Positions 1 through 54,767 of a DNA stretch of 54,767 nucleotides are shown piece after piece; position 1 is the stretch's first letter, and every line of letters begins with the position of its first letter. The notes beneath the pieces were generated by a model. The model had not been told where the DNA came from and made no database searches. It saw only the letters and a list, made by a program, of their open reading frames with translations. A program made the translations under genes and the position numbers. Source of the DNA: a virus (lineage: Duplodnaviria > Caudoviricetes); the IMG/VR virus record IMGVR_UViG_3300020042_011315, positions 1 through 54,767 of that record. The stretch is one strand, 5' to 3'.

Positions 1-290
1 AGGCACTCATTGATGAAGGGCTTGATCCAACCGTTGCGATGATTCGCATACTCAAGGCCAAAGTGGTGGTAACGGATCGTTCTGGGCAGCCAGTTCTCGA
101 CCAGGACGGCAAACACATGATGGTGGACGCCGTGGACAACGACACCAAGCTGCGGGTACTCAATGAGCTACTTAGCTATACACAGCCCAAACTCAAGGCG
201 ATTGAGATGAGAGTGTCCGGTCACCTGGAACTTAGCAACGACCAGCTCGATCAGCGACTTCTAGCCCTAATGGCAAAGGCGTTAGCGTGA
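1..290 (+). CDS. Terminase small subunit-like protein, 5'-truncated by the window edge
   Basis: Frame is open from the window start (ALIDEGLDPTVAMIRIL...KLRVLNELLSYTQPKLKAIE...LSNDQLDQRL). The Y-x-x-PKLKAIE motif and C-terminal tail are typical of TerS. The stop overlaps a GTG start. Confidence 0.65.
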   Translation, partial: ALIDEGLDPTVAMIRILKAKVVVTDRSGQPVLDQDGKHMMVDAVDNDTKLRVLNELLSYTQPKLKAIEMRVSGHLELSNDQLDQRLLALMAKALA

Positions 291-382
291 ACCTGGCAGC
301 TTTGAATGAGAGTGAGAAGCGCGAACTATACGAGCGGCTGGGTTGCTGTAGTTTTGCATCGTTTTTCTCCGTAAAAAAATAA
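287..382 (+). pseudogene. Truncated N-terminus of terminase large subunit (about 17 codons, then a junction)
   Basis: GTGA overlap with the terS stop. Reads MNLAALNESEKRELYE, a TerL-like first helix, then runs into unrelated sequence and stops. Confidence 0.45.
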
Positions 383-384
383 AA

Positions 385-467
385 ACTCCTAGTCAAGGAG
401 TCGTAAAAACCTTGGGAACCCGCATGTTTACTTGAGAGGCATGCGTTTTTTGTCAAGATTCTGTCAA
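385..467 (-). other. Second att-like site: integrase arm-type repeat plus core-like inverted repeat, inverted relative to attP
   Basis: 445-467 is the exact reverse complement of 18249-18271 (TTGACAGAATCTTGACAAAAAAC). It is followed on the - strand by ATGCGGG and GACTCC-N7-GGAG at 42-nt spacing (41 nt in attP). Confidence 0.7.
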
Positions 468-715
468 TACGCAGTCATTTTTTGCTCTTTAGACCTGCGA
501 TTGATTTCTTCGTTCCACATACGCTTTGGCGAAACATCCTGTTCAGGAGCTGCTTCGTTTTGCTCTTCGCTTGGCTGCAGCATCTCCATCAATGCCTGGG
601 CTGCTTCACCAATCGAATCGAACTCTTGAGTAGTTGGTTCGCTGGCTTGATCGCCTTCGTCCTCAGTCACTCGAACTGAGCCGTCATCATTAATCTCGAT
701 CGTGATGGTTTCCAT
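464..715 (-). CDS. Acidic hypothetical phage protein, first gene of the late operon
   Basis: ORF METITIEINDDGSVRV..., GGAG RBS 7 nt upstream of the ATG at 715 (GTG at 721 is possible); lies downstream of the late promoter. Confidence 0.75.
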   Translation of the reverse strand: METITIEINDDGSVRVTEDEGDQASEPTTQEFDSIGEAAQALMEMLQPSEEQNEAAPEQDVSPKRMWNEEINRRSKEQKMTAY

Positions 716-735
716 CGTCACACTCCAGAAACGAC

Positions 736-780
736 AAAGCCGCCCAAAAGGCGGCCATAAAAAAACCGCTTGTTAGGCGG
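736..780 (-). terminator. Tandem hairpins/terminators in the late leader (tR'-like)
   Basis: CCGC..GCGG hairpin followed by T7 on the - strand (759-780), plus GCCGCC-N5-GGCGGC (739-755). Confidence 0.6.
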
Positions 781-819
781 CGACTTAGGAGTTGTGCAGA
801 CGCGGGTCTCCTGACAGGA

Positions 820-849
820 AATTTAACAGAAATGGAATAACACGGTCAA
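820..849 (-). promoter_or_regulatory. Putative sigma70 late promoter (pR'-like)
   Basis: TTGACC (849-844) and extended -10 TGnTAAATT (828-820), upstream of the leader terminators. Confidence 0.5.
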
Positions 850-932
850 GGGTCAAACGACCATAATATGGGTAGTTGAAAGCTCAGCTTACAAAGTGTT
901 TTAAATAGGCTAATGCCAAAGGGGAACAGGAA

Positions 933-1217
933 ATGCTAATTTCAATAAATCTCACTTGGGCCAGGTTTTCGGCAGGTATTGTCATTCTGTTTAGCCTGCT
1001 GTTTTTACTGAACTACAACTTGTATGTAATGCCTGATGCTTTGACAGTTACAGCTGGAAGCCTGACCGGTACGTCACTATTTACTTGGCTTGGCTGGAAG
1101 CTTACTAAGTTCAAGATGAAAGAAAGAAGCCCTGAATTCAAAATCTTTTTTCTTTCTGTTGTGTCTCTTCTTACCCTCACATCGTCGTTTTCTGGCATTT
1201 TGAAGTTGCTGGGTTAA
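933..1217 (+). CDS. Small 3-TM membrane protein (accessory)
   Basis: 94-aa ORF with three hydrophobic segments and a purine-rich RBS. Confidence 0.7.
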   Translation: MLISINLTWARFSAGIVILFSLLFLLNYNLYVMPDALTVTAGSLTGTSLFTWLGWKLTKFKMKERSPEFKIFFLSVVSLLTLTSSFSGILKLLG

Positions 1218-1221
1218 TCAC

Positions 1222-1455
1222 ATGCGATTCCTAATTACCAAGGCGCTACTTCTTAGCCTTGTCTTTTTAGCTGGCTGTCAGCCAAAAAGCGACGTGGATA
1301 AGTGCATAGAAGCCAAGTGGGAGTTGTTTGAGCTATTACAAAAGCAAGCTGTAGAGAACAAAGTGATACTGGATATACCCCTTCCGAAAGAAACCGCATT
1401 AGAGATAAAAATGGATCATCGGATGCAATGCCTGCACGGTTCAAAGATTAATTAA
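1222..1455 (+). CDS. Small lipoprotein
   Basis: Signal peptide with lipobox LAGC; two further Cys residues. Confidence 0.7.
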   Translation: MRFLITKALLLSLVFLAGCQPKSDVDKCIEAKWELFELLQKQAVENKVILDIPLPKETALEIKMDHRMQCLHGSKIN

Positions 1456-1464
1456 AGGTCAAAA

Positions 1465-2886
1465 ATGTTTAACGTATTTGATTACTCAGAAGTCCATAAA
1501 AATCCATTGCTAGCCTCTGAATTTATAAAAATTGTTCCAGCTTTTGAACTTGTAAAACACGTTCTTGAGACAAAAGACAATGAAAAATACAACAAAATCC
1601 TAAATAACAAAGCAATCAAAGACGGCATCTTAAATTCCGATCGCGACGACTTAAAACTTGTTTTGGCAACGTATGGAGATATTCTTGAACTCTGGGATTC
1701 AAAAAACTTCATTAAGTTGTATGAAAAAGGGATAAGTTTTAAGGCGGCACTATTCAGCAACTCAACAATAGACTGGTACAAGCTAGAGGATGTCGACAGA
1801 ATTGAGATATTGCATAAAACCATCCTGGCTGATATTGGAGATGATACGAACAGGGAATTGCTATTCACCATCGTAAATAACCCGCGAATGGATCGAAAAG
1901 TAATAGCAAACGCAATGCTTGGCAAAGATGGCTTTGATGCCCTACCTATGACTACTCGATTAGCAATAGCGGCCAAAGCAATTAAAGTTCAGCCGATTGA
2001 AGCTGAGTATTGGCCAGGCAAAGACTCGCCAGATACACATGAGCTATATTTTTCAAATGTGAACGAAGCTTTTTTGCCGATGGTTAAAGATGCAAAAAAT
2101 GCAATGGAGACCGATGAATTCGGAATCTTTCTAAATCATTTGCATTGGGAACTTCCTTATGCTGGACTGGACATCAACTCTGACCATTGGCTAAGTCCAG
2201 ATGAAATCGCAGAACTAGAAGAAAAGTATTCATCGCTGGAGTTCATTGATAAGTACTACAAAGTTAAGAGGGTTGCACTTCTGAGAGTTTTTGATTTTTT
2301 TGCTGACTGGTATGCCGCTGATGAAGGATACCCTCAGACAACGAAACAGCTTAGTCGCGCAGGCGTTGCAATACTAGCAGTGACCTCTTTGCTCCGAAAT
2401 TACTGGGTAAAGGATGATGTTCGTGAGATAGCAAATAATTTGCTGAAATCTCCGTCTTTGATTATTAGAGCTGCAGGCTACGCAACAATCTTCAACAACA
2501 TTACAGTTGAAAGAGAATCTGAAAAAGTAACTGAATTTTTTAGACTGTACCCAGACAACACTCTCGATAAATGGATTGGTATAACTAGTATTTCAGCATT
2601 TTGGCTTAGCGATGGCTATGGATCAAATGGGCGGGTTATCGCACAGCATATGAAAGCCAGTGGCTATATCGAGAAAATAAATACTGCACGAGATGACATG
2701 TACAAATACTTATTTTTACATTCGTTCAGTGAAAATTTAGAAAAGCACAACTCTTTGGCTAAGGTGGATTTATTGAACTCAAAATCCGAAGTGCCAGAGT
2801 TGGTTACAAACGCTTTCACAAATGAAGAAGCCAAAATTGATTCTCAAAAGCCAGAGAAAAGTTTTTTACAAAAGCTTTTTGACTAA
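1465..2886 (+). CDS. Hypothetical 473-aa soluble, largely helical protein (accessory)
   Basis: Long AT-rich ORF; no recognisable catalytic motif. Confidence 0.8.
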   Translation: MFNVFDYSEVHKNPLLASEFIKIVPAFELVKHVLETKDNEKYNKILNNKAIKDGILNSDRDDLKLVLATYGDILELWDSKNFIKLYEKGISFKAALFSNSTIDWYKLEDVDRIEILHKTILADIGDDTNRELLFTIVNNPRMDRKVIANAMLGKDGFDALPMTTRLAIAAKAIKVQPIEAEYWPGKDSPDTHELYFSNVNEAFLPMVKDAKNAMETDEFGIFLNHLHWELPYAGLDINSDHWLSPDEIAELEEKYSSLEFIDKYYKVKRVALLRVFDFFADWYAADEGYPQTTKQLSRAGVAILAVTSLLRNYWVKDDVREIANNLLKSPSLIIRAAGYATIFNNITVERESEKVTEFFRLYPDNTLDKWIGITSISAFWLSDGYGSNGRVIAQHMKASGYIEKINTARDDMYKYLFLHSFSENLEKHNSLAKVDLLNSKSEVPELVTNAFTNEEAKIDSQKPEKSFLQKLFD

Positions 2887-3119
2887 TTTAGAACTCCTGT
2901 AACCTTAATTGCGTCACGGGAAGCAACCCAGCTAACCAATGCCACTTGTAACGTGCTTTACGAACAGTTGTTTGTTGGAGCAGTCGCGGCGTTGAAATGC
3001 TGCTTGTGTTTGGTGGGCTATATGACGCTAGCTTGCAAGTATTTAACAGCTTGTAGGGCTCAATAGCTTGCTTTTGGGTGACGGTAAAAATAGAATAAAA
3101 AAATTTAATTGGAGGTACT

Positions 3120-3479
3120 ATGGCTATGCAAGCTAAAAAGAAATGGTATGAAAAGTTATTTGAGCTGGCTATCTTATTTGGATTAGTAGGGGTTGCATAT
3201 TTCATCCTTAAGAACTCAGAGCTTGGAAGCATTAGCTTTTATATTTTCTTGGCATTTGGATTTGCATTTCTTTATAACAATGTTGAAAACTTAAAGTTTG
3301 ATTTGAAACATTTGACTACAAATGTTGAAGATAATTTTGGCCAAACATTTGATTCATTGCAAAGAAAGTATGATTCAATTGAAAGCTTACAAAGTCAATT
3401 ATTAGATCTTAAGTCAGCTAACGAAAAAATGCTTAGCCAGATTGATGAGTTGAAATTTGAAATTCAAAGAAATAAGTAG
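3120..3479 (+). CDS. 2-TM plus coiled-coil protein
   Basis: GGAGG RBS; two hydrophobic helices followed by a heptad-rich tail. Confidence 0.75.
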   Translation: MAMQAKKKWYEKLFELAILFGLVGVAYFILKNSELGSISFYIFLAFGFAFLYNNVENLKFDLKHLTTNVEDNFGQTFDSLQRKYDSIESLQSQLLDLKSANEKMLSQIDELKFEIQRNK

Positions 3480-3538
3480 CAGCATTACTTAATTTAATGC
3501 TTAAGGGTAAATCAATTTAACTTTTTTTGAGAGTAATT

Positions 3539-3811
3539 ATGGAACAACCCTTTATTTACGAAAGTCTCAATAAGCTAAACAGTAATGAAATTGTTGAACG
3601 AATAAAGATGGGCCACTATTCAGATGAAGCCAAAGCAATCGCAATCTCTATTTTGAACGAAAGAAATATTCCTGTTCCCACTTTTGATGAAAACTACTCT
3701 TCCCCAAAAATATCATTTTATAAAAGTCATCCTATCTGGTTTTGGACTTTCTTCAGTGTTGGTATCACTATAGTTACTAGATTAATTCAAAAAATTGTGA
3801 ATTCGTTTTGA
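3539..3811 (+). CDS. Small protein with C-terminal TM anchor
   Basis: ORF MEQPFIYESL...; C-terminal hydrophobic helix. Confidence 0.65.
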   Translation: MEQPFIYESLNKLNSNEIVERIKMGHYSDEAKAIAISILNERNIPVPTFDENYSSPKISFYKSHPIWFWTFFSVGITIVTRLIQKIVNSF

Positions 3812-4004
3812 CAAAGCAATAGTATTGAAGTGCATTGAACCTCATTGATACTCTACTAAATTGTCAAATTCAAATAATTAACAAACGACTTTCGGTGCAG
3901 ATGCTTTGTTGTATGAATGGGGAGATAGTGCAGCTAACAATGTCCAATCCGTCTTTGTCTTTGTATCCCACTTCTTTTGTTATGAAAATCTGCGCTGACT
4001 AAGT

Positions 4005-4496
4005 TTAAAAATCCAACTCTGCAACCAGCTTCTTCATTACAGCCCCAGCTACTTCCCTCTCCATACGAGAGATGGTCACTTCTAGCCATTCCGACGCGTC
4101 GCCAGTATGCACAAAAGGCGCTTTCCCGGCGCCCCGGCAATGCAGGCAGATTTGGTCACTTAGAACCGGTGCTCCGGGAATGACGTCGTAACCCCTACCG
4201 ACACAAGGCTTACAGACATCGTCAACATAGTGTTTAACAGCGTTGAAGGCTAGGAGCATTGCATCTGTGTATTTGACATTTCGCTTAGCCAGCATCTCAG
4301 CCAGTGACGTGACAACCTTAGAGAACTCAGCCACATCACCCGCATACTTCAATCTCCATAGGCTGACACCTATCGGGTTGGACTGCCCAACCATCCCGGT
4401 TGCTCTAACAATATCGATGTCACCAAACTCACCGTTAGCTGACTCTGCCAAGTTGCTCGAGGTCTGGCTGCGAACCATTCTTTCTTTTGTAGTCAT
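4005..4496 (-). CDS. Antitermination Q-like zinc-finger protein
   Basis: CKPCVGRG...CLHCRGAG motifs; last gene of the leftward operon before the late promoter. Confidence 0.65.
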   Translation of the reverse strand: MTTKERMVRSQTSSNLAESANGEFGDIDIVRATGMVGQSNPIGVSLWRLKYAGDVAEFSKVVTSLAEMLAKRNVKYTDAMLLAFNAVKHYVDDVCKPCVGRGYDVIPGAPVLSDQICLHCRGAGKAPFVHTGDASEWLEVTISRMEREVAGAVMKKLVAELDF

Positions 4497-5791
4497 GCAA
4501 ACTCCTTTTTGACTGCATCCAAAAGCGCTTGCTGCATGTCACCTTTGGTCGCAAGCACTTCCATAATTTGTTCATCAATCGTGTCGATGGCTACCAGGTG
4601 GTGAACCACAACCCCACTCTTTTGTCCTGTCCTGTGCAGTCTGGCGTTTGCTTGTTCATACAAGTCCAGGCTGAAAGGCAATCCAAACCAGACAATCACA
4701 TTGCCACCAACTTGAAGGCCGTCAACGCCGTGACCACCAGAAGCTGGGTGCATCAACAAAAGAGGCACTAAACCTTTTTGCCAAGATTTCAAAGATGGTT
4801 CACCATCAAAAACTAAGGCTTCGGGAAATCGCTCCAAGATTCGCGCCTGGTCATGTTGAAAGCTGGTTAAGCAGAGAACTGGCTCTCCCTGGTCAACAAT
4901 TTCTTCCAAGGCATCAAGCTTTGCATCGTGAATGTGTCGAACTACTCTGCTCTCGTTGTAGACCGCTCCATTTGCCATTTGTGCCAGCTTGCCTGCCAGT
5001 ACCCCGGCCGATACCGCAACAATGTCCTCAACCACCATTTCTTCTTTCATCTTTTCGTATTCGGTCATGTCAAAGCTAACCGTAACCACGTTATCAATCC
5101 GATCTGGCAAAACGATGTCGCTTTCGACGCTGAGCATGATGTCAGCCAAGGCTTCATGGATTTCTTTCGCTGCACCTGCTTTCAACGCCCAGGAGTAAAC
5201 GACGTGTCCGTTTCGCTTATCCGGAACAAACCACTTGTCGCGATACGCAGTAAGTGACCGGCCAAGACGTTTTCCCCAATCGAGCATGCTGATCTGTGGC
5301 CAAAGTTCAAGCAATGAGTTTGGTGCCGGTGTTCCACTCAAGATATACAACCTCTTAATCTTGTCCCGAACACTTTTAAGCGACTTCCAGCTTTTGCTGG
5401 ATCGATCTTTAAAACCCCTGTTCTCATCGATCACCACACAGTCAAACGGCCAACTCGGCAGCTCTTGCACCAACCAACTGAAGTTTTCACGGTTGATGAC
5501 GTAGATATCCGCTTCGGCAGCCAAAGCTTTTTTTCTGGCTGCGGGGTTACCAAGCAATCTCTGAATTCGAAGCTGCTTGGTCTGATTCCACTTTGCAGCC
5601 TCGGTATGCCAAACCAGCTCAGCTACCCGCTTTGGCGCAACAACCAAAGTCTTTTGAGCCTTCATAGCCTGAAGCGCAAGCAAAGTAATCACTGTTTTTC
5701 CAGCGCCCATCCTGAGCGCCAATAGATGTGCTGGCTTATCAACCATTCGTTTTACTGCCAAGCTCTGATATGGCCTAGGTGAGAAATTCAT
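4493..5791 (-). CDS. SNF2-family (DEAD/H-like) phage helicase
   Basis: PRPYQ, MGAGKT (Walker A), VVIDE, SGTPAPN and QANARLHRTGQ motifs. Likely start MNFSPRPYQ. Confidence 0.9.
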   Translation of the reverse strand: MNFSPRPYQSLAVKRMVDKPAHLLALRMGAGKTVITLLALQAMKAQKTLVVAPKRVAELVWHTEAAKWNQTKQLRIQRLLGNPAARKKALAAEADIYVINRENFSWLVQELPSWPFDCVVIDENRGFKDRSSKSWKSLKSVRDKIKRLYILSGTPAPNSLLELWPQISMLDWGKRLGRSLTAYRDKWFVPDKRNGHVVYSWALKAGAAKEIHEALADIMLSVESDIVLPDRIDNVVTVSFDMTEYEKMKEEMVVEDIVAVSAGVLAGKLAQMANGAVYNESRVVRHIHDAKLDALEEIVDQGEPVLCLTSFQHDQARILERFPEALVFDGEPSLKSWQKGLVPLLLMHPASGGHGVDGLQVGGNVIVWFGLPFSLDLYEQANARLHRTGQKSGVVVHHLVAIDTIDEQIMEVLATKGDMQQALLDAVKKEFA

Positions 5792-6050
5792 CAACTGCCT
5801 CCTTTGAATCAAGCCAAGCTGCTCGGCAGCCCAACTGTTTTAAAACTTCCAAGGTGTGAAGTTGCAACTTGGACGGTTTAGCGCCTGGCCGCTTAACCTC
5901 CACAAAAAAAACTTCACCTTGGGGTAACACGCCAATTCGGTCTGGCACACCGGCATGGCCGGGACTGACCCACTTAAAACACTGACCCCCCATCGCTTTG
6001 ACCCGTTTAACCAAATACCTCTCAACATCAATTTCCTGACAACCTGACAT
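5775..6050 (-). CDS. VRR-NUC domain nuclease
   Basis: E-x-x-VE...KWVSPG..GVPDR...FVEVKRPG (PD-(D/E)xK). Confidence 0.9.
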   Translation of the reverse strand: MSGCQEIDVERYLVKRVKAMGGQCFKWVSPGHAGVPDRIGVLPQGEVFFVEVKRPGAKPSKLQLHTLEVLKQLGCRAAWLDSKEAVDEFLT

Positions 6051-6215
6051 GTCAAGCGCCTTTTAAGTCGTCAACATATGTATTTTTTTCTTTTGAAAAA
6101 AAGTTACTACATGTGAGCAACCCGTAAAACTTGTCAGGCTTGTCAGGAAATACACATTTCTCCTATGAAAAGGTGCTCTGACAAGTTGCCTGACAAGTTG
6201 AGTTCCTGACAAGTT
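6035..6215. repeat. Iteron cluster, putative replication origin
   Basis: CTGACA(AG) repeats in both orientations (6035-6049, 6130-6147 inverted, three copies at 6178-6215) flanking an A/T tract, directly downstream of the primase gene. Confidence 0.65.
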
Positions 6216-8667
6216 AGACCCCTAAGAAATCCATGCCGGTGGTTGAATCAAGCAACTTGACCGCTTCATCTACTGACAAGTCCTCACCTTGAAGCGTCCA
6301 GACTCGACATGCTTCACCGTTCCACCACCGTCTTGTCAGGAATCTGAACCCCTTGGCCGTCAACATTCGGTTAACTCGAGTGGTTTGAAATGGCTCATCG
6401 GTCTTAGCTCGAAGTGCTCTTGAGAGGTGCTGTGATGAAACAACTTGTTTATGAACGCCAACAGCACCACTCTCAATCAACTCCTCAGCCAAGATGTCCA
6501 ACTCAGACTTCGACATCTCAACTACGGTGTCTTTTGTGGAAGTGTGTGGAGCACGTCCATCGGCTTTGAACTCGTCATGCAACGCAAGGCTCAAGAACCA
6601 TTGACGCAGTGCGCCTGCATTGTTTTGAATCGCAAGGAAAAGCTTTTTGTAGTAACCCTCATCGGTCAAGCGCTTAACTTCGGCAAGCCCAATGGATGAG
6701 CTTATGAACATGAACCGCCGGTCTTCGTCTTCAACCGGAGCACCATCCAAGTAGTTTGAAAGCACCAAATAGTTCGTTGAATTCGGCGCCACGTAACTGG
6801 GTTTGCCCTTGGGGTGAATTTCAACTTCGGTGTTTGTGATGAAAGGCTTCAAACGGTTCATCACGTCAAACCGGTTGTGGCCGTGCTGCTTCATCTCTTC
6901 AATCGTTGTCAGGGCGTAGCCCATCGCCCAATCGGTAAAGTTGCTCTCAAGGGTCGATCCATTTAGCGAGCGCACGTTTTGGCCACCCATGCAGTGACCA
7001 AGCAGCTCACCAAAAAAAGACTTACCGTCACCAGGGGGTCCATGCAGGTATGGAGTCCAGCGAATTTTTACGCCCGGGCGCTGCACGTTATGCGCAACCC
7101 AGGACATAAAGATACCCCTCTCCCGTTCATTTTTGATGTACTTTGCAAAATGGGTTTTGACAAGCTCAATAGCTTCTAAGTTTTCTGCACTGAGCTGCGC
7201 AGGCATCTCTGGCTCAGAGCCAACGCGGTACAGATTGACCCAAAGCTTGCCAAACATAGTGAACATTGAGCCGCAAGCTGGCATATAGGCTTTGTGCGCG
7301 ACCACTGGAATGCGCCACTCCTCAAGCGCAAACAAATCGGCTTGTTCGCGGTCGCCAAAGAAGTTCGTTGGCATATTGCGGTTGAACATGCTCTTGAAAC
7401 CCTTGCTGGTAACTTCTTGCTTGGATTCAAGGTTAAGGAACTTATCAACGTCCGTCACATACACCCAAGGCTTTACCCAACCAGGTGCGTTTGATGAACC
7501 ACCCGATGGCACGACTTGTGAATTCACACCAAGCAACTCACGAACTGTTTTGGTTGGAAGCTTTGCGCCTGTTAGCGCCTTATGTTTTACGTTCCAAGTT
7601 GCCACCAATATTTCTTTTTGGTTTACATCTAAAAGCTTATCCTGGCTGATGACCTTGGCAACCTTGGTGCGAAGCGCCATGTCATCCGCGCAGTCATCAA
7701 TAAGCTTTTTTGCGGCTTCAACAGCACCCCTCTTTTGTTGCTCTAGTGCTTCTTCGCGCGCGCTCTTAGTTGTCTTGATAATCCAACCAAGCGTTACAAC
7801 CCCAGTGGTTTTTTTGCTTTTGAAAGATTTCCACTTCTTATCTTCGTAATCACGGTTTGGATTTTTCTTAGGTGACTGAGCAAACATCTCATGCCAAATC
7901 TCCAAACCTTCGTCATCACCATCGAACTGGTGATGCAACGCTTGGCCAACTTTGAGCCAGTCGTTGTAGTGCATGGACAGCTCGAGGTATGGCGCGATCT
8001 CGTCTCTAATGCGGTCTGCGTCCCAGCCTTCGATTGGAGCTTTGAGATTAAGCAGATCATCGACAGTGCTATCGACTGATTCATTCTTAGCACCAGTCAA
8101 CTCAACAAGCCAACCAACGTCTTGCTCAAATATCGGTAGCGCGTTGTGACCATTCAAGCTGTGACCCGTGACCGTGAAAAATCTGCCAGTGTTATGTTTG
8201 TACAGCTCGATGTCGATTTGCGTATCTTGCTCACCCAAGGTGTCTTTGATCCCCTTTTTCTGCGTTGATGCAGCCAGGTTGGAAATCGTGAAAAGCTTGA
8301 TGCCCGTACCAGACGGGCTAACCTCGGCGTAGCCATCAACTTGCGCCAAAGTTTTGTTGGCTAGTTCAGTGAGTGCCCCAGTGGCCGTATCACGGCAATC
8401 ATCAAGATCAATGCCATCGATGTTTTCTGTGAGCACAATGCCAATACCGTAATCAGGATTGAGCATTGCGAAATCCCAAACCTCATCAAAGCTAGCCCAG
8501 GTCTTTGGGTCACTGGTCGACGCTCTTTTGATGCTCGTTGTGAAAGGCATCTTTTTCCAGACACCATCTTCAAAGATGTAGCCCCATAAAACCCAGTGTG
8601 GGTGGGCACGAATGTCGTCGGGTATGCCTCCGAAATTAACCGGCAAGGCGTGAGGACGGGCGATCAT
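6214..8667 (-). CDS. Primase-polymerase/helicase (NrS-1-like prim-pol + PriCT-2 + SF3/DUF5906 helicase)
   Basis: GIDLDDC and EVSPSGTG prim-pol motifs; YNDWLKVGQALH PriCT-2; GPPGDGKS Walker A. Confidence 0.9.
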   Translation of the reverse strand: MIARPHALPVNFGGIPDDIRAHPHWVLWGYIFEDGVWKKMPFTTSIKRASTSDPKTWASFDEVWDFAMLNPDYGIGIVLTENIDGIDLDDCRDTATGALTELANKTLAQVDGYAEVSPSGTGIKLFTISNLAASTQKKGIKDTLGEQDTQIDIELYKHNTGRFFTVTGHSLNGHNALPIFEQDVGWLVELTGAKNESVDSTVDDLLNLKAPIEGWDADRIRDEIAPYLELSMHYNDWLKVGQALHHQFDGDDEGLEIWHEMFAQSPKKNPNRDYEDKKWKSFKSKKTTGVVTLGWIIKTTKSAREEALEQQKRGAVEAAKKLIDDCADDMALRTKVAKVISQDKLLDVNQKEILVATWNVKHKALTGAKLPTKTVRELLGVNSQVVPSGGSSNAPGWVKPWVYVTDVDKFLNLESKQEVTSKGFKSMFNRNMPTNFFGDREQADLFALEEWRIPVVAHKAYMPACGSMFTMFGKLWVNLYRVGSEPEMPAQLSAENLEAIELVKTHFAKYIKNERERGIFMSWVAHNVQRPGVKIRWTPYLHGPPGDGKSFFGELLGHCMGGQNVRSLNGSTLESNFTDWAMGYALTTIEEMKQHGHNRFDVMNRLKPFITNTEVEIHPKGKPSYVAPNSTNYLVLSNYLDGAPVEDEDRRFMFISSSIGLAEVKRLTDEGYYKKLFLAIQNNAGALRQWFLSLALHDEFKADGRAPHTSTKDTVVEMSKSELDILAEELIESGAVGVHKQVVSSQHLSRALRAKTDEPFQTTRVNRMLTAKGFRFLTRRWWNGEACRVWTLQGEDLSVDEAVKLLDSTTGMDFLGV

Positions 8668-8864
8668 GTTTGACTCGCTGCGTCAGCGATTGCGCCAAGC
8701 TCATTGGCGATAGATCGATTACTTTCGGCAATATCAAGCATTGCTTTACGAATGCCGTTGAGGGCATCGTTCAAAATCAATGCGGAAATAATTTCGGGGT
8801 TGTTACTAACAATTTGCGCATCTTCAAGAAGATCACGCAGATACTCACTTCGAGCAATAGCCAT
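8664..8864 (-). CDS. Hypothetical phage protein
   Basis: 66-aa ORF whose stop overlaps the primase start. Confidence 0.65.
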   Translation of the reverse strand: MAIARSEYLRDLLEDAQIVSNNPEIISALILNDALNGIRKAMLDIAESNRSIANELGAIADAASQT

Positions 8865-8906
8865 GATGAAAAGTCCAAAAACAGCACCGCGAACCGCGCG
8901 ACTCGG

Positions 8907-9098
8907 TTAGTGTTTTATCGGATTAACGGGGTTGAGCAGTTTTAAAATTGCAGCCTGGACATGCTGCTGGAACGCTGTGACGGCGTTCGAGTCGGCCCTA
9001 AGAGTGATGACGTAACTGTTGTCATCAAAACTCATAGTCCCACCTTGTCCAAGAAATTCCAAATCTTCCATTGACAGGCTGATTGGTATTTCTTTCAC
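8907..9098 (-). CDS. Hypothetical phage protein
   Basis: 63-aa ORF coupled to the cro stop (GTGA overlap). Confidence 0.6.
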   Translation of the reverse strand: MKEIPISLSMEDLEFLGQGGTMSFDDNSYVITLRADSNAVTAFQQHVQAAILKLLNPVNPIKH

Positions 9099-9304
9099 CT
9101 AAACCCACTCCAGTCCAAATCTGGACGAAGTGCTTCTGGGCCAATGTTGAGTCCCTTTTCTTTCGCCATTCGTAATAAGCTGGGTATCCGGTCCATTGGA
9201 ATCCCGCGGCTTTTCCAGCCGGAAATAGCTTGGGGCTTGACCCCCAAACGCCGACCAATTAGGCTCGGGCCGCCCAGTTTTGAAAGAATTTGGTGCTCAG
9301 TCAT
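9095..9304 (-). CDS. cro: Cro-like HTH regulator
   Basis: LGGPSLIGRRLGVKPQAISGWKSRGIP...LRPDLDW (YdaS/Cro-type); divergent from the repressor gene. Confidence 0.8.
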   Translation of the reverse strand: MTEHQILSKLGGPSLIGRRLGVKPQAISGWKSRGIPMDRIPSLLRMAKEKGLNIGPEALRPDLDWSGFR

Positions 9305-9417
9305 GCCCTTAACTTTAGTGGATTTACAACAAATATTCAAATATTTACGGCAAAAAACACTTTACAGTACTTTTCACGACTTATACTTCTACTCTATTCC
9401 ACTTTTACAGACAACTG

Positions 9418-10671
9418 ATGCCTAAGTTAATCAATCTGGCAGGGAAAATCAAAGACACTAGGAAGCGACTGGGGATGACTCAAAAACAATTTATTTTTGA
9501 AGTCAGCAATAAGCTTTACCTGAGCACAACATTGAACGAGTCACTTGCCTCTCAGTGGGAATCAAACCTTAAAAACCGGGCTAAGCCCACCGATGAACAG
9601 CTTGCTGCAATCGCACAACTAACAAGCCGGCCATGGGAAACAATGTGGTGGTTTATGCGGGACGACATTGACCAAAAACGCGGGTACGAGCTTTACCCAA
9701 ATGGTAAATTCACCATAGCACCCCCCGACCTTACTCCTGATCAAGAAGAAGAACTCCTCGCTCAATTAGCTGCCGAGAATCGAGCTGCGTACAGCGAACC
9801 AATCGCCAAAGAATTAACCTGTTGGTTGAAAGAACCAAGCACAATGTGGTCGCTTTACCACCCACCAGAACCAAAACCCATAGTCCCTGTGGAAAGGGCT
9901 TTGGGCATCGCGGGTCTGCTCCCTGGCACTCCATGCAAACATTGCGGATATAAAAATCAACAAATTGCAATTGCTTGTGGCAGTTGCGGCGCCGCAATCG
10001 ACGCAACAGGCATTCGTGGCGGGCTTCTTTCAGACACCAAACCTACCAACGATCAGGGGTCAAGTGATTCTTTAGAAAAAGCCGTTAGCGACTTAAACAA
10101 AGATCAAAAAACGCTTTTAAAACGTGGCGGCTTAGTTGTTTCACGCGGCCCAGTGGCTAGTGAATTTGTGGAATTCCCAGCTTTACCTCCTTCACGACCA
10201 CAAACAAGTGAGCATGATTTTTCAGTGGATGCTGAATTAGAAAATATTAAAAATTTTTGGTCAGCAATAAAGTTTTTTGCAAACAACGATCATTACTTAT
10301 CTACAGAGCACTTTAACCAAAGAATTCAAACGGGCGCACTATCCCAGTACGTACACTTCTTTGATGGTGACCGAGCAATACAGGTTGTAAGTATTGACCG
10401 AACCAGCGAGATACGAAAACTCCGAAAAACATTGCAAACCAGAATGATGGAGCTTTGCTTCATTGATAGGATGAAAAAAAGGACCTCCAAGAAACTGATC
10501 CTGGTGAGCACCTATGAAAAAGGTTTAAAGCTACACCGCTTAGAAGAGCACCTCGCTGAATTGATCCACAGCTCAGAACTTTTAGGGGTTCAAGTTCAGT
10601 TTGCCAGCGGGCCACTTGAGGTAGCTGAGAAAATTGCGTCGTTCGGGACGCAAAAGGCATCTGAAGAATAA
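9418..10671 (+). CDS. CI-like XRE repressor with central zinc ribbon and uncharacterised C-terminal domain
   Basis: IKDTRKRLGMTQKQF...ASQWE HTH; CKHC-x10-CGSC; position opposite cro. Confidence 0.7.
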   Translation: MPKLINLAGKIKDTRKRLGMTQKQFIFEVSNKLYLSTTLNESLASQWESNLKNRAKPTDEQLAAIAQLTSRPWETMWWFMRDDIDQKRGYELYPNGKFTIAPPDLTPDQEEELLAQLAAENRAAYSEPIAKELTCWLKEPSTMWSLYHPPEPKPIVPVERALGIAGLLPGTPCKHCGYKNQQIAIACGSCGAAIDATGIRGGLLSDTKPTNDQGSSDSLEKAVSDLNKDQKTLLKRGGLVVSRGPVASEFVEFPALPPSRPQTSEHDFSVDAELENIKNFWSAIKFFANNDHYLSTEHFNQRIQTGALSQYVHFFDGDRAIQVVSIDRTSEIRKLRKTLQTRMMELCFIDRMKKRTSKKLILVSTYEKGLKLHRLEEHLAELIHSSELLGVQVQFASGPLEVAEKIASFGTQKASEE

Positions 10672-10694
10672 ACACCCGTTTAAACAAACTACAG

Positions 10695-10721
10695 CCCACG
10701 GCGAAAACCGTGGGTTTTTTT
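10695..10721 (+). terminator. Rho-independent terminator after the repressor gene
   Basis: CCCACGG-cgaaaa-CCGTGGG followed by T7. Confidence 0.85.
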
Positions 10722-10778
10722 ACGTCCTTTTGTATTCAAAATAGGGTAAAAAAACATAAATACCCTACCTGTAGCGTG

Positions 10779-10806
10779 TTGTAAGCAAATATTTCGGCTG
10801 TAGAAT
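10779..10806 (+). promoter_or_regulatory. Putative early promoter (pL-like)
   Basis: TTGTAA-N16-TAGAAT upstream of the rightward replication operon. Confidence 0.45.
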
Positions 10807-10912
10807 TTCTACTGTGGTGCCGTTAACAGTAGTAACAGTAGAGAGTCTCTGACCTAACGAATCCGCCGCCACGTAACTGGCGCAAGCCGAAAACTTTAAC
10901 ACAGGAGAAACC

Positions 10913-11197
10913 GTGAATACCATATCGATCCAAATCCAACCCCAGCATACAGCCGAGCTTCTTGCCCTGCTGCAGCGCTGGAATAGCGCTGCCCCAGTCT
11001 CCACTGAGGTCAGCAGCCCCGCTCCTAGTGAGCCGACCATATCCCTTGAAACCATTCGCCAAGAACTAACCAAGGTTAGCCAGGCCGGCAAGGCCAGCCA
11101 AGTCAAACAACTCTTGACTGAATTCGGGGCACGCAACGTCAAAGAAATCAAGCCTGCAGATTTTGCAGCCGTTCTTGAAAAAGCTGGAGCACTGTAA
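10913..11197 (+). CDS. Conserved phage protein (usually found upstream of DUF2800)
   Basis: AGGAG RBS; C-terminal ISLETIRQEL...VKQLLTEFGA..VKEI...F motif. Confidence 0.8.
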   Translation: MNTISIQIQPQHTAELLALLQRWNSAAPVSTEVSSPAPSEPTISLETIRQELTKVSQAGKASQVKQLLTEFGARNVKEIKPADFAAVLEKAGAL

Positions 11198-11400
11198 TGA
11201 CTATTGCCCGCATTCAAATTCAAGACACACCAACTGGTGTCCGTTTCGCCGGTCAACTGGATTACCCATCAAGCCAGCACACCTCACCTGCTGAACAAAT
11301 CGCTGCTTACCTAGCAGCAAACCAAGAAGCTATTGCCCGTCAATCGTGGCAATGGTTCGCCGCTCAAAACGTCGCTTTTAAAACCGTAAATCAGGAGTAA
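11197..11400 (+). CDS. Hypothetical phage protein
   Basis: Translationally coupled ORF (TAATG). Confidence 0.65.
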   Translation: MTIARIQIQDTPTGVRFAGQLDYPSSQHTSPAEQIAAYLAANQEAIARQSWQWFAAQNVAFKTVNQE

Positions 11401-11403
11401 CCC

Positions 11404-11793
11404 ATGACACCACAAGAAATCGTGACCCAAGCAAATGAAATTGCAATCTCAACTTTGAAAAAAACTGGCTGCACTTACAAAATCGTTGACCGCTTCGGTG
11501 GTGTGCATTTAAGTAAATCTGCGATCACTCGTCCTAAGGTCTATGACTGGTCAGATTTAAAAATTTCAGAACGAGTTCGAGCAGCTTCACCAGGAGATCA
11601 AATTGTTTTAGAAGCCAAGGGCCGACCACTTAAAGGTTTAAGTTCAGTCGCAAGCGGTAAGACAAACAAAGTTCTTGGTAACGGCAAACACCGCGTCACT
11701 CAGGATCAGTCAACTCAAACCGTAACTATTACTGTTTTGGGTAAGCGCGAAATCGCAGGTCTTGATAAAGCATTGGCCGAATTGGAAATGTGA
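11404..11793 (+). CDS. Hypothetical phage protein
   Basis: AGGAG RBS; 129-aa ORF. Confidence 0.7.
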   Translation: MTPQEIVTQANEIAISTLKKTGCTYKIVDRFGGVHLSKSAITRPKVYDWSDLKISERVRAASPGDQIVLEAKGRPLKGLSSVASGKTNKVLGNGKHRVTQDQSTQTVTITVLGKREIAGLDKALAELEM

Positions 11794-11872
11794 CGTGCGA
11801 AAAAAATCCCTGACCAATCGAATTGCTGGATCAATGCCTCAAATCTTTAAATCAATGGAAGGAGTGTCGGCA

Positions 11873-12109
11873 GTGACTGACCGTGATCTATTCGCGCTTG
11901 CAGCAATGCATGCGTTTTTAACTAATTCAACTTGTTTGAACTATGTCGATGATAAATATGGACAGTGCTTCATGCTTGCTGTTGAGCAAGGTCAAGGTAC
12001 AAAAATTGGTTTAGAAGATGGGGCTGGGGAAGAGTACCACTGGAGCCGTTATTGGGCTGACCAGGCATATCAGATGGCAGATGAAATGGTAAGGCAGGGC
12101 AAGCTATGA
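11873..12109 (+). CDS. Hypothetical phage protein (RD.FA..AM...AY..AD.M family)
   Basis: GGAG RBS before the GTG at 11873; motif DRDLFALAAM...AYQMADEM is common in phages. Confidence 0.7.
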   Translation: MTDRDLFALAAMHAFLTNSTCLNYVDDKYGQCFMLAVEQGQGTKIGLEDGAGEEYHWSRYWADQAYQMADEMVRQGKL

Positions 12110-13251
12110 GCGCTCACGCCAAACTCTCTGCCTCTGGTTCTGATCGCTGGAAAAACTGCACTCGGAGCATTGCATTCGAGGCGCAGTTCCCAGAGTCACC
12201 AAACACTTCGCACTCTGAGCGTGGAAGTTTTGGACATTGCATTTTTGAAAATGAACTTAACACCTATTTAGGTCAAAAAGTAAAAGACTTGCCTCAGGAG
12301 CTGCTGCATTACGACACACCAGAGCTACGTGAGCAAGTAAAAGTTGCGGTTCAATTTTGTATTGAGCTTATAAAGAAAGTTCAAGCGGAAACAAGTTCTG
12401 CAACCGTATCAGTTGAACAAAGAGTTGATTTTTCAAGATGGGTACCCGAAGGGTTTGGTACTGCTGATTTGCTAATCATTGCAGATGGCACAGCCTATGT
12501 TATTGATCTAAAACTTGGACAAGGTATACGCGTTGTTGCTCAGGACAATAGCCAGTTAAGGCTTTATAGCGTTGGTGTTTTAAATACCTTTGGCAGCCTT
12601 TTTGAAATTGATCAAATCGAAATGATCATTGTCCAGCCGCCCCTGAATAACATCAGCCGCGAAACATTAAGGACCCAAGAGCTTCTCACATGGGTTGAAA
12701 CCGAAATTGAACCTAAAGCAAAACTGGCTTGGGCCGGTGAAGGTGAGTTCGTACCAGGCGACCATTGTCGGTGGTGCAAAGGTAAGGCTCAGTGCCCTAC
12801 CCGCAATGAATCAAATCTCGCAATAGTTCGACATGATTTTGCAGAACCCGCATCAATGAGCGATTCTGATATCGCTGAGGTACTTACCAAGGCACAACAA
12901 CTTTACGGTTGGGTTCGTGACTTGGAAGATTTCGCTTACTTACAAGCAATGGCCGGACGCAAATGGCCAGGCTTCAAGTTAGTCGAGGCCCGTGGCAGTC
13001 GCAAATTTACAGACGTAACAGCTGCTGCACAAGCGCTTATTGATGCTGGCATTTCTGAAAGTGAAGTGTTTGAGCGCAACTTGCGTTCACTCACTGGACT
13101 TGAGTCAAAGCTAGGCAAGAACAAGTTTGCCCAAATCCTTGGCGACCTGGTCGCTAAGTCTCCCGGCAAACCAACTCTCGTGACCGTTGAAGACAAACGG
13201 CCCGAGTTTCATCCACTCGCAGCTGCCGCTGCGGATTTTTCAAATAGCTAA
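12106..13251 (+). CDS. DUF2800 Cas4-like PD-(D/E)xK exonuclease
   Basis: HAKLSASGSDRWKNC, FGTAD, VIDLKLG, QLRLY, GDHCRWCK...C motifs. Confidence 0.9.
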   Translation: MSAHAKLSASGSDRWKNCTRSIAFEAQFPESPNTSHSERGSFGHCIFENELNTYLGQKVKDLPQELLHYDTPELREQVKVAVQFCIELIKKVQAETSSATVSVEQRVDFSRWVPEGFGTADLLIIADGTAYVIDLKLGQGIRVVAQDNSQLRLYSVGVLNTFGSLFEIDQIEMIIVQPPLNNISRETLRTQELLTWVETEIEPKAKLAWAGEGEFVPGDHCRWCKGKAQCPTRNESNLAIVRHDFAEPASMSDSDIAEVLTKAQQLYGWVRDLEDFAYLQAMAGRKWPGFKLVEARGSRKFTDVTAAAQALIDAGISESEVFERNLRSLTGLESKLGKNKFAQILGDLVAKSPGKPTLVTVEDKRPEFHPLAAAAADFSNS

Positions 13252-13263
13252 ACCGAGAAATAT

Positions 13264-13815
13264 ATGACCAAAACCGAAAAACCTTTGAACACCAAAGTTG
13301 TGACAGGCAAAGTCCGATTGAGTTACGCCCACATCTGGGAACCACACAGCTCGACACCAGAGCAAGAACCAAGGTATTCCAGTGCAATCTTGATTCCTAA
13401 GACCGACACCGTTACGTTGAAGAAAATTAACGACGCAATTGATGCCGCCAAAGAGCAAGGCAAATTGAAATGGGGCGGGAAAATTCCTGCCGGTATTAAA
13501 TTACCTCTGCGCGATGGCGATGTTGAGAAAGATGATCCGGCTTACAAGGGGCACTACTTTTTTAATGCCAATAGCAAATCAAAACCAAACATTGTTGACA
13601 GCAATACAAATGCCATCCTCGATAAAAGCGAAGTATACAGCGGTTGCTATGTGCGTGTATCAGTGAACTTTTACCCATTCAACGCAAACTCAACAAGCAA
13701 AGGCGTTGCGGTTGGTCTCAACTCAATACAGAAGCTTGAAGACGGCGAACCGTTCAGCGGCCGAAGTTCTGCTGCGGCTGACTTCACTGAACCAGTTGAA
13801 GACTTCCTTGCTTAA
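13264..13815 (+). CDS. DUF2815 single-stranded DNA-binding protein
   Basis: VRLSYAHIWEP, PLRDGD, VYSGCY, GLNSIQKLEDGEP and an acidic C-terminus. Confidence 0.9.
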   Translation: MTKTEKPLNTKVVTGKVRLSYAHIWEPHSSTPEQEPRYSSAILIPKTDTVTLKKINDAIDAAKEQGKLKWGGKIPAGIKLPLRDGDVEKDDPAYKGHYFFNANSKSKPNIVDSNTNAILDKSEVYSGCYVRVSVNFYPFNANSTSKGVAVGLNSIQKLEDGEPFSGRSSAAADFTEPVEDFLA

Positions 13816-14171
13816 TGGCAGAAGTGATGGCGTTTGTTGGGCTGTACCCTGCCCTCTTTTCTGAGGAAGCGGAATGGTTCGAGTTGAACTGGCATGTTGT
13901 GCAAGCGTTTGAAGCGGTCACCCTAGGGTTGATTAAGCAAGGACGCAAGCACTATTCATCCAGAACAATTTTGGAAGTTCTTCGGCACGAATCGCTATTG
14001 CGTGGTGCCGGAGACAACTTTAAGTTGAACAACAACCATGCGCCTGATCTCGCAAGAGCTTTTGTGATTCTCTATCCCGATCAAATTGATTTTTGGGAAT
14101 ATCGACGAGACAACCATCACGAGTTTAAGCAAGCAATTGCTGACTTATCAAATTTAACTTTTTTGGAATGA
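13815..14171 (+). CDS. Conserved hypothetical phage protein
   Basis: GRKHYSSRTILEVLRH...FKLNNNH motif; translationally coupled. Confidence 0.75.
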   Translation: MAEVMAFVGLYPALFSEEAEWFELNWHVVQAFEAVTLGLIKQGRKHYSSRTILEVLRHESLLRGAGDNFKLNNNHAPDLARAFVILYPDQIDFWEYRRDNHHEFKQAIADLSNLTFLE

Positions 14172-14356
14172 CCATGAACTTTATCAATATTCAATTTACT
14201 TTACCTGGCGCTGAGCTGATGATTTCTGCCCTTCGAAAGTTACCGCATGAAACAGTTGATCCACTCCTGCATGAGGTAGTAATGCAATACAAAAGTGAAG
14301 TTGAGCGTTTACAGAAACAAGTTTCTGTAGATACAGCAGATGTTGTAGATGCTTAA
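14168..14356 (+). CDS. Hypothetical phage protein
   Basis: Coupled 62-aa ORF (ATGA overlap). Confidence 0.6.
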   Translation: MTMNFINIQFTLPGAELMISALRKLPHETVDPLLHEVVMQYKSEVERLQKQVSVDTADVVDA

Positions 14357-14358
14357 GT

Positions 14359-14442
14359 ATGACAACCGAGGAGCTGTGGATTTTGGTACGTCATTACGAA
14401 CACCTGATCGCAGTTCTTCTTAAACAAATTGAAGAGGCATAA
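14359..14442 (+). CDS. 27-aa micro-protein MTTEELWILVRHYEHLIAVLLKQIEEA
   Basis: Fills the gap between neighbouring genes exactly; below the ORF-track size cut-off. Confidence 0.4.
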   Translation: MTTEELWILVRHYEHLIAVLLKQIEEA

Positions 14443-14444
14443 AT

Positions 14445-14774
14445 ATGAATACACATCCAAACGGACGTGAGTTAGCGGCTGAAGGTGCAAGCGTGGCTGC
14501 AGATCATGCAGATGACGAATACGGTTTCTGGTCTATCTATGCAGAAGAGTACTTTCGTCGATTCATCAAAGAAAAACCAAATTGCACATTTATGACTGAA
14601 CAAGTGCGCGAATTTGCTGAGCGCGACGGCTTTGAACCGCCACCAGACAAACGTGCATGGGGATCGGTTGCTGCCAACATGTCGCGTTGCGGCGTAATTA
14701 AGAAACTTGGCTATAGCCAGAGCACGATACCTTCTCACCACGCTGGTATCAAAACATTGTGGACACAACCTTGA
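14445..14774 (+). CDS. Conserved hypothetical phage protein
   Basis: GAGG RBS; F-x-TEQVR...PP.DKRAWG...H....LW motif. Confidence 0.75.
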   Translation: MNTHPNGRELAAEGASVAADHADDEYGFWSIYAEEYFRRFIKEKPNCTFMTEQVREFAERDGFEPPPDKRAWGSVAANMSRCGVIKKLGYSQSTIPSHHAGIKTLWTQP

Positions 14775-16741
14775 AAACACTACGCGTTGATATTGAAACC
14801 TATAGCAGTGAAGATCTGCGTAAATGTGGTGTCTACCGTTACGCCGAAGCGCATGACTTTGAAATCTTGCTATTTGGCTACGCATACGATGACGGCCCAG
14901 TTCACATCATTGACTTTGCAAGCGGTGAGTCAATGCCTCCTGAACTGATGGCCGATCTAAATAATCCAGATGTAATCAAAACAGCTTTTAATGCGGCATT
15001 TGAGATTGCCTGCCTTAACGCACATTTCTTTATAACGTTGGATGCTAAGCAATGGCGCTGTACAAGTGTTCACGCATTAACACTTGGCTTGCCTGGAAGC
15101 CTGGCTGAGGTTGGAGCAGTTGTACAACTCCCCAAAGACCATCAAAAAATGATGGGCTGGACACTCATTAAATACTTCTGTATGCCGTGCCTTCCAACAA
15201 AAGCCAATAACGAGCGTACCCGGAATTTACCTAACCATGCGCCTGAGAAGTGGAAAGAATTTAAAGCGTATTGCGTTGGTGATGTGCTTGCTGAAAGATT
15301 TGTTGCTCTAAAGCTGGATCTCTTCCCCGTACCTGAGCGTGAGCAAGACCTATGGGTTCTGGATCAACGAATGAACTCGACGGGAGTTTTAGTTGACAAA
15401 GCATTTATTGAAAACGCTATTGCGATTGGCAGCAATGTTAAGGAAAGCCAATTGGCGCAGGCGACAGCGTTGACTGGGCTTGATAACCCAAACAGTCGCA
15501 ACCAACTATTAGCTTGGTTGCAATTGACTGAAGAAGGAGTTACGGATTTAACAAAAAAATCAATCCCAGGAATCTTGGAAAAAACTGACAGCCACATCGT
15601 AAAAGAAGTGCTCGAGTTGCGTCAGGAGCTTGCGAAAACCAGCGTGACCAAGTACGACGCAATGCTCAGGTGTGTGTGCTCTGACGGCCGCATCAAGGGG
15701 CTTACAAGGTTCTATGGAGCGAACCGAACTGGCCGTTGGGCTGGACAACTTGTACAGGTCCAAAACCTGCCACAGAACCACCTACGCGACCTCGATGCTG
15801 CCAGACAGCTAGTCCAGCAGGGTGACCTTGAAACCTTACAGATGATGTTTGGCAACGTACCAGACACCCTATCTCAGCTCGTTCGGACTGCGTTCGTCGG
15901 CCCATTTATTGTGGTTGATTTCAATGCCATTGAAGCTCGGGTTCTGGCTTGGATGTCCAACTGCCAATGGCGAATGGATGTATTCAATACACATATGAAA
16001 ATCTACGAAGCCTCGGCTGAGCAGATGTTTAAGCTGCGCCCTGGCAGCGTGGACAAAAAGTCACCGTATCGGCAAAAAGGCAAGATCGCTGAGTTGGCGC
16101 TGGGCTATGGCGGTGGAGCTGGGGCACTAAAAACTATGGGTGCACTGGAGATGGGGCTCACAGAAGATGAGCTAGAACCCATCAAAGTTGCTTGGCGAAA
16201 AGCTAATCCAGAAATTGTGCAGTTTTGGTACGCGTGTGAAGGCGCAGTAAAACGGGCAATCATTGAGCGCAAAACTCAAACCCTAATCATTGGCCAAAGT
16301 TCTGAACTCAAATTCAGTTATGAGTCTGGATTTCTTTTTATTGAACTGCCAAGCAAAAGGCGACTTGCCTATGTAAAGCCACGCATTGAGAAAGAAGACT
16401 TGGTCAAGGATGGCTATACGGTTGCCAGGACAGACTCAATTACCTACGAAGGCAATGACCAGAAGACCAAGAAATGGTCACGCATTGGCACCTACGGTGG
16501 CAAGCTTTGCGAAAACATCACCCAAGCAGTGGCAAGAGATTGCTTACGTGAAGCGATGTTTGCGGTCTCAGATGCTGGGTATCAGATGGTGATGACGGTG
16601 CACGACGAGATCGTCATCGAGACTGAAACAGGGCTTGAAGCTATTACTGAAATTATGTCGCGCCCTATTGGCTGGGCTTTAGGTCTACCTCTTAAAGCTG
16701 ATGGTTTTGCCACGCCTTATTACTGCAAGGAAATTACATGA
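14771..16741 (+). CDS. Family A DNA polymerase with 3'-5' exonuclease
   Basis: DIETYS (ExoI), AFNAAFE, RTGRWAG, DFNAIEARV (motif A), RQKGKIAELALGYG (motif B), TVHDEIV (motif C). TTG start overlaps the upstream stop. Confidence 0.95.
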   Translation: MKTLRVDIETYSSEDLRKCGVYRYAEAHDFEILLFGYAYDDGPVHIIDFASGESMPPELMADLNNPDVIKTAFNAAFEIACLNAHFFITLDAKQWRCTSVHALTLGLPGSLAEVGAVVQLPKDHQKMMGWTLIKYFCMPCLPTKANNERTRNLPNHAPEKWKEFKAYCVGDVLAERFVALKLDLFPVPEREQDLWVLDQRMNSTGVLVDKAFIENAIAIGSNVKESQLAQATALTGLDNPNSRNQLLAWLQLTEEGVTDLTKKSIPGILEKTDSHIVKEVLELRQELAKTSVTKYDAMLRCVCSDGRIKGLTRFYGANRTGRWAGQLVQVQNLPQNHLRDLDAARQLVQQGDLETLQMMFGNVPDTLSQLVRTAFVGPFIVVDFNAIEARVLAWMSNCQWRMDVFNTHMKIYEASAEQMFKLRPGSVDKKSPYRQKGKIAELALGYGGGAGALKTMGALEMGLTEDELEPIKVAWRKANPEIVQFWYACEGAVKRAIIERKTQTLIIGQSSELKFSYESGFLFIELPSKRRLAYVKPRIEKEDLVKDGYTVARTDSITYEGNDQKTKKWSRIGTYGGKLCENITQAVARDCLREAMFAVSDAGYQMVMTVHDEIVIETETGLEAITEIMSRPIGWALGLPLKADGFATPYYCKEIT

Positions 16742-16935
16742 CCGCTGACCCCAAACTCGTAGGCCCAGAGTATTTGGCTAATCTACTTCACAAAACAGTG
16801 GCAACTATTCGAGCTGACGCACAGCGTCGCCCGCAGAGCCTGCCGCCAAGAATGCGCATTCCAGAATCAAGAAAGCTTTTGTGGCTTGAAGAGGATGTAC
16901 TGAAATGGCTGGATAAACACCGCACCCGTGGCTAG
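16738..16935 (+). CDS. Excisionase/AlpA-like winged-helix protein
   Basis: LANLLHKTVATIR...LPP...LLWLEEDVLKWL; adjacent to the integrase. Confidence 0.7.
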   Translation: MTADPKLVGPEYLANLLHKTVATIRADAQRRPQSLPPRMRIPESRKLLWLEEDVLKWLDKHRTRG

Positions 16936-16956
16936 AATAATTACTAGGAGACAGCC

Positions 16957-17136
16957 ATGGCGATGAAATGCCCAAAATGTGGTGCGGATTCAGATGTACA
17001 GGAAACCAGAACGTGGTCGTCTGGTAACGTGGCTAGACGAACTTATAAATGCTACGGTTGTCCTAAGACAAAAGAAGTCCATCGGTTTAATACCCATGAG
17101 CGAATCGCACCGGATCGAAAAAAATCTGAATCTTGA
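16957..17136 (+). CDS. NrdR/Ogr-like zinc-ribbon protein (59 aa)
   Basis: AGGAG RBS; MAMKCPKCG...ETR...RRTYKCYGC...HRFNTHE. Not in the ORF track. Confidence 0.7.
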   Translation: MAMKCPKCGADSDVQETRTWSSGNVARRTYKCYGCPKTKEVHRFNTHERIAPDRKKSES

Positions 17137-17177
17137 AGATGATTGCGCTAGACGCATGGCCTAGCTCCTTCAAATTA

Positions 17178-18212
17178 CTAAGCGTCCAACCTAGCAGCCA
17201 TCTCTAAAGTGGTCGGGTTGTAATATCGTTGCAATGACTTTAACGACCGGTGGCCAGTCATAGCAGCAAGCTCCAACACATTTGGAAACTTCTGTGACAA
17301 GCGAGTTGCCGCTTCATGGCGCATATCGTGAAATCGCAAGTTATCTGATAGGCCAGCAGCCTTTCTTACTTCTCGGAAATAAACACCAAGGCTACCAACT
17401 GGAGGAAATATTTTCTCACCTGGGTCGCGTTCTGCAGTTAGCAGCTCAAAATATTCCATTGCATTTTTTGAAAGCGGCACCTTGCGAGGATCACCGTTTT
17501 TTGTTCTTGCTAAATAGACCATACGTTGGTCAGGATGAAAGTCTGATACTTTTAATTTGCAAATTTCGCCAACCCTCATTGCAGTCTCGACAGCCACCAG
17601 TAATGCCCAGCCAACGTAATCTTTAGTTTTTGCCGGTCGAACGTCTGACTTAAAGCCTGACGCCTTAAGCATCTTTTGAATGTCTTTCTCAGTCCAGCGA
17701 ATTTCGCGACGAACATCTGAATCTTTTGGTCGAACTTCTGCAACGACCGGATTTTGGATTGAAATCCTTTTGGTTTTGATTGCTTGAGTAAAAACAGATG
17801 AAATGGTTGTTAGCTCCCGTGTAACAGAAGCCGGCTGTATTTCACGCAACCTACGTTCTGTCCACTCCTCGATGTCAGCCGGTCTTATTTGATTGACGCG
17901 CCTGTTCATAAACTCAGCCGTAGACAACAACCGTTTAGCCGTATTACGTTCGCCTTTGTTTGGGTCTTCTTCGCCCTTTTTGGGTTTGGCCGGAATTACT
18001 TTGTCGATGTGGTTTTGAAATAGCTCAGCAACAGTAAGCCCTTTACCAAGCGACGGGTCAAGGCTCTCGCCCTTTGACATTTTTGTTTCTTGCTCTCTAG
18101 CCCACTTTTCAGCTTCACTTTTTTTCTCAAAGATATCTGAGATGGGTGCGTGCCCAACTTTAATGATTCGGCAACGCCATTTGCCTTTGCCGTATTTTGT
18201 GATCGATGCCAT
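17178..18212 (-). CDS. int: Tyrosine recombinase / phage integrase (Rci/HP1-like)
   Basis: TAMRVGE (R), TKNG (K), FHDMRH (HxxR), TGH, QRYY (Y). Confidence 0.95.
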   Translation of the reverse strand: MASITKYGKGKWRCRIIKVGHAPISDIFEKKSEAEKWAREQETKMSKGESLDPSLGKGLTVAELFQNHIDKVIPAKPKKGEEDPNKGERNTAKRLLSTAEFMNRRVNQIRPADIEEWTERRLREIQPASVTRELTTISSVFTQAIKTKRISIQNPVVAEVRPKDSDVRREIRWTEKDIQKMLKASGFKSDVRPAKTKDYVGWALLVAVETAMRVGEICKLKVSDFHPDQRMVYLARTKNGDPRKVPLSKNAMEYFELLTAERDPGEKIFPPVGSLGVYFREVRKAAGLSDNLRFHDMRHEAATRLSQKFPNVLELAAMTGHRSLKSLQRYYNPTTLEMAARLDA

Positions 18213-18248
18213 AATTCGGATCCTTTCCTGTTGTCAATAAAGGAAAGT

Positions 18249-18469
18249 TTGACAGAATCTTGACAAAAAACAAGGGATCTATAGGCAGAATGCGGGCTAC
18301 AGCCGGTTATCTGACTCCAGGTCGAGGAGCCAGATGGCATTTTTAGTCACTGGGAAAAATGGAAAAGTTGTTATATATCAACAACTTAACGATACTTAAC
18401 AAAACTCCATTAGACCCCATTAGACCCCGGCACTTGACAAAATCTTGACAAAATTAATCTTGACAAAAT
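18249..18469 (+). other. attP: left arm, tRNA-Asn-like 3' core, IHF site, Xis-like repeats, right arm
   Basis: Core GACTCCAGGTCGAGGAGCCA (18313-18332); CTTGACAAAA-type arm repeats at 18249-18271 and three copies at 18433-18469; exact IHF consensus TATCAACAACTTA (18376-18388); CCATTAGACC x2 (18407-18426). Confidence 0.85.
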
Positions 18470-18657
18470 TTTTGCAAGCGTTGTTTTAATGCATTTCATA
18501 GCCCCAACTGCTATTGAACACCTAGTTGGAAATGTTTTACCGAATTTATGGTTAGCTGAGATTGCGGGTACGTGGGTTTAGCTGGCAGTTCGAGACGAAT
18601 AAATTTAAACGTTTTTGAGGCATACACTTCGCCAAACAAACTAAAAGAGATCAAAAC

Positions 18658-19055
18658 ATGAATGCACGTCGTCTGCTTACTGTCGCGGTCTTTTGTTTAC
18701 TCCCTCTCTCTTCTTTCGCGGCTAATCCTTGTAATTGCATTGGGGACGCTAGACCAGCGGCCCTTGCGACGCGCGTCCTGGTGGAGCAGCAGATGCACGT
18801 CCAGGTGGCCCAGCAGATGCACGTCCAGGTGGAGCGTTCGACGCACGCCCAGGTGGGGCACGTGATTCTCGCCCTGGGGGTCCTGCAGATGCTCGCCCCG
18901 GGGGCGCACTTGATGCACGGCCCGGTAGTCCAGCCGATTCTCGCCCTGGTGGCCCCGCAGACGCTAGCCCCGGTGGTGCATGTGACGCAAGACCCGGTGG
19001 GCCATGTGATTCGCGTCCAGGCGGAGGATGGGACTGTCCGGCCGTATGTAGATAA
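18658..19055 (+). pseudogene. Frameshifted secreted DARPGG-repeat protein
   Basis: Signal peptide, then a 1-nt deletion near 18757. The shifted frame gives 12 D(A/S)RPGGxx repeats ending WDCPAVCR-stop just before the next RBS. Confidence 0.75.
18745..19032 (+). repeat. 24-bp degenerate coding tandem repeat (12 units)
   Basis: GAYGCNCGNCCNGGNGGN-type units; locally GC-rich within an AT-rich island. Confidence 0.85.
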
Positions 19056-19070
19056 AAAGGAGTTAAATAC

Positions 19071-19391
19071 ATGAAAAACAAACTTTTTCTCATACTTATG
19101 CTTAACTGTTGTTTTTGTTTACCAGCATTTAGCCAAGTTACTAATATTGGAAATTCCGATTGTGGTGAGTGGGTAGCAACCTCAAAGACGAATCCTGCTA
19201 TGAGGGCTTGGCTTCTTGGATTTATGAGTGGTGTCAACGCTGGACTTTCCAATCCAAAAAATGACCGACTTTCGAAGATAAATTCTGCCGCACAAATCTT
19301 TTTGTGGATGGATAACTATTGTGCAAAAAATCCCCTTAAAAGTGTTCACGAAGGTGGCAATGAGTTGTTTCGCGAGTTGGGAAAAAATTGA
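19071..19391 (+). CDS. Secreted small disulfide helical protein (HdeA/Rap1a-like)
   Basis: Signal peptide; CGEW...AWLLGFMSG...WMDNYCAKNPL pattern; AAGGAG RBS. Confidence 0.7.
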   Translation: MKNKLFLILMLNCCFCLPAFSQVTNIGNSDCGEWVATSKTNPAMRAWLLGFMSGVNAGLSNPKNDRLSKINSAAQIFLWMDNYCAKNPLKSVHEGGNELFRELGKN

Positions 19392-19538
19392 CACGAATAA
19401 TCGGTCTAGTGCAAGGTCAAGGTCAAACAGCACAAAGCTAGGTACCCAATTTGTAAATCGGATGGTATGTTTGTCAGTGATTTGTGGTTAGATGTGCAAA
19501 CCGCTTAGTACGGTGAGTCCCTAGACAGAAGGAAAACT

Positions 19539-19934
19539 ATGTCACGTAAAAATCTTTACTTTTTATTACTTGTTGCAATCGGCGTTTCAAGTTGCGCCCC
19601 AATGCCATTGAGCACTGCTGAGATGTCTTCTAAGCCAACAGGGGTACTTTGTGCAATTTATTCAACACAGAGTCATCCAAACTACTACGATAACCGCATT
19701 AAAAATACCTTAGCGGCTCGCGGTCAAGATGAATGTACGACTCCACAAGGCATGGCAAATCAACGTGCTTTAGCCGCACAAGAATTTCAGCAGTCGATGC
19801 AGATGCTGCAGTACAGCAACCAACTTATGCAAATGGGGCAGCCCAGAGTTTTGGCCCCACCCACCCCGCCATCCCAACCAATTAACTGCGTTAGCAGGGC
19901 CCAAGGAAGTCAAGTAGTTACTAATTGCAATTAA
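19539..19934 (+). CDS. Lipoprotein
   Basis: Lipobox VSSC; Q-rich helix; C-terminal INC.S...VTNCN motif. Confidence 0.75.
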   Translation: MSRKNLYFLLLVAIGVSSCAPMPLSTAEMSSKPTGVLCAIYSTQSHPNYYDNRIKNTLAARGQDECTTPQGMANQRALAAQEFQQSMQMLQYSNQLMQMGQPRVLAPPTPPSQPINCVSRAQGSQVVTNCN

Positions 19935-19986
19935 CTGATAATTTTTTTAGTAAAAACTTTGGCAAAAACATTAGTGCATCAATGAA

Positions 19987-20439
19987 ATGACAAAAACAAT
20001 TGAGATACCGCTGAATAAATGGAGTGCTGCAATTGACAGTGCCGGCAGTGAACTACTGTTTGAGGGTCCTACACAAATTAAGGCAAATGGCGATCAACTA
20101 CTTGCAAGATTCGTTGACCGCTTAAATTCCACGATAGTAATATCAGTTAAAAACACCCATCACGACGAAAGCACTTACGAAATTAATATTGGAAAAGATA
20201 TACAACCAGTTTCAAAAGTCCAGATTTATTGCGAACACTATCAACTTACCCATCTCTATCAATTGATTCAACAGTCCAACATAAGGTATCCGGAATTAAA
20301 GCAAGGTATGTGTCTAAGGCTTGTTTTAAAAGAGAGTCTATCGGCACCAATAAAAAACACCTTTAAGATTGATTATTGGTTAATTGTTTCAGATAGCTTT
20401 TTAGATAATGATCTCTACACAGAGGATTCAGATGTTTAG
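19987..20439 (+). CDS. Hypothetical protein
   Basis: 150-aa ORF in a co-oriented array. Confidence 0.65.
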   Translation: MTKTIEIPLNKWSAAIDSAGSELLFEGPTQIKANGDQLLARFVDRLNSTIVISVKNTHHDESTYEINIGKDIQPVSKVQIYCEHYQLTHLYQLIQQSNIRYPELKQGMCLRLVLKESLSAPIKNTFKIDYWLIVSDSFLDNDLYTEDSDV

Positions 20440-21082
20440 ATTCATAGCAGATGCAGCACAATATTTTTTCTATCGATCAAATAGATCAGGTTCGTCGTCT
20501 GGATCTAAAGTAAATATTTTTGAAGGATTCAGAAGAATAGCAAAAATTATCGCAATCATTTGGGTAGTAGCGTTTGCCATAGCTGGATATATTGCTGAGC
20601 CCTATACGAGAAACTACTACCTTATTGAAGCACCAGGAATACAAGCAGTGAAAATGGGGGCTGATAGTTTTTGCCCGCCTGAATCTGTGCAAGAAACATT
20701 TGATAGAACAACAAACTCTGGTAAGTCAATTTCAATCACCTTGTGTTTTAAATCTTTTTTGGAAAATAATCGTCAATTAATTCCTTTTAAAAGAGATGAA
20801 AAAACGCAAGAAGTTTGGATGAATGCCCCATATGCCGATGAAGTTACTGCTTATAAAGAAAGAGTAGTTAAGAATTTTAAAATACCTGAGGCTGACCAAT
20901 CAGCCCTTACATCCGGATATTGGTCTGAGTTGATAAAAAAATGGGCTGAAGGCTTCTTTATGATGGCTGGAGGGCTTTTCGCTTTTTGGATTTTTTGTTG
21001 GTGTGTTGGCTATATAGTTCGTGGCTTTTTAGGCGTACCTCAAGGAAGTGATTCCACATTAGAAGAACCCCCAAATGCTTAA
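20432..21082 (+). CDS. Membrane protein with periplasmic disulfide loop
   Basis: N..EGFRRI N-terminal TM and C-terminal GYIVRGFLGVP TM; two Cys in the loop. Confidence 0.75.
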   Translation: MFRFIADAAQYFFYRSNRSGSSSGSKVNIFEGFRRIAKIIAIIWVVAFAIAGYIAEPYTRNYYLIEAPGIQAVKMGADSFCPPESVQETFDRTTNSGKSISITLCFKSFLENNRQLIPFKRDEKTQEVWMNAPYADEVTAYKERVVKNFKIPEADQSALTSGYWSELIKKWAEGFFMMAGGLFAFWIFCWCVGYIVRGFLGVPQGSDSTLEEPPNA

Positions 21083-21647
21083 GCTATTTTTTAATTCCAG
21101 TTTTGTACGATTTATGCTGGCTATAGCTGCCACTTTAGTTAGCTGTTTTTTTATTTATGGAATTGCACTATTCTTTAAACTATCAAATGACTTATCTGCA
21201 ATTCTAATTTTGTTGATGTTGACGTTCTCGCTTTGGATCACTTTACCGCTTGCTGCAAATTGGACTGAATTAATTGCACCAAAGGAATCGACATTTAAAA
21301 ATGCCATAAAAATAATAGCTGATTCCTATACAACTGGTGGAATTGTCGTGTGCGTAATTTTTTTAGAAGCTCTTAATTATTTATTTTTTGCACTTGTGAT
21401 ATCACCTGTAATTTATCTATTTGCCAGATTTGGATATGGTGGATTGCAATGGCTTAAAGAAGGTGTTTGGTATGAATACACACCGTGTATTACCTTCGAA
21501 ATTTATTGCGAAGCACATACAAAGTGGGTTGGGTTGAACAAAGTTTTGTTATGGCTTGGAGAATCGGATTTAATTTATCCAGTGCTTGCTATTTCTATGG
21601 TTAGTTTATTTTTATTTATTCAGACAGATAACTTTAAAAAACATTAA
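21075..21647 (+). CDS. Multi-TM membrane protein, paralogue of 24321-24929
   Basis: Hydrophobic helices; GGL.WLK.G...C.....C...T.WVG..K.L.WLG.SD motif. Confidence 0.75.
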   Translation: MLKLFFNSSFVRFMLAIAATLVSCFFIYGIALFFKLSNDLSAILILLMLTFSLWITLPLAANWTELIAPKESTFKNAIKIIADSYTTGGIVVCVIFLEALNYLFFALVISPVIYLFARFGYGGLQWLKEGVWYEYTPCITFEIYCEAHTKWVGLNKVLLWLGESDLIYPVLAISMVSLFLFIQTDNFKKH

Positions 21648-21649
21648 AA

Positions 21650-21964
21650 ATGCAAACTTATAAAGCACAAATTGTCAGAAAAATCTTTGATGGAAGAGAT
21701 TTTAAAAGTTCGAAAATCATGGCTTCGACAATGATAGAAATAGAACTACCCTTCGCTCCATTTCAAGGATTAAACATTGCAATAATTTACCCAGAAGAAA
21801 TTAAATCTGTACTGTGGAAACCAACAGAAAAACAATTCGCGTGCTTTTTAGAAGACTGCTATTTTGCTTCTACTGTTATGAATTCAATGACGCTTGAAGA
21901 AAGAATTGAAGAAGATATTTCTAACGGATATAAATTGCTTTTTAAACAAGATTTACCAAATTGA
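21650..21964 (+). CDS. Hypothetical protein
   Basis: 104-aa ORF; IELPFAPF motif. Confidence 0.65.
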   Translation: MQTYKAQIVRKIFDGRDFKSSKIMASTMIEIELPFAPFQGLNIAIIYPEEIKSVLWKPTEKQFACFLEDCYFASTVMNSMTLEERIEEDISNGYKLLFKQDLPN

Positions 21965-22009
21965 TCGGCACTCCAAGTATCACACTCATTTATTTAATTT
22001 TGGTTTCTA

Positions 22010-22483
22010 ATGCTGTTTAAGAATATTTTTACCATCTTTTTGTTAGCTATTAGCTTTAATGTTTTTTCCGTATCAAATCAAGAGTTAATGGACAGACTTG
22101 ATGACATTGAATTAGATATTGAATTAGCTCGACAACAGCGCGAATTCGACAGGCTCATGGATGACTACACGAGGATGATGACGCAGCCTCGTCCTTATGT
22201 TCAACCCAATACTCAAGGCAGTTCTAAAAGCAATAGGCTACTAAATATTTGTTATGTTTATTGGGATGGTTCTCGTTTCAAATTAGGTGAAACAAGCGCA
22301 AATAGTGGCTATACGGTTATAAAGAATGGGAATGATTTAAGTATTGCACTGCCTAAATCTCTCGTAAGTTCGCTTAAAGTCAATCTCGGCGTTGGTGAAA
22401 AAGTAAACTCTAAAACATTTTTAGACTTTATGGGGCGTCATTGGGGGCAAATTGAAAATTTGTGCCAAAGAGAATTTAAATGA
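22010..22483 (+). CDS. Secreted protein, constant-N/variable-C paralogue 1
   Basis: Signal peptide; shares about 53 aa with the next gene. Confidence 0.75.
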   Translation: MLFKNIFTIFLLAISFNVFSVSNQELMDRLDDIELDIELARQQREFDRLMDDYTRMMTQPRPYVQPNTQGSSKSNRLLNICYVYWDGSRFKLGETSANSGYTVIKNGNDLSIALPKSLVSSLKVNLGVGEKVNSKTFLDFMGRHWGQIENLCQREFK

Positions 22484-22701
22484 AGTCACTAGTCGTTAGC
22501 TTGTTTTTCTTAGGTGCCATTTTCACTTCGCATGCTGTTACGAACCAAGAGCTAATGGACAGACTTGATGACATTGAATTAGATATTGAATTAGCTCGAC
22601 AACAGCGCGAATTTGACAGGCTCATGGATGACTACACGAGGATGATGACGCAACCTCGTCCTTATGTCCAACCTGATGCACAAAGCAGTTCTAAAAGCAA
22701 T
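22076..22701 (+). repeat. About 159-bp direct repeat (22076-22234 and 22543-22701)
   Basis: Near-identical DNA at a 467-bp offset. Confidence 0.9.
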
Positions 22702-22968
22702 GTGAAAAAAACTGAGGGCAACTATAAAAAACTCAGTGATGGGGAAGTTATAAGATGGATGGGTGATAAGGAGTGCTATGCGTCATGGAACAAAGAGCTT
22801 AAGCTAATTACAGGCCCCATGAATAGCAATAAATTTAAAGAAATAATACAACTTGATTCTTTGATTGCGATTATCTATTTTCCAAATAATTTCACAGAAT
22901 CAAGTATTAAAGCGCTTCTTAATAAAGAGGGATTTTTTAAGTTAAAGAGTCTTTGCGCCAACAGATAA
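22480..22968 (+). CDS. Secreted protein, constant-N/variable-C paralogue 2
   Basis: Signal peptide; near-identical NQELMDRLDD...QPRPYVQP segment. Confidence 0.75.
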   Translation: MKSLVVSLFFLGAIFTSHAVTNQELMDRLDDIELDIELARQQREFDRLMDDYTRMMTQPRPYVQPDAQSSSKSNVKKTEGNYKKLSDGEVIRWMGDKECYASWNKELKLITGPMNSNKFKEIIQLDSLIAIIYFPNNFTESSIKALLNKEGFFKLKSLCANR

Positions 22969-23078
22969 TTTTAAAATACAGCTTTTGCTGGAGACTTACA
23001 AGCGCAACCCAAAAGAAGCACGGCTTAGAGAGTACGACCCGTTTGAGAGTATTCGCTAGTTCTTAACTCCATACCTTG

Positions 23079-23247
23079 TTGTGATGAACAAACTTTTAAG
23101 ATATAGTTGATTTTGTTCATCAAGAGAGGGCTGACGCCCCGCCAACCTGCAGTTTGAGCAAGGTGGTTATTCCGCAAGGAAGATGTGGCTGATACAGCAA
23201 CTTCAAGCGTCACCCTCCATGGCTTACACCTTGGAGGTTTTTTTATG
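23079..23247 (+). promoter_or_regulatory. Promoter with operator-like inverted repeat and structured leader RNA
   Basis: TTGTGA-N17-TATAGT; TGATGAACAAA/TTTGTTCATCA inverted repeat; closing stem GAGGGCTGACGC/GCGTCACCCTC; hairpin over the GGAGG RBS followed by T7 and ATG. Confidence 0.55.
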
Positions 23248-23598
23248 TCTGCAGTTATTCTTGAACTATCAAAGTATCGTAGCTTGCTTGCCCATGTAGA
23301 GCGCATCAGGCGTCCAAGGAAGAAGCTCTACTTCCTAGGCGTACATTCTTATAGCGGTATGCTGGGCAGTTCTTGGACTACAAAGTATTGGATCAAAAGG
23401 GTCGGTGGTGGACATCAGTGGGAGCTTTACTGCACTGCAGAAGGATACGGTAGACAGAAAGTCCTCTACGGCGTATTTACCCGTGTCGAACTGATCAAAT
23501 ATTTTGAAGAAGTACAGTTTGATTTAGATGATGATTTCTTTGAGGCACTGGGGATCCCTCTTGGCGAGTCAATCTTTAATCTTGACGAATATCGCTAG
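23245..23598 (+). CDS. Hypothetical cytoplasmic protein (117 aa)
   Basis: GGAGG RBS and ATG at 23245. Confidence 0.7.
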   Translation: MSAVILELSKYRSLLAHVERIRRPRKKLYFLGVHSYSGMLGSSWTTKYWIKRVGGGHQWELYCTAEGYGRQKVLYGVFTRVELIKYFEEVQFDLDDDFFEALGIPLGESIFNLDEYR

Positions 23599-23658
23599 AG
23601 TAAGTCTAAGACACTTTCTAGAATAACATTGCTCTACAAACGAACTGAGAATATTTAA

Positions 23659-24123
23659 GTGCAAAATAAATCCACGTCTAAAGCTCAGCTAATTGGTGTT
23701 TCATTATTTGTAATTATTTTTGCGACAGTTGCTATCAGAAGCTACGGCTGGATACTTGCGTATTTCAACATTAGAGGTTACCTCTTTCTATTCATAGCGG
23801 GGTACGCGGCATACAGAGTTGCAAAGAAATTTGATGCTTATATTAATGAGAGCTATAAAAAAAGAAGTCGTATTCGGTTTTTAAGGCCGGTAGTTGCGGG
23901 TAGTGTTTTTGTGGCGCTGTTTTACTTTACGTTTTTTCTTCAAACGGACAAATTACTAATCGCTCGGCTTAGCGGAATTCCTATTGAAGCGTTAAACCCA
24001 TGCCAAAATTTACCATTAAGTCCAGAGGTAGAGAAGATAGCAAGAGGTATTTTTAAGTTGAGAGATATAGATTACTTTGATGACCGCTATTGCAATGTAC
24101 ACGACTCAAACGACTTTCAATAA
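23659..24123 (+). CDS. 3-TM membrane protein
   Basis: Three hydrophobic segments; C-terminal Cys pair. Confidence 0.7.
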   Translation: MQNKSTSKAQLIGVSLFVIIFATVAIRSYGWILAYFNIRGYLFLFIAGYAAYRVAKKFDAYINESYKKRSRIRFLRPVVAGSVFVALFYFTFFLQTDKLLIARLSGIPIEALNPCQNLPLSPEVEKIARGIFKLRDIDYFDDRYCNVHDSNDFQ

Positions 24124-24136
24124 CAGTCATAAATAG

Positions 24137-24292
24137 CTAACTACCTTGGTACCAATGTCTTAATTCGTGCGGGGCAAATATAAATACAAGCGGGATGCAT
24201 AGGGCTGCGCCCAGTATCCATCTAGATATTGGAAATCGTTTTAAAACATAAAGCAGCACAACAGCAGCTATAAATCCCAATATCAGTCGCAT
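24137..24292 (-). CDS. 51-aa 2-TM micro-protein
   Basis: MRLILGFIAAVVLLYVLKRFPISRWILGAALCIPLVFIFAPHELRHWYQGS; not in the ORF track. Confidence 0.5.
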   Translation of the reverse strand: MRLILGFIAAVVLLYVLKRFPISRWILGAALCIPLVFIFAPHELRHWYQGS

Positions 24293-24320
24293 TCATCACT
24301 TTAAAGATATTTCTAGCTTT

Positions 24321-24929
24321 TCACTCTAGTTTGTTTTCAGAAAATTTCATAAAGAAAACGCCAAGAAGCATAACGCCAGATAATGAATTTAAGGCATCGC
24401 TAGAGCCTAGCCAATTCAATAACTTATCAATGCCAACCCATCCAGTATCGTTGTAACAAAACAGCTCGAGTAATTGGCAACTAGAACTCTCTACTGAGGC
24501 GCCTGTTTTTAACCATACTAAACCACCCCAAATAAGTCTGATAACGACATAAAGTATTAGCTGTGCAATTAAAGCTATACCCGTTCCATGTAATGTTCGA
24601 TAAAACCTTGTCTCAATAAACTTCCAGCTTATTTTGAAGTCTTCACGGGTTCCTAACCAATCATCATTTTTTTGATTTATTTCATCATTCCAGTCTTGAG
24701 CTAAGCTTAATAGAAAACATATACTGAAAAGCGCTGGTCCTATGCAAAAAGCAACAATACTAAATGTTGAATTATTTAGATGAAAAAAGTCTATCGTTTC
24801 TATGCCAAAGAATACAACGCCAATAGAAATCACAAATGCCGAAATTATTCTTGCTGCATTTAAAAAGGTGACTATTAGTGGACGTTCTTGCATGATCAAA
24901 TCATTATAGGTAGACACCTCAAATAACAT
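24321..24929 (-). CDS. Multi-TM membrane protein, paralogue of 21075-21647
   Basis: Shared C-terminal motif; hydrophobic helices. Confidence 0.75.
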   Translation of the reverse strand: MLFEVSTYNDLIMQERPLIVTFLNAARIISAFVISIGVVFFGIETIDFFHLNNSTFSIVAFCIGPALFSICFLLSLAQDWNDEINQKNDDWLGTREDFKISWKFIETRFYRTLHGTGIALIAQLILYVVIRLIWGGLVWLKTGASVESSSCQLLELFCYNDTGWVGIDKLLNWLGSSDALNSLSGVMLLGVFFMKFSENKLE

Positions 24930-24956
24930 TTGCTAAATTAATTGGCACCCCTAACA

Positions 24957-25103
24957 TTACACGCCATAGCCTTCAGCCACGCGTCTAAATAAGACAGTGC
25001 TTTTGGGGTTGGTCATTAAATAGCTCTCCAGTCCAATCGCTTGGCGGTGCGAATCGTTCGCAGCCAAGGCGGGGTGAAGGAAGGAGTTAGGTAAAGCGCT
25101 CAT
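24957..25103 (-). pseudogene. Chimeric 48-aa ORF: truncated UmuD/LexA-like N-terminus fused to a copy of the giant gene's C-terminus
   Basis: ...IGLESYLMTNPKSTVLF|RRVAEGYGV*; SOS box abuts the ATG. Confidence 0.55.
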
Positions 25104-25122
25104 ACTGTATATTTGTACAGTA
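25103..25122. promoter_or_regulatory. LexA (SOS) box
   Basis: TACTGTATATTTGTACAGTA matches the beta/gammaproteobacterial consensus CTGT-N8-ACAG with TA flanks. Confidence 0.85.
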
Positions 25123-25199
25123 TATAAGCTTTCAATAAAAGGCGCAAGTTGGGTGGTTTTGGGTTAAGGTTGTAAACATTACTTATAGGGGAGACACCA

Positions 25200-25340
25200 T
25201 TGGAATACACCACCCTAATGACAGTTTTACTTGGAGCAGGAGCTGGCTTTGTTGCTTTATCCAGCTATCTCTTCCATTTGATAATTGACAGCAATCGTGA
25301 AATTAAGCAAAGCCGCAGCACCCCCTTGCCTATGGATTAG
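25200..25340 (+). CDS. 46-aa single-TM micro-protein
   Basis: GGGGAG RBS, TTG start; LMTVLLGAGAGFVALSSYLFHLII helix. Confidence 0.45.
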   Translation: MEYTTLMTVLLGAGAGFVALSSYLFHLIIDSNREIKQSRSTPLPMD

Positions 25341-25386
25341 GGTTTTAGGCACAATTTTTGGTAGAAATTAAAGGTAGGTCGATGGC

Positions 25387-25761
25387 ATGAAAAAATTGTT
25401 TCTTATCTGTCTGATGATGCTGGCTGGCTCTGCTTGGGCTGAATGGGTGATGTTTGAAGTTAACGAAAATTACCAATTTTTTTATGACCCAGCCACGATT
25501 CGTAAAGAGGGACAGATTCGTCGGGTTTGGAGGTTACAAAACTTGATGCAGCCTGGTAAAGAGGGCGAGATGTCGCGTCGGATGCGGCTTGAATACGACT
25601 GCAAGAGCGAGCGCCATAATCTTCTCTCCTACTCTTATCACTCCGAGCCTTTGGCTCGCGGCAAAGAACTTCATCGAGAGGCCGGATTGCCTGCGAGCTG
25701 GGCAGATATCCCCCCGGGCACTGTTGGTGAAACAATGCTAAAAATTGTCTGTGCCAAATAA
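25387..25761 (+). CDS. Secreted surface-adhesin E-like family protein
   Basis: SAWAEW...YDPATIRK.G..RRVW.LQ...EYDCK...W..IPPG...LKIVC pattern. Confidence 0.75.
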   Translation: MKKLFLICLMMLAGSAWAEWVMFEVNENYQFFYDPATIRKEGQIRRVWRLQNLMQPGKEGEMSRRMRLEYDCKSERHNLLSYSYHSEPLARGKELHREAGLPASWADIPPGTVGETMLKIVCAK

Positions 25762-25776
25762 CCTATCTAGTACGGA

Positions 25777-26643
25777 TTAATAAGCATATCTTTCACAGTA
25801 GCTAAGTACTTCATTAACAATACTTTTTCGCTTATCTTCTGCCATTTCAGAAACCTTTTTTAAAGAACCAAATTTATCAGAAATACGTTTTCCTTGACAA
25901 TAACATTGCGCTTCAATTTCGTAATTTGAATAGTTATTGGACGAAGTTGACATGTCCTTTGTACACTTGTTAGCAAAACCTATAGCTAGCAACTCCTTAG
26001 CACTAATAAGATTTTCTTTTTTAATACAGTAGTCAAGCGAAGCTTTAAGTTCAGGTTCAATTATTGACTTATCGCCTGTAGCGATTAATTTCTTAACTTT
26101 TTCAAAAGTTAACAACTCTAAAGATTTATTTGCCTCACAAGCACAAAGATTATCTTGTTTATTTTTTGATAAAATTTTATCAATTATGCCGTCGTATTTT
26201 CCAATAGAAAAACCGCCACGATTACAAGTCCCCATGAATCCTTTAATATATTCATCTTTGTAGGCGTTCATGCTTACTGTGTCGGCAGGCATGTCAGCTA
26301 TTATTGAATTAAGGTTCCATTTCCATTCACTAATTGCTTTTTTATCACAATAATTAGTCGCATCAGTTTTAGCTTTGTTAAAAATAGAAAAATCTTTAGT
26401 CAGTGTAAATTTAAATAAATCTTCATTAGTAATTAATACAGAAGCCTTGTTGGCATAGCAGGAGCAATACTGCACAATTTGAGAATCCGTTAAACTTTTA
26501 TACGCAACAGAGTCTCGCACATTTTTATAACATGCTTGTTTAGAAGAAACAATAAAAGCTTGCGTTTCTCCTTCACTCATAGGCGTTGCTATTGCGTAAT
26601 TTATGAAAAAACTATAAAAAGTTATCAATAAAAATTTAAGCAT
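25777..26643 (-). CDS. Secreted protein with three Cys-rich (C...CxC...YC) helical repeats
   Basis: Signal peptide; YCSCY, LCACE and QCYCQ units, each closed by YC. Confidence 0.75.
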   Translation of the reverse strand: MLKFLLITFYSFFINYAIATPMSEGETQAFIVSSKQACYKNVRDSVAYKSLTDSQIVQYCSCYANKASVLITNEDLFKFTLTKDFSIFNKAKTDATNYCDKKAISEWKWNLNSIIADMPADTVSMNAYKDEYIKGFMGTCNRGGFSIGKYDGIIDKILSKNKQDNLCACEANKSLELLTFEKVKKLIATGDKSIIEPELKASLDYCIKKENLISAKELLAIGFANKCTKDMSTSSNNYSNYEIEAQCYCQGKRISDKFGSLKKVSEMAEDKRKSIVNEVLSYCERYAY

Positions 26644-26655
26644 GATTATTCTTTA

Positions 26656-27156
26656 TTATTGAAATAAGCCTAAATTATTTGCTCTTTCAATTACTTCATT
26701 TTTAGAAGCCAAAGGCAACGAATCAATAGCCTTAAATACTAAAGTTTTGTAATCATCTGGACTTGAATTTTCTGGATATAAATATCCGTAAGTGTTAAGA
26801 ATTTCTTCTCCTAAAATCAATACCTCTTCGCCCTTGGTAATTCTTGAAATATTCATCACTCTTAAACTTTGTACAACAAGTTCACGAAATAAACTATCAA
26901 CAGATAGCCAATCAATTGCTGAAGTAAATTCAGCCTTTAAATCAAGATAGAAATGAGAATCAGAAACTTCTTTTCCAAATAAATAGTTTGTCCTAACAGC
27001 CATTATTTTATTTAATTCATCTTCGTCAGCATAATTATTTGACGCTTTTAATACAGAATTAATTTTATGAGCTGTAGTTAAATTTGCTAGATAAGCTAAC
27101 GCATCCATGGTTTTAAGAACTCTATTTTTCGATGCCTTTTTTAGCCAACCAAACAT
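26656..27156 (-). CDS. Hypothetical protein (MFGWLKK N-terminus)
   Basis: AGGAG RBS; 166-aa ORF. Confidence 0.75.
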   Translation of the reverse strand: MFGWLKKASKNRVLKTMDALAYLANLTTAHKINSVLKASNNYADEDELNKIMAVRTNYLFGKEVSDSHFYLDLKAEFTSAIDWLSVDSLFRELVVQSLRVMNISRITKGEEVLILGEEILNTYGYLYPENSSPDDYKTLVFKAIDSLPLASKNEVIERANNLGLFQ

Positions 27157-27320
27157 AGCAAATACTCCTAGTTAGTAAGCCATATTCTAAATTTCCAATA
27201 TGCGCCATGTGTCTTTATAACATCCTCATTAAATATCTGTTCTTCGTTGTCTTCAGACTTAGTTTTTTTGAGTGCCATTTGTGCTTAACGTGAATATGGT
27301 TTTGAGTAGCTAAACGTTTG

Positions 27321-30300
27321 TCATACATAGCCTTCAGCCACGCGTCTAGCCATTACATCCATACGGCCTTTGATATTTGAAATCCTTGCCGCCTTCTGCT
27401 CAGAGTCTAAGCTTGAGCTTCTCTCCACCATGCGGATCATCTCGTTGAATTTAGCCTCGTTACGCTTGACCCCTTCAACTTGTTTGTAACGTGTCAGCTT
27501 CTCTCGGTTAGCTTCTAAAAATTCTCTGGCCTCTTCAGGCTTTCTGTCCTTTTGCAACTGTCGCCAGGTTGCGTAGGCTTGTTCAAGCACCTTGGCTTGC
27601 TCATACATCTGAGTTACGTAGCGGGACTGGTCGGCCGGCAGACTAGAGACCATGTTGCCACTCGCCACTTTCCACATGTCGCTGGCCGGTTGCGTTGCCT
27701 GACCCGTGAGCGGGCGCAAAACCATATCGGTGGCGCCCACTACAAAAGTACCCAACCATCCGAAGTAGCCTCGGACAAGATGGTCGATCTGCACTGGTGA
27801 CAAGAATTCTTTATTGACCGCCCCGCTCACCGCATTGCCCGCTGTGCTTACACCCCTGGCCAGCATGCTGCTGTGGGAATTAAATCGGTAATCTGATTTG
27901 AGCCTCTCCATGCCCATCGATTCAATCGGACGGCCGGTGAAGCTGTCCTTGTTTGCGTAGATATCCAAGAGCGGTTTAGCAAATTGAGCGGTCGGGTTCA
28001 TGGACAAGTTATCCAAGATGATGTCCGAGACGTTTTTGCCCAGGCGCCTGCCCGTCATCTCTTTGCTGATGAAATACTCTATGCCGCGCTCGGCCAGCGT
28101 TGATATCGCGCCGATCTCGAACGGCTTGGGTATGCGAAAAGCCATGCCACCAAACTTGAACCACCAGTTGTTGTTGCGGTCCCAGTCTTCGCGTTTCTTC
28201 CAGTCGTCGTCGTCTTTGTATGCGAGCAGCAACCCAACGGAGAGCAGCGCCGTAGCACCGAGCACCGCACTGAAACGCTTGGGGTCTTCGTTGGCCGACT
28301 TGCCCAGCTTGTACAAACCCTGCAGCCTGGCATTCATAAACGGCACAACTTGCGTAAGGAAACGCACCGTCTGGAACGTGCCCTGCAGCGAGAAGTCCAT
28401 CAAGTCGCGGGCCATGAAGCTAGCCTCATCGTGACCAACGCCCTTACCGATAAGCTGCTTGTAAAGCGCTGCACGGTTCATCTCTTCACCGCGTGCGCCC
28501 ACTTCGTTGTACGCATCAAAGGCTTGCTTGAATTTATTAAACACCGCCTTGACCTTCTGGTCGCTGTCCAGGATGGTTGACTTGTCCACACCGCGGTCGA
28601 TCAGCATACGAGTGCGAGATGCTTCGTTGCCCTCGAGCATATTGCCAAAACGAATCAACCCGCCAGAGGCCAGAGCAGATACATAGGTCTGGCTCTTACG
28701 ATCACTTGCCTGGTAACCCTCGACTAAGTTCTTGGCAATGTTGTACGAAAGTGGCGATGTGGCCACGGCCTGCACCGAGTCGCGCATCAAGTTCTTTACC
28801 TTGTAATAAGGCGACGCCGTCACGCCCACCGTGAGCGCATGCTTGAAGCTGCTCATGGCATCCATTACAGGGCCCTTCATGCCGGTGTAGTTGATCGCTG
28901 AGAGCGAGGCCAAGATGTAGGGGTCAGAGACGGTGTAGTAAATCTTCTCAGTAGACTTGATCTCGGCCGTGCCGTCACTGACCTTTTGAACGCCGCCCTC
29001 TTCATAGCTCTGGCCTTTTGGAATCGTGCGAGTCACGGGGCCCATGTAGTAGAGAGCATCAGGCGTGTTGGCACTGGCGAGTGTGGCAGCGCCTACCTTC
29101 TCAGCAGCCTTAAGTGAGCTCTCAGCCGCAGCGTTCTTAGCACCGGCCTCGAGTAAGTGTGACCAGTTCTGCAGCGTGTTTGCCAGCAGATCAGAGTTCA
29201 GTTTCTCACTGCCGCCTTTGAGTCGCTCGAAAGCTTTCTGGCGCACCAGGCCGTCCTTGATGCTGCCGCCCTTGAAGGAGCCGTCATCTTCAGCTATGCG
29301 ATAGAACGGAACGTAGAACTCGTGCTCCCACAGCGCGCGGCTCTCAGGATCAATCAAGCCCTGCTGCTCGGCCATATCTAACGCATTTTTGTTGAACTCA
29401 TCAAAAGTCTTCAAAGAATCGCGGTAAATTTTTGTGCGGTCGCGCGTCACTTTGCCGGCGTCCGCGCCATGCTGCATGGTGTAGTCGTACTCGGTTGCTC
29501 CACTGGACAAGGTCTTGCCAGCTTGGATGTCAGTGGCCGTGAACAAGTTCTCGCGGTCTTCCTTAGATAAACGCTCAGCGCGGTTGGCTGCGATCCACCA
29601 CAAGAAGTCCTCGAGTTCGCCTTGTAATGGAATGCCAACGCGGTCCAAGAAACCACCCGACATGTCCGAGTCGTATACGCCTTTGTTCAACGACACCTTG
29701 CCGTAGCGCAACATCGCCTCGAGCGCACCGGCCGTGCCCTTGGACATACGCGCCAGGATGTAGCTCTTAAAGTCCAGCTTCTTGATGGAAGCAAAGGGAT
29801 CGACCATGCCTTGGGTCATCTTCAAAGCGAAGTCTTTGCGCAGCTCCTTGACGCGCTCTTTGAGTGTGGGCTCAGTGACTGCGCGCCCAGTGTTTTCAAA
29901 AAATGCGCGCTGCTCTGGCGTGTAGTCCCGCTTGCTCTCACCCACGATGCGTTGGCGACTAAACAAGGGCTGCCCTTCGGCCAGCTTATCGCGCATGGCG
30001 CCCTTTTCCAAAGCGCTGTAAAAACGCGGGTTGGATTTGCTAATGTTTGGGTTGGCCTGGTTGTACTCGCCGTTGTTACCAATGGCTGATTTAATTTGTG
30101 TTGGCTCGAATGCGTTGGCTTCGACAAAGTCTCCAAACTCATCAACCACAACAATGCCGTCGTAGTCGTTGCTCTGCAGCATCTCACGCAGCTCGGAACC
30201 GTACAAGTCTTTAAGTCGTTTTTTGCCGCCACTGATTTCTTGGACTGCGCTTTGAAGCTGCTTGTCAATTTCCCTTGTCCCTATTGAATCAAGCGTTGCT

Positions 30301-33300
30301 AACTTACCGTCACCAATATTTTTGTATTGGACTGGAGCCTTTATGTTGATGACCAGCGGATTGACAATGTTCATGTAGATCGGCATGACCAACCCGTCCG
30401 GTGCGTAGCTCTCGGAGTACTCTGGAATTGATGAGGCATAAATGCCCTCGCCCAGCTTGCCATCCGGAGACGTTATAAAAGTGCTAAAAATGTTTCCACG
30501 ATCGGGATCTGACTCAGGTGTGTAGTTACGGCCTTCGCGCTTTCTAGTCGCGTGGTACATAACTTTGGGTTCGCCGTTTTCATCCACGATTTGGGTTTGG
30601 CCAAACATGGCCCTGAACTCAGGCGTGCTCTCTTGACGTTGGCGAGACAGCATCACTTGCCTACCCGTGCGTTCAGGCGTTTCTATAACTGCAATTGGTA
30701 ACGTCTTGCGTTCTGGTTTTTTGCCGGTCAGTTTGTCCTGATCGCGGATCAATAGCGTATCGCCGTCACGCTCAGGGTTGTAGTCCACAAAGAACCCGTC
30801 GTTCTTGAGCGCAGCGTCTTCTGGCTTACCCGTACGGTCTTTGTTGGTCAAACCAATAATCATGCCTACGCCGTCATCGCGTTTGGGATCGAGGAAGCGT
30901 GCGTCGTAGTTATCGCCATTCCAGACTTGGTAAGTTTTGCCAGTGACTTCGTCTTTTAAAAATGCTGGGATGTCGTTGCGGCTAGTGAACGCCATAGCTA
31001 CGTTAAAGCCTTCGTCCAGCTTGGTCACCATCTTTTTCCAGTTCGACCCAATGCCTATGGTCTTTCCGTCAACGACTTGTGCAACGCCGTCTGAGCTGTA
31101 TGTCAGGTGATGGTTTGGTGCAATTGAGCGCGAGTTATTCTTCGTGTAGTCATACCATTCCACATTCGGGAATGCGTTGATCAAAGATTTAAATACGTTG
31201 GGCGGGAAGTCGCTTGTGACGTTGAACCGTATTGCAGGCTGATACACCTGTTTCGCAGTTACAACGTCCTCTTTGCCTTTTTCCTTAAAGACTTCAACGC
31301 CTGTTTCTTTGTTAGCCCAAGCTTCAAACAATTTGACTTCGTTGTACATCACAACCGCAAAATCAGCAGGGTGCAATACCAGCGCTTCAGTCTTTAAGTA
31401 CTGGGACAGCCGGGGGCCAGAGCGGAACTGTCCTTCACCGCCATAAAGCCAGTTCTGACCGGAAGTCTCCCCCAGACACAAGCTCGCGCAACGCGCTGAC
31501 TGGGGGCAAGTGTTGGCGCTTTCGTTAATCTTCTGCGCAGACGCAAGGCCAAGGCCCATCGAGGCAACGCTCTTGTCTTCAAATGTCAAACCGTAATCGC
31601 CAAGACGGGTCTTTTGCAGCTTGCCGTTCTCGCCTAACAACGTGCCAATGTTGTGCTCATCTTTCAACACTACACGCGCTTGCTTTAAACGCTCTTTTTG
31701 CAGTGCTGGGCTTAGCGCTTTGTAGGCTTCTATAGACGCATTGAAGTCCCGGCCAATGTCAGAGATGGTGACCGTTGCACTGAGCGCTTTGGTACGCGGG
31801 GCATCTAGCGTAAAGAGCTTGGTCTGCTTCATCTTGTTGGCAAAGGCTTGACCCTCGGCCAGTTGGATGAAAAAATCTTTGCGCCCGCCTTCATACTCTG
31901 CATCGAATTGCAGCAGCGAGGGATCGACTTGGATCAATACATTGGCACCGCCTATAGGCTGATCAATGTTGCCAGGCTTTGCAGCAACGGCCGGAGCGCT
32001 TGACTCGTTGGTTAAATAAATACGATTACTGGCCGGCGTCGTGCCGCGAAGGCGCCTGTCTTTAGCAACGCGCCTCGCTTCTTCATTGGTCGTTGGGAAG
32101 TACAGCGTAACGGTGCCGTTTTTATTTAGAGGCACACCCAACAATGGGTGATTCTCACGGCCTTTTGCCAGGTCTTTGGCCGCGTACTCGCGTTTAACCG
32201 ACAAAGTTGCTTTAGCCACTTGGGGTTGGAGCTGGCCTTCAGACAAATACGGATGAATGCTGTTCTTGCGCTCGTAGGCGTCAGCCTGGCGGCGATCCTT
32301 GTCAGTGGCTTTCCACTGGCTTGGTACTAAGCGTGAGCTGGACTTGGTGATCTCTGGCGTCTCGACAGAAGTGGCTGCACTAGCAGTCAGTGCTGTGCGA
32401 CTCTCAGCCTGAGCGCGCTCAGCCTCCATCTGCATTGCTGGAATCTTCTGGTCCTTGGCATAGGTGACCAAGGCTGTTTTTAATGCAGCGCGAATCTCTT
32501 CTAAGTTTTTGACCAGCTCGTCCGCTTGGAACCGCTGTGTGCCGGGCGCCATCTTGGAGATGACGTCCATCGCTGCTTTAATTGACTGGTTGATCGCTGC
32601 GGCCAAGCGCATGATGACGTTGCGAGCTTCGCCCTCAGGCGCAGACTCAGCGATCTCGGTGAACACCTCGGTCAGGAAGTTTTCATCCTGAAATGCGTTG
32701 CCCATCAGATCGGCTGACAGCTCTTCGATGTTGGCACCAGACCCGTAGTCTTGCCGGAACTGTGCGCGTGTCTCAGCGTCCATGCGCTTGGCAACAACTG
32801 CTGCAATCGCGCGGTAAGCGATAGGGTTGTCGCGTTTAAGTAAGTGCAGCAGCTCATGGCCAAAGACAGCCAGCGGTGACATCTGGCTCTTGGCGTTGAT
32901 GAAGAGCGTCTTGTTGTCCGCGTTGCTAACAAAGCCGTCAGCCTTTAAGGTGTCTGAGTTAAAGAACACGACCTTCTTACCAAAGCGGCGAGCTAGTTGC
33001 TGGATCAGCTTGGTCATGCCTTGGCGTTCGCCAGACTCGGCCACGGTGTAAGTGTGCTGGGTGCCCTTGTCGTAAATCGTTGCTGTGCTGCCAGGTACTT
33101 GCTCTCGAGGGGTCGAGAGCTTAGCGTCGGTTTGAACAATACCGCCGGTTACGTTTGATAAGGAATCGCGCAGTCGGTCAACGCGCTGCTCTTCTGGGGT
33201 CGAAGGCTCAACGGGTGCAGCCGGTGCTTCTTGGTTTGAAAGCCCCACGCGAGCGCGAAAATTTCGCTTACCCATAAGCCCCACATCAAACGGGCCATTG

Positions 33301-35567
33301 GGAGTTGGCGCAGCTTCGCTCGCAACGGTGCGATTGCCAAGGGCTTGTTTTACATCAGCATTAATTTCGTCACTTGTTTTTTTGTCAGTATTGATTTTTT
33401 GTAAAAGATCGGTGCCCTTTGGAGTCGTTACCCCGTCACTATCGATAAACCCGTTTTTAGTCAATGCTGCCAAAGTGCCTTGGTCACCCCAATCCTTAGT
33501 GGCTTTATTAAATCCATCAACCAAAATATTGATGACATTAGGTGCGTGATAAGGAACTTCTTTTGTTGCTGCTTCTTTAGGTGCTTGAACAGCCGGCACC
33601 TGCTCGATCTCAGGTGCTTTGGTCTGGACCGTCTCGCGTGGGCGATTTGTTAAAGGGATACCAGTGGCTTGCGTGAGCCTTTGGTCAATGCTTAAATCCG
33701 GTGCCAGGCTTGGATCAATGCGGTCGTAAGGCTGGCCTAGATTTGCTTCTCTGAAAATCTGAGCTTCTGCAGACGAGGCAACGCCGCCACGCTCCTGAAC
33801 ATTGCGCATCGCGCGAGCAATGATCTCTTGACGTGGTTGATCCTCAGCCAAGCGATTGGTTTCTTTTCCAGCAAGCGCACTGGCTTCGATTTGGTTCTGG
33901 GCCTGCGCGGCCGAGGGGCCTGCTGCTGGCGCTCCTAAATCTAAATTCGGCAGCGCTTGCTTAGCAATTGCAAATGTTCCGGCCTGAGTGGGATGCGGCA
34001 CAACGGCTAGCTCGAGCGAATTGCCACCAGCGTTGGCCGTGGTGTCACGCACCACTGCCAATCGTGTTTGCGCCTGTGCGGCCGTCATCGGCGTGAGGTC
34101 AACAAAGTTCGCAGCAGCGCCAGGTGCGGGTGTGCCTCTGCCTGTTTGAGCTTGGGCTAAAAGATTCTCGCGATTTAAAGATGGAATGCCGGGCGTGTTG
34201 GCCTCAGCAATTAACTCAGCTTGTCTATCTATAAGCGACTGGCGCTCAGGCAGACTTGCTGTGGCCAGTGGGTTACCGGCAATTTGCTGGGGAGCTGCGT
34301 TGAGCGATTGTGCCGGCGTTGGTATTGCACCACCGGCCAGGTCAGCAGTTATCGCTGGTGTCAGTTGCGTGTCCACTACCTGGCGAAGGATCATGTCCAT
34401 GTCGCCTGCGGCCGCGTTGGCAGCGATCGCTGCGCTACCAGCATCAGTAGAATTTTTAAGTTGGTTTAGGGAGTTGTCGCGCTGGGCTGAACCAAAAACG
34501 GCAGAGGTGCCGCCGCCCATTAAACCGCCTACAACAAAGCCTTGCGCTGCAGCTTCGCCAACACCCTTGGACAAATCAAGCGAAGGGGTGATCTGTCGCA
34601 TTGCGACGTTCTGCCCTAATTGCTCACCCGTGCTTTGCACCGTCTCGGTCAAGCCCTCAGTGCCAAAACCTTTTAAGCTGCGGCCAACAAGGGGGCCGCC
34701 TCCACCAATGATCTTTCCAAGAACGCGGCCACCGACTAAATTGGTTGCGGCGTCAACTGCACCTGAGATAAGACCCGATTCTTGACCAACCTTGGCTGTA
34801 AGGTATCCACGCGCTGTCTCTGGCGTATAGCCTTGAGCTAATAAAGCTTGGTAGTCGGGTGAAGCTTCATAAACTTCTGGCTTGATTTGTGAAGCTTCAA
34901 GCGTTGCTTGCGTTTTGCCGCCAGCAAACCCAAGTGCACCTTCACCGATGGCACCCGTTGTTGCCATAGTCTTAGCGCCCATCTCAATAGCTGCTGTTCG
35001 TCCAACGGCTTGAGCTTCTGCTGCTGTTGCGCCTCTGGCTAGTGCGGCCGTTGTTGCTTGTTCAGCCGCAACAAGCGAGCGTCCACGAGTTAAGTAACCG
35101 CTAACGGCAAGTACGATGGTCGAAGGTAATGAGCCAAGTAAATCGCCAGCGACTCTAGTGGGAGAGAGGTACGCGGCTTTATTTGGATCAAGCGTTGCGT
35201 ATTCCAAATCTTGGATTGACTCACCCGATACAGCACCATTCTCAGGTTTAACTCGCTGCATGTTCTCCTGGCTTATGCGAGCTTGCTCATTTGCAAAACG
35301 TGAAAGCACCATTGAGGCGCTTTTTTCAGTAACTTTTTTAAAACCTTCGGGGTCGTCTTTATAAAGCGTTGCAGCGTCTTGTTCACTGAGCGTAAACGGA
35401 TTAAGCGTATCTACCAGAGTGGCTAGACCGCCAAGCACTGCCCGCCCGCCCGCTTCTGCGGATGCGCCTAAGAAAGTTCGATCTTGCACGACCTTCGGTT
35501 TTTCAGACGTGTCATATTTATCAAAGGGATTAACGGCAACGTCGTATTTGTCAAACGGATTTGCCAT
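27321..35567 (-). CDS. Giant polyvalent virion ejection protein (HExxH metallopeptidase-like, ART-like, GP88-like, ART-PolyVal-like, LPD38-like domains)
   Basis: MANPFDKYD start; GHELLH; CPQSARCASLC...RFNVTSD...YDYTK; STPEF...VMYH...GEGIY...YDGI...FEPTQIKSAIGNNG; C-terminal RIPKPFEIG. Last gene of the ejection cluster. Confidence 0.9.
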   Translation of the reverse strand: MANPFDKYDVAVNPFDKYDTSEKPKVVQDRTFLGASAEAGGRAVLGGLATLVDTLNPFTLSEQDAATLYKDDPEGFKKVTEKSASMVLSRFANEQARISQENMQRVKPENGAVSGESIQDLEYATLDPNKAAYLSPTRVAGDLLGSLPSTIVLAVSGYLTRGRSLVAAEQATTAALARGATAAEAQAVGRTAAIEMGAKTMATTGAIGEGALGFAGGKTQATLEASQIKPEVYEASPDYQALLAQGYTPETARGYLTAKVGQESGLISGAVDAATNLVGGRVLGKIIGGGGPLVGRSLKGFGTEGLTETVQSTGEQLGQNVAMRQITPSLDLSKGVGEAAAQGFVVGGLMGGGTSAVFGSAQRDNSLNQLKNSTDAGSAAIAANAAAGDMDMILRQVVDTQLTPAITADLAGGAIPTPAQSLNAAPQQIAGNPLATASLPERQSLIDRQAELIAEANTPGIPSLNRENLLAQAQTGRGTPAPGAAANFVDLTPMTAAQAQTRLAVVRDTTANAGGNSLELAVVPHPTQAGTFAIAKQALPNLDLGAPAAGPSAAQAQNQIEASALAGKETNRLAEDQPRQEIIARAMRNVQERGGVASSAEAQIFREANLGQPYDRIDPSLAPDLSIDQRLTQATGIPLTNRPRETVQTKAPEIEQVPAVQAPKEAATKEVPYHAPNVINILVDGFNKATKDWGDQGTLAALTKNGFIDSDGVTTPKGTDLLQKINTDKKTSDEINADVKQALGNRTVASEAAPTPNGPFDVGLMGKRNFRARVGLSNQEAPAAPVEPSTPEEQRVDRLRDSLSNVTGGIVQTDAKLSTPREQVPGSTATIYDKGTQHTYTVAESGERQGMTKLIQQLARRFGKKVVFFNSDTLKADGFVSNADNKTLFINAKSQMSPLAVFGHELLHLLKRDNPIAYRAIAAVVAKRMDAETRAQFRQDYGSGANIEELSADLMGNAFQDENFLTEVFTEIAESAPEGEARNVIMRLAAAINQSIKAAMDVISKMAPGTQRFQADELVKNLEEIRAALKTALVTYAKDQKIPAMQMEAERAQAESRTALTASAATSVETPEITKSSSRLVPSQWKATDKDRRQADAYERKNSIHPYLSEGQLQPQVAKATLSVKREYAAKDLAKGRENHPLLGVPLNKNGTVTLYFPTTNEEARRVAKDRRLRGTTPASNRIYLTNESSAPAVAAKPGNIDQPIGGANVLIQVDPSLLQFDAEYEGGRKDFFIQLAEGQAFANKMKQTKLFTLDAPRTKALSATVTISDIGRDFNASIEAYKALSPALQKERLKQARVVLKDEHNIGTLLGENGKLQKTRLGDYGLTFEDKSVASMGLGLASAQKINESANTCPQSARCASLCLGETSGQNWLYGGEGQFRSGPRLSQYLKTEALVLHPADFAVVMYNEVKLFEAWANKETGVEVFKEKGKEDVVTAKQVYQPAIRFNVTSDFPPNVFKSLINAFPNVEWYDYTKNNSRSIAPNHHLTYSSDGVAQVVDGKTIGIGSNWKKMVTKLDEGFNVAMAFTSRNDIPAFLKDEVTGKTYQVWNGDNYDARFLDPKRDDGVGMIIGLTNKDRTGKPEDAALKNDGFFVDYNPERDGDTLLIRDQDKLTGKKPERKTLPIAVIETPERTGRQVMLSRQRQESTPEFRAMFGQTQIVDENGEPKVMYHATRKREGRNYTPESDPDRGNIFSTFITSPDGKLGEGIYASSIPEYSESYAPDGLVMPIYMNIVNPLVINIKAPVQYKNIGDGKLATLDSIGTREIDKQLQSAVQEISGGKKRLKDLYGSELREMLQSNDYDGIVVVDEFGDFVEANAFEPTQIKSAIGNNGEYNQANPNISKSNPRFYSALEKGAMRDKLAEGQPLFSRQRIVGESKRDYTPEQRAFFENTGRAVTEPTLKERVKELRKDFALKMTQGMVDPFASIKKLDFKSYILARMSKGTAGALEAMLRYGKVSLNKGVYDSDMSGGFLDRVGIPLQGELEDFLWWIAANRAERLSKEDRENLFTATDIQAGKTLSSGATEYDYTMQHGADAGKVTRDRTKIYRDSLKTFDEFNKNALDMAEQQGLIDPESRALWEHEFYVPFYRIAEDDGSFKGGSIKDGLVRQKAFERLKGGSEKLNSDLLANTLQNWSHLLEAGAKNAAAESSLKAAEKVGAATLASANTPDALYYMGPVTRTIPKGQSYEEGGVQKVSDGTAEIKSTEKIYYTVSDPYILASLSAINYTGMKGPVMDAMSSFKHALTVGVTASPYYKVKNLMRDSVQAVATSPLSYNIAKNLVEGYQASDRKSQTYVSALASGGLIRFGNMLEGNEASRTRMLIDRGVDKSTILDSDQKVKAVFNKFKQAFDAYNEVGARGEEMNRAALYKQLIGKGVGHDEASFMARDLMDFSLQGTFQTVRFLTQVVPFMNARLQGLYKLGKSANEDPKRFSAVLGATALLSVGLLLAYKDDDDWKKREDWDRNNNWWFKFGGMAFRIPKPFEIGAISTLAERGIEYFISKEMTGRRLGKNVSDIILDNLSMNPTAQFAKPLLDIYANKDSFTGRPIESMGMERLKSDYRFNSHSSMLARGVSTAGNAVSGAVNKEFLSPVQIDHLVRGYFGWLGTFVVGATDMVLRPLTGQATQPASDMWKVASGNMVSSLPADQSRYVTQMYEQAKVLEQAYATWRQLQKDRKPEEAREFLEANREKLTRYKQVEGVKRNEAKFNEMIRMVERSSSLDSEQKAARISNIKGRMDVMARRVAEGYV

Positions 35568-35571
35568 TGTT

Positions 35572-36555
35572 TTACTTTGCTTTCAAATGCTTGGCTGCTG
35601 CGCCCTTGCCATACTTTTGATCAAACGCTGGAGCCAAGCTTGGGTCAGCCAGGAGATCAGCAATCGCACCCGCTGGTGCGACCGGAAGCGCTGAAGCAGT
35701 GGAGCCAGGTAAACGCTTATCCGCAATGGATTTAAGAAGCGCGTCTGCACTTCTTTCATAGTCTTGCGCGCGCGTCGTCAATTCTTTGGCCTCGTCTGGC
35801 GCAGCCATCTCCGCATCTTTGCGAAGGTTTTGAGCCATCGTGACCCAACTGCGTGCTGCCATAGCAACATCACCAAAGGTCTTGGTACTTGCACCGTTAA
35901 GGTCAGAGATGGTTCGTGTTAAGCGGTCACGTTCGTCTGGGTCAGTAGTCTTTGATAAGAGGGTTCTGGCATCTTGAAGAGCTTGTGCGTTTGTAAGCGT
36001 AAAGTTAGAAAGAGCCGCCTGAGCTTTTGAGCCCGAAGATTCTTTTGCACTTGTCTCGGCAGCAACTGAGCCAAGATAACCTTTGGTGCCAACCCTAGCA
36101 TTTTGCTCAGCGGCTGTTGCATTGCCAGTCTGCGTAGCAGCTTCAACAACATTGCCTTTATTTGCAAGCAAACTTGCTGCTTTTAAATTTGCTTCAGCAG
36201 CAGGCACACCAGCGACAGCTTCGGCGTTGATGCCAGCGGCTTTGTTGGTGGCTAGTTTGCCGGTTAATCCCGAAGTGCTAACAGCATCTGCTCCAGCTAC
36301 TTGACCAGCGACAACACCTCTCGCAACGGTTGGTGCTGCTGCTGCAGTTGCTGTGGCCGTCTTACCAATATCATCAATATTTCTTGAGCGAGTGATCTCA
36401 TCGACCCGTAGCTTCATCTGCTCTTCCATGTCCAGGAGCTGCTTGCTCAGGTCGACCTTTTGATCTTTATCAAACTCGCTCTTTGCGCCAATGCTGTACG
36501 CATCAGCCGCGCCTTTAAAGCCGCCAGCGGCGGCATTGATTAGTCCAGCAAGCAT
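35572..36555 (-). CDS. Internal virion / ejection protein
   Basis: Ala-rich helical protein; C-terminal FDQKYGKGAA motif; position in the cluster. Confidence 0.7.
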   Translation of the reverse strand: MLAGLINAAAGGFKGAADAYSIGAKSEFDKDQKVDLSKQLLDMEEQMKLRVDEITRSRNIDDIGKTATATAAAAPTVARGVVAGQVAGADAVSTSGLTGKLATNKAAGINAEAVAGVPAAEANLKAASLLANKGNVVEAATQTGNATAAEQNARVGTKGYLGSVAAETSAKESSGSKAQAALSNFTLTNAQALQDARTLLSKTTDPDERDRLTRTISDLNGASTKTFGDVAMAARSWVTMAQNLRKDAEMAAPDEAKELTTRAQDYERSADALLKSIADKRLPGSTASALPVAPAGAIADLLADPSLAPAFDQKYGKGAAAKHLKAK

Positions 36556-36557
36556 GA

Positions 36558-37055
36558 TTAGCCCTTCACGTTCTGGTTAGAAAAGCCGTTCAAAATTGAG
36601 TACACCTTGTCCGAGTCACCACCGAACATTTTGATAGTGGTCTCGACAAAAACTTGCATTGCGTCACCAACGGATTTGTCATCGATGTTTTCAATTTGCG
36701 TCTTCTTTAAGAAGTCAGCGGCCTGAGCCAGCAAATAAACGCCTGCCGGAATAACCACAGCCGGCGGCATTGTGTTGTTTGATTCTTTGAACAGCGTTGC
36801 CATCAAGCCCGAAATGCCTATGCCTAAGCGCTGGCTTATCGGACCATCACCCTGTATCTGCTGCATCACCATTTTGTTGGTCTTCTCGCCAAACATAATC
36901 TTCATGCCGGCCAGTACAACGCGGTCATAAGCGTTTTGCAGTTTTGGGGGCATCTTGGTGTTTTCTTTAATTGCCTCGGGCGTAATCGCACCTTCCGTTG
37001 GTGGCGCACCACCCTCGGTAGGTTGCATCATGTTTTGTTCAATCATTCCGGCCAT
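36558..37055 (-). CDS. Hypothetical virion-module protein
   Basis: AGGAG RBS; AYDRVVLAGMK motif. Confidence 0.75.
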   Translation of the reverse strand: MAGMIEQNMMQPTEGGAPPTEGAITPEAIKENTKMPPKLQNAYDRVVLAGMKIMFGEKTNKMVMQQIQGDGPISQRLGIGISGLMATLFKESNNTMPPAVVIPAGVYLLAQAADFLKKTQIENIDDKSVGDAMQVFVETTIKMFGGDSDKVYSILNGFSNQNVKG

Positions 37056-37074
37056 AGATTTCTCCTGTATTTAT

Positions 37075-38154
37075 TTAAGCGCGAGCGCCTGCAATCAGTC
37101 CTGGGGGCTGCGTCATGGTCACCGCGTTGGGATTGACGTTGACTTGCGGGGTGTTGAACTGCGCTTTTAGGTTTGCATTGAGCTGCGCAACGCGAGCGGC
37201 TTGAAGCGCGGTGTCGCGATTTGTTTTGTCTGCAACGGAATTGCGATAGGCCGCATCCGCAGTTAATTGGTCTTTTTGTGCGGCCGACTTACCGGTAGCC
37301 ATATCCATGACACCCGTTGCCACGCCCGATCCCGCTTGCCCCAGCACCATGGCAGCCATTGGATTTACCTTAGCAAAACTCAATGCTTCATCAATAAGAC
37401 CTGTAGGTGCTGTGGCCGTGTTAATGCTAATTGGATTTGCTGGCGTTGCCCCTGGCATTTTTATTCCACTTGCGGCATTGCCTTCTAAACCTGGGGCTGC
37501 TGGAGCCATTGGTCGAGCCATGTCTTGAAGGTTGTAACTCGGATTTACCGCAGTATCTAAATTAGCACTCGTTACAGGGCTAGCTACCGGTGGTGGCGTG
37601 TTTAGATTAGTCGCAACATTATTTGTACCGGAAGTCGCTTCTTTGAGCGTTGTTTCAGCAGGGTTAACGCCGCCTTCGGCTAAATTGCCAGAGGCAGGCG
37701 CAGGGGTAGCGTTAGCTGCTGGCGCATTTGTAAGCGCATTCGCTGCCGTAGAAGCATCGGGTGTTGGAGTAAATGCTTCTGAAAAAGTCTGATTGAAACC
37801 CGTGCCGGCATCAGACATATAACCACCAATACCCCCGCCTATGGTTAGGGCTGTTCCTAAGACCATTAAATCATTGTTGCCCGTGACATTTCCAACTAGG
37901 CTCAGCGCACCGCCGGCAAACATCAATCCTTGAGCAATCGATAAACCGGCAACTGCTGCGCCAAATGTGGCCCCTGCAGTCATCGCTCCTGCAACTGCAA
38001 CTCCCGCTCCATACATAGAGTAAATAGAAATGGCGGCAGACACTGGGTCGCGCCGCTCACCATAAGCAGGTCCACCAAATGGGTCCCCAATAGGATGGTC
38101 AAGCGACATCGTTTTGGTCATCGCTCTACTGAGATAGGTTTTTTCAAATTTCAT
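37075..38154 (-). CDS. Internal virion / DNA-transfer protein with hydrophobic Gly/Ala N-terminal region
   Basis: Gly/Ala-rich membrane-like segments; position after the GNAT-like gene. Confidence 0.7.
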   Translation of the reverse strand: MKFEKTYLSRAMTKTMSLDHPIGDPFGGPAYGERRDPVSAAISIYSMYGAGVAVAGAMTAGATFGAAVAGLSIAQGLMFAGGALSLVGNVTGNNDLMVLGTALTIGGGIGGYMSDAGTGFNQTFSEAFTPTPDASTAANALTNAPAANATPAPASGNLAEGGVNPAETTLKEATSGTNNVATNLNTPPPVASPVTSANLDTAVNPSYNLQDMARPMAPAAPGLEGNAASGIKMPGATPANPISINTATAPTGLIDEALSFAKVNPMAAMVLGQAGSGVATGVMDMATGKSAAQKDQLTADAAYRNSVADKTNRDTALQAARVAQLNANLKAQFNTPQVNVNPNAVTMTQPPGLIAGARA

Positions 38155-38516
38155 TTTGTTTTCCTCGAAAATGGAAGCTCCGCTAATAAGTAGTACTCAA
38201 ATTTCTCGTCTGACCAGGTTGGCTCAAAACCAATACGCTGCACAAATCGCTGCTCTAACTTGCGGCCATGCGCGACTCGTGTGGTTAAAAATCCATAGCG
38301 CTCAAACAGCGGCTTGATGAACTCTCGCGTGCGCGTGCGCAAGACCGTGCGCAGCCGGTGGTCGCTGACAATTGCAAAATGGATCTCTGAGCCTTTAAGA
38401 AGCGCCGTGCAAACGTGGACGCCGTTGATAAAACCAGGCGCCGCATCCCAAGATGCAAACGCCTCAACCTCTTCGGCCAAACTCGTGATCGGCCTCAGAA
38501 GCTCTTGTCGGTTCAT
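38151..38516 (-). CDS. GNAT-fold-like virion assembly protein (P22 gp14 / T7 gp13-like position)
   Basis: EIHFA...LTTRV...RFVQRIGF motif. Confidence 0.6.
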   Translation of the reverse strand: MNRQELLRPITSLAEEVEAFASWDAAPGFINGVHVCTALLKGSEIHFAIVSDHRLRTVLRTRTREFIKPLFERYGFLTTRVAHGRKLEQRFVQRIGFEPTWSDEKFEYYLLAELPFSRKTK

Positions 38517-39571
38517 TAGAAAGTGATTAAGTCTTTAAGGCCCGCGACGTTTGTGTTGAGCGCGTCTAACACTGCCATGCCAGACTGCAAGTTTTTAAGC
38601 TGAGTATTTGTGCCCGAGCTGATTGCACCCGCGTCTAAATCTGGATTCATCACCAAGTCGTTAATATTTTTGATCGCTTGGATATACAGGTCTGATGCAC
38701 TGGCCGAAGTCTGCATAAGCTGCTTGAACTGCGCCTCAGTTGCGGCCAGACTGGTACGAGTAGTCGCATCGATTTGCTGCAACTGAATCTTGGTCTGGTT
38801 GTCTGCGCTGGCCATGGTCGCTTTGAAAGAGTTGTCCAGTTGCTGGATCACCAGCTTGTTCTGGGTCTCTGCCGATGCCAGGTTAGATTGCTGCTGGCGC
38901 TGGGCGTTGGCTTCGTTTTGACTGTTTTGCTGGGCTGCATTGAATTGGCTGTTTTGCAATCCGCTGGTTGCGTTGAACTTAGAGGTATCAGTTAAAGCCC
39001 CAGCATTGAATTGCGATGCCTGGTTTGCAGCTTGTTGATTTTGAAGCGCAGTTTGATTAGCAGCCGCCGTATTAAATTGTTGAGCTTGGTTTTGTGCAGA
39101 GGTATTGAATTGACCAGCTTGGTTAGCCGCGGTGGCATTGAACTCTCCGCTGCGCCCGTACATCGAGGCATCTTGCTGCGCGATAGGCAGCGCATTTTTC
39201 ATCACCGCATCTTGCCCAGCTCCAACGGCCATGCTCGAGTTGATAAGCCCGCGCTGGTTCATCTGCTGCAGCGCACCAGTCTTGGCTTGCTGCATCAGCG
39301 GGGAGTCGGCCGCGATGACGCTGTTGATCTGCCCCTGCACCGTTTGGTTGGGGTCTATGTTCCATTTAGTCGGGTCATACGTACTCGCGCCATAAGAATT
39401 GGCAGCAGAGGACGTTGAGTCATAGGTAGAAGTTGTGGCCGGTGCGAACGCGCCATTAGCAGCGGTCGTGTTTGTTGCGACAGTTGGCGTTATAGAAGCA
39501 GTTGCCGCATTAGTTGCCAGGGTCTTTGTGGGATCGGGCGCAGCGATATCAAAAGGATTTGTGGTTGCCAT
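38516..39571 (-). CDS. Internal virion protein with QFN repeats
   Basis: MNQRGLINSS motif; repeated ANQAxQFN; GGAG RBS before 39571. Confidence 0.75.
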   Translation of the reverse strand: MATTNPFDIAAPDPTKTLATNAATASITPTVATNTTAANGAFAPATTSTYDSTSSAANSYGASTYDPTKWNIDPNQTVQGQINSVIAADSPLMQQAKTGALQQMNQRGLINSSMAVGAGQDAVMKNALPIAQQDASMYGRSGEFNATAANQAGQFNTSAQNQAQQFNTAAANQTALQNQQAANQASQFNAGALTDTSKFNATSGLQNSQFNAAQQNSQNEANAQRQQQSNLASAETQNKLVIQQLDNSFKATMASADNQTKIQLQQIDATTRTSLAATEAQFKQLMQTSASASDLYIQAIKNINDLVMNPDLDAGAISSGTNTQLKNLQSGMAVLDALNTNVAGLKDLITF

Positions 39572-39588
39572 TTCAACTCCAGAAATAG

Positions 39589-39615
39589 AAAAAGCCACTT
39601 AAAGAAGTGGCTTTT
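39589..39615. terminator. Bidirectional-type intrinsic terminator
   Basis: AAAAGCCACTT-aaag-AAGTGGCTTTT. Confidence 0.75.
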
Positions 39616-39700
39616 AGTTGGGCGTGGTAGCCCGTGAAAAAGATTTCATGACACAGCGCAAGCTTTGTCATCAAAGATTGCTTGGGGTTAGGCTAAGCAA

Positions 39701-40129
39701 TCAAGCAAAAGGTCGAGCGCCATTTTTATCAATGATGAGCGCTTGCTTGCGGGCAAGCAGCTCGGCGGTATTGGGAACGCTGATGTGCGTCCAAGAATCA
39801 AACTCTCTAATGATCTGGTCATACGGCAAACCTGCTGCGATGATGGTTTTAACCACCTCGTTGGGCGCCATACCAGGGACGCGAAAATCGCAAGCTGCTC
39901 CGACCCGGTGCTGGCTCGAGTCCTTGCTTCCCACCGAATCATTCACGGCCTTAGAGCGATACCCTGAATTGATCATCACCGGCTTGCCTCCCAGCGCGAT
40001 CTTGACGCTCTCCAGAAAAGTGGCCAGTCTGATGAGGTTAGCGCGCTCAGCCTCATTGGGGGTGTTATCAAACTCCCGGTGGCTAGTTACCGTTAGCTCT
40101 TCAAGTGTGAAGTGTTCTGTAAGATTCAT
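39701..40129 (-). CDS. Endolysin, peptidase M15A (D-Ala-D-Ala carboxypeptidase family)
   Basis: HFTLEEL, INSGYRS..VN..VG...SQH..G.ACD, WTHIS zinc-binding motifs. Confidence 0.9.
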   Translation of the reverse strand: MNLTEHFTLEELTVTSHREFDNTPNEAERANLIRLATFLESVKIALGGKPVMINSGYRSKAVNDSVGSKDSSQHRVGAACDFRVPGMAPNEVVKTIIAAGLPYDQIIREFDSWTHISVPNTAELLARKQALIIDKNGARPFA

Positions 40130-40581
40130 TTTTTGGTCTTCATTGCAATAATGTTCTCGAGCGTCTTACCACCAAAGTAAGCTGACATGATCAGCATCCC
40201 CCACTGCCCCAACAAATTGACATACGCCTCATTGGCATTCATGCCAAAGGCTGACATCAAGGCAAAGAGGAAGTAACCGACAAAGATTGCGACAAGTGAC
40301 AGCGGCCGGATGTTTTTGTTGAGCCACCCGTCGGTGTTGTTATCCGATTGCCAGCGAGCGGTGACGTTGGCCTGCTCAACGCGGTACTCTTCTAAGTTGA
40401 GTTCGGCCAGCTTTTGTGCTGCGGTCGGGTCACCGGCAATAGCCTTGGCGACTTCTTCCACCGTGTCGGTGACTCCGAACTTAGCGGCCAGCGCAGAGAC
40501 GACGGCTCCACCAGCGGGGCCAGCTACCAAAGTAGCAATGCCAGGCGCTACATTTTTTAAGATATTGAGCAGTGAATCCAT
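40126..40581 (-). CDS. Holin, 3TM/GTA-like family
   Basis: APGIAT..GPAGG, ARW.SD, WLNKNIRP, AYFGG motifs; adjacent to the endolysin. Start MDSLLN. Confidence 0.75.
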   Translation of the reverse strand: MDSLLNILKNVAPGIATLVAGPAGGAVVSALAAKFGVTDTVEEVAKAIAGDPTAAQKLAELNLEEYRVEQANVTARWQSDNNTDGWLNKNIRPLSLVAIFVGYFLFALMSAFGMNANEAYVNLLGQWGMLIMSAYFGGKTLENIIAMKTKK

Positions 40582-40591
40582 AGTTTTGTTT

Positions 40592-40744
40592 TTATTTCTT
40601 ATCCGGCTTGGCTGTCTTAGCCGCTTGCTTAAAATTTTTAGTGGTTGGTGCGCCAGGCGTTCCTGGTTTACGCATTGCCTCGCCGATACCACTTTTGATT
40701 CTTTCGCGTTTAGCGGCGATGTTGGAATAAAGGCCAGGTTTCAT
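40592..40744 (-). CDS. Small basic conserved phage protein (50 aa)
   Basis: MKPGLYSNIAAKRERIKSG.GEAMRKPG..GAPT..FKQAAKTAK, a motif recurrent in aquatic podoviruses; GGAG RBS. Not in the ORF track. Confidence 0.7.
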   Translation of the reverse strand: MKPGLYSNIAAKRERIKSGIGEAMRKPGTPGAPTTKNFKQAAKTAKPDKK

Positions 40745-40788
40745 TTGAGTTTCTCCAGACGTAAAAAAAACCGCTTAAAGCGGGGCGG

Positions 40789-40956
40789 TTATTTAGATTC
40801 TTTTAATTCCTGTTTCAATTTACGCAATTCTTTTATTTCTTTTTTTAATTGCGCTTTCATGTAAAGCGTTTCGATGTATGCCATTGATGTGACGCCAACA
40901 ATAATACATAGTGCGGTACCGATCAGAACCCACCAGACAAGTTTTGTAGTGCCCAC
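40789..40956 (-). CDS. 55-aa TM plus coiled-coil protein
   Basis: MGTTKLVWWVLIGTALCIIVGVTSMAYIETLYMKAQLKKEIKELRKLKQELKESK; overlaps the upstream gene end. Confidence 0.55.
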   Translation of the reverse strand: MGTTKLVWWVLIGTALCIIVGVTSMAYIETLYMKAQLKKEIKELRKLKQELKESK

Positions 40957-41645
40957 ATGAACCATCCAAAAAATAATGAAATGAACACCACTGCAATACT
41001 TGCACTCATCAATTCAATTTGTCGGATTTCTTTTTGCTCTTGTCTCCAGCGTGCCAGCCTCGCTCTGCGCATCATCTCTGCTTTAGCCCATGTTTGCTCA
41101 CGCTCGATCTGGCCATGCATTTTTAGAAATCTGCTGTACAAGTCCTTGAGTTCAAGGGGCGCGTAAACCATGGCCTCTCGGGTCTGTTCCATGAGTTTTT
41201 CAAGTTGCAATTCAATCAACGCTCGCTCGATCGCTTTTCTGCTGTTGTTTTGCGTTGGGTCGTAGTTTCTTTTGGACTCTTCTTCAAGCTCTTCGTAGAA
41301 CGTATTGATTTGCTGCTGGGTATCGAAGAGGACTCCGATGTTTTCTCCAACGCTTTTGATGAGCTCGAGCTCAAGCTGTTCATAGGACTGCTGCTTAGCT
41401 GCGGTTGGTTTTGACTTAACAACTGCTTTTGCAAGAGGTTTTGAAACTTCATGCGAAGGTTTGGTAACAAAAAGACCAATGACCCAGTCAACGAATCCCC
41501 TAACCGCTTTAACATCTGCTATCGCTCCATTAATAGTTTTTTTGGCCGACTCCAACTGGATACGGCCAACGTGCAAGAAATCGCACCCCTGCTTGATTGC
41601 ACTAACTGCAGTTTGTGCCAAAAGTAGGAGAGAAAAAGGGTCCAC
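40923..41645 (-). CDS. Coiled-coil protein with C-terminal TM (lysis-region hypothetical)
   Basis: MDPFSLL...AIKQGC start; C-terminal hydrophobic helix. Confidence 0.75.
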   Translation of the reverse strand: MDPFSLLLLAQTAVSAIKQGCDFLHVGRIQLESAKKTINGAIADVKAVRGFVDWVIGLFVTKPSHEVSKPLAKAVVKSKPTAAKQQSYEQLELELIKSVGENIGVLFDTQQQINTFYEELEEESKRNYDPTQNNSRKAIERALIELQLEKLMEQTREAMVYAPLELKDLYSRFLKMHGQIEREQTWAKAEMMRRARLARWRQEQKEIRQIELMSASIAVVFISLFFGWFMWALQNLSGGF

Positions 41646-41647
41646 AT

Positions 41648-41842
41648 TTAGATACCCAGCATCTTCTTAACAAACTCAGCAGCAACGCCGGGGCCAAACA
41701 GCACAGCCAGAATCACACCATACAAGATGTACTCAATGCGAGCCATCTTTTCTCTACCGTTATCTAAGCGCTCAGAGATAACTCGATACCGTTCTGAGCA
41801 AACGGCTTCGTGAACGGCAAAGTCTTTTTCTAGGTCAGACAT
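41648..41842 (-). CDS. Small membrane protein (XhlA/holin-like)
   Basis: HEAVCSERY coiled coil followed by a TM helix. Confidence 0.7.
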   Translation of the reverse strand: MSDLEKDFAVHEAVCSERYRVISERLDNGREKMARIEYILYGVILAVLFGPGVAAEFVKKMLGI

Positions 41843-41845
41843 TAT

Positions 41846-42931
41846 TTATGCTGGGTAAATGGTTGGGCCATAAGCAACATCTAACCAAGTCAGATTATTT
41901 ATTGACCTAGAAGTCCAATTGATGCCGTCAGTTGAAGTAGCGCATTTTGTTTGAGTTGCATGGGAATAACCCACTGCAACGTAGGTCCCGTTTCCAAATG
42001 CAAGTGATTTCCACTGGCCTTGAGGCATAGTTCTTTGAGTCCACGTTGAGCCATTAGGGCTGGTCGCAGCAAAAGTTGAATTGATGCCACCAATAGCAAC
42101 AAATTGGTTATTTCCAAAAACAATGCCATTCCATGGAAAAGTTGGCATAAATCCAGCTGTCCAAGTTATTCCGTCTGTCGAGTAATTGTAGGAATCACCT
42201 CCCGCGGCAATTGCAACAAAACGCCCACCAGAACTACCTACACCGTAAGTAACATCAGACCAAGATGGATTGGTAGTCATTGTTCTATTGGTCCAAGTAA
42301 CACCATCAGTACTTGTCATCGCTGCCGCGTTAGAGTTAGAAACAGAAACAAATCTTCCATTACCCGACCACGTAGCATTCCAACTGGCACCTAAAGTTAC
42401 GGGGGTTCTTGTAGTCCAATTTATACCGTCAGTGCTACTCAAAGTGCCGTTGTTAACATCACCACCAACTGCCGCGTTAGCGGCAATCAAAACATACACC
42501 CCGTTATTTGCGTAACAACCCGTTATCCAAGCAGCCTGTATTGGAAGAGTTATTTGAGTCCAACTAATTCCATCGGAAGAGTAAGCTGCAATATTTGTAC
42601 TTCTTTTAGCGGCAATAAATTTACCATTCGTACCGCCACCCCAAAATATACAATTCCACCCTCCCGCAGATGGCCAAGCACCCAACGTCCAAGTGCTGCC
42701 ATTGTCATTTGAGTAAGCAGGGTTTGCGTTTGACAATGCAACGAAACGAGAAATTGCATTGCTTTTACCGCTCAGATTCGTTATTGCAATTTGCGCTGGG
42801 CTTGCTCCTACCCCTGCTAATGTCCGGACATTTGAGTCATTTAGTGAAACTACAGCAGTTGATGATTTTGTTAACTCAGTATTGATCTGAGAGAACGACA
42901 TAGGATTTGCTGGTACTACTGGTAAGGTCAT
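41846..42931 (-). CDS. Tail-fibre tip adhesin with Asp-box/BNR-like beta-propeller
   Basis: MTLP...MSFSQINTEL fibre-binding N-terminus; repeated S-x-DG-x-x-W-T motifs. Confidence 0.75.
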   Translation of the reverse strand: MTLPVVPANPMSFSQINTELTKSSTAVVSLNDSNVRTLAGVGASPAQIAITNLSGKSNAISRFVALSNANPAYSNDNGSTWTLGAWPSAGGWNCIFWGGGTNGKFIAAKRSTNIAAYSSDGISWTQITLPIQAAWITGCYANNGVYVLIAANAAVGGDVNNGTLSSTDGINWTTRTPVTLGASWNATWSGNGRFVSVSNSNAAAMTSTDGVTWTNRTMTTNPSWSDVTYGVGSSGGRFVAIAAGGDSYNYSTDGITWTAGFMPTFPWNGIVFGNNQFVAIGGINSTFAATSPNGSTWTQRTMPQGQWKSLAFGNGTYVAVGYSHATQTKCATSTDGINWTSRSINNLTWLDVAYGPTIYPA

Positions 42932-42934
42932 ATA

Positions 42935-45889
42935 TCAACCTTGTCGCGACTCAATACGGTCTAATCGTTCTAGCATTTCAGCTATGGCGGGAAATGCAAG
43001 AACTCCTAATTTTTCGTAATCAACTGCAAGCGTCCCATCTGGTTTTATACGCACGGCTTTTGGAAATACTTTTTGAACTTTTTGAGCAATGACACCAAAG
43101 TCTGATTTTTGAATAAAGTAGCCGTCCTCACCACCGTGCTCGGTAATGTAATCATCCGTCCAGTCAAAGTAGTCGGCACCTATTAATCGAACAATCTCAG
43201 ATGCGTTTTTGATAGGTTTAATATTTTCTTTAAATTTAATGTCCGAGGTGTAATAAGCAGTGATGTTATTTGTTGCGCGAATTTCACCTGCAGTTGCTGA
43301 ACCGGCTGTACCCACACCTAGTGAGTTAAATTGCACATTTGATGAAGTTGCAACAGCTTGACCAATACTTAGTGTTACTGCACCCGTTGCTCCAGAGACT
43401 GAAACTCCTGTCCCCGCTACAGCACTGGTAACGCCCGTATTGGCCAAGGTAATTGAACCTCCCCCGTTTGTTACTGAAACGCCTGTGCCCGCAGTCAGTG
43501 AGCTTCTTGTAAATCCTATTCCATTACCAATATCAATTTGCCCATTCGTTGGTGCTGTCGTTAATCCGTTACCGCCATTAGCGATTGGTAGAGCACCAGT
43601 AATAAGAGTTGTAGGTATTGAGCCTGTAGTTAAAGTTCCAACTCCAGTAACTCCGGTATATGAGCCAGACAATCTACCTGTCGGTAAGGTGCCTGAGTCT
43701 AAATCTGTTGCGGAGCCAGATGAAGCTACTGTTACAAGACCGAGGTTCGTGCGTGCTGATGAAGTAGAGACAACATCAGATAAATTATTCGCTGATGCTA
43801 AGTACCCTGAGCCTGACACATAGGCTGCAACCCAAGCGGCACCTGTATAAACCTTCATTGCCCCTGAACCGGAATTAAAGTACAACGATCCAGCCACTAA
43901 TGGATTACCGTCGTTATCTACTGTTGGATCAGATGTTTTAGAGCCTAGATACCGATCATCGAAATTATCATAGGCACTTAATGTTGCGTCTCTCGCTGCT
44001 TCAGCAGCAGTCTGTGCATTACCAGCCGCTGTAGCTGATGCGGCCGCCGCAGTTGCGCTAGTAGAAGCATTACTTGCTTGAGTAGTCGCCGTGCTTGCAC
44101 TACTAGTCGCACTGGTTGCTTGTGTACTAGCTGTCGTAGCGCTAGTCGAGGCATTGCTCGCTTGAGTGGTTGCCGTACCCGCAGAGGTCGATGCTGAAGC
44201 GGCCGAGGCGGCTGCGTTTGTAGCGCTTGTGCCCGCATTTGTTGCGCTTGTACCCGCGCTCGTCGATGAGGCCAAAGCACTTGTCTCCGAAGCTGCCGCA
44301 TTAGTCGCACTTGTACCGGCACTTACAGATGACCCAGAGGCACTTGATGCCGAGCTTGCCGCATTCGTTGCACTTGTAGCAGCCGCCGTAGCAGATGTCG
44401 CCGCCGCTGTAGCACTTCCCAATATCCCATCAACATAAATCTTTGTTGCTGCATCTTGGTTGGTTGTCGGATCGCCCATTCCTGTGATCTTGCTCGTGCC
44501 CATCGCAATCGCGCCAGACATCGTGCCGCCAGACAAATTCAATTTCAACGCTAGGGCAGTATCAACCTGAGTGGTTGTATAAGCGTTACTGATGTTGTAC
44601 CCAGCCAATGTTGTTGGATTAGTTCCAGCAGTGACCCGGCCGTAAGTGTCCACCGTCATTGATTGATAGGTTGCAGCGCTTACGCCAGTGGTAGCTAAGT
44701 CAATGTCGTTAGCGTTCACAACAATGCGGCTGCTTGATGCCGTTCCGACATCAATAGTGTTACCAGTTTTGGTTAAGCCCAAGCCGGCAGTGATCTGCCC
44801 TGCTCCTGAGAACTGTGTCCAAGTAATTGCTGTTGTTCCAAGCGTTCCACCGGCCGCAACCGTGCAGACATAACCGTTGTTTGCGTTAAGCGTGCCAACT
44901 TCAACAAACACAAACGCTGCAGGCAGTTCAGTCCAGGCATCCGCGTCAGTTGTGCGCGTCCAAGTGCTAGCCGCACACAAGTAAATTCCGTTGTTGGCCG
45001 TTGTGGTTTGGTCCTTGACCAGCACGCGGTCGCCAGCAACAACCGCAATACCGTCGATCGTCTGCGCACCTGATAAAGTGATGTTGGCCGTTGTCGCAAC
45101 TCGGCAAGACGCCTTGGCATCTAAGCCTTGAGATACCGTATCGACATACGACTTAGTTGCAACATCCTGAGCTGCTGTCGGATCACCTACACCCGTAATT
45201 TTTGATGTACCCATTGCGATAGCGCCGGACATCGTGCCACCAGTCAAGCTCAATTTAAGCGCTAGACCCGTATCGGTGTAGTTTTTAGTTGCCGCGTCTT
45301 GAGCTAAGGTGGGTTCACCCAGGCCAGTAATTTTGGACGTGCCCATCGCAATAGCGCCGGACATGGTGATGGCCGCAAAGGTCGATGTGCCACTTGACAC
45401 TACGTTGCCAGTCAAATTTCCCGCGACATTACCCGTCACATTGCCGGTCAGATTCCCTGTGACGTTACCCACAAGCGCGCCAGTGAACCCAGAGCTGGCG
45501 CTTAAGGTGGTAAATGCACCAGCGGCCGGCGTCGTGCCCCCAATAATTGTGTTGTTCATCACACCGCCAGCAATAGTGACCGAGCTTCCCAAAGTAGCTG
45601 CCCCGCTTGAGACGATTAACCCTGCAAACCTACCCGTTGAAGCCGTTGTTGCTCCTACAGGCGTGCTGTCAATTGAGCTAGATGTAATTGCTAGTGACTG
45701 CAAGGCAGCTGAAGCGGTCAGTGCCGTACCAGCAGAGTTAACCATCGCCACCTTATAGCCATTGCTCGCCAGCGTAGGTAGCAAGCTAAATCCCGTCGTA
45801 ATCGATTCCAGCTCAAGGCGCAATGTCGCCGACGATCCTGGTGAGTTTGGGGTTGGGTACGTAGTGTGGTTGTAATAACTGTTGCTCAT
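42935..45889 (-). CDS. Tail fibre with C-terminal intramolecular chaperone (peptidase S74-like)
   Basis: Three GGTMSGAIAMGTSKITG.G.PT..QD.ATK.Y repeats; SATxA coiled repeats; SDIKFKENI...GVIAQ...VDYEKL. Confidence 0.85.
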   Translation of the reverse strand: MSNSYYNHTTYPTPNSPGSSATLRLELESITTGFSLLPTLASNGYKVAMVNSAGTALTASAALQSLAITSSSIDSTPVGATTASTGRFAGLIVSSGAATLGSSVTIAGGVMNNTIIGGTTPAAGAFTTLSASSGFTGALVGNVTGNLTGNVTGNVAGNLTGNVVSSGTSTFAAITMSGAIAMGTSKITGLGEPTLAQDAATKNYTDTGLALKLSLTGGTMSGAIAMGTSKITGVGDPTAAQDVATKSYVDTVSQGLDAKASCRVATTANITLSGAQTIDGIAVVAGDRVLVKDQTTTANNGIYLCAASTWTRTTDADAWTELPAAFVFVEVGTLNANNGYVCTVAAGGTLGTTAITWTQFSGAGQITAGLGLTKTGNTIDVGTASSSRIVVNANDIDLATTGVSAATYQSMTVDTYGRVTAGTNPTTLAGYNISNAYTTTQVDTALALKLNLSGGTMSGAIAMGTSKITGMGDPTTNQDAATKIYVDGILGSATAAATSATAAATSATNAASSASSASGSSVSAGTSATNAAASETSALASSTSAGTSATNAGTSATNAAASAASASTSAGTATTQASNASTSATTASTQATSATSSASTATTQASNASTSATAAAASATAAGNAQTAAEAARDATLSAYDNFDDRYLGSKTSDPTVDNDGNPLVAGSLYFNSGSGAMKVYTGAAWVAAYVSGSGYLASANNLSDVVSTSSARTNLGLVTVASSGSATDLDSGTLPTGRLSGSYTGVTGVGTLTTGSIPTTLITGALPIANGGNGLTTAPTNGQIDIGNGIGFTRSSLTAGTGVSVTNGGGSITLANTGVTSAVAGTGVSVSGATGAVTLSIGQAVATSSNVQFNSLGVGTAGSATAGEIRATNNITAYYTSDIKFKENIKPIKNASEIVRLIGADYFDWTDDYITEHGGEDGYFIQKSDFGVIAQKVQKVFPKAVRIKPDGTLAVDYEKLGVLAFPAIAEMLERLDRIESRQG

Positions 45890-47910
45890 CGCAGTCCTCG
45901 ACGCAAGGTGTAGTGAACGATGATGTTGTTCACTGTAAAAGAGGCAAAAAGATCAGAAACCGAAGAAATCCGAATAGCCATGTTTTCAGCAGTACCAGTA
46001 ACCTCTATCTCAGATGGGCTTATGTCTGAGCCATCCCAAACAAAATTGTCCCAACTCATTTCATCCCAATAACTTGATCTCAAGTCGTTTTGGTATGAGG
46101 CATCATCGGGCTGGCTAAGTGCAAGAGTGCGGTACCCTAAGTCGTAGCCAAATTGAATCTCGGCATAGGAATTGCCGGTCAACTCAACGCTGGCTCTTCG
46201 ATAGCGTTTTAAAATTCTGGGTGATTTGATGGAGTTGTAAACCAAATTGACGTTGGCCGGAATAGCGTCACCGTCAAAGCTGGTACCCAAATCCATTTGA
46301 TACACAAAGCCATTAGTAGAACCAAAGAACTGAACAGTTCCGCCGTTGGGCGCTTCTGAGTCAACGCAACAATTGATTGCGTCGGTGAACTCAATAGGCA
46401 TGCTGCCTATTAGATTTCCGTTTAAAACCGTCATGTACAAACCCGAGCCGTCAGAAAAAAATACGCGGTATTGGCCCTTATCCCGGTTGACAGTGCTTCC
46501 AATGGCTAGTTCCCTGCGCGTGGAAATAAACTTTTGAATGTTCATGGTCAGTGCGGCCGGCAAAAAGTTACCGAAGTTAAGAGTCGTTCCCAAACTCATA
46601 ATGCCTCGGTCATCAAATACGTATGCTTGGTCCATGGTCTGGGCCGTGTAGGCATATGCTCCAGTGCCAGTGTTAAAACTGCTTAAGCTAAAGTTTGCTG
46701 AGCTGGTCCCGTAGAGCACACTCGTTTCGTTGCGGGTGTAAATAGCTAAAGCGCCACTAGACTGATCTCCAGGCAGCACAAGCAAATTAGTCACGGCCGC
46801 GTTCATCGCAATCTCGCCGGCACCTAAAAGCGGTGTCCACTGGTACGGATAGCCCAAACCAGAAAATTGAACCGAAGCACCAAAGCTTAAAAACAAATGC
46901 TGTTTGTGAAACGCTAAATGATTGGGCGTGTCTACAGTCATGCCCGTTTTAATTGGCACAAACGTCGTGCCATCAAACTCAAATGCGCGGTTAACGCCGT
47001 CGCACCCATAAAGCTTGTAGTTGGCCGTGCCGCCACCAAAGTTAGCAACCACCGTCTCGTAACGCCCACCTGTGGTGAGAGTTATTTGCGTGGCCGCACC
47101 GCCCGCTTTAGCTTTTACCGCGGCCGCAACTGTTAAGTTCTCGCCACTTGTAAAAACGCCAGTAGTGGAAGAAAGAATTAATCTTCCGGCCGCAGTGCCC
47201 GCAGCAAAAGTGCCGGACTCCAGAACAACGCGGGCCACGATACCCGTTGCCGCACTGCTAGCCCCAGTGACCGTGTTCCCATCTGCGATCGCGGCCGTAC
47301 CCGTGTTAAATATCAGCTCTTTTCCAAGCGTGACAGCTGTCCAGCCGCTCGATGTTGATTTGTACATCGACGTTGAGCGCCAAGCGTACACAGTTCCAGA
47401 ATAGTAAGCCACGCCCAAAACCGATCCCGCTCCAGGCACTTCGGAAATGTCATTTCGATACACGTCGGCTGCAGCGTTCTTGTAGGTCGCATCTGTGTAC
47501 CCATCAGCCGCTAGACCTTGAATTGAAGTGAGCGTTGCAACTGGCAAACCCCCCACGTTTAAAGTCTCGGCAGCTACAAAAGTTCCGGTCTCTTTCGTAA
47601 TCACAATCGTGGTCGAAGTAACCGCAATGACGTAACCCGTAGCCGCTGATGTAACCCCTGTAATTGTGTTTCCAACAGCGACAGTGCCGGTTATGACGCA
47701 AACAAAGACGTTATACCCCGCACCCGATGGACTTGGATGCCCGTCAAATCTTTCGTACCCAGCTATTCTTGAATACCCTCCGTTAATGCTGCATTCAAAA
47801 TTTGCTGCACGTCGCGCTACACCAGGAGGCAGTGACAGCGTTGGAGTAATTTGGTCTAGACCGCCACTTAGTCTAATTAGGTCATAGTTAACGGGGACGG
47901 CTTTAAACAT
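45886..47910 (-). CDS. Tail nozzle / tubular protein B-like
   Basis: 674-aa beta-rich protein with L.GGL N-terminus; follows the adaptor gene. Confidence 0.7.
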   Translation of the reverse strand: MFKAVPVNYDLIRLSGGLDQITPTLSLPPGVARRAANFECSINGGYSRIAGYERFDGHPSPSGAGYNVFVCVITGTVAVGNTITGVTSAATGYVIAVTSTTIVITKETGTFVAAETLNVGGLPVATLTSIQGLAADGYTDATYKNAAADVYRNDISEVPGAGSVLGVAYYSGTVYAWRSTSMYKSTSSGWTAVTLGKELIFNTGTAAIADGNTVTGASSAATGIVARVVLESGTFAAGTAAGRLILSSTTGVFTSGENLTVAAAVKAKAGGAATQITLTTGGRYETVVANFGGGTANYKLYGCDGVNRAFEFDGTTFVPIKTGMTVDTPNHLAFHKQHLFLSFGASVQFSGLGYPYQWTPLLGAGEIAMNAAVTNLLVLPGDQSSGALAIYTRNETSVLYGTSSANFSLSSFNTGTGAYAYTAQTMDQAYVFDDRGIMSLGTTLNFGNFLPAALTMNIQKFISTRRELAIGSTVNRDKGQYRVFFSDGSGLYMTVLNGNLIGSMPIEFTDAINCCVDSEAPNGGTVQFFGSTNGFVYQMDLGTSFDGDAIPANVNLVYNSIKSPRILKRYRRASVELTGNSYAEIQFGYDLGYRTLALSQPDDASYQNDLRSSYWDEMSWDNFVWDGSDISPSEIEVTGTAENMAIRISSVSDLFASFTVNNIIVHYTLRRGLR

Positions 47911-47913
47911 ACG

Positions 47914-48594
47914 TTATGCCAAGGGAGGTCCACTGATGATGGTTGGAAGCTGGTCAATGTTGATTCGCTCCATAAGGCGCTTGAATTCAAATTCAGCGCG
48001 CTGATACACCTCTGGCGCAGACTCATAGCCTGCGTAGTAGTACATCGCCCTGTAGACAATCGCCATGTGGTAATTCACAGGCAGTACCGGCGTGTCCGCG
48101 TCCGCTGACAACTCCACCGGCAAGATGTAGTACTCACCATCGATGACATACGCCTGGTCAGGGATCGAGCCTAATCCCAGCCGCTTTTCTGGATCGATGG
48201 TCACCACCACCGGCCGTGCATAAGTCGTGCGCATGTTGCCGTACATGTACAGATTCCTAAACGTCGCGTAGTCCATGTAATTCATCAACTGCTCGTCGGC
48301 ATAGTTTTGCCCAACTGAGCTGCACCTAAAACTATCCCTCTTCCAATTGGCAAACGTAGTGCCAATCCCCGCTTGTGTAGCGGTGTAAAACTGCTGCTGC
48401 GTTGTGCAAGTAAACGTGACCGGTTCACGCATAAAAAGCCAGTCCTCTTTGCTTGTCTGGATATCAACCCAGGCTGACGTTACCCAGCTTGCCACGCGAG
48501 CGGCTTCTCCAGTGAGGCTCTGCGCAGTTATAAGCGCCGCTCCCGAGATGCCGCACTCAATACGAGTGCGGTTAACAAGCTGAAGATAGTTCAT
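47914..48594 (-). CDS. Head-tail adaptor / tubular protein A-like
   Basis: MNYLQLVNR...W.DIQ...W.F...P.LP..YH.AIVYRA motif. Confidence 0.75.
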   Translation of the reverse strand: MNYLQLVNRTRIECGISGAALITAQSLTGEAARVASWVTSAWVDIQTSKEDWLFMREPVTFTCTTQQQFYTATQAGIGTTFANWKRDSFRCSSVGQNYADEQLMNYMDYATFRNLYMYGNMRTTYARPVVVTIDPEKRLGLGSIPDQAYVIDGEYYILPVELSADADTPVLPVNYHMAIVYRAMYYYAGYESAPEVYQRAEFEFKRLMERINIDQLPTIISGPPLA

Positions 48595-49013
48595 GCAGGC
48601 TCAGCTAACACATGCTGCAACCACGCGCGCCCGCGAGGGTTGGTGTCCTCAACCAGGTCAAAGGGGTAGCAAAGTCCATGGCGTGCAACCATGTCAATCT
48701 GGTCTGGTGCAGATGCGTTGCGCGTGATCTGTGAGTACTTGGTCTCCTTCATGCGAGCCAGCACTTCAACATACTTACGGCGAACCGAGGTGGGATAACC
48801 GCGAATGATCGGCTGGTTGGTGCCGTTCACATTAACAATCACTTGGGGTGACTGATTCTCATCAGTCGTTGAATGCACCGTGATAGTGACGAGCTCATTC
48901 ATAAATGACTCTTCACTTGCCAGGGCGCTGAAATCTTTTGTCTCTGTCAAAGTCTCGATGACTGGTGCATCATCAGTAATCTCAATACCTTTTACAGCTT
49001 CTTTTCTTACCAT
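48591..49013 (-). CDS. Conserved virion-module protein
   Basis: VNVNG....I.RG....V.RKYVEVLAR motif, common after N4-gp56-type capsid genes. Confidence 0.75.
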   Translation of the reverse strand: MVRKEAVKGIEITDDAPVIETLTETKDFSALASEESFMNELVTITVHSTTDENQSPQVIVNVNGTNQPIIRGYPTSVRRKYVEVLARMKETKYSQITRNASAPDQIDMVARHGLCYPFDLVEDTNPRGRAWLQHVLAEPA

Positions 49014-49034
49014 GCGTTTCTCCGGTTGATTAAT

Positions 49035-49063
49035 AAAAAAAGGGCCGCATAAAGCGACCCTTT
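49035..49063 (-). terminator. Intrinsic terminator after the capsid/decoration genes
   Basis: AGGG.CGC/GCG.CCCT hairpin with T7 on the - strand. Confidence 0.65.
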
Positions 49064-49095
49064 GAAAATCTCCTGATAAAGGAGAAAGGCAACAA

Positions 49096-49533
49096 TTACA
49101 GTGCTGAACCAGGCATGTCCATGCAATCGTAGAACTCGTCCGTAATGCCTGATGCGCTGAGGTCGGTAGTGGCTGGGGTGAACGTGGCAGCAGAGCTGGT
49201 GGTCACCTTAATCAAGCCGACCAAGGTTGTGTTGGCTGTTGACTGCGAAGGCACTGGGCAAGGATCGCCAGAGGCAACGATTGGACCTTGTGTAGTCGTC
49301 ACGGTGCCGGAGGTGTTTATCCAAACAGCGAACAAACAAGCCTGGCTTGCTGCTAAGGCAGTGCCTGTGCTGAAGGCCAAGTTGTCGGTAGCAGCTTTAG
49401 ACTTAAAAACACCGTTGTTGGTAAAAGTCAAGGTGTTGACAGTTTTGAAAGTGCCACTGTTAGTACCTTCAGCTAAGCCGGCCGCGGTAAGCGAGAGATA
49501 GCCACTATTGGCTTGTTCAATGTTGTATGACAT
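49096..49533 (-). CDS. Putative capsid decoration protein
   Basis: Thr/Ala-rich beta protein downstream of the capsid gene. Confidence 0.65.
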   Translation of the reverse strand: MSYNIEQANSGYLSLTAAGLAEGTNSGTFKTVNTLTFTNNGVFKSKAATDNLAFSTGTALAASQACLFAVWINTSGTVTTTQGPIVASGDPCPVPSQSTANTTLVGLIKVTTSSAATFTPATTDLSASGITDEFYDCMDMPGSAL

Positions 49534-49555
49534 TTTGAGATTTCCTTTAAAAAGA

Positions 49556-50056
49556 TTACGAAACCGTTGCTGAGAACGGTGTGGCTTCTGTGCCAGTGGC
49601 AGCGGTGAAAACGCTCACGCCAAAGGTGCCAGCAATCATGTCGATGATCTCAATGTGATCGCCGATGATGCCGCCTGTGGTGGTGCCGTTAAGCGTGATG
49701 GTGTCGCTACTAGCGGCCGTGGCGTAACCCAAGACCGTTGCCGATCCATCACTGACCACGAACGCCCGGCCAGTCAACACGTCGGTGGCGTTAGCCACCT
49801 TGATGGTTGTCGAGTTAGACGTTACGGTTGCGCCAATAACGAAGCGATAGATCGAACCCGTGCCAGTTGCGTTAGGCAGCGTTACCGCGCACCCCGCGAC
49901 AGCATTGATCACGATCGTGCGTCCTGCGTGCACATCCTTTGTGCAAGTAAGCGTTGAGCCGGTAGCGCTGATGGGCGTTGTAGAAAGCACTGCGCCGTCT
50001 ACATTGCCCGGCAGAACACCGTTATTTAAGAGGCCATGAAAAACTGGATTACTCAT
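49556..50056 (-). CDS. Putative capsid decoration / minor structural protein
   Basis: HAGRTI...TLP.ATG.G..YRF...D.ITLNGTTTGG...ATPFS motif. Confidence 0.7.
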   Translation of the reverse strand: MSNPVFHGLLNNGVLPGNVDGAVLSTTPISATGSTLTCTKDVHAGRTIVINAVAGCAVTLPNATGTGSIYRFVIGATVTSNSTTIKVANATDVLTGRAFVVSDGSATVLGYATAASSDTITLNGTTTGGIIGDHIEIIDMIAGTFGVSVFTAATGTEATPFSATVS

Positions 50057-50066
50057 GGTGATCCCC

Positions 50067-51128
50067 TCACAGAGCTGTCACGCCGGCTTCGATACGTGCC
50101 ATGAAGGCATCGTTCAAACGCACAGTGGCAAACCAAGTGCTGGCGCCGACATAACCGAACTGACCCAAAGGGTTGGCGTGGTTGGTTTGACTCGCTTTAA
50201 GCACAATCGGTTTGATCGCCGACATGCCTTTAAGCGCAACTTGTCCCCAGCAGTCTTCACCAATGATGATGAAGGGATACACGTCAACGCTTGTGCCGCC
50301 TACGGACAACATGCCGCTCGAGCCAACGCTTGCACCGGCCGCTGCAAAAGACTTGAGCAGTGGTGAGGAGATGAAGCGAAAGTCCTCGCAGTTACCAACT
50401 TCACGGTCATGGATTGGTTTGAATGAACCGTACTCTTCCACTTTGGTAAAGCCAGGCAAGTTGCGAATATCAGACACCGCATCTGTGTGAACAAACACAA
50501 TGTATGAAGGCTGCACAGCGCGTGTACCGAAGTTCACACCGGGGGCCAAGCGTGAAGTCACGCGGCGAGCACGGTTAGATTCCAAGGTACGAGCGGCTTT
50601 GCGCAGTGCGTTCAAGTTCACGGCCGTGTTCACAGCAGCGCGGCTAGAGCCGTTAGCGTAGATCACAGTAGAGCCGGCCTTCAACACACCGTAGCGAACC
50701 ATCTCCATCACTTCGGCCAAGGTCTCGCCCGTGAGCTTGACCATCTCGCCTGGGATGTCGTCTTCGTACAGTTGCTCAACCTTAGAGCTGTACTTGAACA
50801 GTACGCCATATTGCTGAAGTTGCACGGTGACGTCTTGGAACGAAATCGTATTGGAGTTTGGCGTTACACCCTCAGCCAATACAAAGTTGCTTGCAGTGAT
50901 ATCAGGCGTACCAACATATCGAGATGTGTTCTCAATCGTTGTGCCAGCGGTTGAAGCGCCAAAAGGCAAAGTACGACGGAACACAAGAGTGTCTGTCGAG
51001 TTTTGCGGCATCTCGCGCTGCGTTCCAAAGTCACCAAGAACGGTGATTGGTTGGGCGTGCTCAAGCATGCCTTGTGCTGCGCGAATTAGATTTCGCGATG
51101 CAACGGTGCCATAGTTTTGAATGGACAT
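50067..51128 (-). CDS. Major capsid protein, N4-gp56 family
   Basis: MPQNSTDTLVFRR, L.EGVTP, LQQYG, E.G..EDFRFI, NPLGQFGYVG, LNDAFMARIE. Confidence 0.9.
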   Translation of the reverse strand: MSIQNYGTVASRNLIRAAQGMLEHAQPITVLGDFGTQREMPQNSTDTLVFRRTLPFGASTAGTTIENTSRYVGTPDITASNFVLAEGVTPNSNTISFQDVTVQLQQYGVLFKYSSKVEQLYEDDIPGEMVKLTGETLAEVMEMVRYGVLKAGSTVIYANGSSRAAVNTAVNLNALRKAARTLESNRARRVTSRLAPGVNFGTRAVQPSYIVFVHTDAVSDIRNLPGFTKVEEYGSFKPIHDREVGNCEDFRFISSPLLKSFAAAGASVGSSGMLSVGGTSVDVYPFIIIGEDCWGQVALKGMSAIKPIVLKASQTNHANPLGQFGYVGASTWFATVRLNDAFMARIEAGVTAL

Positions 51129-51155
51129 GGTGAATATTCCTTAAATGTTTAAATT

Positions 51156-52034
51156 TCAATAACCACGCTGCGCTTTGGTTTTTTCGCGCTTTGTGGCTTC
51201 GTAGTTCCAGAGTTCTTCCGGTGAGAGGTCATCCAATGTCTTGGGCGGCGCCACTTGTCCCGGTCGAGTTACCGCGGCAGCAGCTAGTCGTGCTCCGCGT
51301 TCTTGCTTGATTTCTGATGCAGGCTTTGCTTTTGCAATTTGGAACATGTCCAACATGCGAATTGCATCCTTGGCCGCGGGTGAGCCAGCTAAAGCGCGGG
51401 TCTCGGGTGTTTGCACTGAAAACCAATTGGCAAACTCGGGCGTGTTAACCGTCGTCTCCCAGTCCTCGTACTTTCCCTCGATGCGGGCTTTCTCTAACTC
51501 GCGCGCCATCTCCTGTCTGGACTCAGAGACTTGCTGCTGCACATACCCAGCCACCTGTTCAGGCGTTAGGTTTGACTGCTGCGAGACCCCGGCCATCTTG
51601 GCGGTGACGTACTCTTCCATGGCCCCTGCCCACTCAGGAAAATCTTCCTTGAGCTGATCCCATTTCTCAGGGTTGGCCGTTGCGGTAACGATCTGCTTTT
51701 GCGATGGCGCGTCAGCGACTTGCGTTGCAGCTCGGCGGGCCAACTCAGCGTCTCGTTGCATCGCCGCGACACGACCCTCTGTCGTTTTTACGTGATGCAG
51801 CAACTGAGCGTTTGCTTGTGCCAGCTCATCAATCTGAGCAAGTTTTGCTCTGACCGTGTCTGACAACCCAGCAAGTGGGTCTACCGGCTCAACACTCGCG
51901 GGCTCTTGGTCGGGACTTGGCGAAGCTTCTTCCGCAACAACGATCTCTTCTTGTGCGGGTGACGCATCACCGGCTTCGAGAATCGCTGCTTCCTCGTTCC
52001 ACAGCTCTTGCATGTTTTCTTGGTTTTCTTCCAC
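51156..52034 (-). CDS. Capsid scaffolding protein
   Basis: Acidic coiled-coil protein immediately upstream of the capsid gene. Confidence 0.7.
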   Translation of the reverse strand: MEENQENMQELWNEEAAILEAGDASPAQEEIVVAEEASPSPDQEPASVEPVDPLAGLSDTVRAKLAQIDELAQANAQLLHHVKTTEGRVAAMQRDAELARRAATQVADAPSQKQIVTATANPEKWDQLKEDFPEWAGAMEEYVTAKMAGVSQQSNLTPEQVAGYVQQQVSESRQEMARELEKARIEGKYEDWETTVNTPEFANWFSVQTPETRALAGSPAAKDAIRMLDMFQIAKAKPASEIKQERGARLAAAAVTRPGQVAPPKTLDDLSPEELWNYEATKREKTKAQRGY

Positions 52035-52049
52035 TTTTTAAACGCCCAT

Positions 52050-52074
52050 AAAAAAACCGCCTCGAGGGCGGTTT
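52050..52074 (-). terminator. Intrinsic terminator
   Basis: AAACCGCC-tcgag-GGCGGTTT with T7 on the - strand. Confidence 0.7.
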
Positions 52075-52095
52075 GGCTAACAAAGCTGAATGGGA

Positions 52096-52296
52096 TCAAT
52101 CGTCCGGTTCAGCAGCTACACCCCGAGTTGCTTGGTTAGGCAAGTCGAGAATTCTTTTAAGCACTTTGATCTCACCGCGAAGCGCGGCGGTCTGGTTATC
52201 TGTGAGGTCTGCGTCGTTTTTAAGACGCGCTTTTTCTAACTCAATTTCAGTCCAGCGGCGTAGCTGATGCCAACCAGGGGCGCTGAAATCAAACAT
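52096..52296 (-). CDS. Small conserved head-module protein (Bbp19-like position)
   Basis: DF...W.....E.ELE.AR.KND......TA.LRG.I..LK..L.L motif; likely start 52296. Confidence 0.7.
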   Translation of the reverse strand: MFDFSAPGWHQLRRWTEIELEKARLKNDADLTDNQTAALRGEIKVLKRILDLPNQATRGVAAEPDD

Positions 52297-52355
52297 AAAA
52301 AAAGGGCATAGGTGCCCGTGGCTGATATTGTGCGGAATTGATAGACATAAGTCAA
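52297..52355 (-). promoter_or_regulatory. Internal promoter followed by a short hairpin and T-run
   Basis: TTGACT-N17-CACAAT (52355-52327), then GGGCAC-ctat-GCCC-T7. Confidence 0.5.
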
Positions 52356-52987
52356 TGACTCTCTTTTTCCTTGAAGTCGTAAAACCAATCGTCACCTGCA
52401 GCCCATTTGCGAGAACCATCAACCGACCACAAATGTTTAGCAGCTTGAAAATCAGGAAACTTTGTCTCAACTGGAATCAAACTTTGGTCGTACCAGAGAC
52501 ATCTGTTATTTGGTTGCGCTGCAAATTGTCCGTTCTCAAGTCGAATAAAGTTGAATGACTTGTGCTCTTCGGCTTGCTCTGTGAATCCCGTATCCAAGTC
52601 CATGCCGTCCGCACAAAAATCAACCGTAAATAAATACTGACCAAAATGCCACTGCCGGTCTTTACCAAGAAACTTCACCCCCAAATTACGCAAAACTATT
52701 TTTTCAACAATCGTGAACCTGTACCCCATACAGTCCCAAAGCTGAAGAACGTCAATAGGCAAATCACCCACAGCGTCTTTCCAAACATAAGCATGCAGTG
52801 GCAACTTGTCATATAGGGCCCCGTAGTTGGGCAACAAACTCTCAATCCTGAACACCTGGCCGCGCAGTGCTTTCAGAGACACCCACACGGCCGGCTCCAG
52901 CTCGCCGTGCCCACTCTCGCCGTTGTACAAAAACTCTCTTTTGACAAAACACTGGATAGGCGGCAAGGACGCAACTAAAAAACTCAT
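52352..52987 (-). CDS. Conserved hypothetical phage protein
   Basis: LPP..CFV.REFLY...GALYDKLP...LQLWDC...EHKSFN...NGQFAAQPNNR; a widespread phage family of unknown function. Confidence 0.8.
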   Translation of the reverse strand: MSFLVASLPPIQCFVKREFLYNGESGHGELEPAVWVSLKALRGQVFRIESLLPNYGALYDKLPLHAYVWKDAVGDLPIDVLQLWDCMGYRFTIVEKIVLRNLGVKFLGKDRQWHFGQYLFTVDFCADGMDLDTGFTEQAEEHKSFNFIRLENGQFAAQPNNRCLWYDQSLIPVETKFPDFQAAKHLWSVDGSRKWAAGDDWFYDFKEKESH

Positions 52988-53358
52988 TCCAAAAACCTTA
53001 ACTTGTAGAGCGTTGCTTGATAAAGCGAGACCGCCTCATCAATTAAATTGTGAAGAGCTGTCTCACTTCTTGCACAAATTTGTTCACGGTTGTCTTCAAT
53101 CCAAGCCATTTGCTGCTCAAGCACATCTGCAATTTCTCCAGCATATTCGTTCTCCAGTAATGGGATATCCAGCAATTCGTTATAGCGACCTTGACAGGCT
53201 TCAGCAAAAGAATCTGCCCGCTCCACAATGCTTTCGTAAAAAGTACCTAATGCCATGTGCGCAGCAAAGCTGCCCGGGCCTGTGGCTTTCAAATGCGCTC
53301 GATGCGCCATATCGCGCGCTAGGAATAACAGCGCGACGTAATGACCAGCCTCTTTCAT
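52984..53358 (-). CDS. Ferritin/Dps-like (DUF5856-type) protein
   Basis: HRAHL...SFAAHMAL..FY......D..AEA.QG...LYKLRFL. Confidence 0.75.
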   Translation of the reverse strand: MKEAGHYVALLFLARDMAHRAHLKATGPGSFAAHMALGTFYESIVERADSFAEACQGRYNELLDIPLLENEYAGEIADVLEQQMAWIEDNREQICARSETALHNLIDEAVSLYQATLYKLRFLE

Positions 53359-53717
53359 CAGTAGGCTTTTTTATCAAACATTGCTTTGACGGCCACCACA
53401 ACGCTGATCGTTGAGCTAGTGCCGCCAGTGGTGACCGCGCGAATGTAGCCAGGGTTCTCCGTTACTTTGCGTATGCCAGCCGCAGTGAACGATGTGTTCG
53501 TGCCAATCCAGGCATTAAGCGTTGCCCAGTTGGTTCCATCGTTTGATCCCTGCAGCACCGCCGTAGCACTCCCGAACGTACCCGAGACTTGCACGGTCAG
53601 GTCAGCCGCATAAGGCAGTGGGAACGCTGTCCCCGTGTCCGCATCGGCAAGCGCCCAAGTCACAAGAACCGCGCCGTTTAAGCTGTTTCTATCTGTAGTC
53701 GCATTTACGCTAGCCAT
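53358..53717 (-). CDS. Hypothetical beta-rich virion-module protein
   Basis: VQVSGTFG.A...LQGSNDG..W motif; AAGGA RBS. Confidence 0.75.
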   Translation of the reverse strand: MASVNATTDRNSLNGAVLVTWALADADTGTAFPLPYAADLTVQVSGTFGSATAVLQGSNDGTNWATLNAWIGTNTSFTAAGIRKVTENPGYIRAVTTGGTSSTISVVVAVKAMFDKKAY

Positions 53718-53744
53718 GGTGAATTTCCTTTATTTGGGTGGTTT

Positions 53745-54767
53745 TTAAATGCCTGATCCAGCGACCAGCTTCAAGCGCTGCTCCGCAGCGAAGAGCTCCT
53801 TCTTACCGCGCTCTTTAATCGCCGTGTCGGCCAGCTTGGCCTTGATTTGTTCCAGCGTCATGTTCTGGTTGTTAGAGAGCTTGAGCATTTCGATCTCTCT
53901 AGTCATCTGCAACTCAGCCATGCGCATCTGCGCTTGCTGCTGAGCGATTTGCTGGCGCGTTTGAAGCTCCATCATGTCACTCTGGTTTTGCACCTTCGCC
54001 TGCTCCATCGTGGCCTGCGCCCTGATCTGAGCTGCCATAAGTCGTGGATCTTGCTGCTGCCCTTGCTGGGCGGCTTGCTTTTGCTGCTCTTTGATCTGAT
54101 CGATCTCCTCGTCCGACTTAAACACCTCTGCCGGATCGATGTGCTGCGCTTGCAACGCTTTCTCAAACAGCTTCTTAGTATCCAAATACATGCCGTAAAT
54201 TGGATTGGATCCCGCTGCTAATAAATTCAAAAAGCTCTGGTTCTGGATGTCACGTATCAGAAGCGCGCTTGAGCCCCGCGCATCAATGGTGAAGTCGCCT
54301 TTGACTTCCTCATCCTCGTTGTACATCATGTTGTAGTCGTAGTAACGTTTGATGTGAGGCTTGGTAACCATGTCATCGAACTGCTTGACTAGCCGGCGCA
54401 ACACAACATTACTGTTGTTCATCAATAGCTGCATGCCGCCCACCGTGTCCGGTGCGCTGCCCTTCTCACCCTGCATGAGCATGGGCACTCCCGTCTCCTG
54501 GTCAGCAAGTTCTGCCGCCATCTTGATGATGGCTGAGAGTTCAGCTTGGTGAGAGTTGAACTCGAACGTCGTGAAGGCTTTGCGCACATCGTCCACGTCA
54601 TCACTCGCATACCAAATCTTGCGGCTACTAAGCTGCCACTGCTTATCTGCCGGTTGAATAGTGCCCGCCTTGATCACAATCTGCGGCCCACTCGATACAC
54701 CCGCGTTATCCATCATTTGGCGCCACGCCGCATTTAAAACCTTCTGCTGCGCACGCATCAAATACGG
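53745..54767 (-). CDS. Portal protein, 5'-truncated by the window edge
   Basis: AWRQMMDN...SGPQI, ADQETGVP...QG, DF.I.ARGSS and a Q-rich C-terminal barrel (P22-like portal). Confidence 0.85.
   Translation of the reverse strand, partial: PYLMRAQQKVLNAAWRQMMDNAGVSSGPQIVIKAGTIQPADKQWQLSSRKIWYASDDVDDVRKAFTTFEFNSHQAELSAIIKMAAELADQETGVPMLMQGEKGSAPDTVGGMQLLMNNSNVVLRRLVKQFDDMVTKPHIKRYYDYNMMYNEDEEVKGDFTIDARGSSALLIRDIQNQSFLNLLAAGSNPIYGMYLDTKKLFEKALQAQHIDPAEVFKSDEEIDQIKEQQKQAAQQGQQQDPRLMAAQIRAQATMEQAKVQNQSDMMELQTRQQIAQQQAQMRMAELQMTREIEMLKLSNNQNMTLEQIKAKLADTAIKERGKKELFAAEQRLKLVAGSGI

Follow-up and report, generated by a model that had tools for sequence, protein, structure and literature searches.

Does a partial, inverted copy of a phage attachment site, lying 17.8 kb from attP and apparently at the entrance to the packaging genes, recombine with attP, serve some other purpose, or do nothing at all? 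The original prediction, drawn from the sequence of this DNA, described such a copy (site 2 below) and offered three options for it: (a) a switchable attP that acts by inversion, (b) a non-recombining integrase-binding site that also reads as a terminator, or (c) a relic. Here we describe the anatomy of the two sites, the genes around them, their conservation and variation among related phages, and weigh what site 2 may be.

The phage and its integration genes

The stretch of DNA analysed, called the window, is the whole IMG/VR record IMGVR_UViG_3300020042_011315, a linear sequence of 54,767 nt with a G+C content of 47%, estimated by CheckV to be 96% complete. The phage is temperate and freshwater, and the metagenome runs containing window sequence are mostly from freshwater or lakes. 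Its nearest cultured relatives in the phage GenBank collection, Rhizobium, Xylella (Xfas53) and Achromobacter phages, have a terL that is ~55-60% identical by tblastn, and a blastn of 1-1000 and 17100-18700 against the same collection gave no match. Two uncultured relatives recur throughout: G001 (IMGVR_UViG_3300023184_005978, 41.8 kb), whose integrase is 69% identical to that of the window and whose contig starts with the left half of attP, and the more distant G005 (integrase 48% and terL 75% identical, 100% complete). The main genes and modules of the window are as follows.

4005-4496 (-): Q-like ORF (phrog_127, E 9.6e-6, a weak match)
4493-5812 (-): helicase
6214-8667 (-): primase
9095-9340 (-): Cro-like gene (YdaS and P22_Cro, E 5e-8 and 1e-4)
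12106-16741 (+): exonuclease, gp2.5-like SSB and family-A DNA polymerase
16738-16935 (+): candidate excisionase (RDF), 65 aa, 92% identical in G001 and 50% in G005
17178-18212 (-): tyrosine integrase (Int), 344 aa (phrog_1, E 9.9e-50; Pfam Phage_integrase, E 1.7e-25)
18658-24123 (+): small ORFs without assignment
53745-54767 (-), down to ~25777: structural genes, from a cut portal gene onwards

The integrase also has a Pfam Arm-DNA-bind_4 match that falls below the cut-off (E 0.005). We take the 65-aa ORF at 16738-16935 to resemble AlpA/Xis-type proteins; it matched no Pfam family at E<=0.01, and its counterpart in G001 lies 4.7 kb from int. The Cro-like gene is divergent from a 417-aa ORF at 9418-10671 (+), for which zinc-ribbon matches only were obtained, weak and sub-threshold, and this divergent pair may be the lysis-lysogeny switch region. 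One ORF of 2748 aa (27321-35567, -) lies in the structural module.

Anatomy of attP

The attachment site next to int is made up of four elements.

18249-18271 (+): P arm, two arm-type repeats, 36 nt upstream of the int start codon
18290-18296 (+): ATGCGGG box
18313-18331 (+): core GACTCC-AGGTCGA-GGAGCC, of which 18313-18329 is the GACTCC-N7-GGAG part
18433-18468 (+): P' arm, three CTTGACAAAA repeats

Two arm repeats on one side and three on the other thus surround the core, and an 18-nt island of the core, CTCCAGGTCGAGGAGCCA, is identical in the window and G001 while its flanks have diverged. With its conserved core flanked left and right by arm repeats and a tyrosine integrase gene alongside, 18249-18468 has the build of a functional attP. 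A promoter scan around attP gave chance-level matches only.

Two direct CCATTAGACC repeats (18409-18430), placed between the core of attP and its P' arm repeats, have no counterpart at site 2 and may be an accessory-factor site. At 18331-18332, G001 departs from the window straight after the common core GGAGCCA, and one 660-nt contig of the X2 run matches 17710-18332 and then continues with 37 nt unlike the window. This divergence fits the core as a crossover boundary, with either a prophage junction or a different P' side beyond it. Moreover, in L127, a prophage of a Comamonadaceae MAG with a 45% identical integrase, CCCGCAT is found upstream of int beside that prophage's own TTGTGCAA-type repeats (5880-5895), and the box may be a conserved P-arm feature of this integrase family.

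Searching host genomes for an attachment site, as the original prediction had proposed, was done with the attP core, and its 17-nt form was found in none of 401 sampled genomes of the order of G007. In IMG/VR, the 18-nt core occurs in G001 and in two unrelated coding matches, and a 15-nt core with one mismatch allowed gave only two mismatched matches in G007 and G008, fewer than the control. No tRNA or tmRNA was detected in the window or at the int loci of relatives, nor does the attP core fit a tRNA T-arm or anticodon arm by eye. An integrase scan of genome contigs found no close lysogen, the best integrated integrases being 48% and 45% identical. For neither site did an attB come to light.

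Anatomy of site 2

At the left end of the window, the minus strand carries an arm, a box and a core-like repeat in the same order as the left part of attP.

445-467 (-): arm, two direct 11-nt arm-type repeats, TTGACAGAATC and TTGACAAAAAAC
419-425 (-): ATGCGGG box, kept as CATGCGGGTT in every site 2 copy
386-402 (-): core-like inverted repeat GACTCC-TTGACTA-GGAG
373-385 (-): T-run 3' of the site 2 hairpin, TTTTTATTTTTTT on the minus strand

The inverted arm copy of the original prediction is indeed perfect: 445-467 (-) matches the left (P) arm of attP at 18249-18271 (+) in 23 of 23 positions, and the pair is the sole perfect inverted repeat of at least 18 nt in the window. A 20-nt arm pattern has three matches in the window, with 0.01 expected, and repeats of the CTTGACAAAA type are confined there to 448-467, 18249-18268 and 18433-18468. 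The arm repeats of site 2 are consequently one-sided, whereas those of a functional attP flank the core on both sides. The shared ATGCGGG element and GACTCC-N7-GGAG core that had been described were likewise found at both sites, at 419-425 and 386-402 (-) and at 18290-18296 and 18313-18329 (+). The pattern GRCTCC-N7-GGAG matches three times in the window (0.10 expected), only at site 2 and the attP core, the latter being read on both strands. The box-to-core spacer is exactly 16 nt at site 2 and at attP, in the window and G001 alike, and direct comparison bore out the predicted figures for the arm-to-core distance (42 nt at site 2, 41 nt at attP) and for the 7-nt overlaps, TTGACTA and AGGTCGA, which share 3 of 7 positions.

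The likeness extends beyond the arm. Outside it, a local alignment of the two copies in the window scores 24, against 14.1 +/- 2.5 for shuffled sequences, 9 of 2000 of which reach 24; for G001, site 2 against attP scores 46, and 0 of 2000 shuffles reach that score. The two G001 sites align without gaps from the arm through the left half-site, with similarity ending within the overlap, and there is no similarity between site 2 and attP past GGAG. In layout, site 2 appears to resemble attR (P-O-B'), with a P arm and a core, attP homology that ends in the overlap, no P' arm, and a different, apparently unconstrained 7-nt spacer. An attR would have host DNA on its B' side and stand at a prophage end; the B' side of site 2 is occupied by the phage genes ORF57-terS-terL.

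Genes beside site 2 and the left end of the window

The immediate surroundings of site 2 in the window consist of one complete gene, the beginning of another and a segment that belongs elsewhere.

464-721 (-): ORF85, encoding a small acidic protein, the last gene before site 2
331-359 (-): first 29 nt of ORF57, the rest being cut off by a chimeric join
1-334 (+): inverted chimeric segment, with the C-terminal part of terS (3-290) and the first 16 codons of terL (287-334)

The stop codon of ORF85 falls within the first arm repeat of site 2. ORF85 is 81-86% identical in 3 relatives and has homologues in a group of phages whose terL is 75-77% identical; it matched no family in PHROG or Pfam.

In G001, ORF85, site 2, ORF57, terS (151 aa) and terL (480 aa) follow one another on one strand. 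The window-type metagenome contig L209 has the same gene order, and a full 57-codon ORF57 follows site 2 in both. In the window, the C-terminal part of terS and codons 1-16 of terL lie on the opposite strand, fused head-to-head to the 29th nt of ORF57, and CGAG at 331-334 is common to both sides of the join (4 nt of microhomology). Contigs from three other runs (X2, X3 and X5) carry the ORF57 sequence on past 329/331, and those of X3 and X5 also carry terL on beyond 334. We read 1-334 as an inverted chimeric contig end that would have no bearing on site 2, from whose core the join lies 50-55 nt away. With bases 1-334 taken as chimeric, the window lacks the natural left flank of site 2, and gene order in the related contigs indicates that the natural place of site 2 is directly upstream of the ORF57-terS-terL packaging genes. 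To place site 2 in the late operon, as the original prediction did, is right for this natural arrangement, seen in G001 and L209, the window's own left end being chimeric.

Distribution of site 2 and variation among its copies

Relatives do keep the second site, a point that had been put forward for checking. The element, of ~107 nt, is present in 11 other contigs (6 from IMG/VR and 5 further metagenome contigs, told apart by their lengths and retrieved with search patterns that leave out the arm), in each case in the same place between ORF85 and ORF57-terS-terL. It is compact, reaching from the ORF85 stop to the ORF57 ribosome site. The arm is in view in 10 copies, nine of which have GGGACAAAAAAGGGACAAAT, the GGGACA type of G001, and one of which (L209) has the TTGACA type of the window.

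Variation among the copies is unevenly spread. Both spacers, the 7-nt loop and the T-run vary, while no variation is seen in the CATGCGGGTT box, in the CTCC/GGAG half-sites or, within each type, in the arms (10 copies with the arm in view). Three versions of the loop occur among strains, TTGACTA, TTGCCTA and TAGCCCA, and the stems are kept. The overlap of attP, AGGTCGA, is identical in the window and G001, whereas the spacer of site 2 is not fixed; the overlap of a functional attP is held constant by its identity with the chromosomal attB, and site 2 has three spacer versions among close strains.

More distant phages do without the element. In G005, ORF85 and ORF57 are ~17 nt apart, and the arm repeats of this phage, TGCACAAC, are found only at its attP. 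Within the 75-77% terL group, ORF85 and ORF57 are nearly adjacent in 6 of the 7 loci where both were found, and the seventh locus has an extra small ORF between them. Since these distant relatives lack the element, site 2 appears as a ~107-nt insertion specific to the clade of the window and G001. Regarding a third arm type, a pattern of the box-core geometry retrieved from IMG/VR only the known group and 4 unrelated matches, and a metagenome scan yielded 7 records, all of the two known types.

Co-variation of the arms with attP

The arm of site 2 changes together with that of attP, which answers another question raised by the original prediction, whether the arm of the second site co-varies with the integrase and attP. 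Comparing the site 2 arm with the P arm of the same genome gives 0 mismatches in 23 positions for the window and 3 in 23 for G001 (whose P arm, GGGACAAAAAGGGGACAAATAAC, is of the G001 type and not the window type), whereas between the lineages 10 of 23 positions differ at site 2 and 8 of 23 in the P arm. The left core half-site keeps step, being GACTCC at both sites of the window and GGCTCC at both sites of G001. This comparison covers two lineages, the window type, comprising the window and L209, and the G001 type, with nine copies that include arms, and both sites are visible in a single G001-type genome, G001 itself.

The 40-nt block from box to core follows another pattern, as orthologues share 37 and 30 of 40 positions and paralogues 24-29 of 40. 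Paralogue-like in this block and alike in their arms within each genome, the two sites appear to be old paralogues of which the arms alone have been kept alike, so that the identity of the arms at site 2 and attP seems to be actively kept. The 23/23 identity in the window includes positions unlikely to matter for binding and could stem from gene conversion rather than selection; copying between the sites and selection are not separable with certainty.

Which protein reads the arms is suggested by what has changed between the lineages. The N-terminal part of the integrase is 29/55 identical between the window and G001 (by hand count), against 69% overall, while the candidate RDF is 92% identical. 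Int being the most-changed protein and also the expected arm reader, this comparison points to Int, and not the small Xis-like protein, as the likely reader of the arms.

Terminator-like features and the late leader

The site 2 hairpin and its T-run were scored as terminator-like on the minus strand (7 pairs, 3 of them G-C, with the tail TTTATTTTTT), and no terminator-like site was found at the attP core. In G001-type copies the hairpin has G-U pairs and a broken T-run, and the TAGCCCA variants have their T-run 6 nt away, with the half-sites kept. The persistence of the half-sites in these variants suggests that conservation acts on protein binding rather than on termination alone. RNA folds of site 2 and of the attP region are unremarkable (z -1.5 to +0.3).

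Window-type copies have a further hairpin on the plus strand, at 421-445, in which CGCATG and CATGCG lie within a 9-pair stem followed by TTTTTT, again terminator-like. It overlaps the box, abuts the arm and is absent from G001-type copies.

Upstream of ORF85, the window has features of a late leader.

849-820 (-): candidate late promoter TTGACC-18-TAAATT
781-765 and 756-738 (-): two terminator-like hairpins between the candidate promoter and ORF85

A promoter-like site followed by two tandem terminator-like hairpins before ORF85 is also found in the distant relative G005 (L072 1290-1460), and this apparently conserved layout is reminiscent of a Q-dependent late promoter.

What site 2 may be

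We give an about even chance to the reading that site 2 arose long ago as a paralogue of attP's left half and is kept as a non-recombining docking site for Int at the entrance to the late/packaging operon. Under this reading, an element of ~107 nt would have been inserted between ORF85 and ORF57-terS-terL in one clade of freshwater temperate phages. The N-domain of Int would bind the arm repeats of site 2 and its catalytic domains the two core half-sites, with a cofactor probably sitting on the ATGCGGG box. The bound complex would then rest on a weak intrinsic terminator that late transcription must pass. By occupying the site, abundant Int could impede or tune read-through towards the packaging genes; alternatively, the site could just act as a buffer for free Int. 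Int as the binder of site 2, and any effect on transcription, are what we infer, set beside the observed anatomy, conservation, arm co-variation, spacer variability and lack of rearranged forms. Among the options of the original prediction, the second, in which Int binds without recombining at a site that is also terminator-like, appears to be the best fit to the arm co-variation, the constant box and half-sites around a variable spacer, and the terminator-like hairpin. Counting against a docking site are the phages that manage without the element (G005 and the 75-77% terL group), a co-variation seen in two lineages, a 23/23 identity that gene conversion could also give, a putative terminator with only 3 G-C pairs and, in the TAGCCCA variants, a displaced T-run, unremarkable RNA folds, a weak Q-like call and an arm-binding domain match below threshold.

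A more elaborate arrangement is possible, if unlikely. An attR-like complex might be built at site 2 by Int, with the small, conserved Xis-like protein sitting on the box, and might pair with attP or, in the prophage, with attL while no strands are exchanged. The resulting roadblock or 17.8-kb loop would tie entry into the late genes to the integration machinery. We know of no checkpoint of this kind, a roadblock or loop built by the recombinase, described for tyrosine integrases.

We are similarly doubtful that site 2 is neutral, without function and left behind when the P-arm half was duplicated long ago, by Int or illegitimately, with its arms kept alike by occasional gene conversion. Such an origin would agree with the way attP homology ends inside the overlap, as in a recombination product, with the 23/23 identity in the window, which covers positions that differ among the P' repeats, and with the lack of the element in G005 and the 75-77% terL group. 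However, the tract of identity breaks off abruptly at the arm, and the ORF85 side has no homology that would support conversion. No copy has a decayed arm, box or half-site, while spacers, loop and T-run vary, and the compact element is retained in 11 of the 11 other contigs found by patterns free of the arm. The arm co-variation makes the relic option of the original prediction less likely.

It seems quite improbable to us that site 2 is a terminator with a different binder. The hairpin would then be the plain terminator at the head of the late operon, and the direct repeats would be recognised not by Int but by another protein, such as an Apl/Cox-type excisionase with a double role at attP and in transcription. 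In their direct orientation and 11-nt spacing the repeats are like RDF sites (PMC7498355). The hairpin is terminator-like, and a candidate RDF gene is at hand at 16738-16935. Yet the repeats are present on both arms of attP, in 2 and 3 copies, and repeats on both arms are the arm-type pattern of heterobivalent integrases, RDFs having a one-arm pattern. An RDF operator would consist of direct repeats a helical turn apart that change with the RDF; the 11-nt phasing is found and the co-change is not, as the 65-aa ORF, itself a candidate RDF only, is 92% identical across lineages whose repeats differ at 8-10 of 23 positions. Furthermore, copies with a displaced T-run still have intact core half-sites.

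An active recombination site, at which Int would invert the 17.8-kb early region by recombining site 2 with attP, or which would serve as an alternative attP for another chromosomal target, is very improbable, and the switchable attP of the original prediction found no support. Site 2 does combine a P arm with a complete core-type inverted repeat, inverted relative to attP, and its left core half-site changes in step with attP. Against recombination stand an overlap identical to that of attP at 3 of 7 positions, with three spacer versions among strains, and the missing P' arm; no partner site with the site 2 spacer and a P' arm was found in the window. An invertible segment would occur in both orientations, with the crossover inside the repeats. 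The ORF57 start is reached in 9 contigs, and ORF57 lies on the core side in 9 of 9, that is, in a single orientation in every contig with enough flank; int-to-ORF85 order and orientation are the same in G001 and the window. Inversion junctions had been proposed as a check, and contigs of 4 runs contain no core-to-core joint of 385-405 to 18313-18331, though contigs can miss or drop rare forms. The sole rearrangement in the window, at 331-334, is outside the core.

We also give very little credence to a packaging-related site, in which repeats and hairpin beside terS would be part of a pac/cos recognition region: the position directly upstream of ORF57-terS-terL would suit this, but these repeats are also present around the attP core beside int, the lineages have 95% identical terS (in the part seen) and different repeats, and the element is missing in relatives with a 75% identical terL.

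Comparison with known systems

Site 2 shares with the attP and attR sites of lambda-type (heterobivalent) tyrosine integrases its arm-type direct repeats set apart from a core of two inverted half-sites with a 7-nt spacer, in the P-O-B' arrangement of attR. It differs in lying between phage genes and not at a prophage end, and in its spacer, which departs from that of attP in 4 of 7 positions and is not the same in all strains. Arm and core sites of integrases are usually regarded solely as parts of att sites. The statement in the original prediction that no phage system with this layout has been described agrees with our literature search, in which the open-access text yielded no second arm-plus-core site inside a phage genome.

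The surroundings of site 2 recall the PR'-tR'-Q region of lambda, where terminators at the head of the late operon are read through by an antiterminator. In the window phage, too, the packaging genes come after a promoter-like site, tandem terminators, a small leader gene and one more terminator-like hairpin, with a weakly matched Q-like ORF upstream. To our knowledge, no lambda terminator is known to carry integrase sites, and the Q assignment in the window phage is weak.

Recombination proteins that act at a second, transcriptional site are represented by dual-purpose excisionases such as Cox of P2, which resembles Apl of phage 186 in this respect. The repeats to which Apl binds are direct and helically phased, and lie at att as well as at pR-pL (PMC7498355). 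Site 2 would be alike in that a single recombination protein would use such repeats at att and also at a further site with a role in transcription. Site 2 differs in adding a full core-type inverted repeat and a box; its repeats, moreover, are present in both arms of attP and follow Int rather than the candidate RDF in their changes. In KplE1, intS is repressed by IntS and TorI, and attL overlaps the promoter (PMC2951348). The parallel lies in recombination proteins that regulate transcription through att-type sites, and the attP of the window also abuts the int start; the difference is that the regulatory sites of KplE1 are att itself, and here a separate copy lies 17.8 kb off, before packaging genes.

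If the preferred reading, a docking site for Int, is true, a conserved, non-recombining site that tracks the arms of attP and stands before the packaging genes would be a natural instance of an integrase that has taken on a regulatory role outside att. The co-evolved arm specificities, of the TTGACA and GGGACA types on closely related integrases, would moreover be useful for studying how arm recognition changes.
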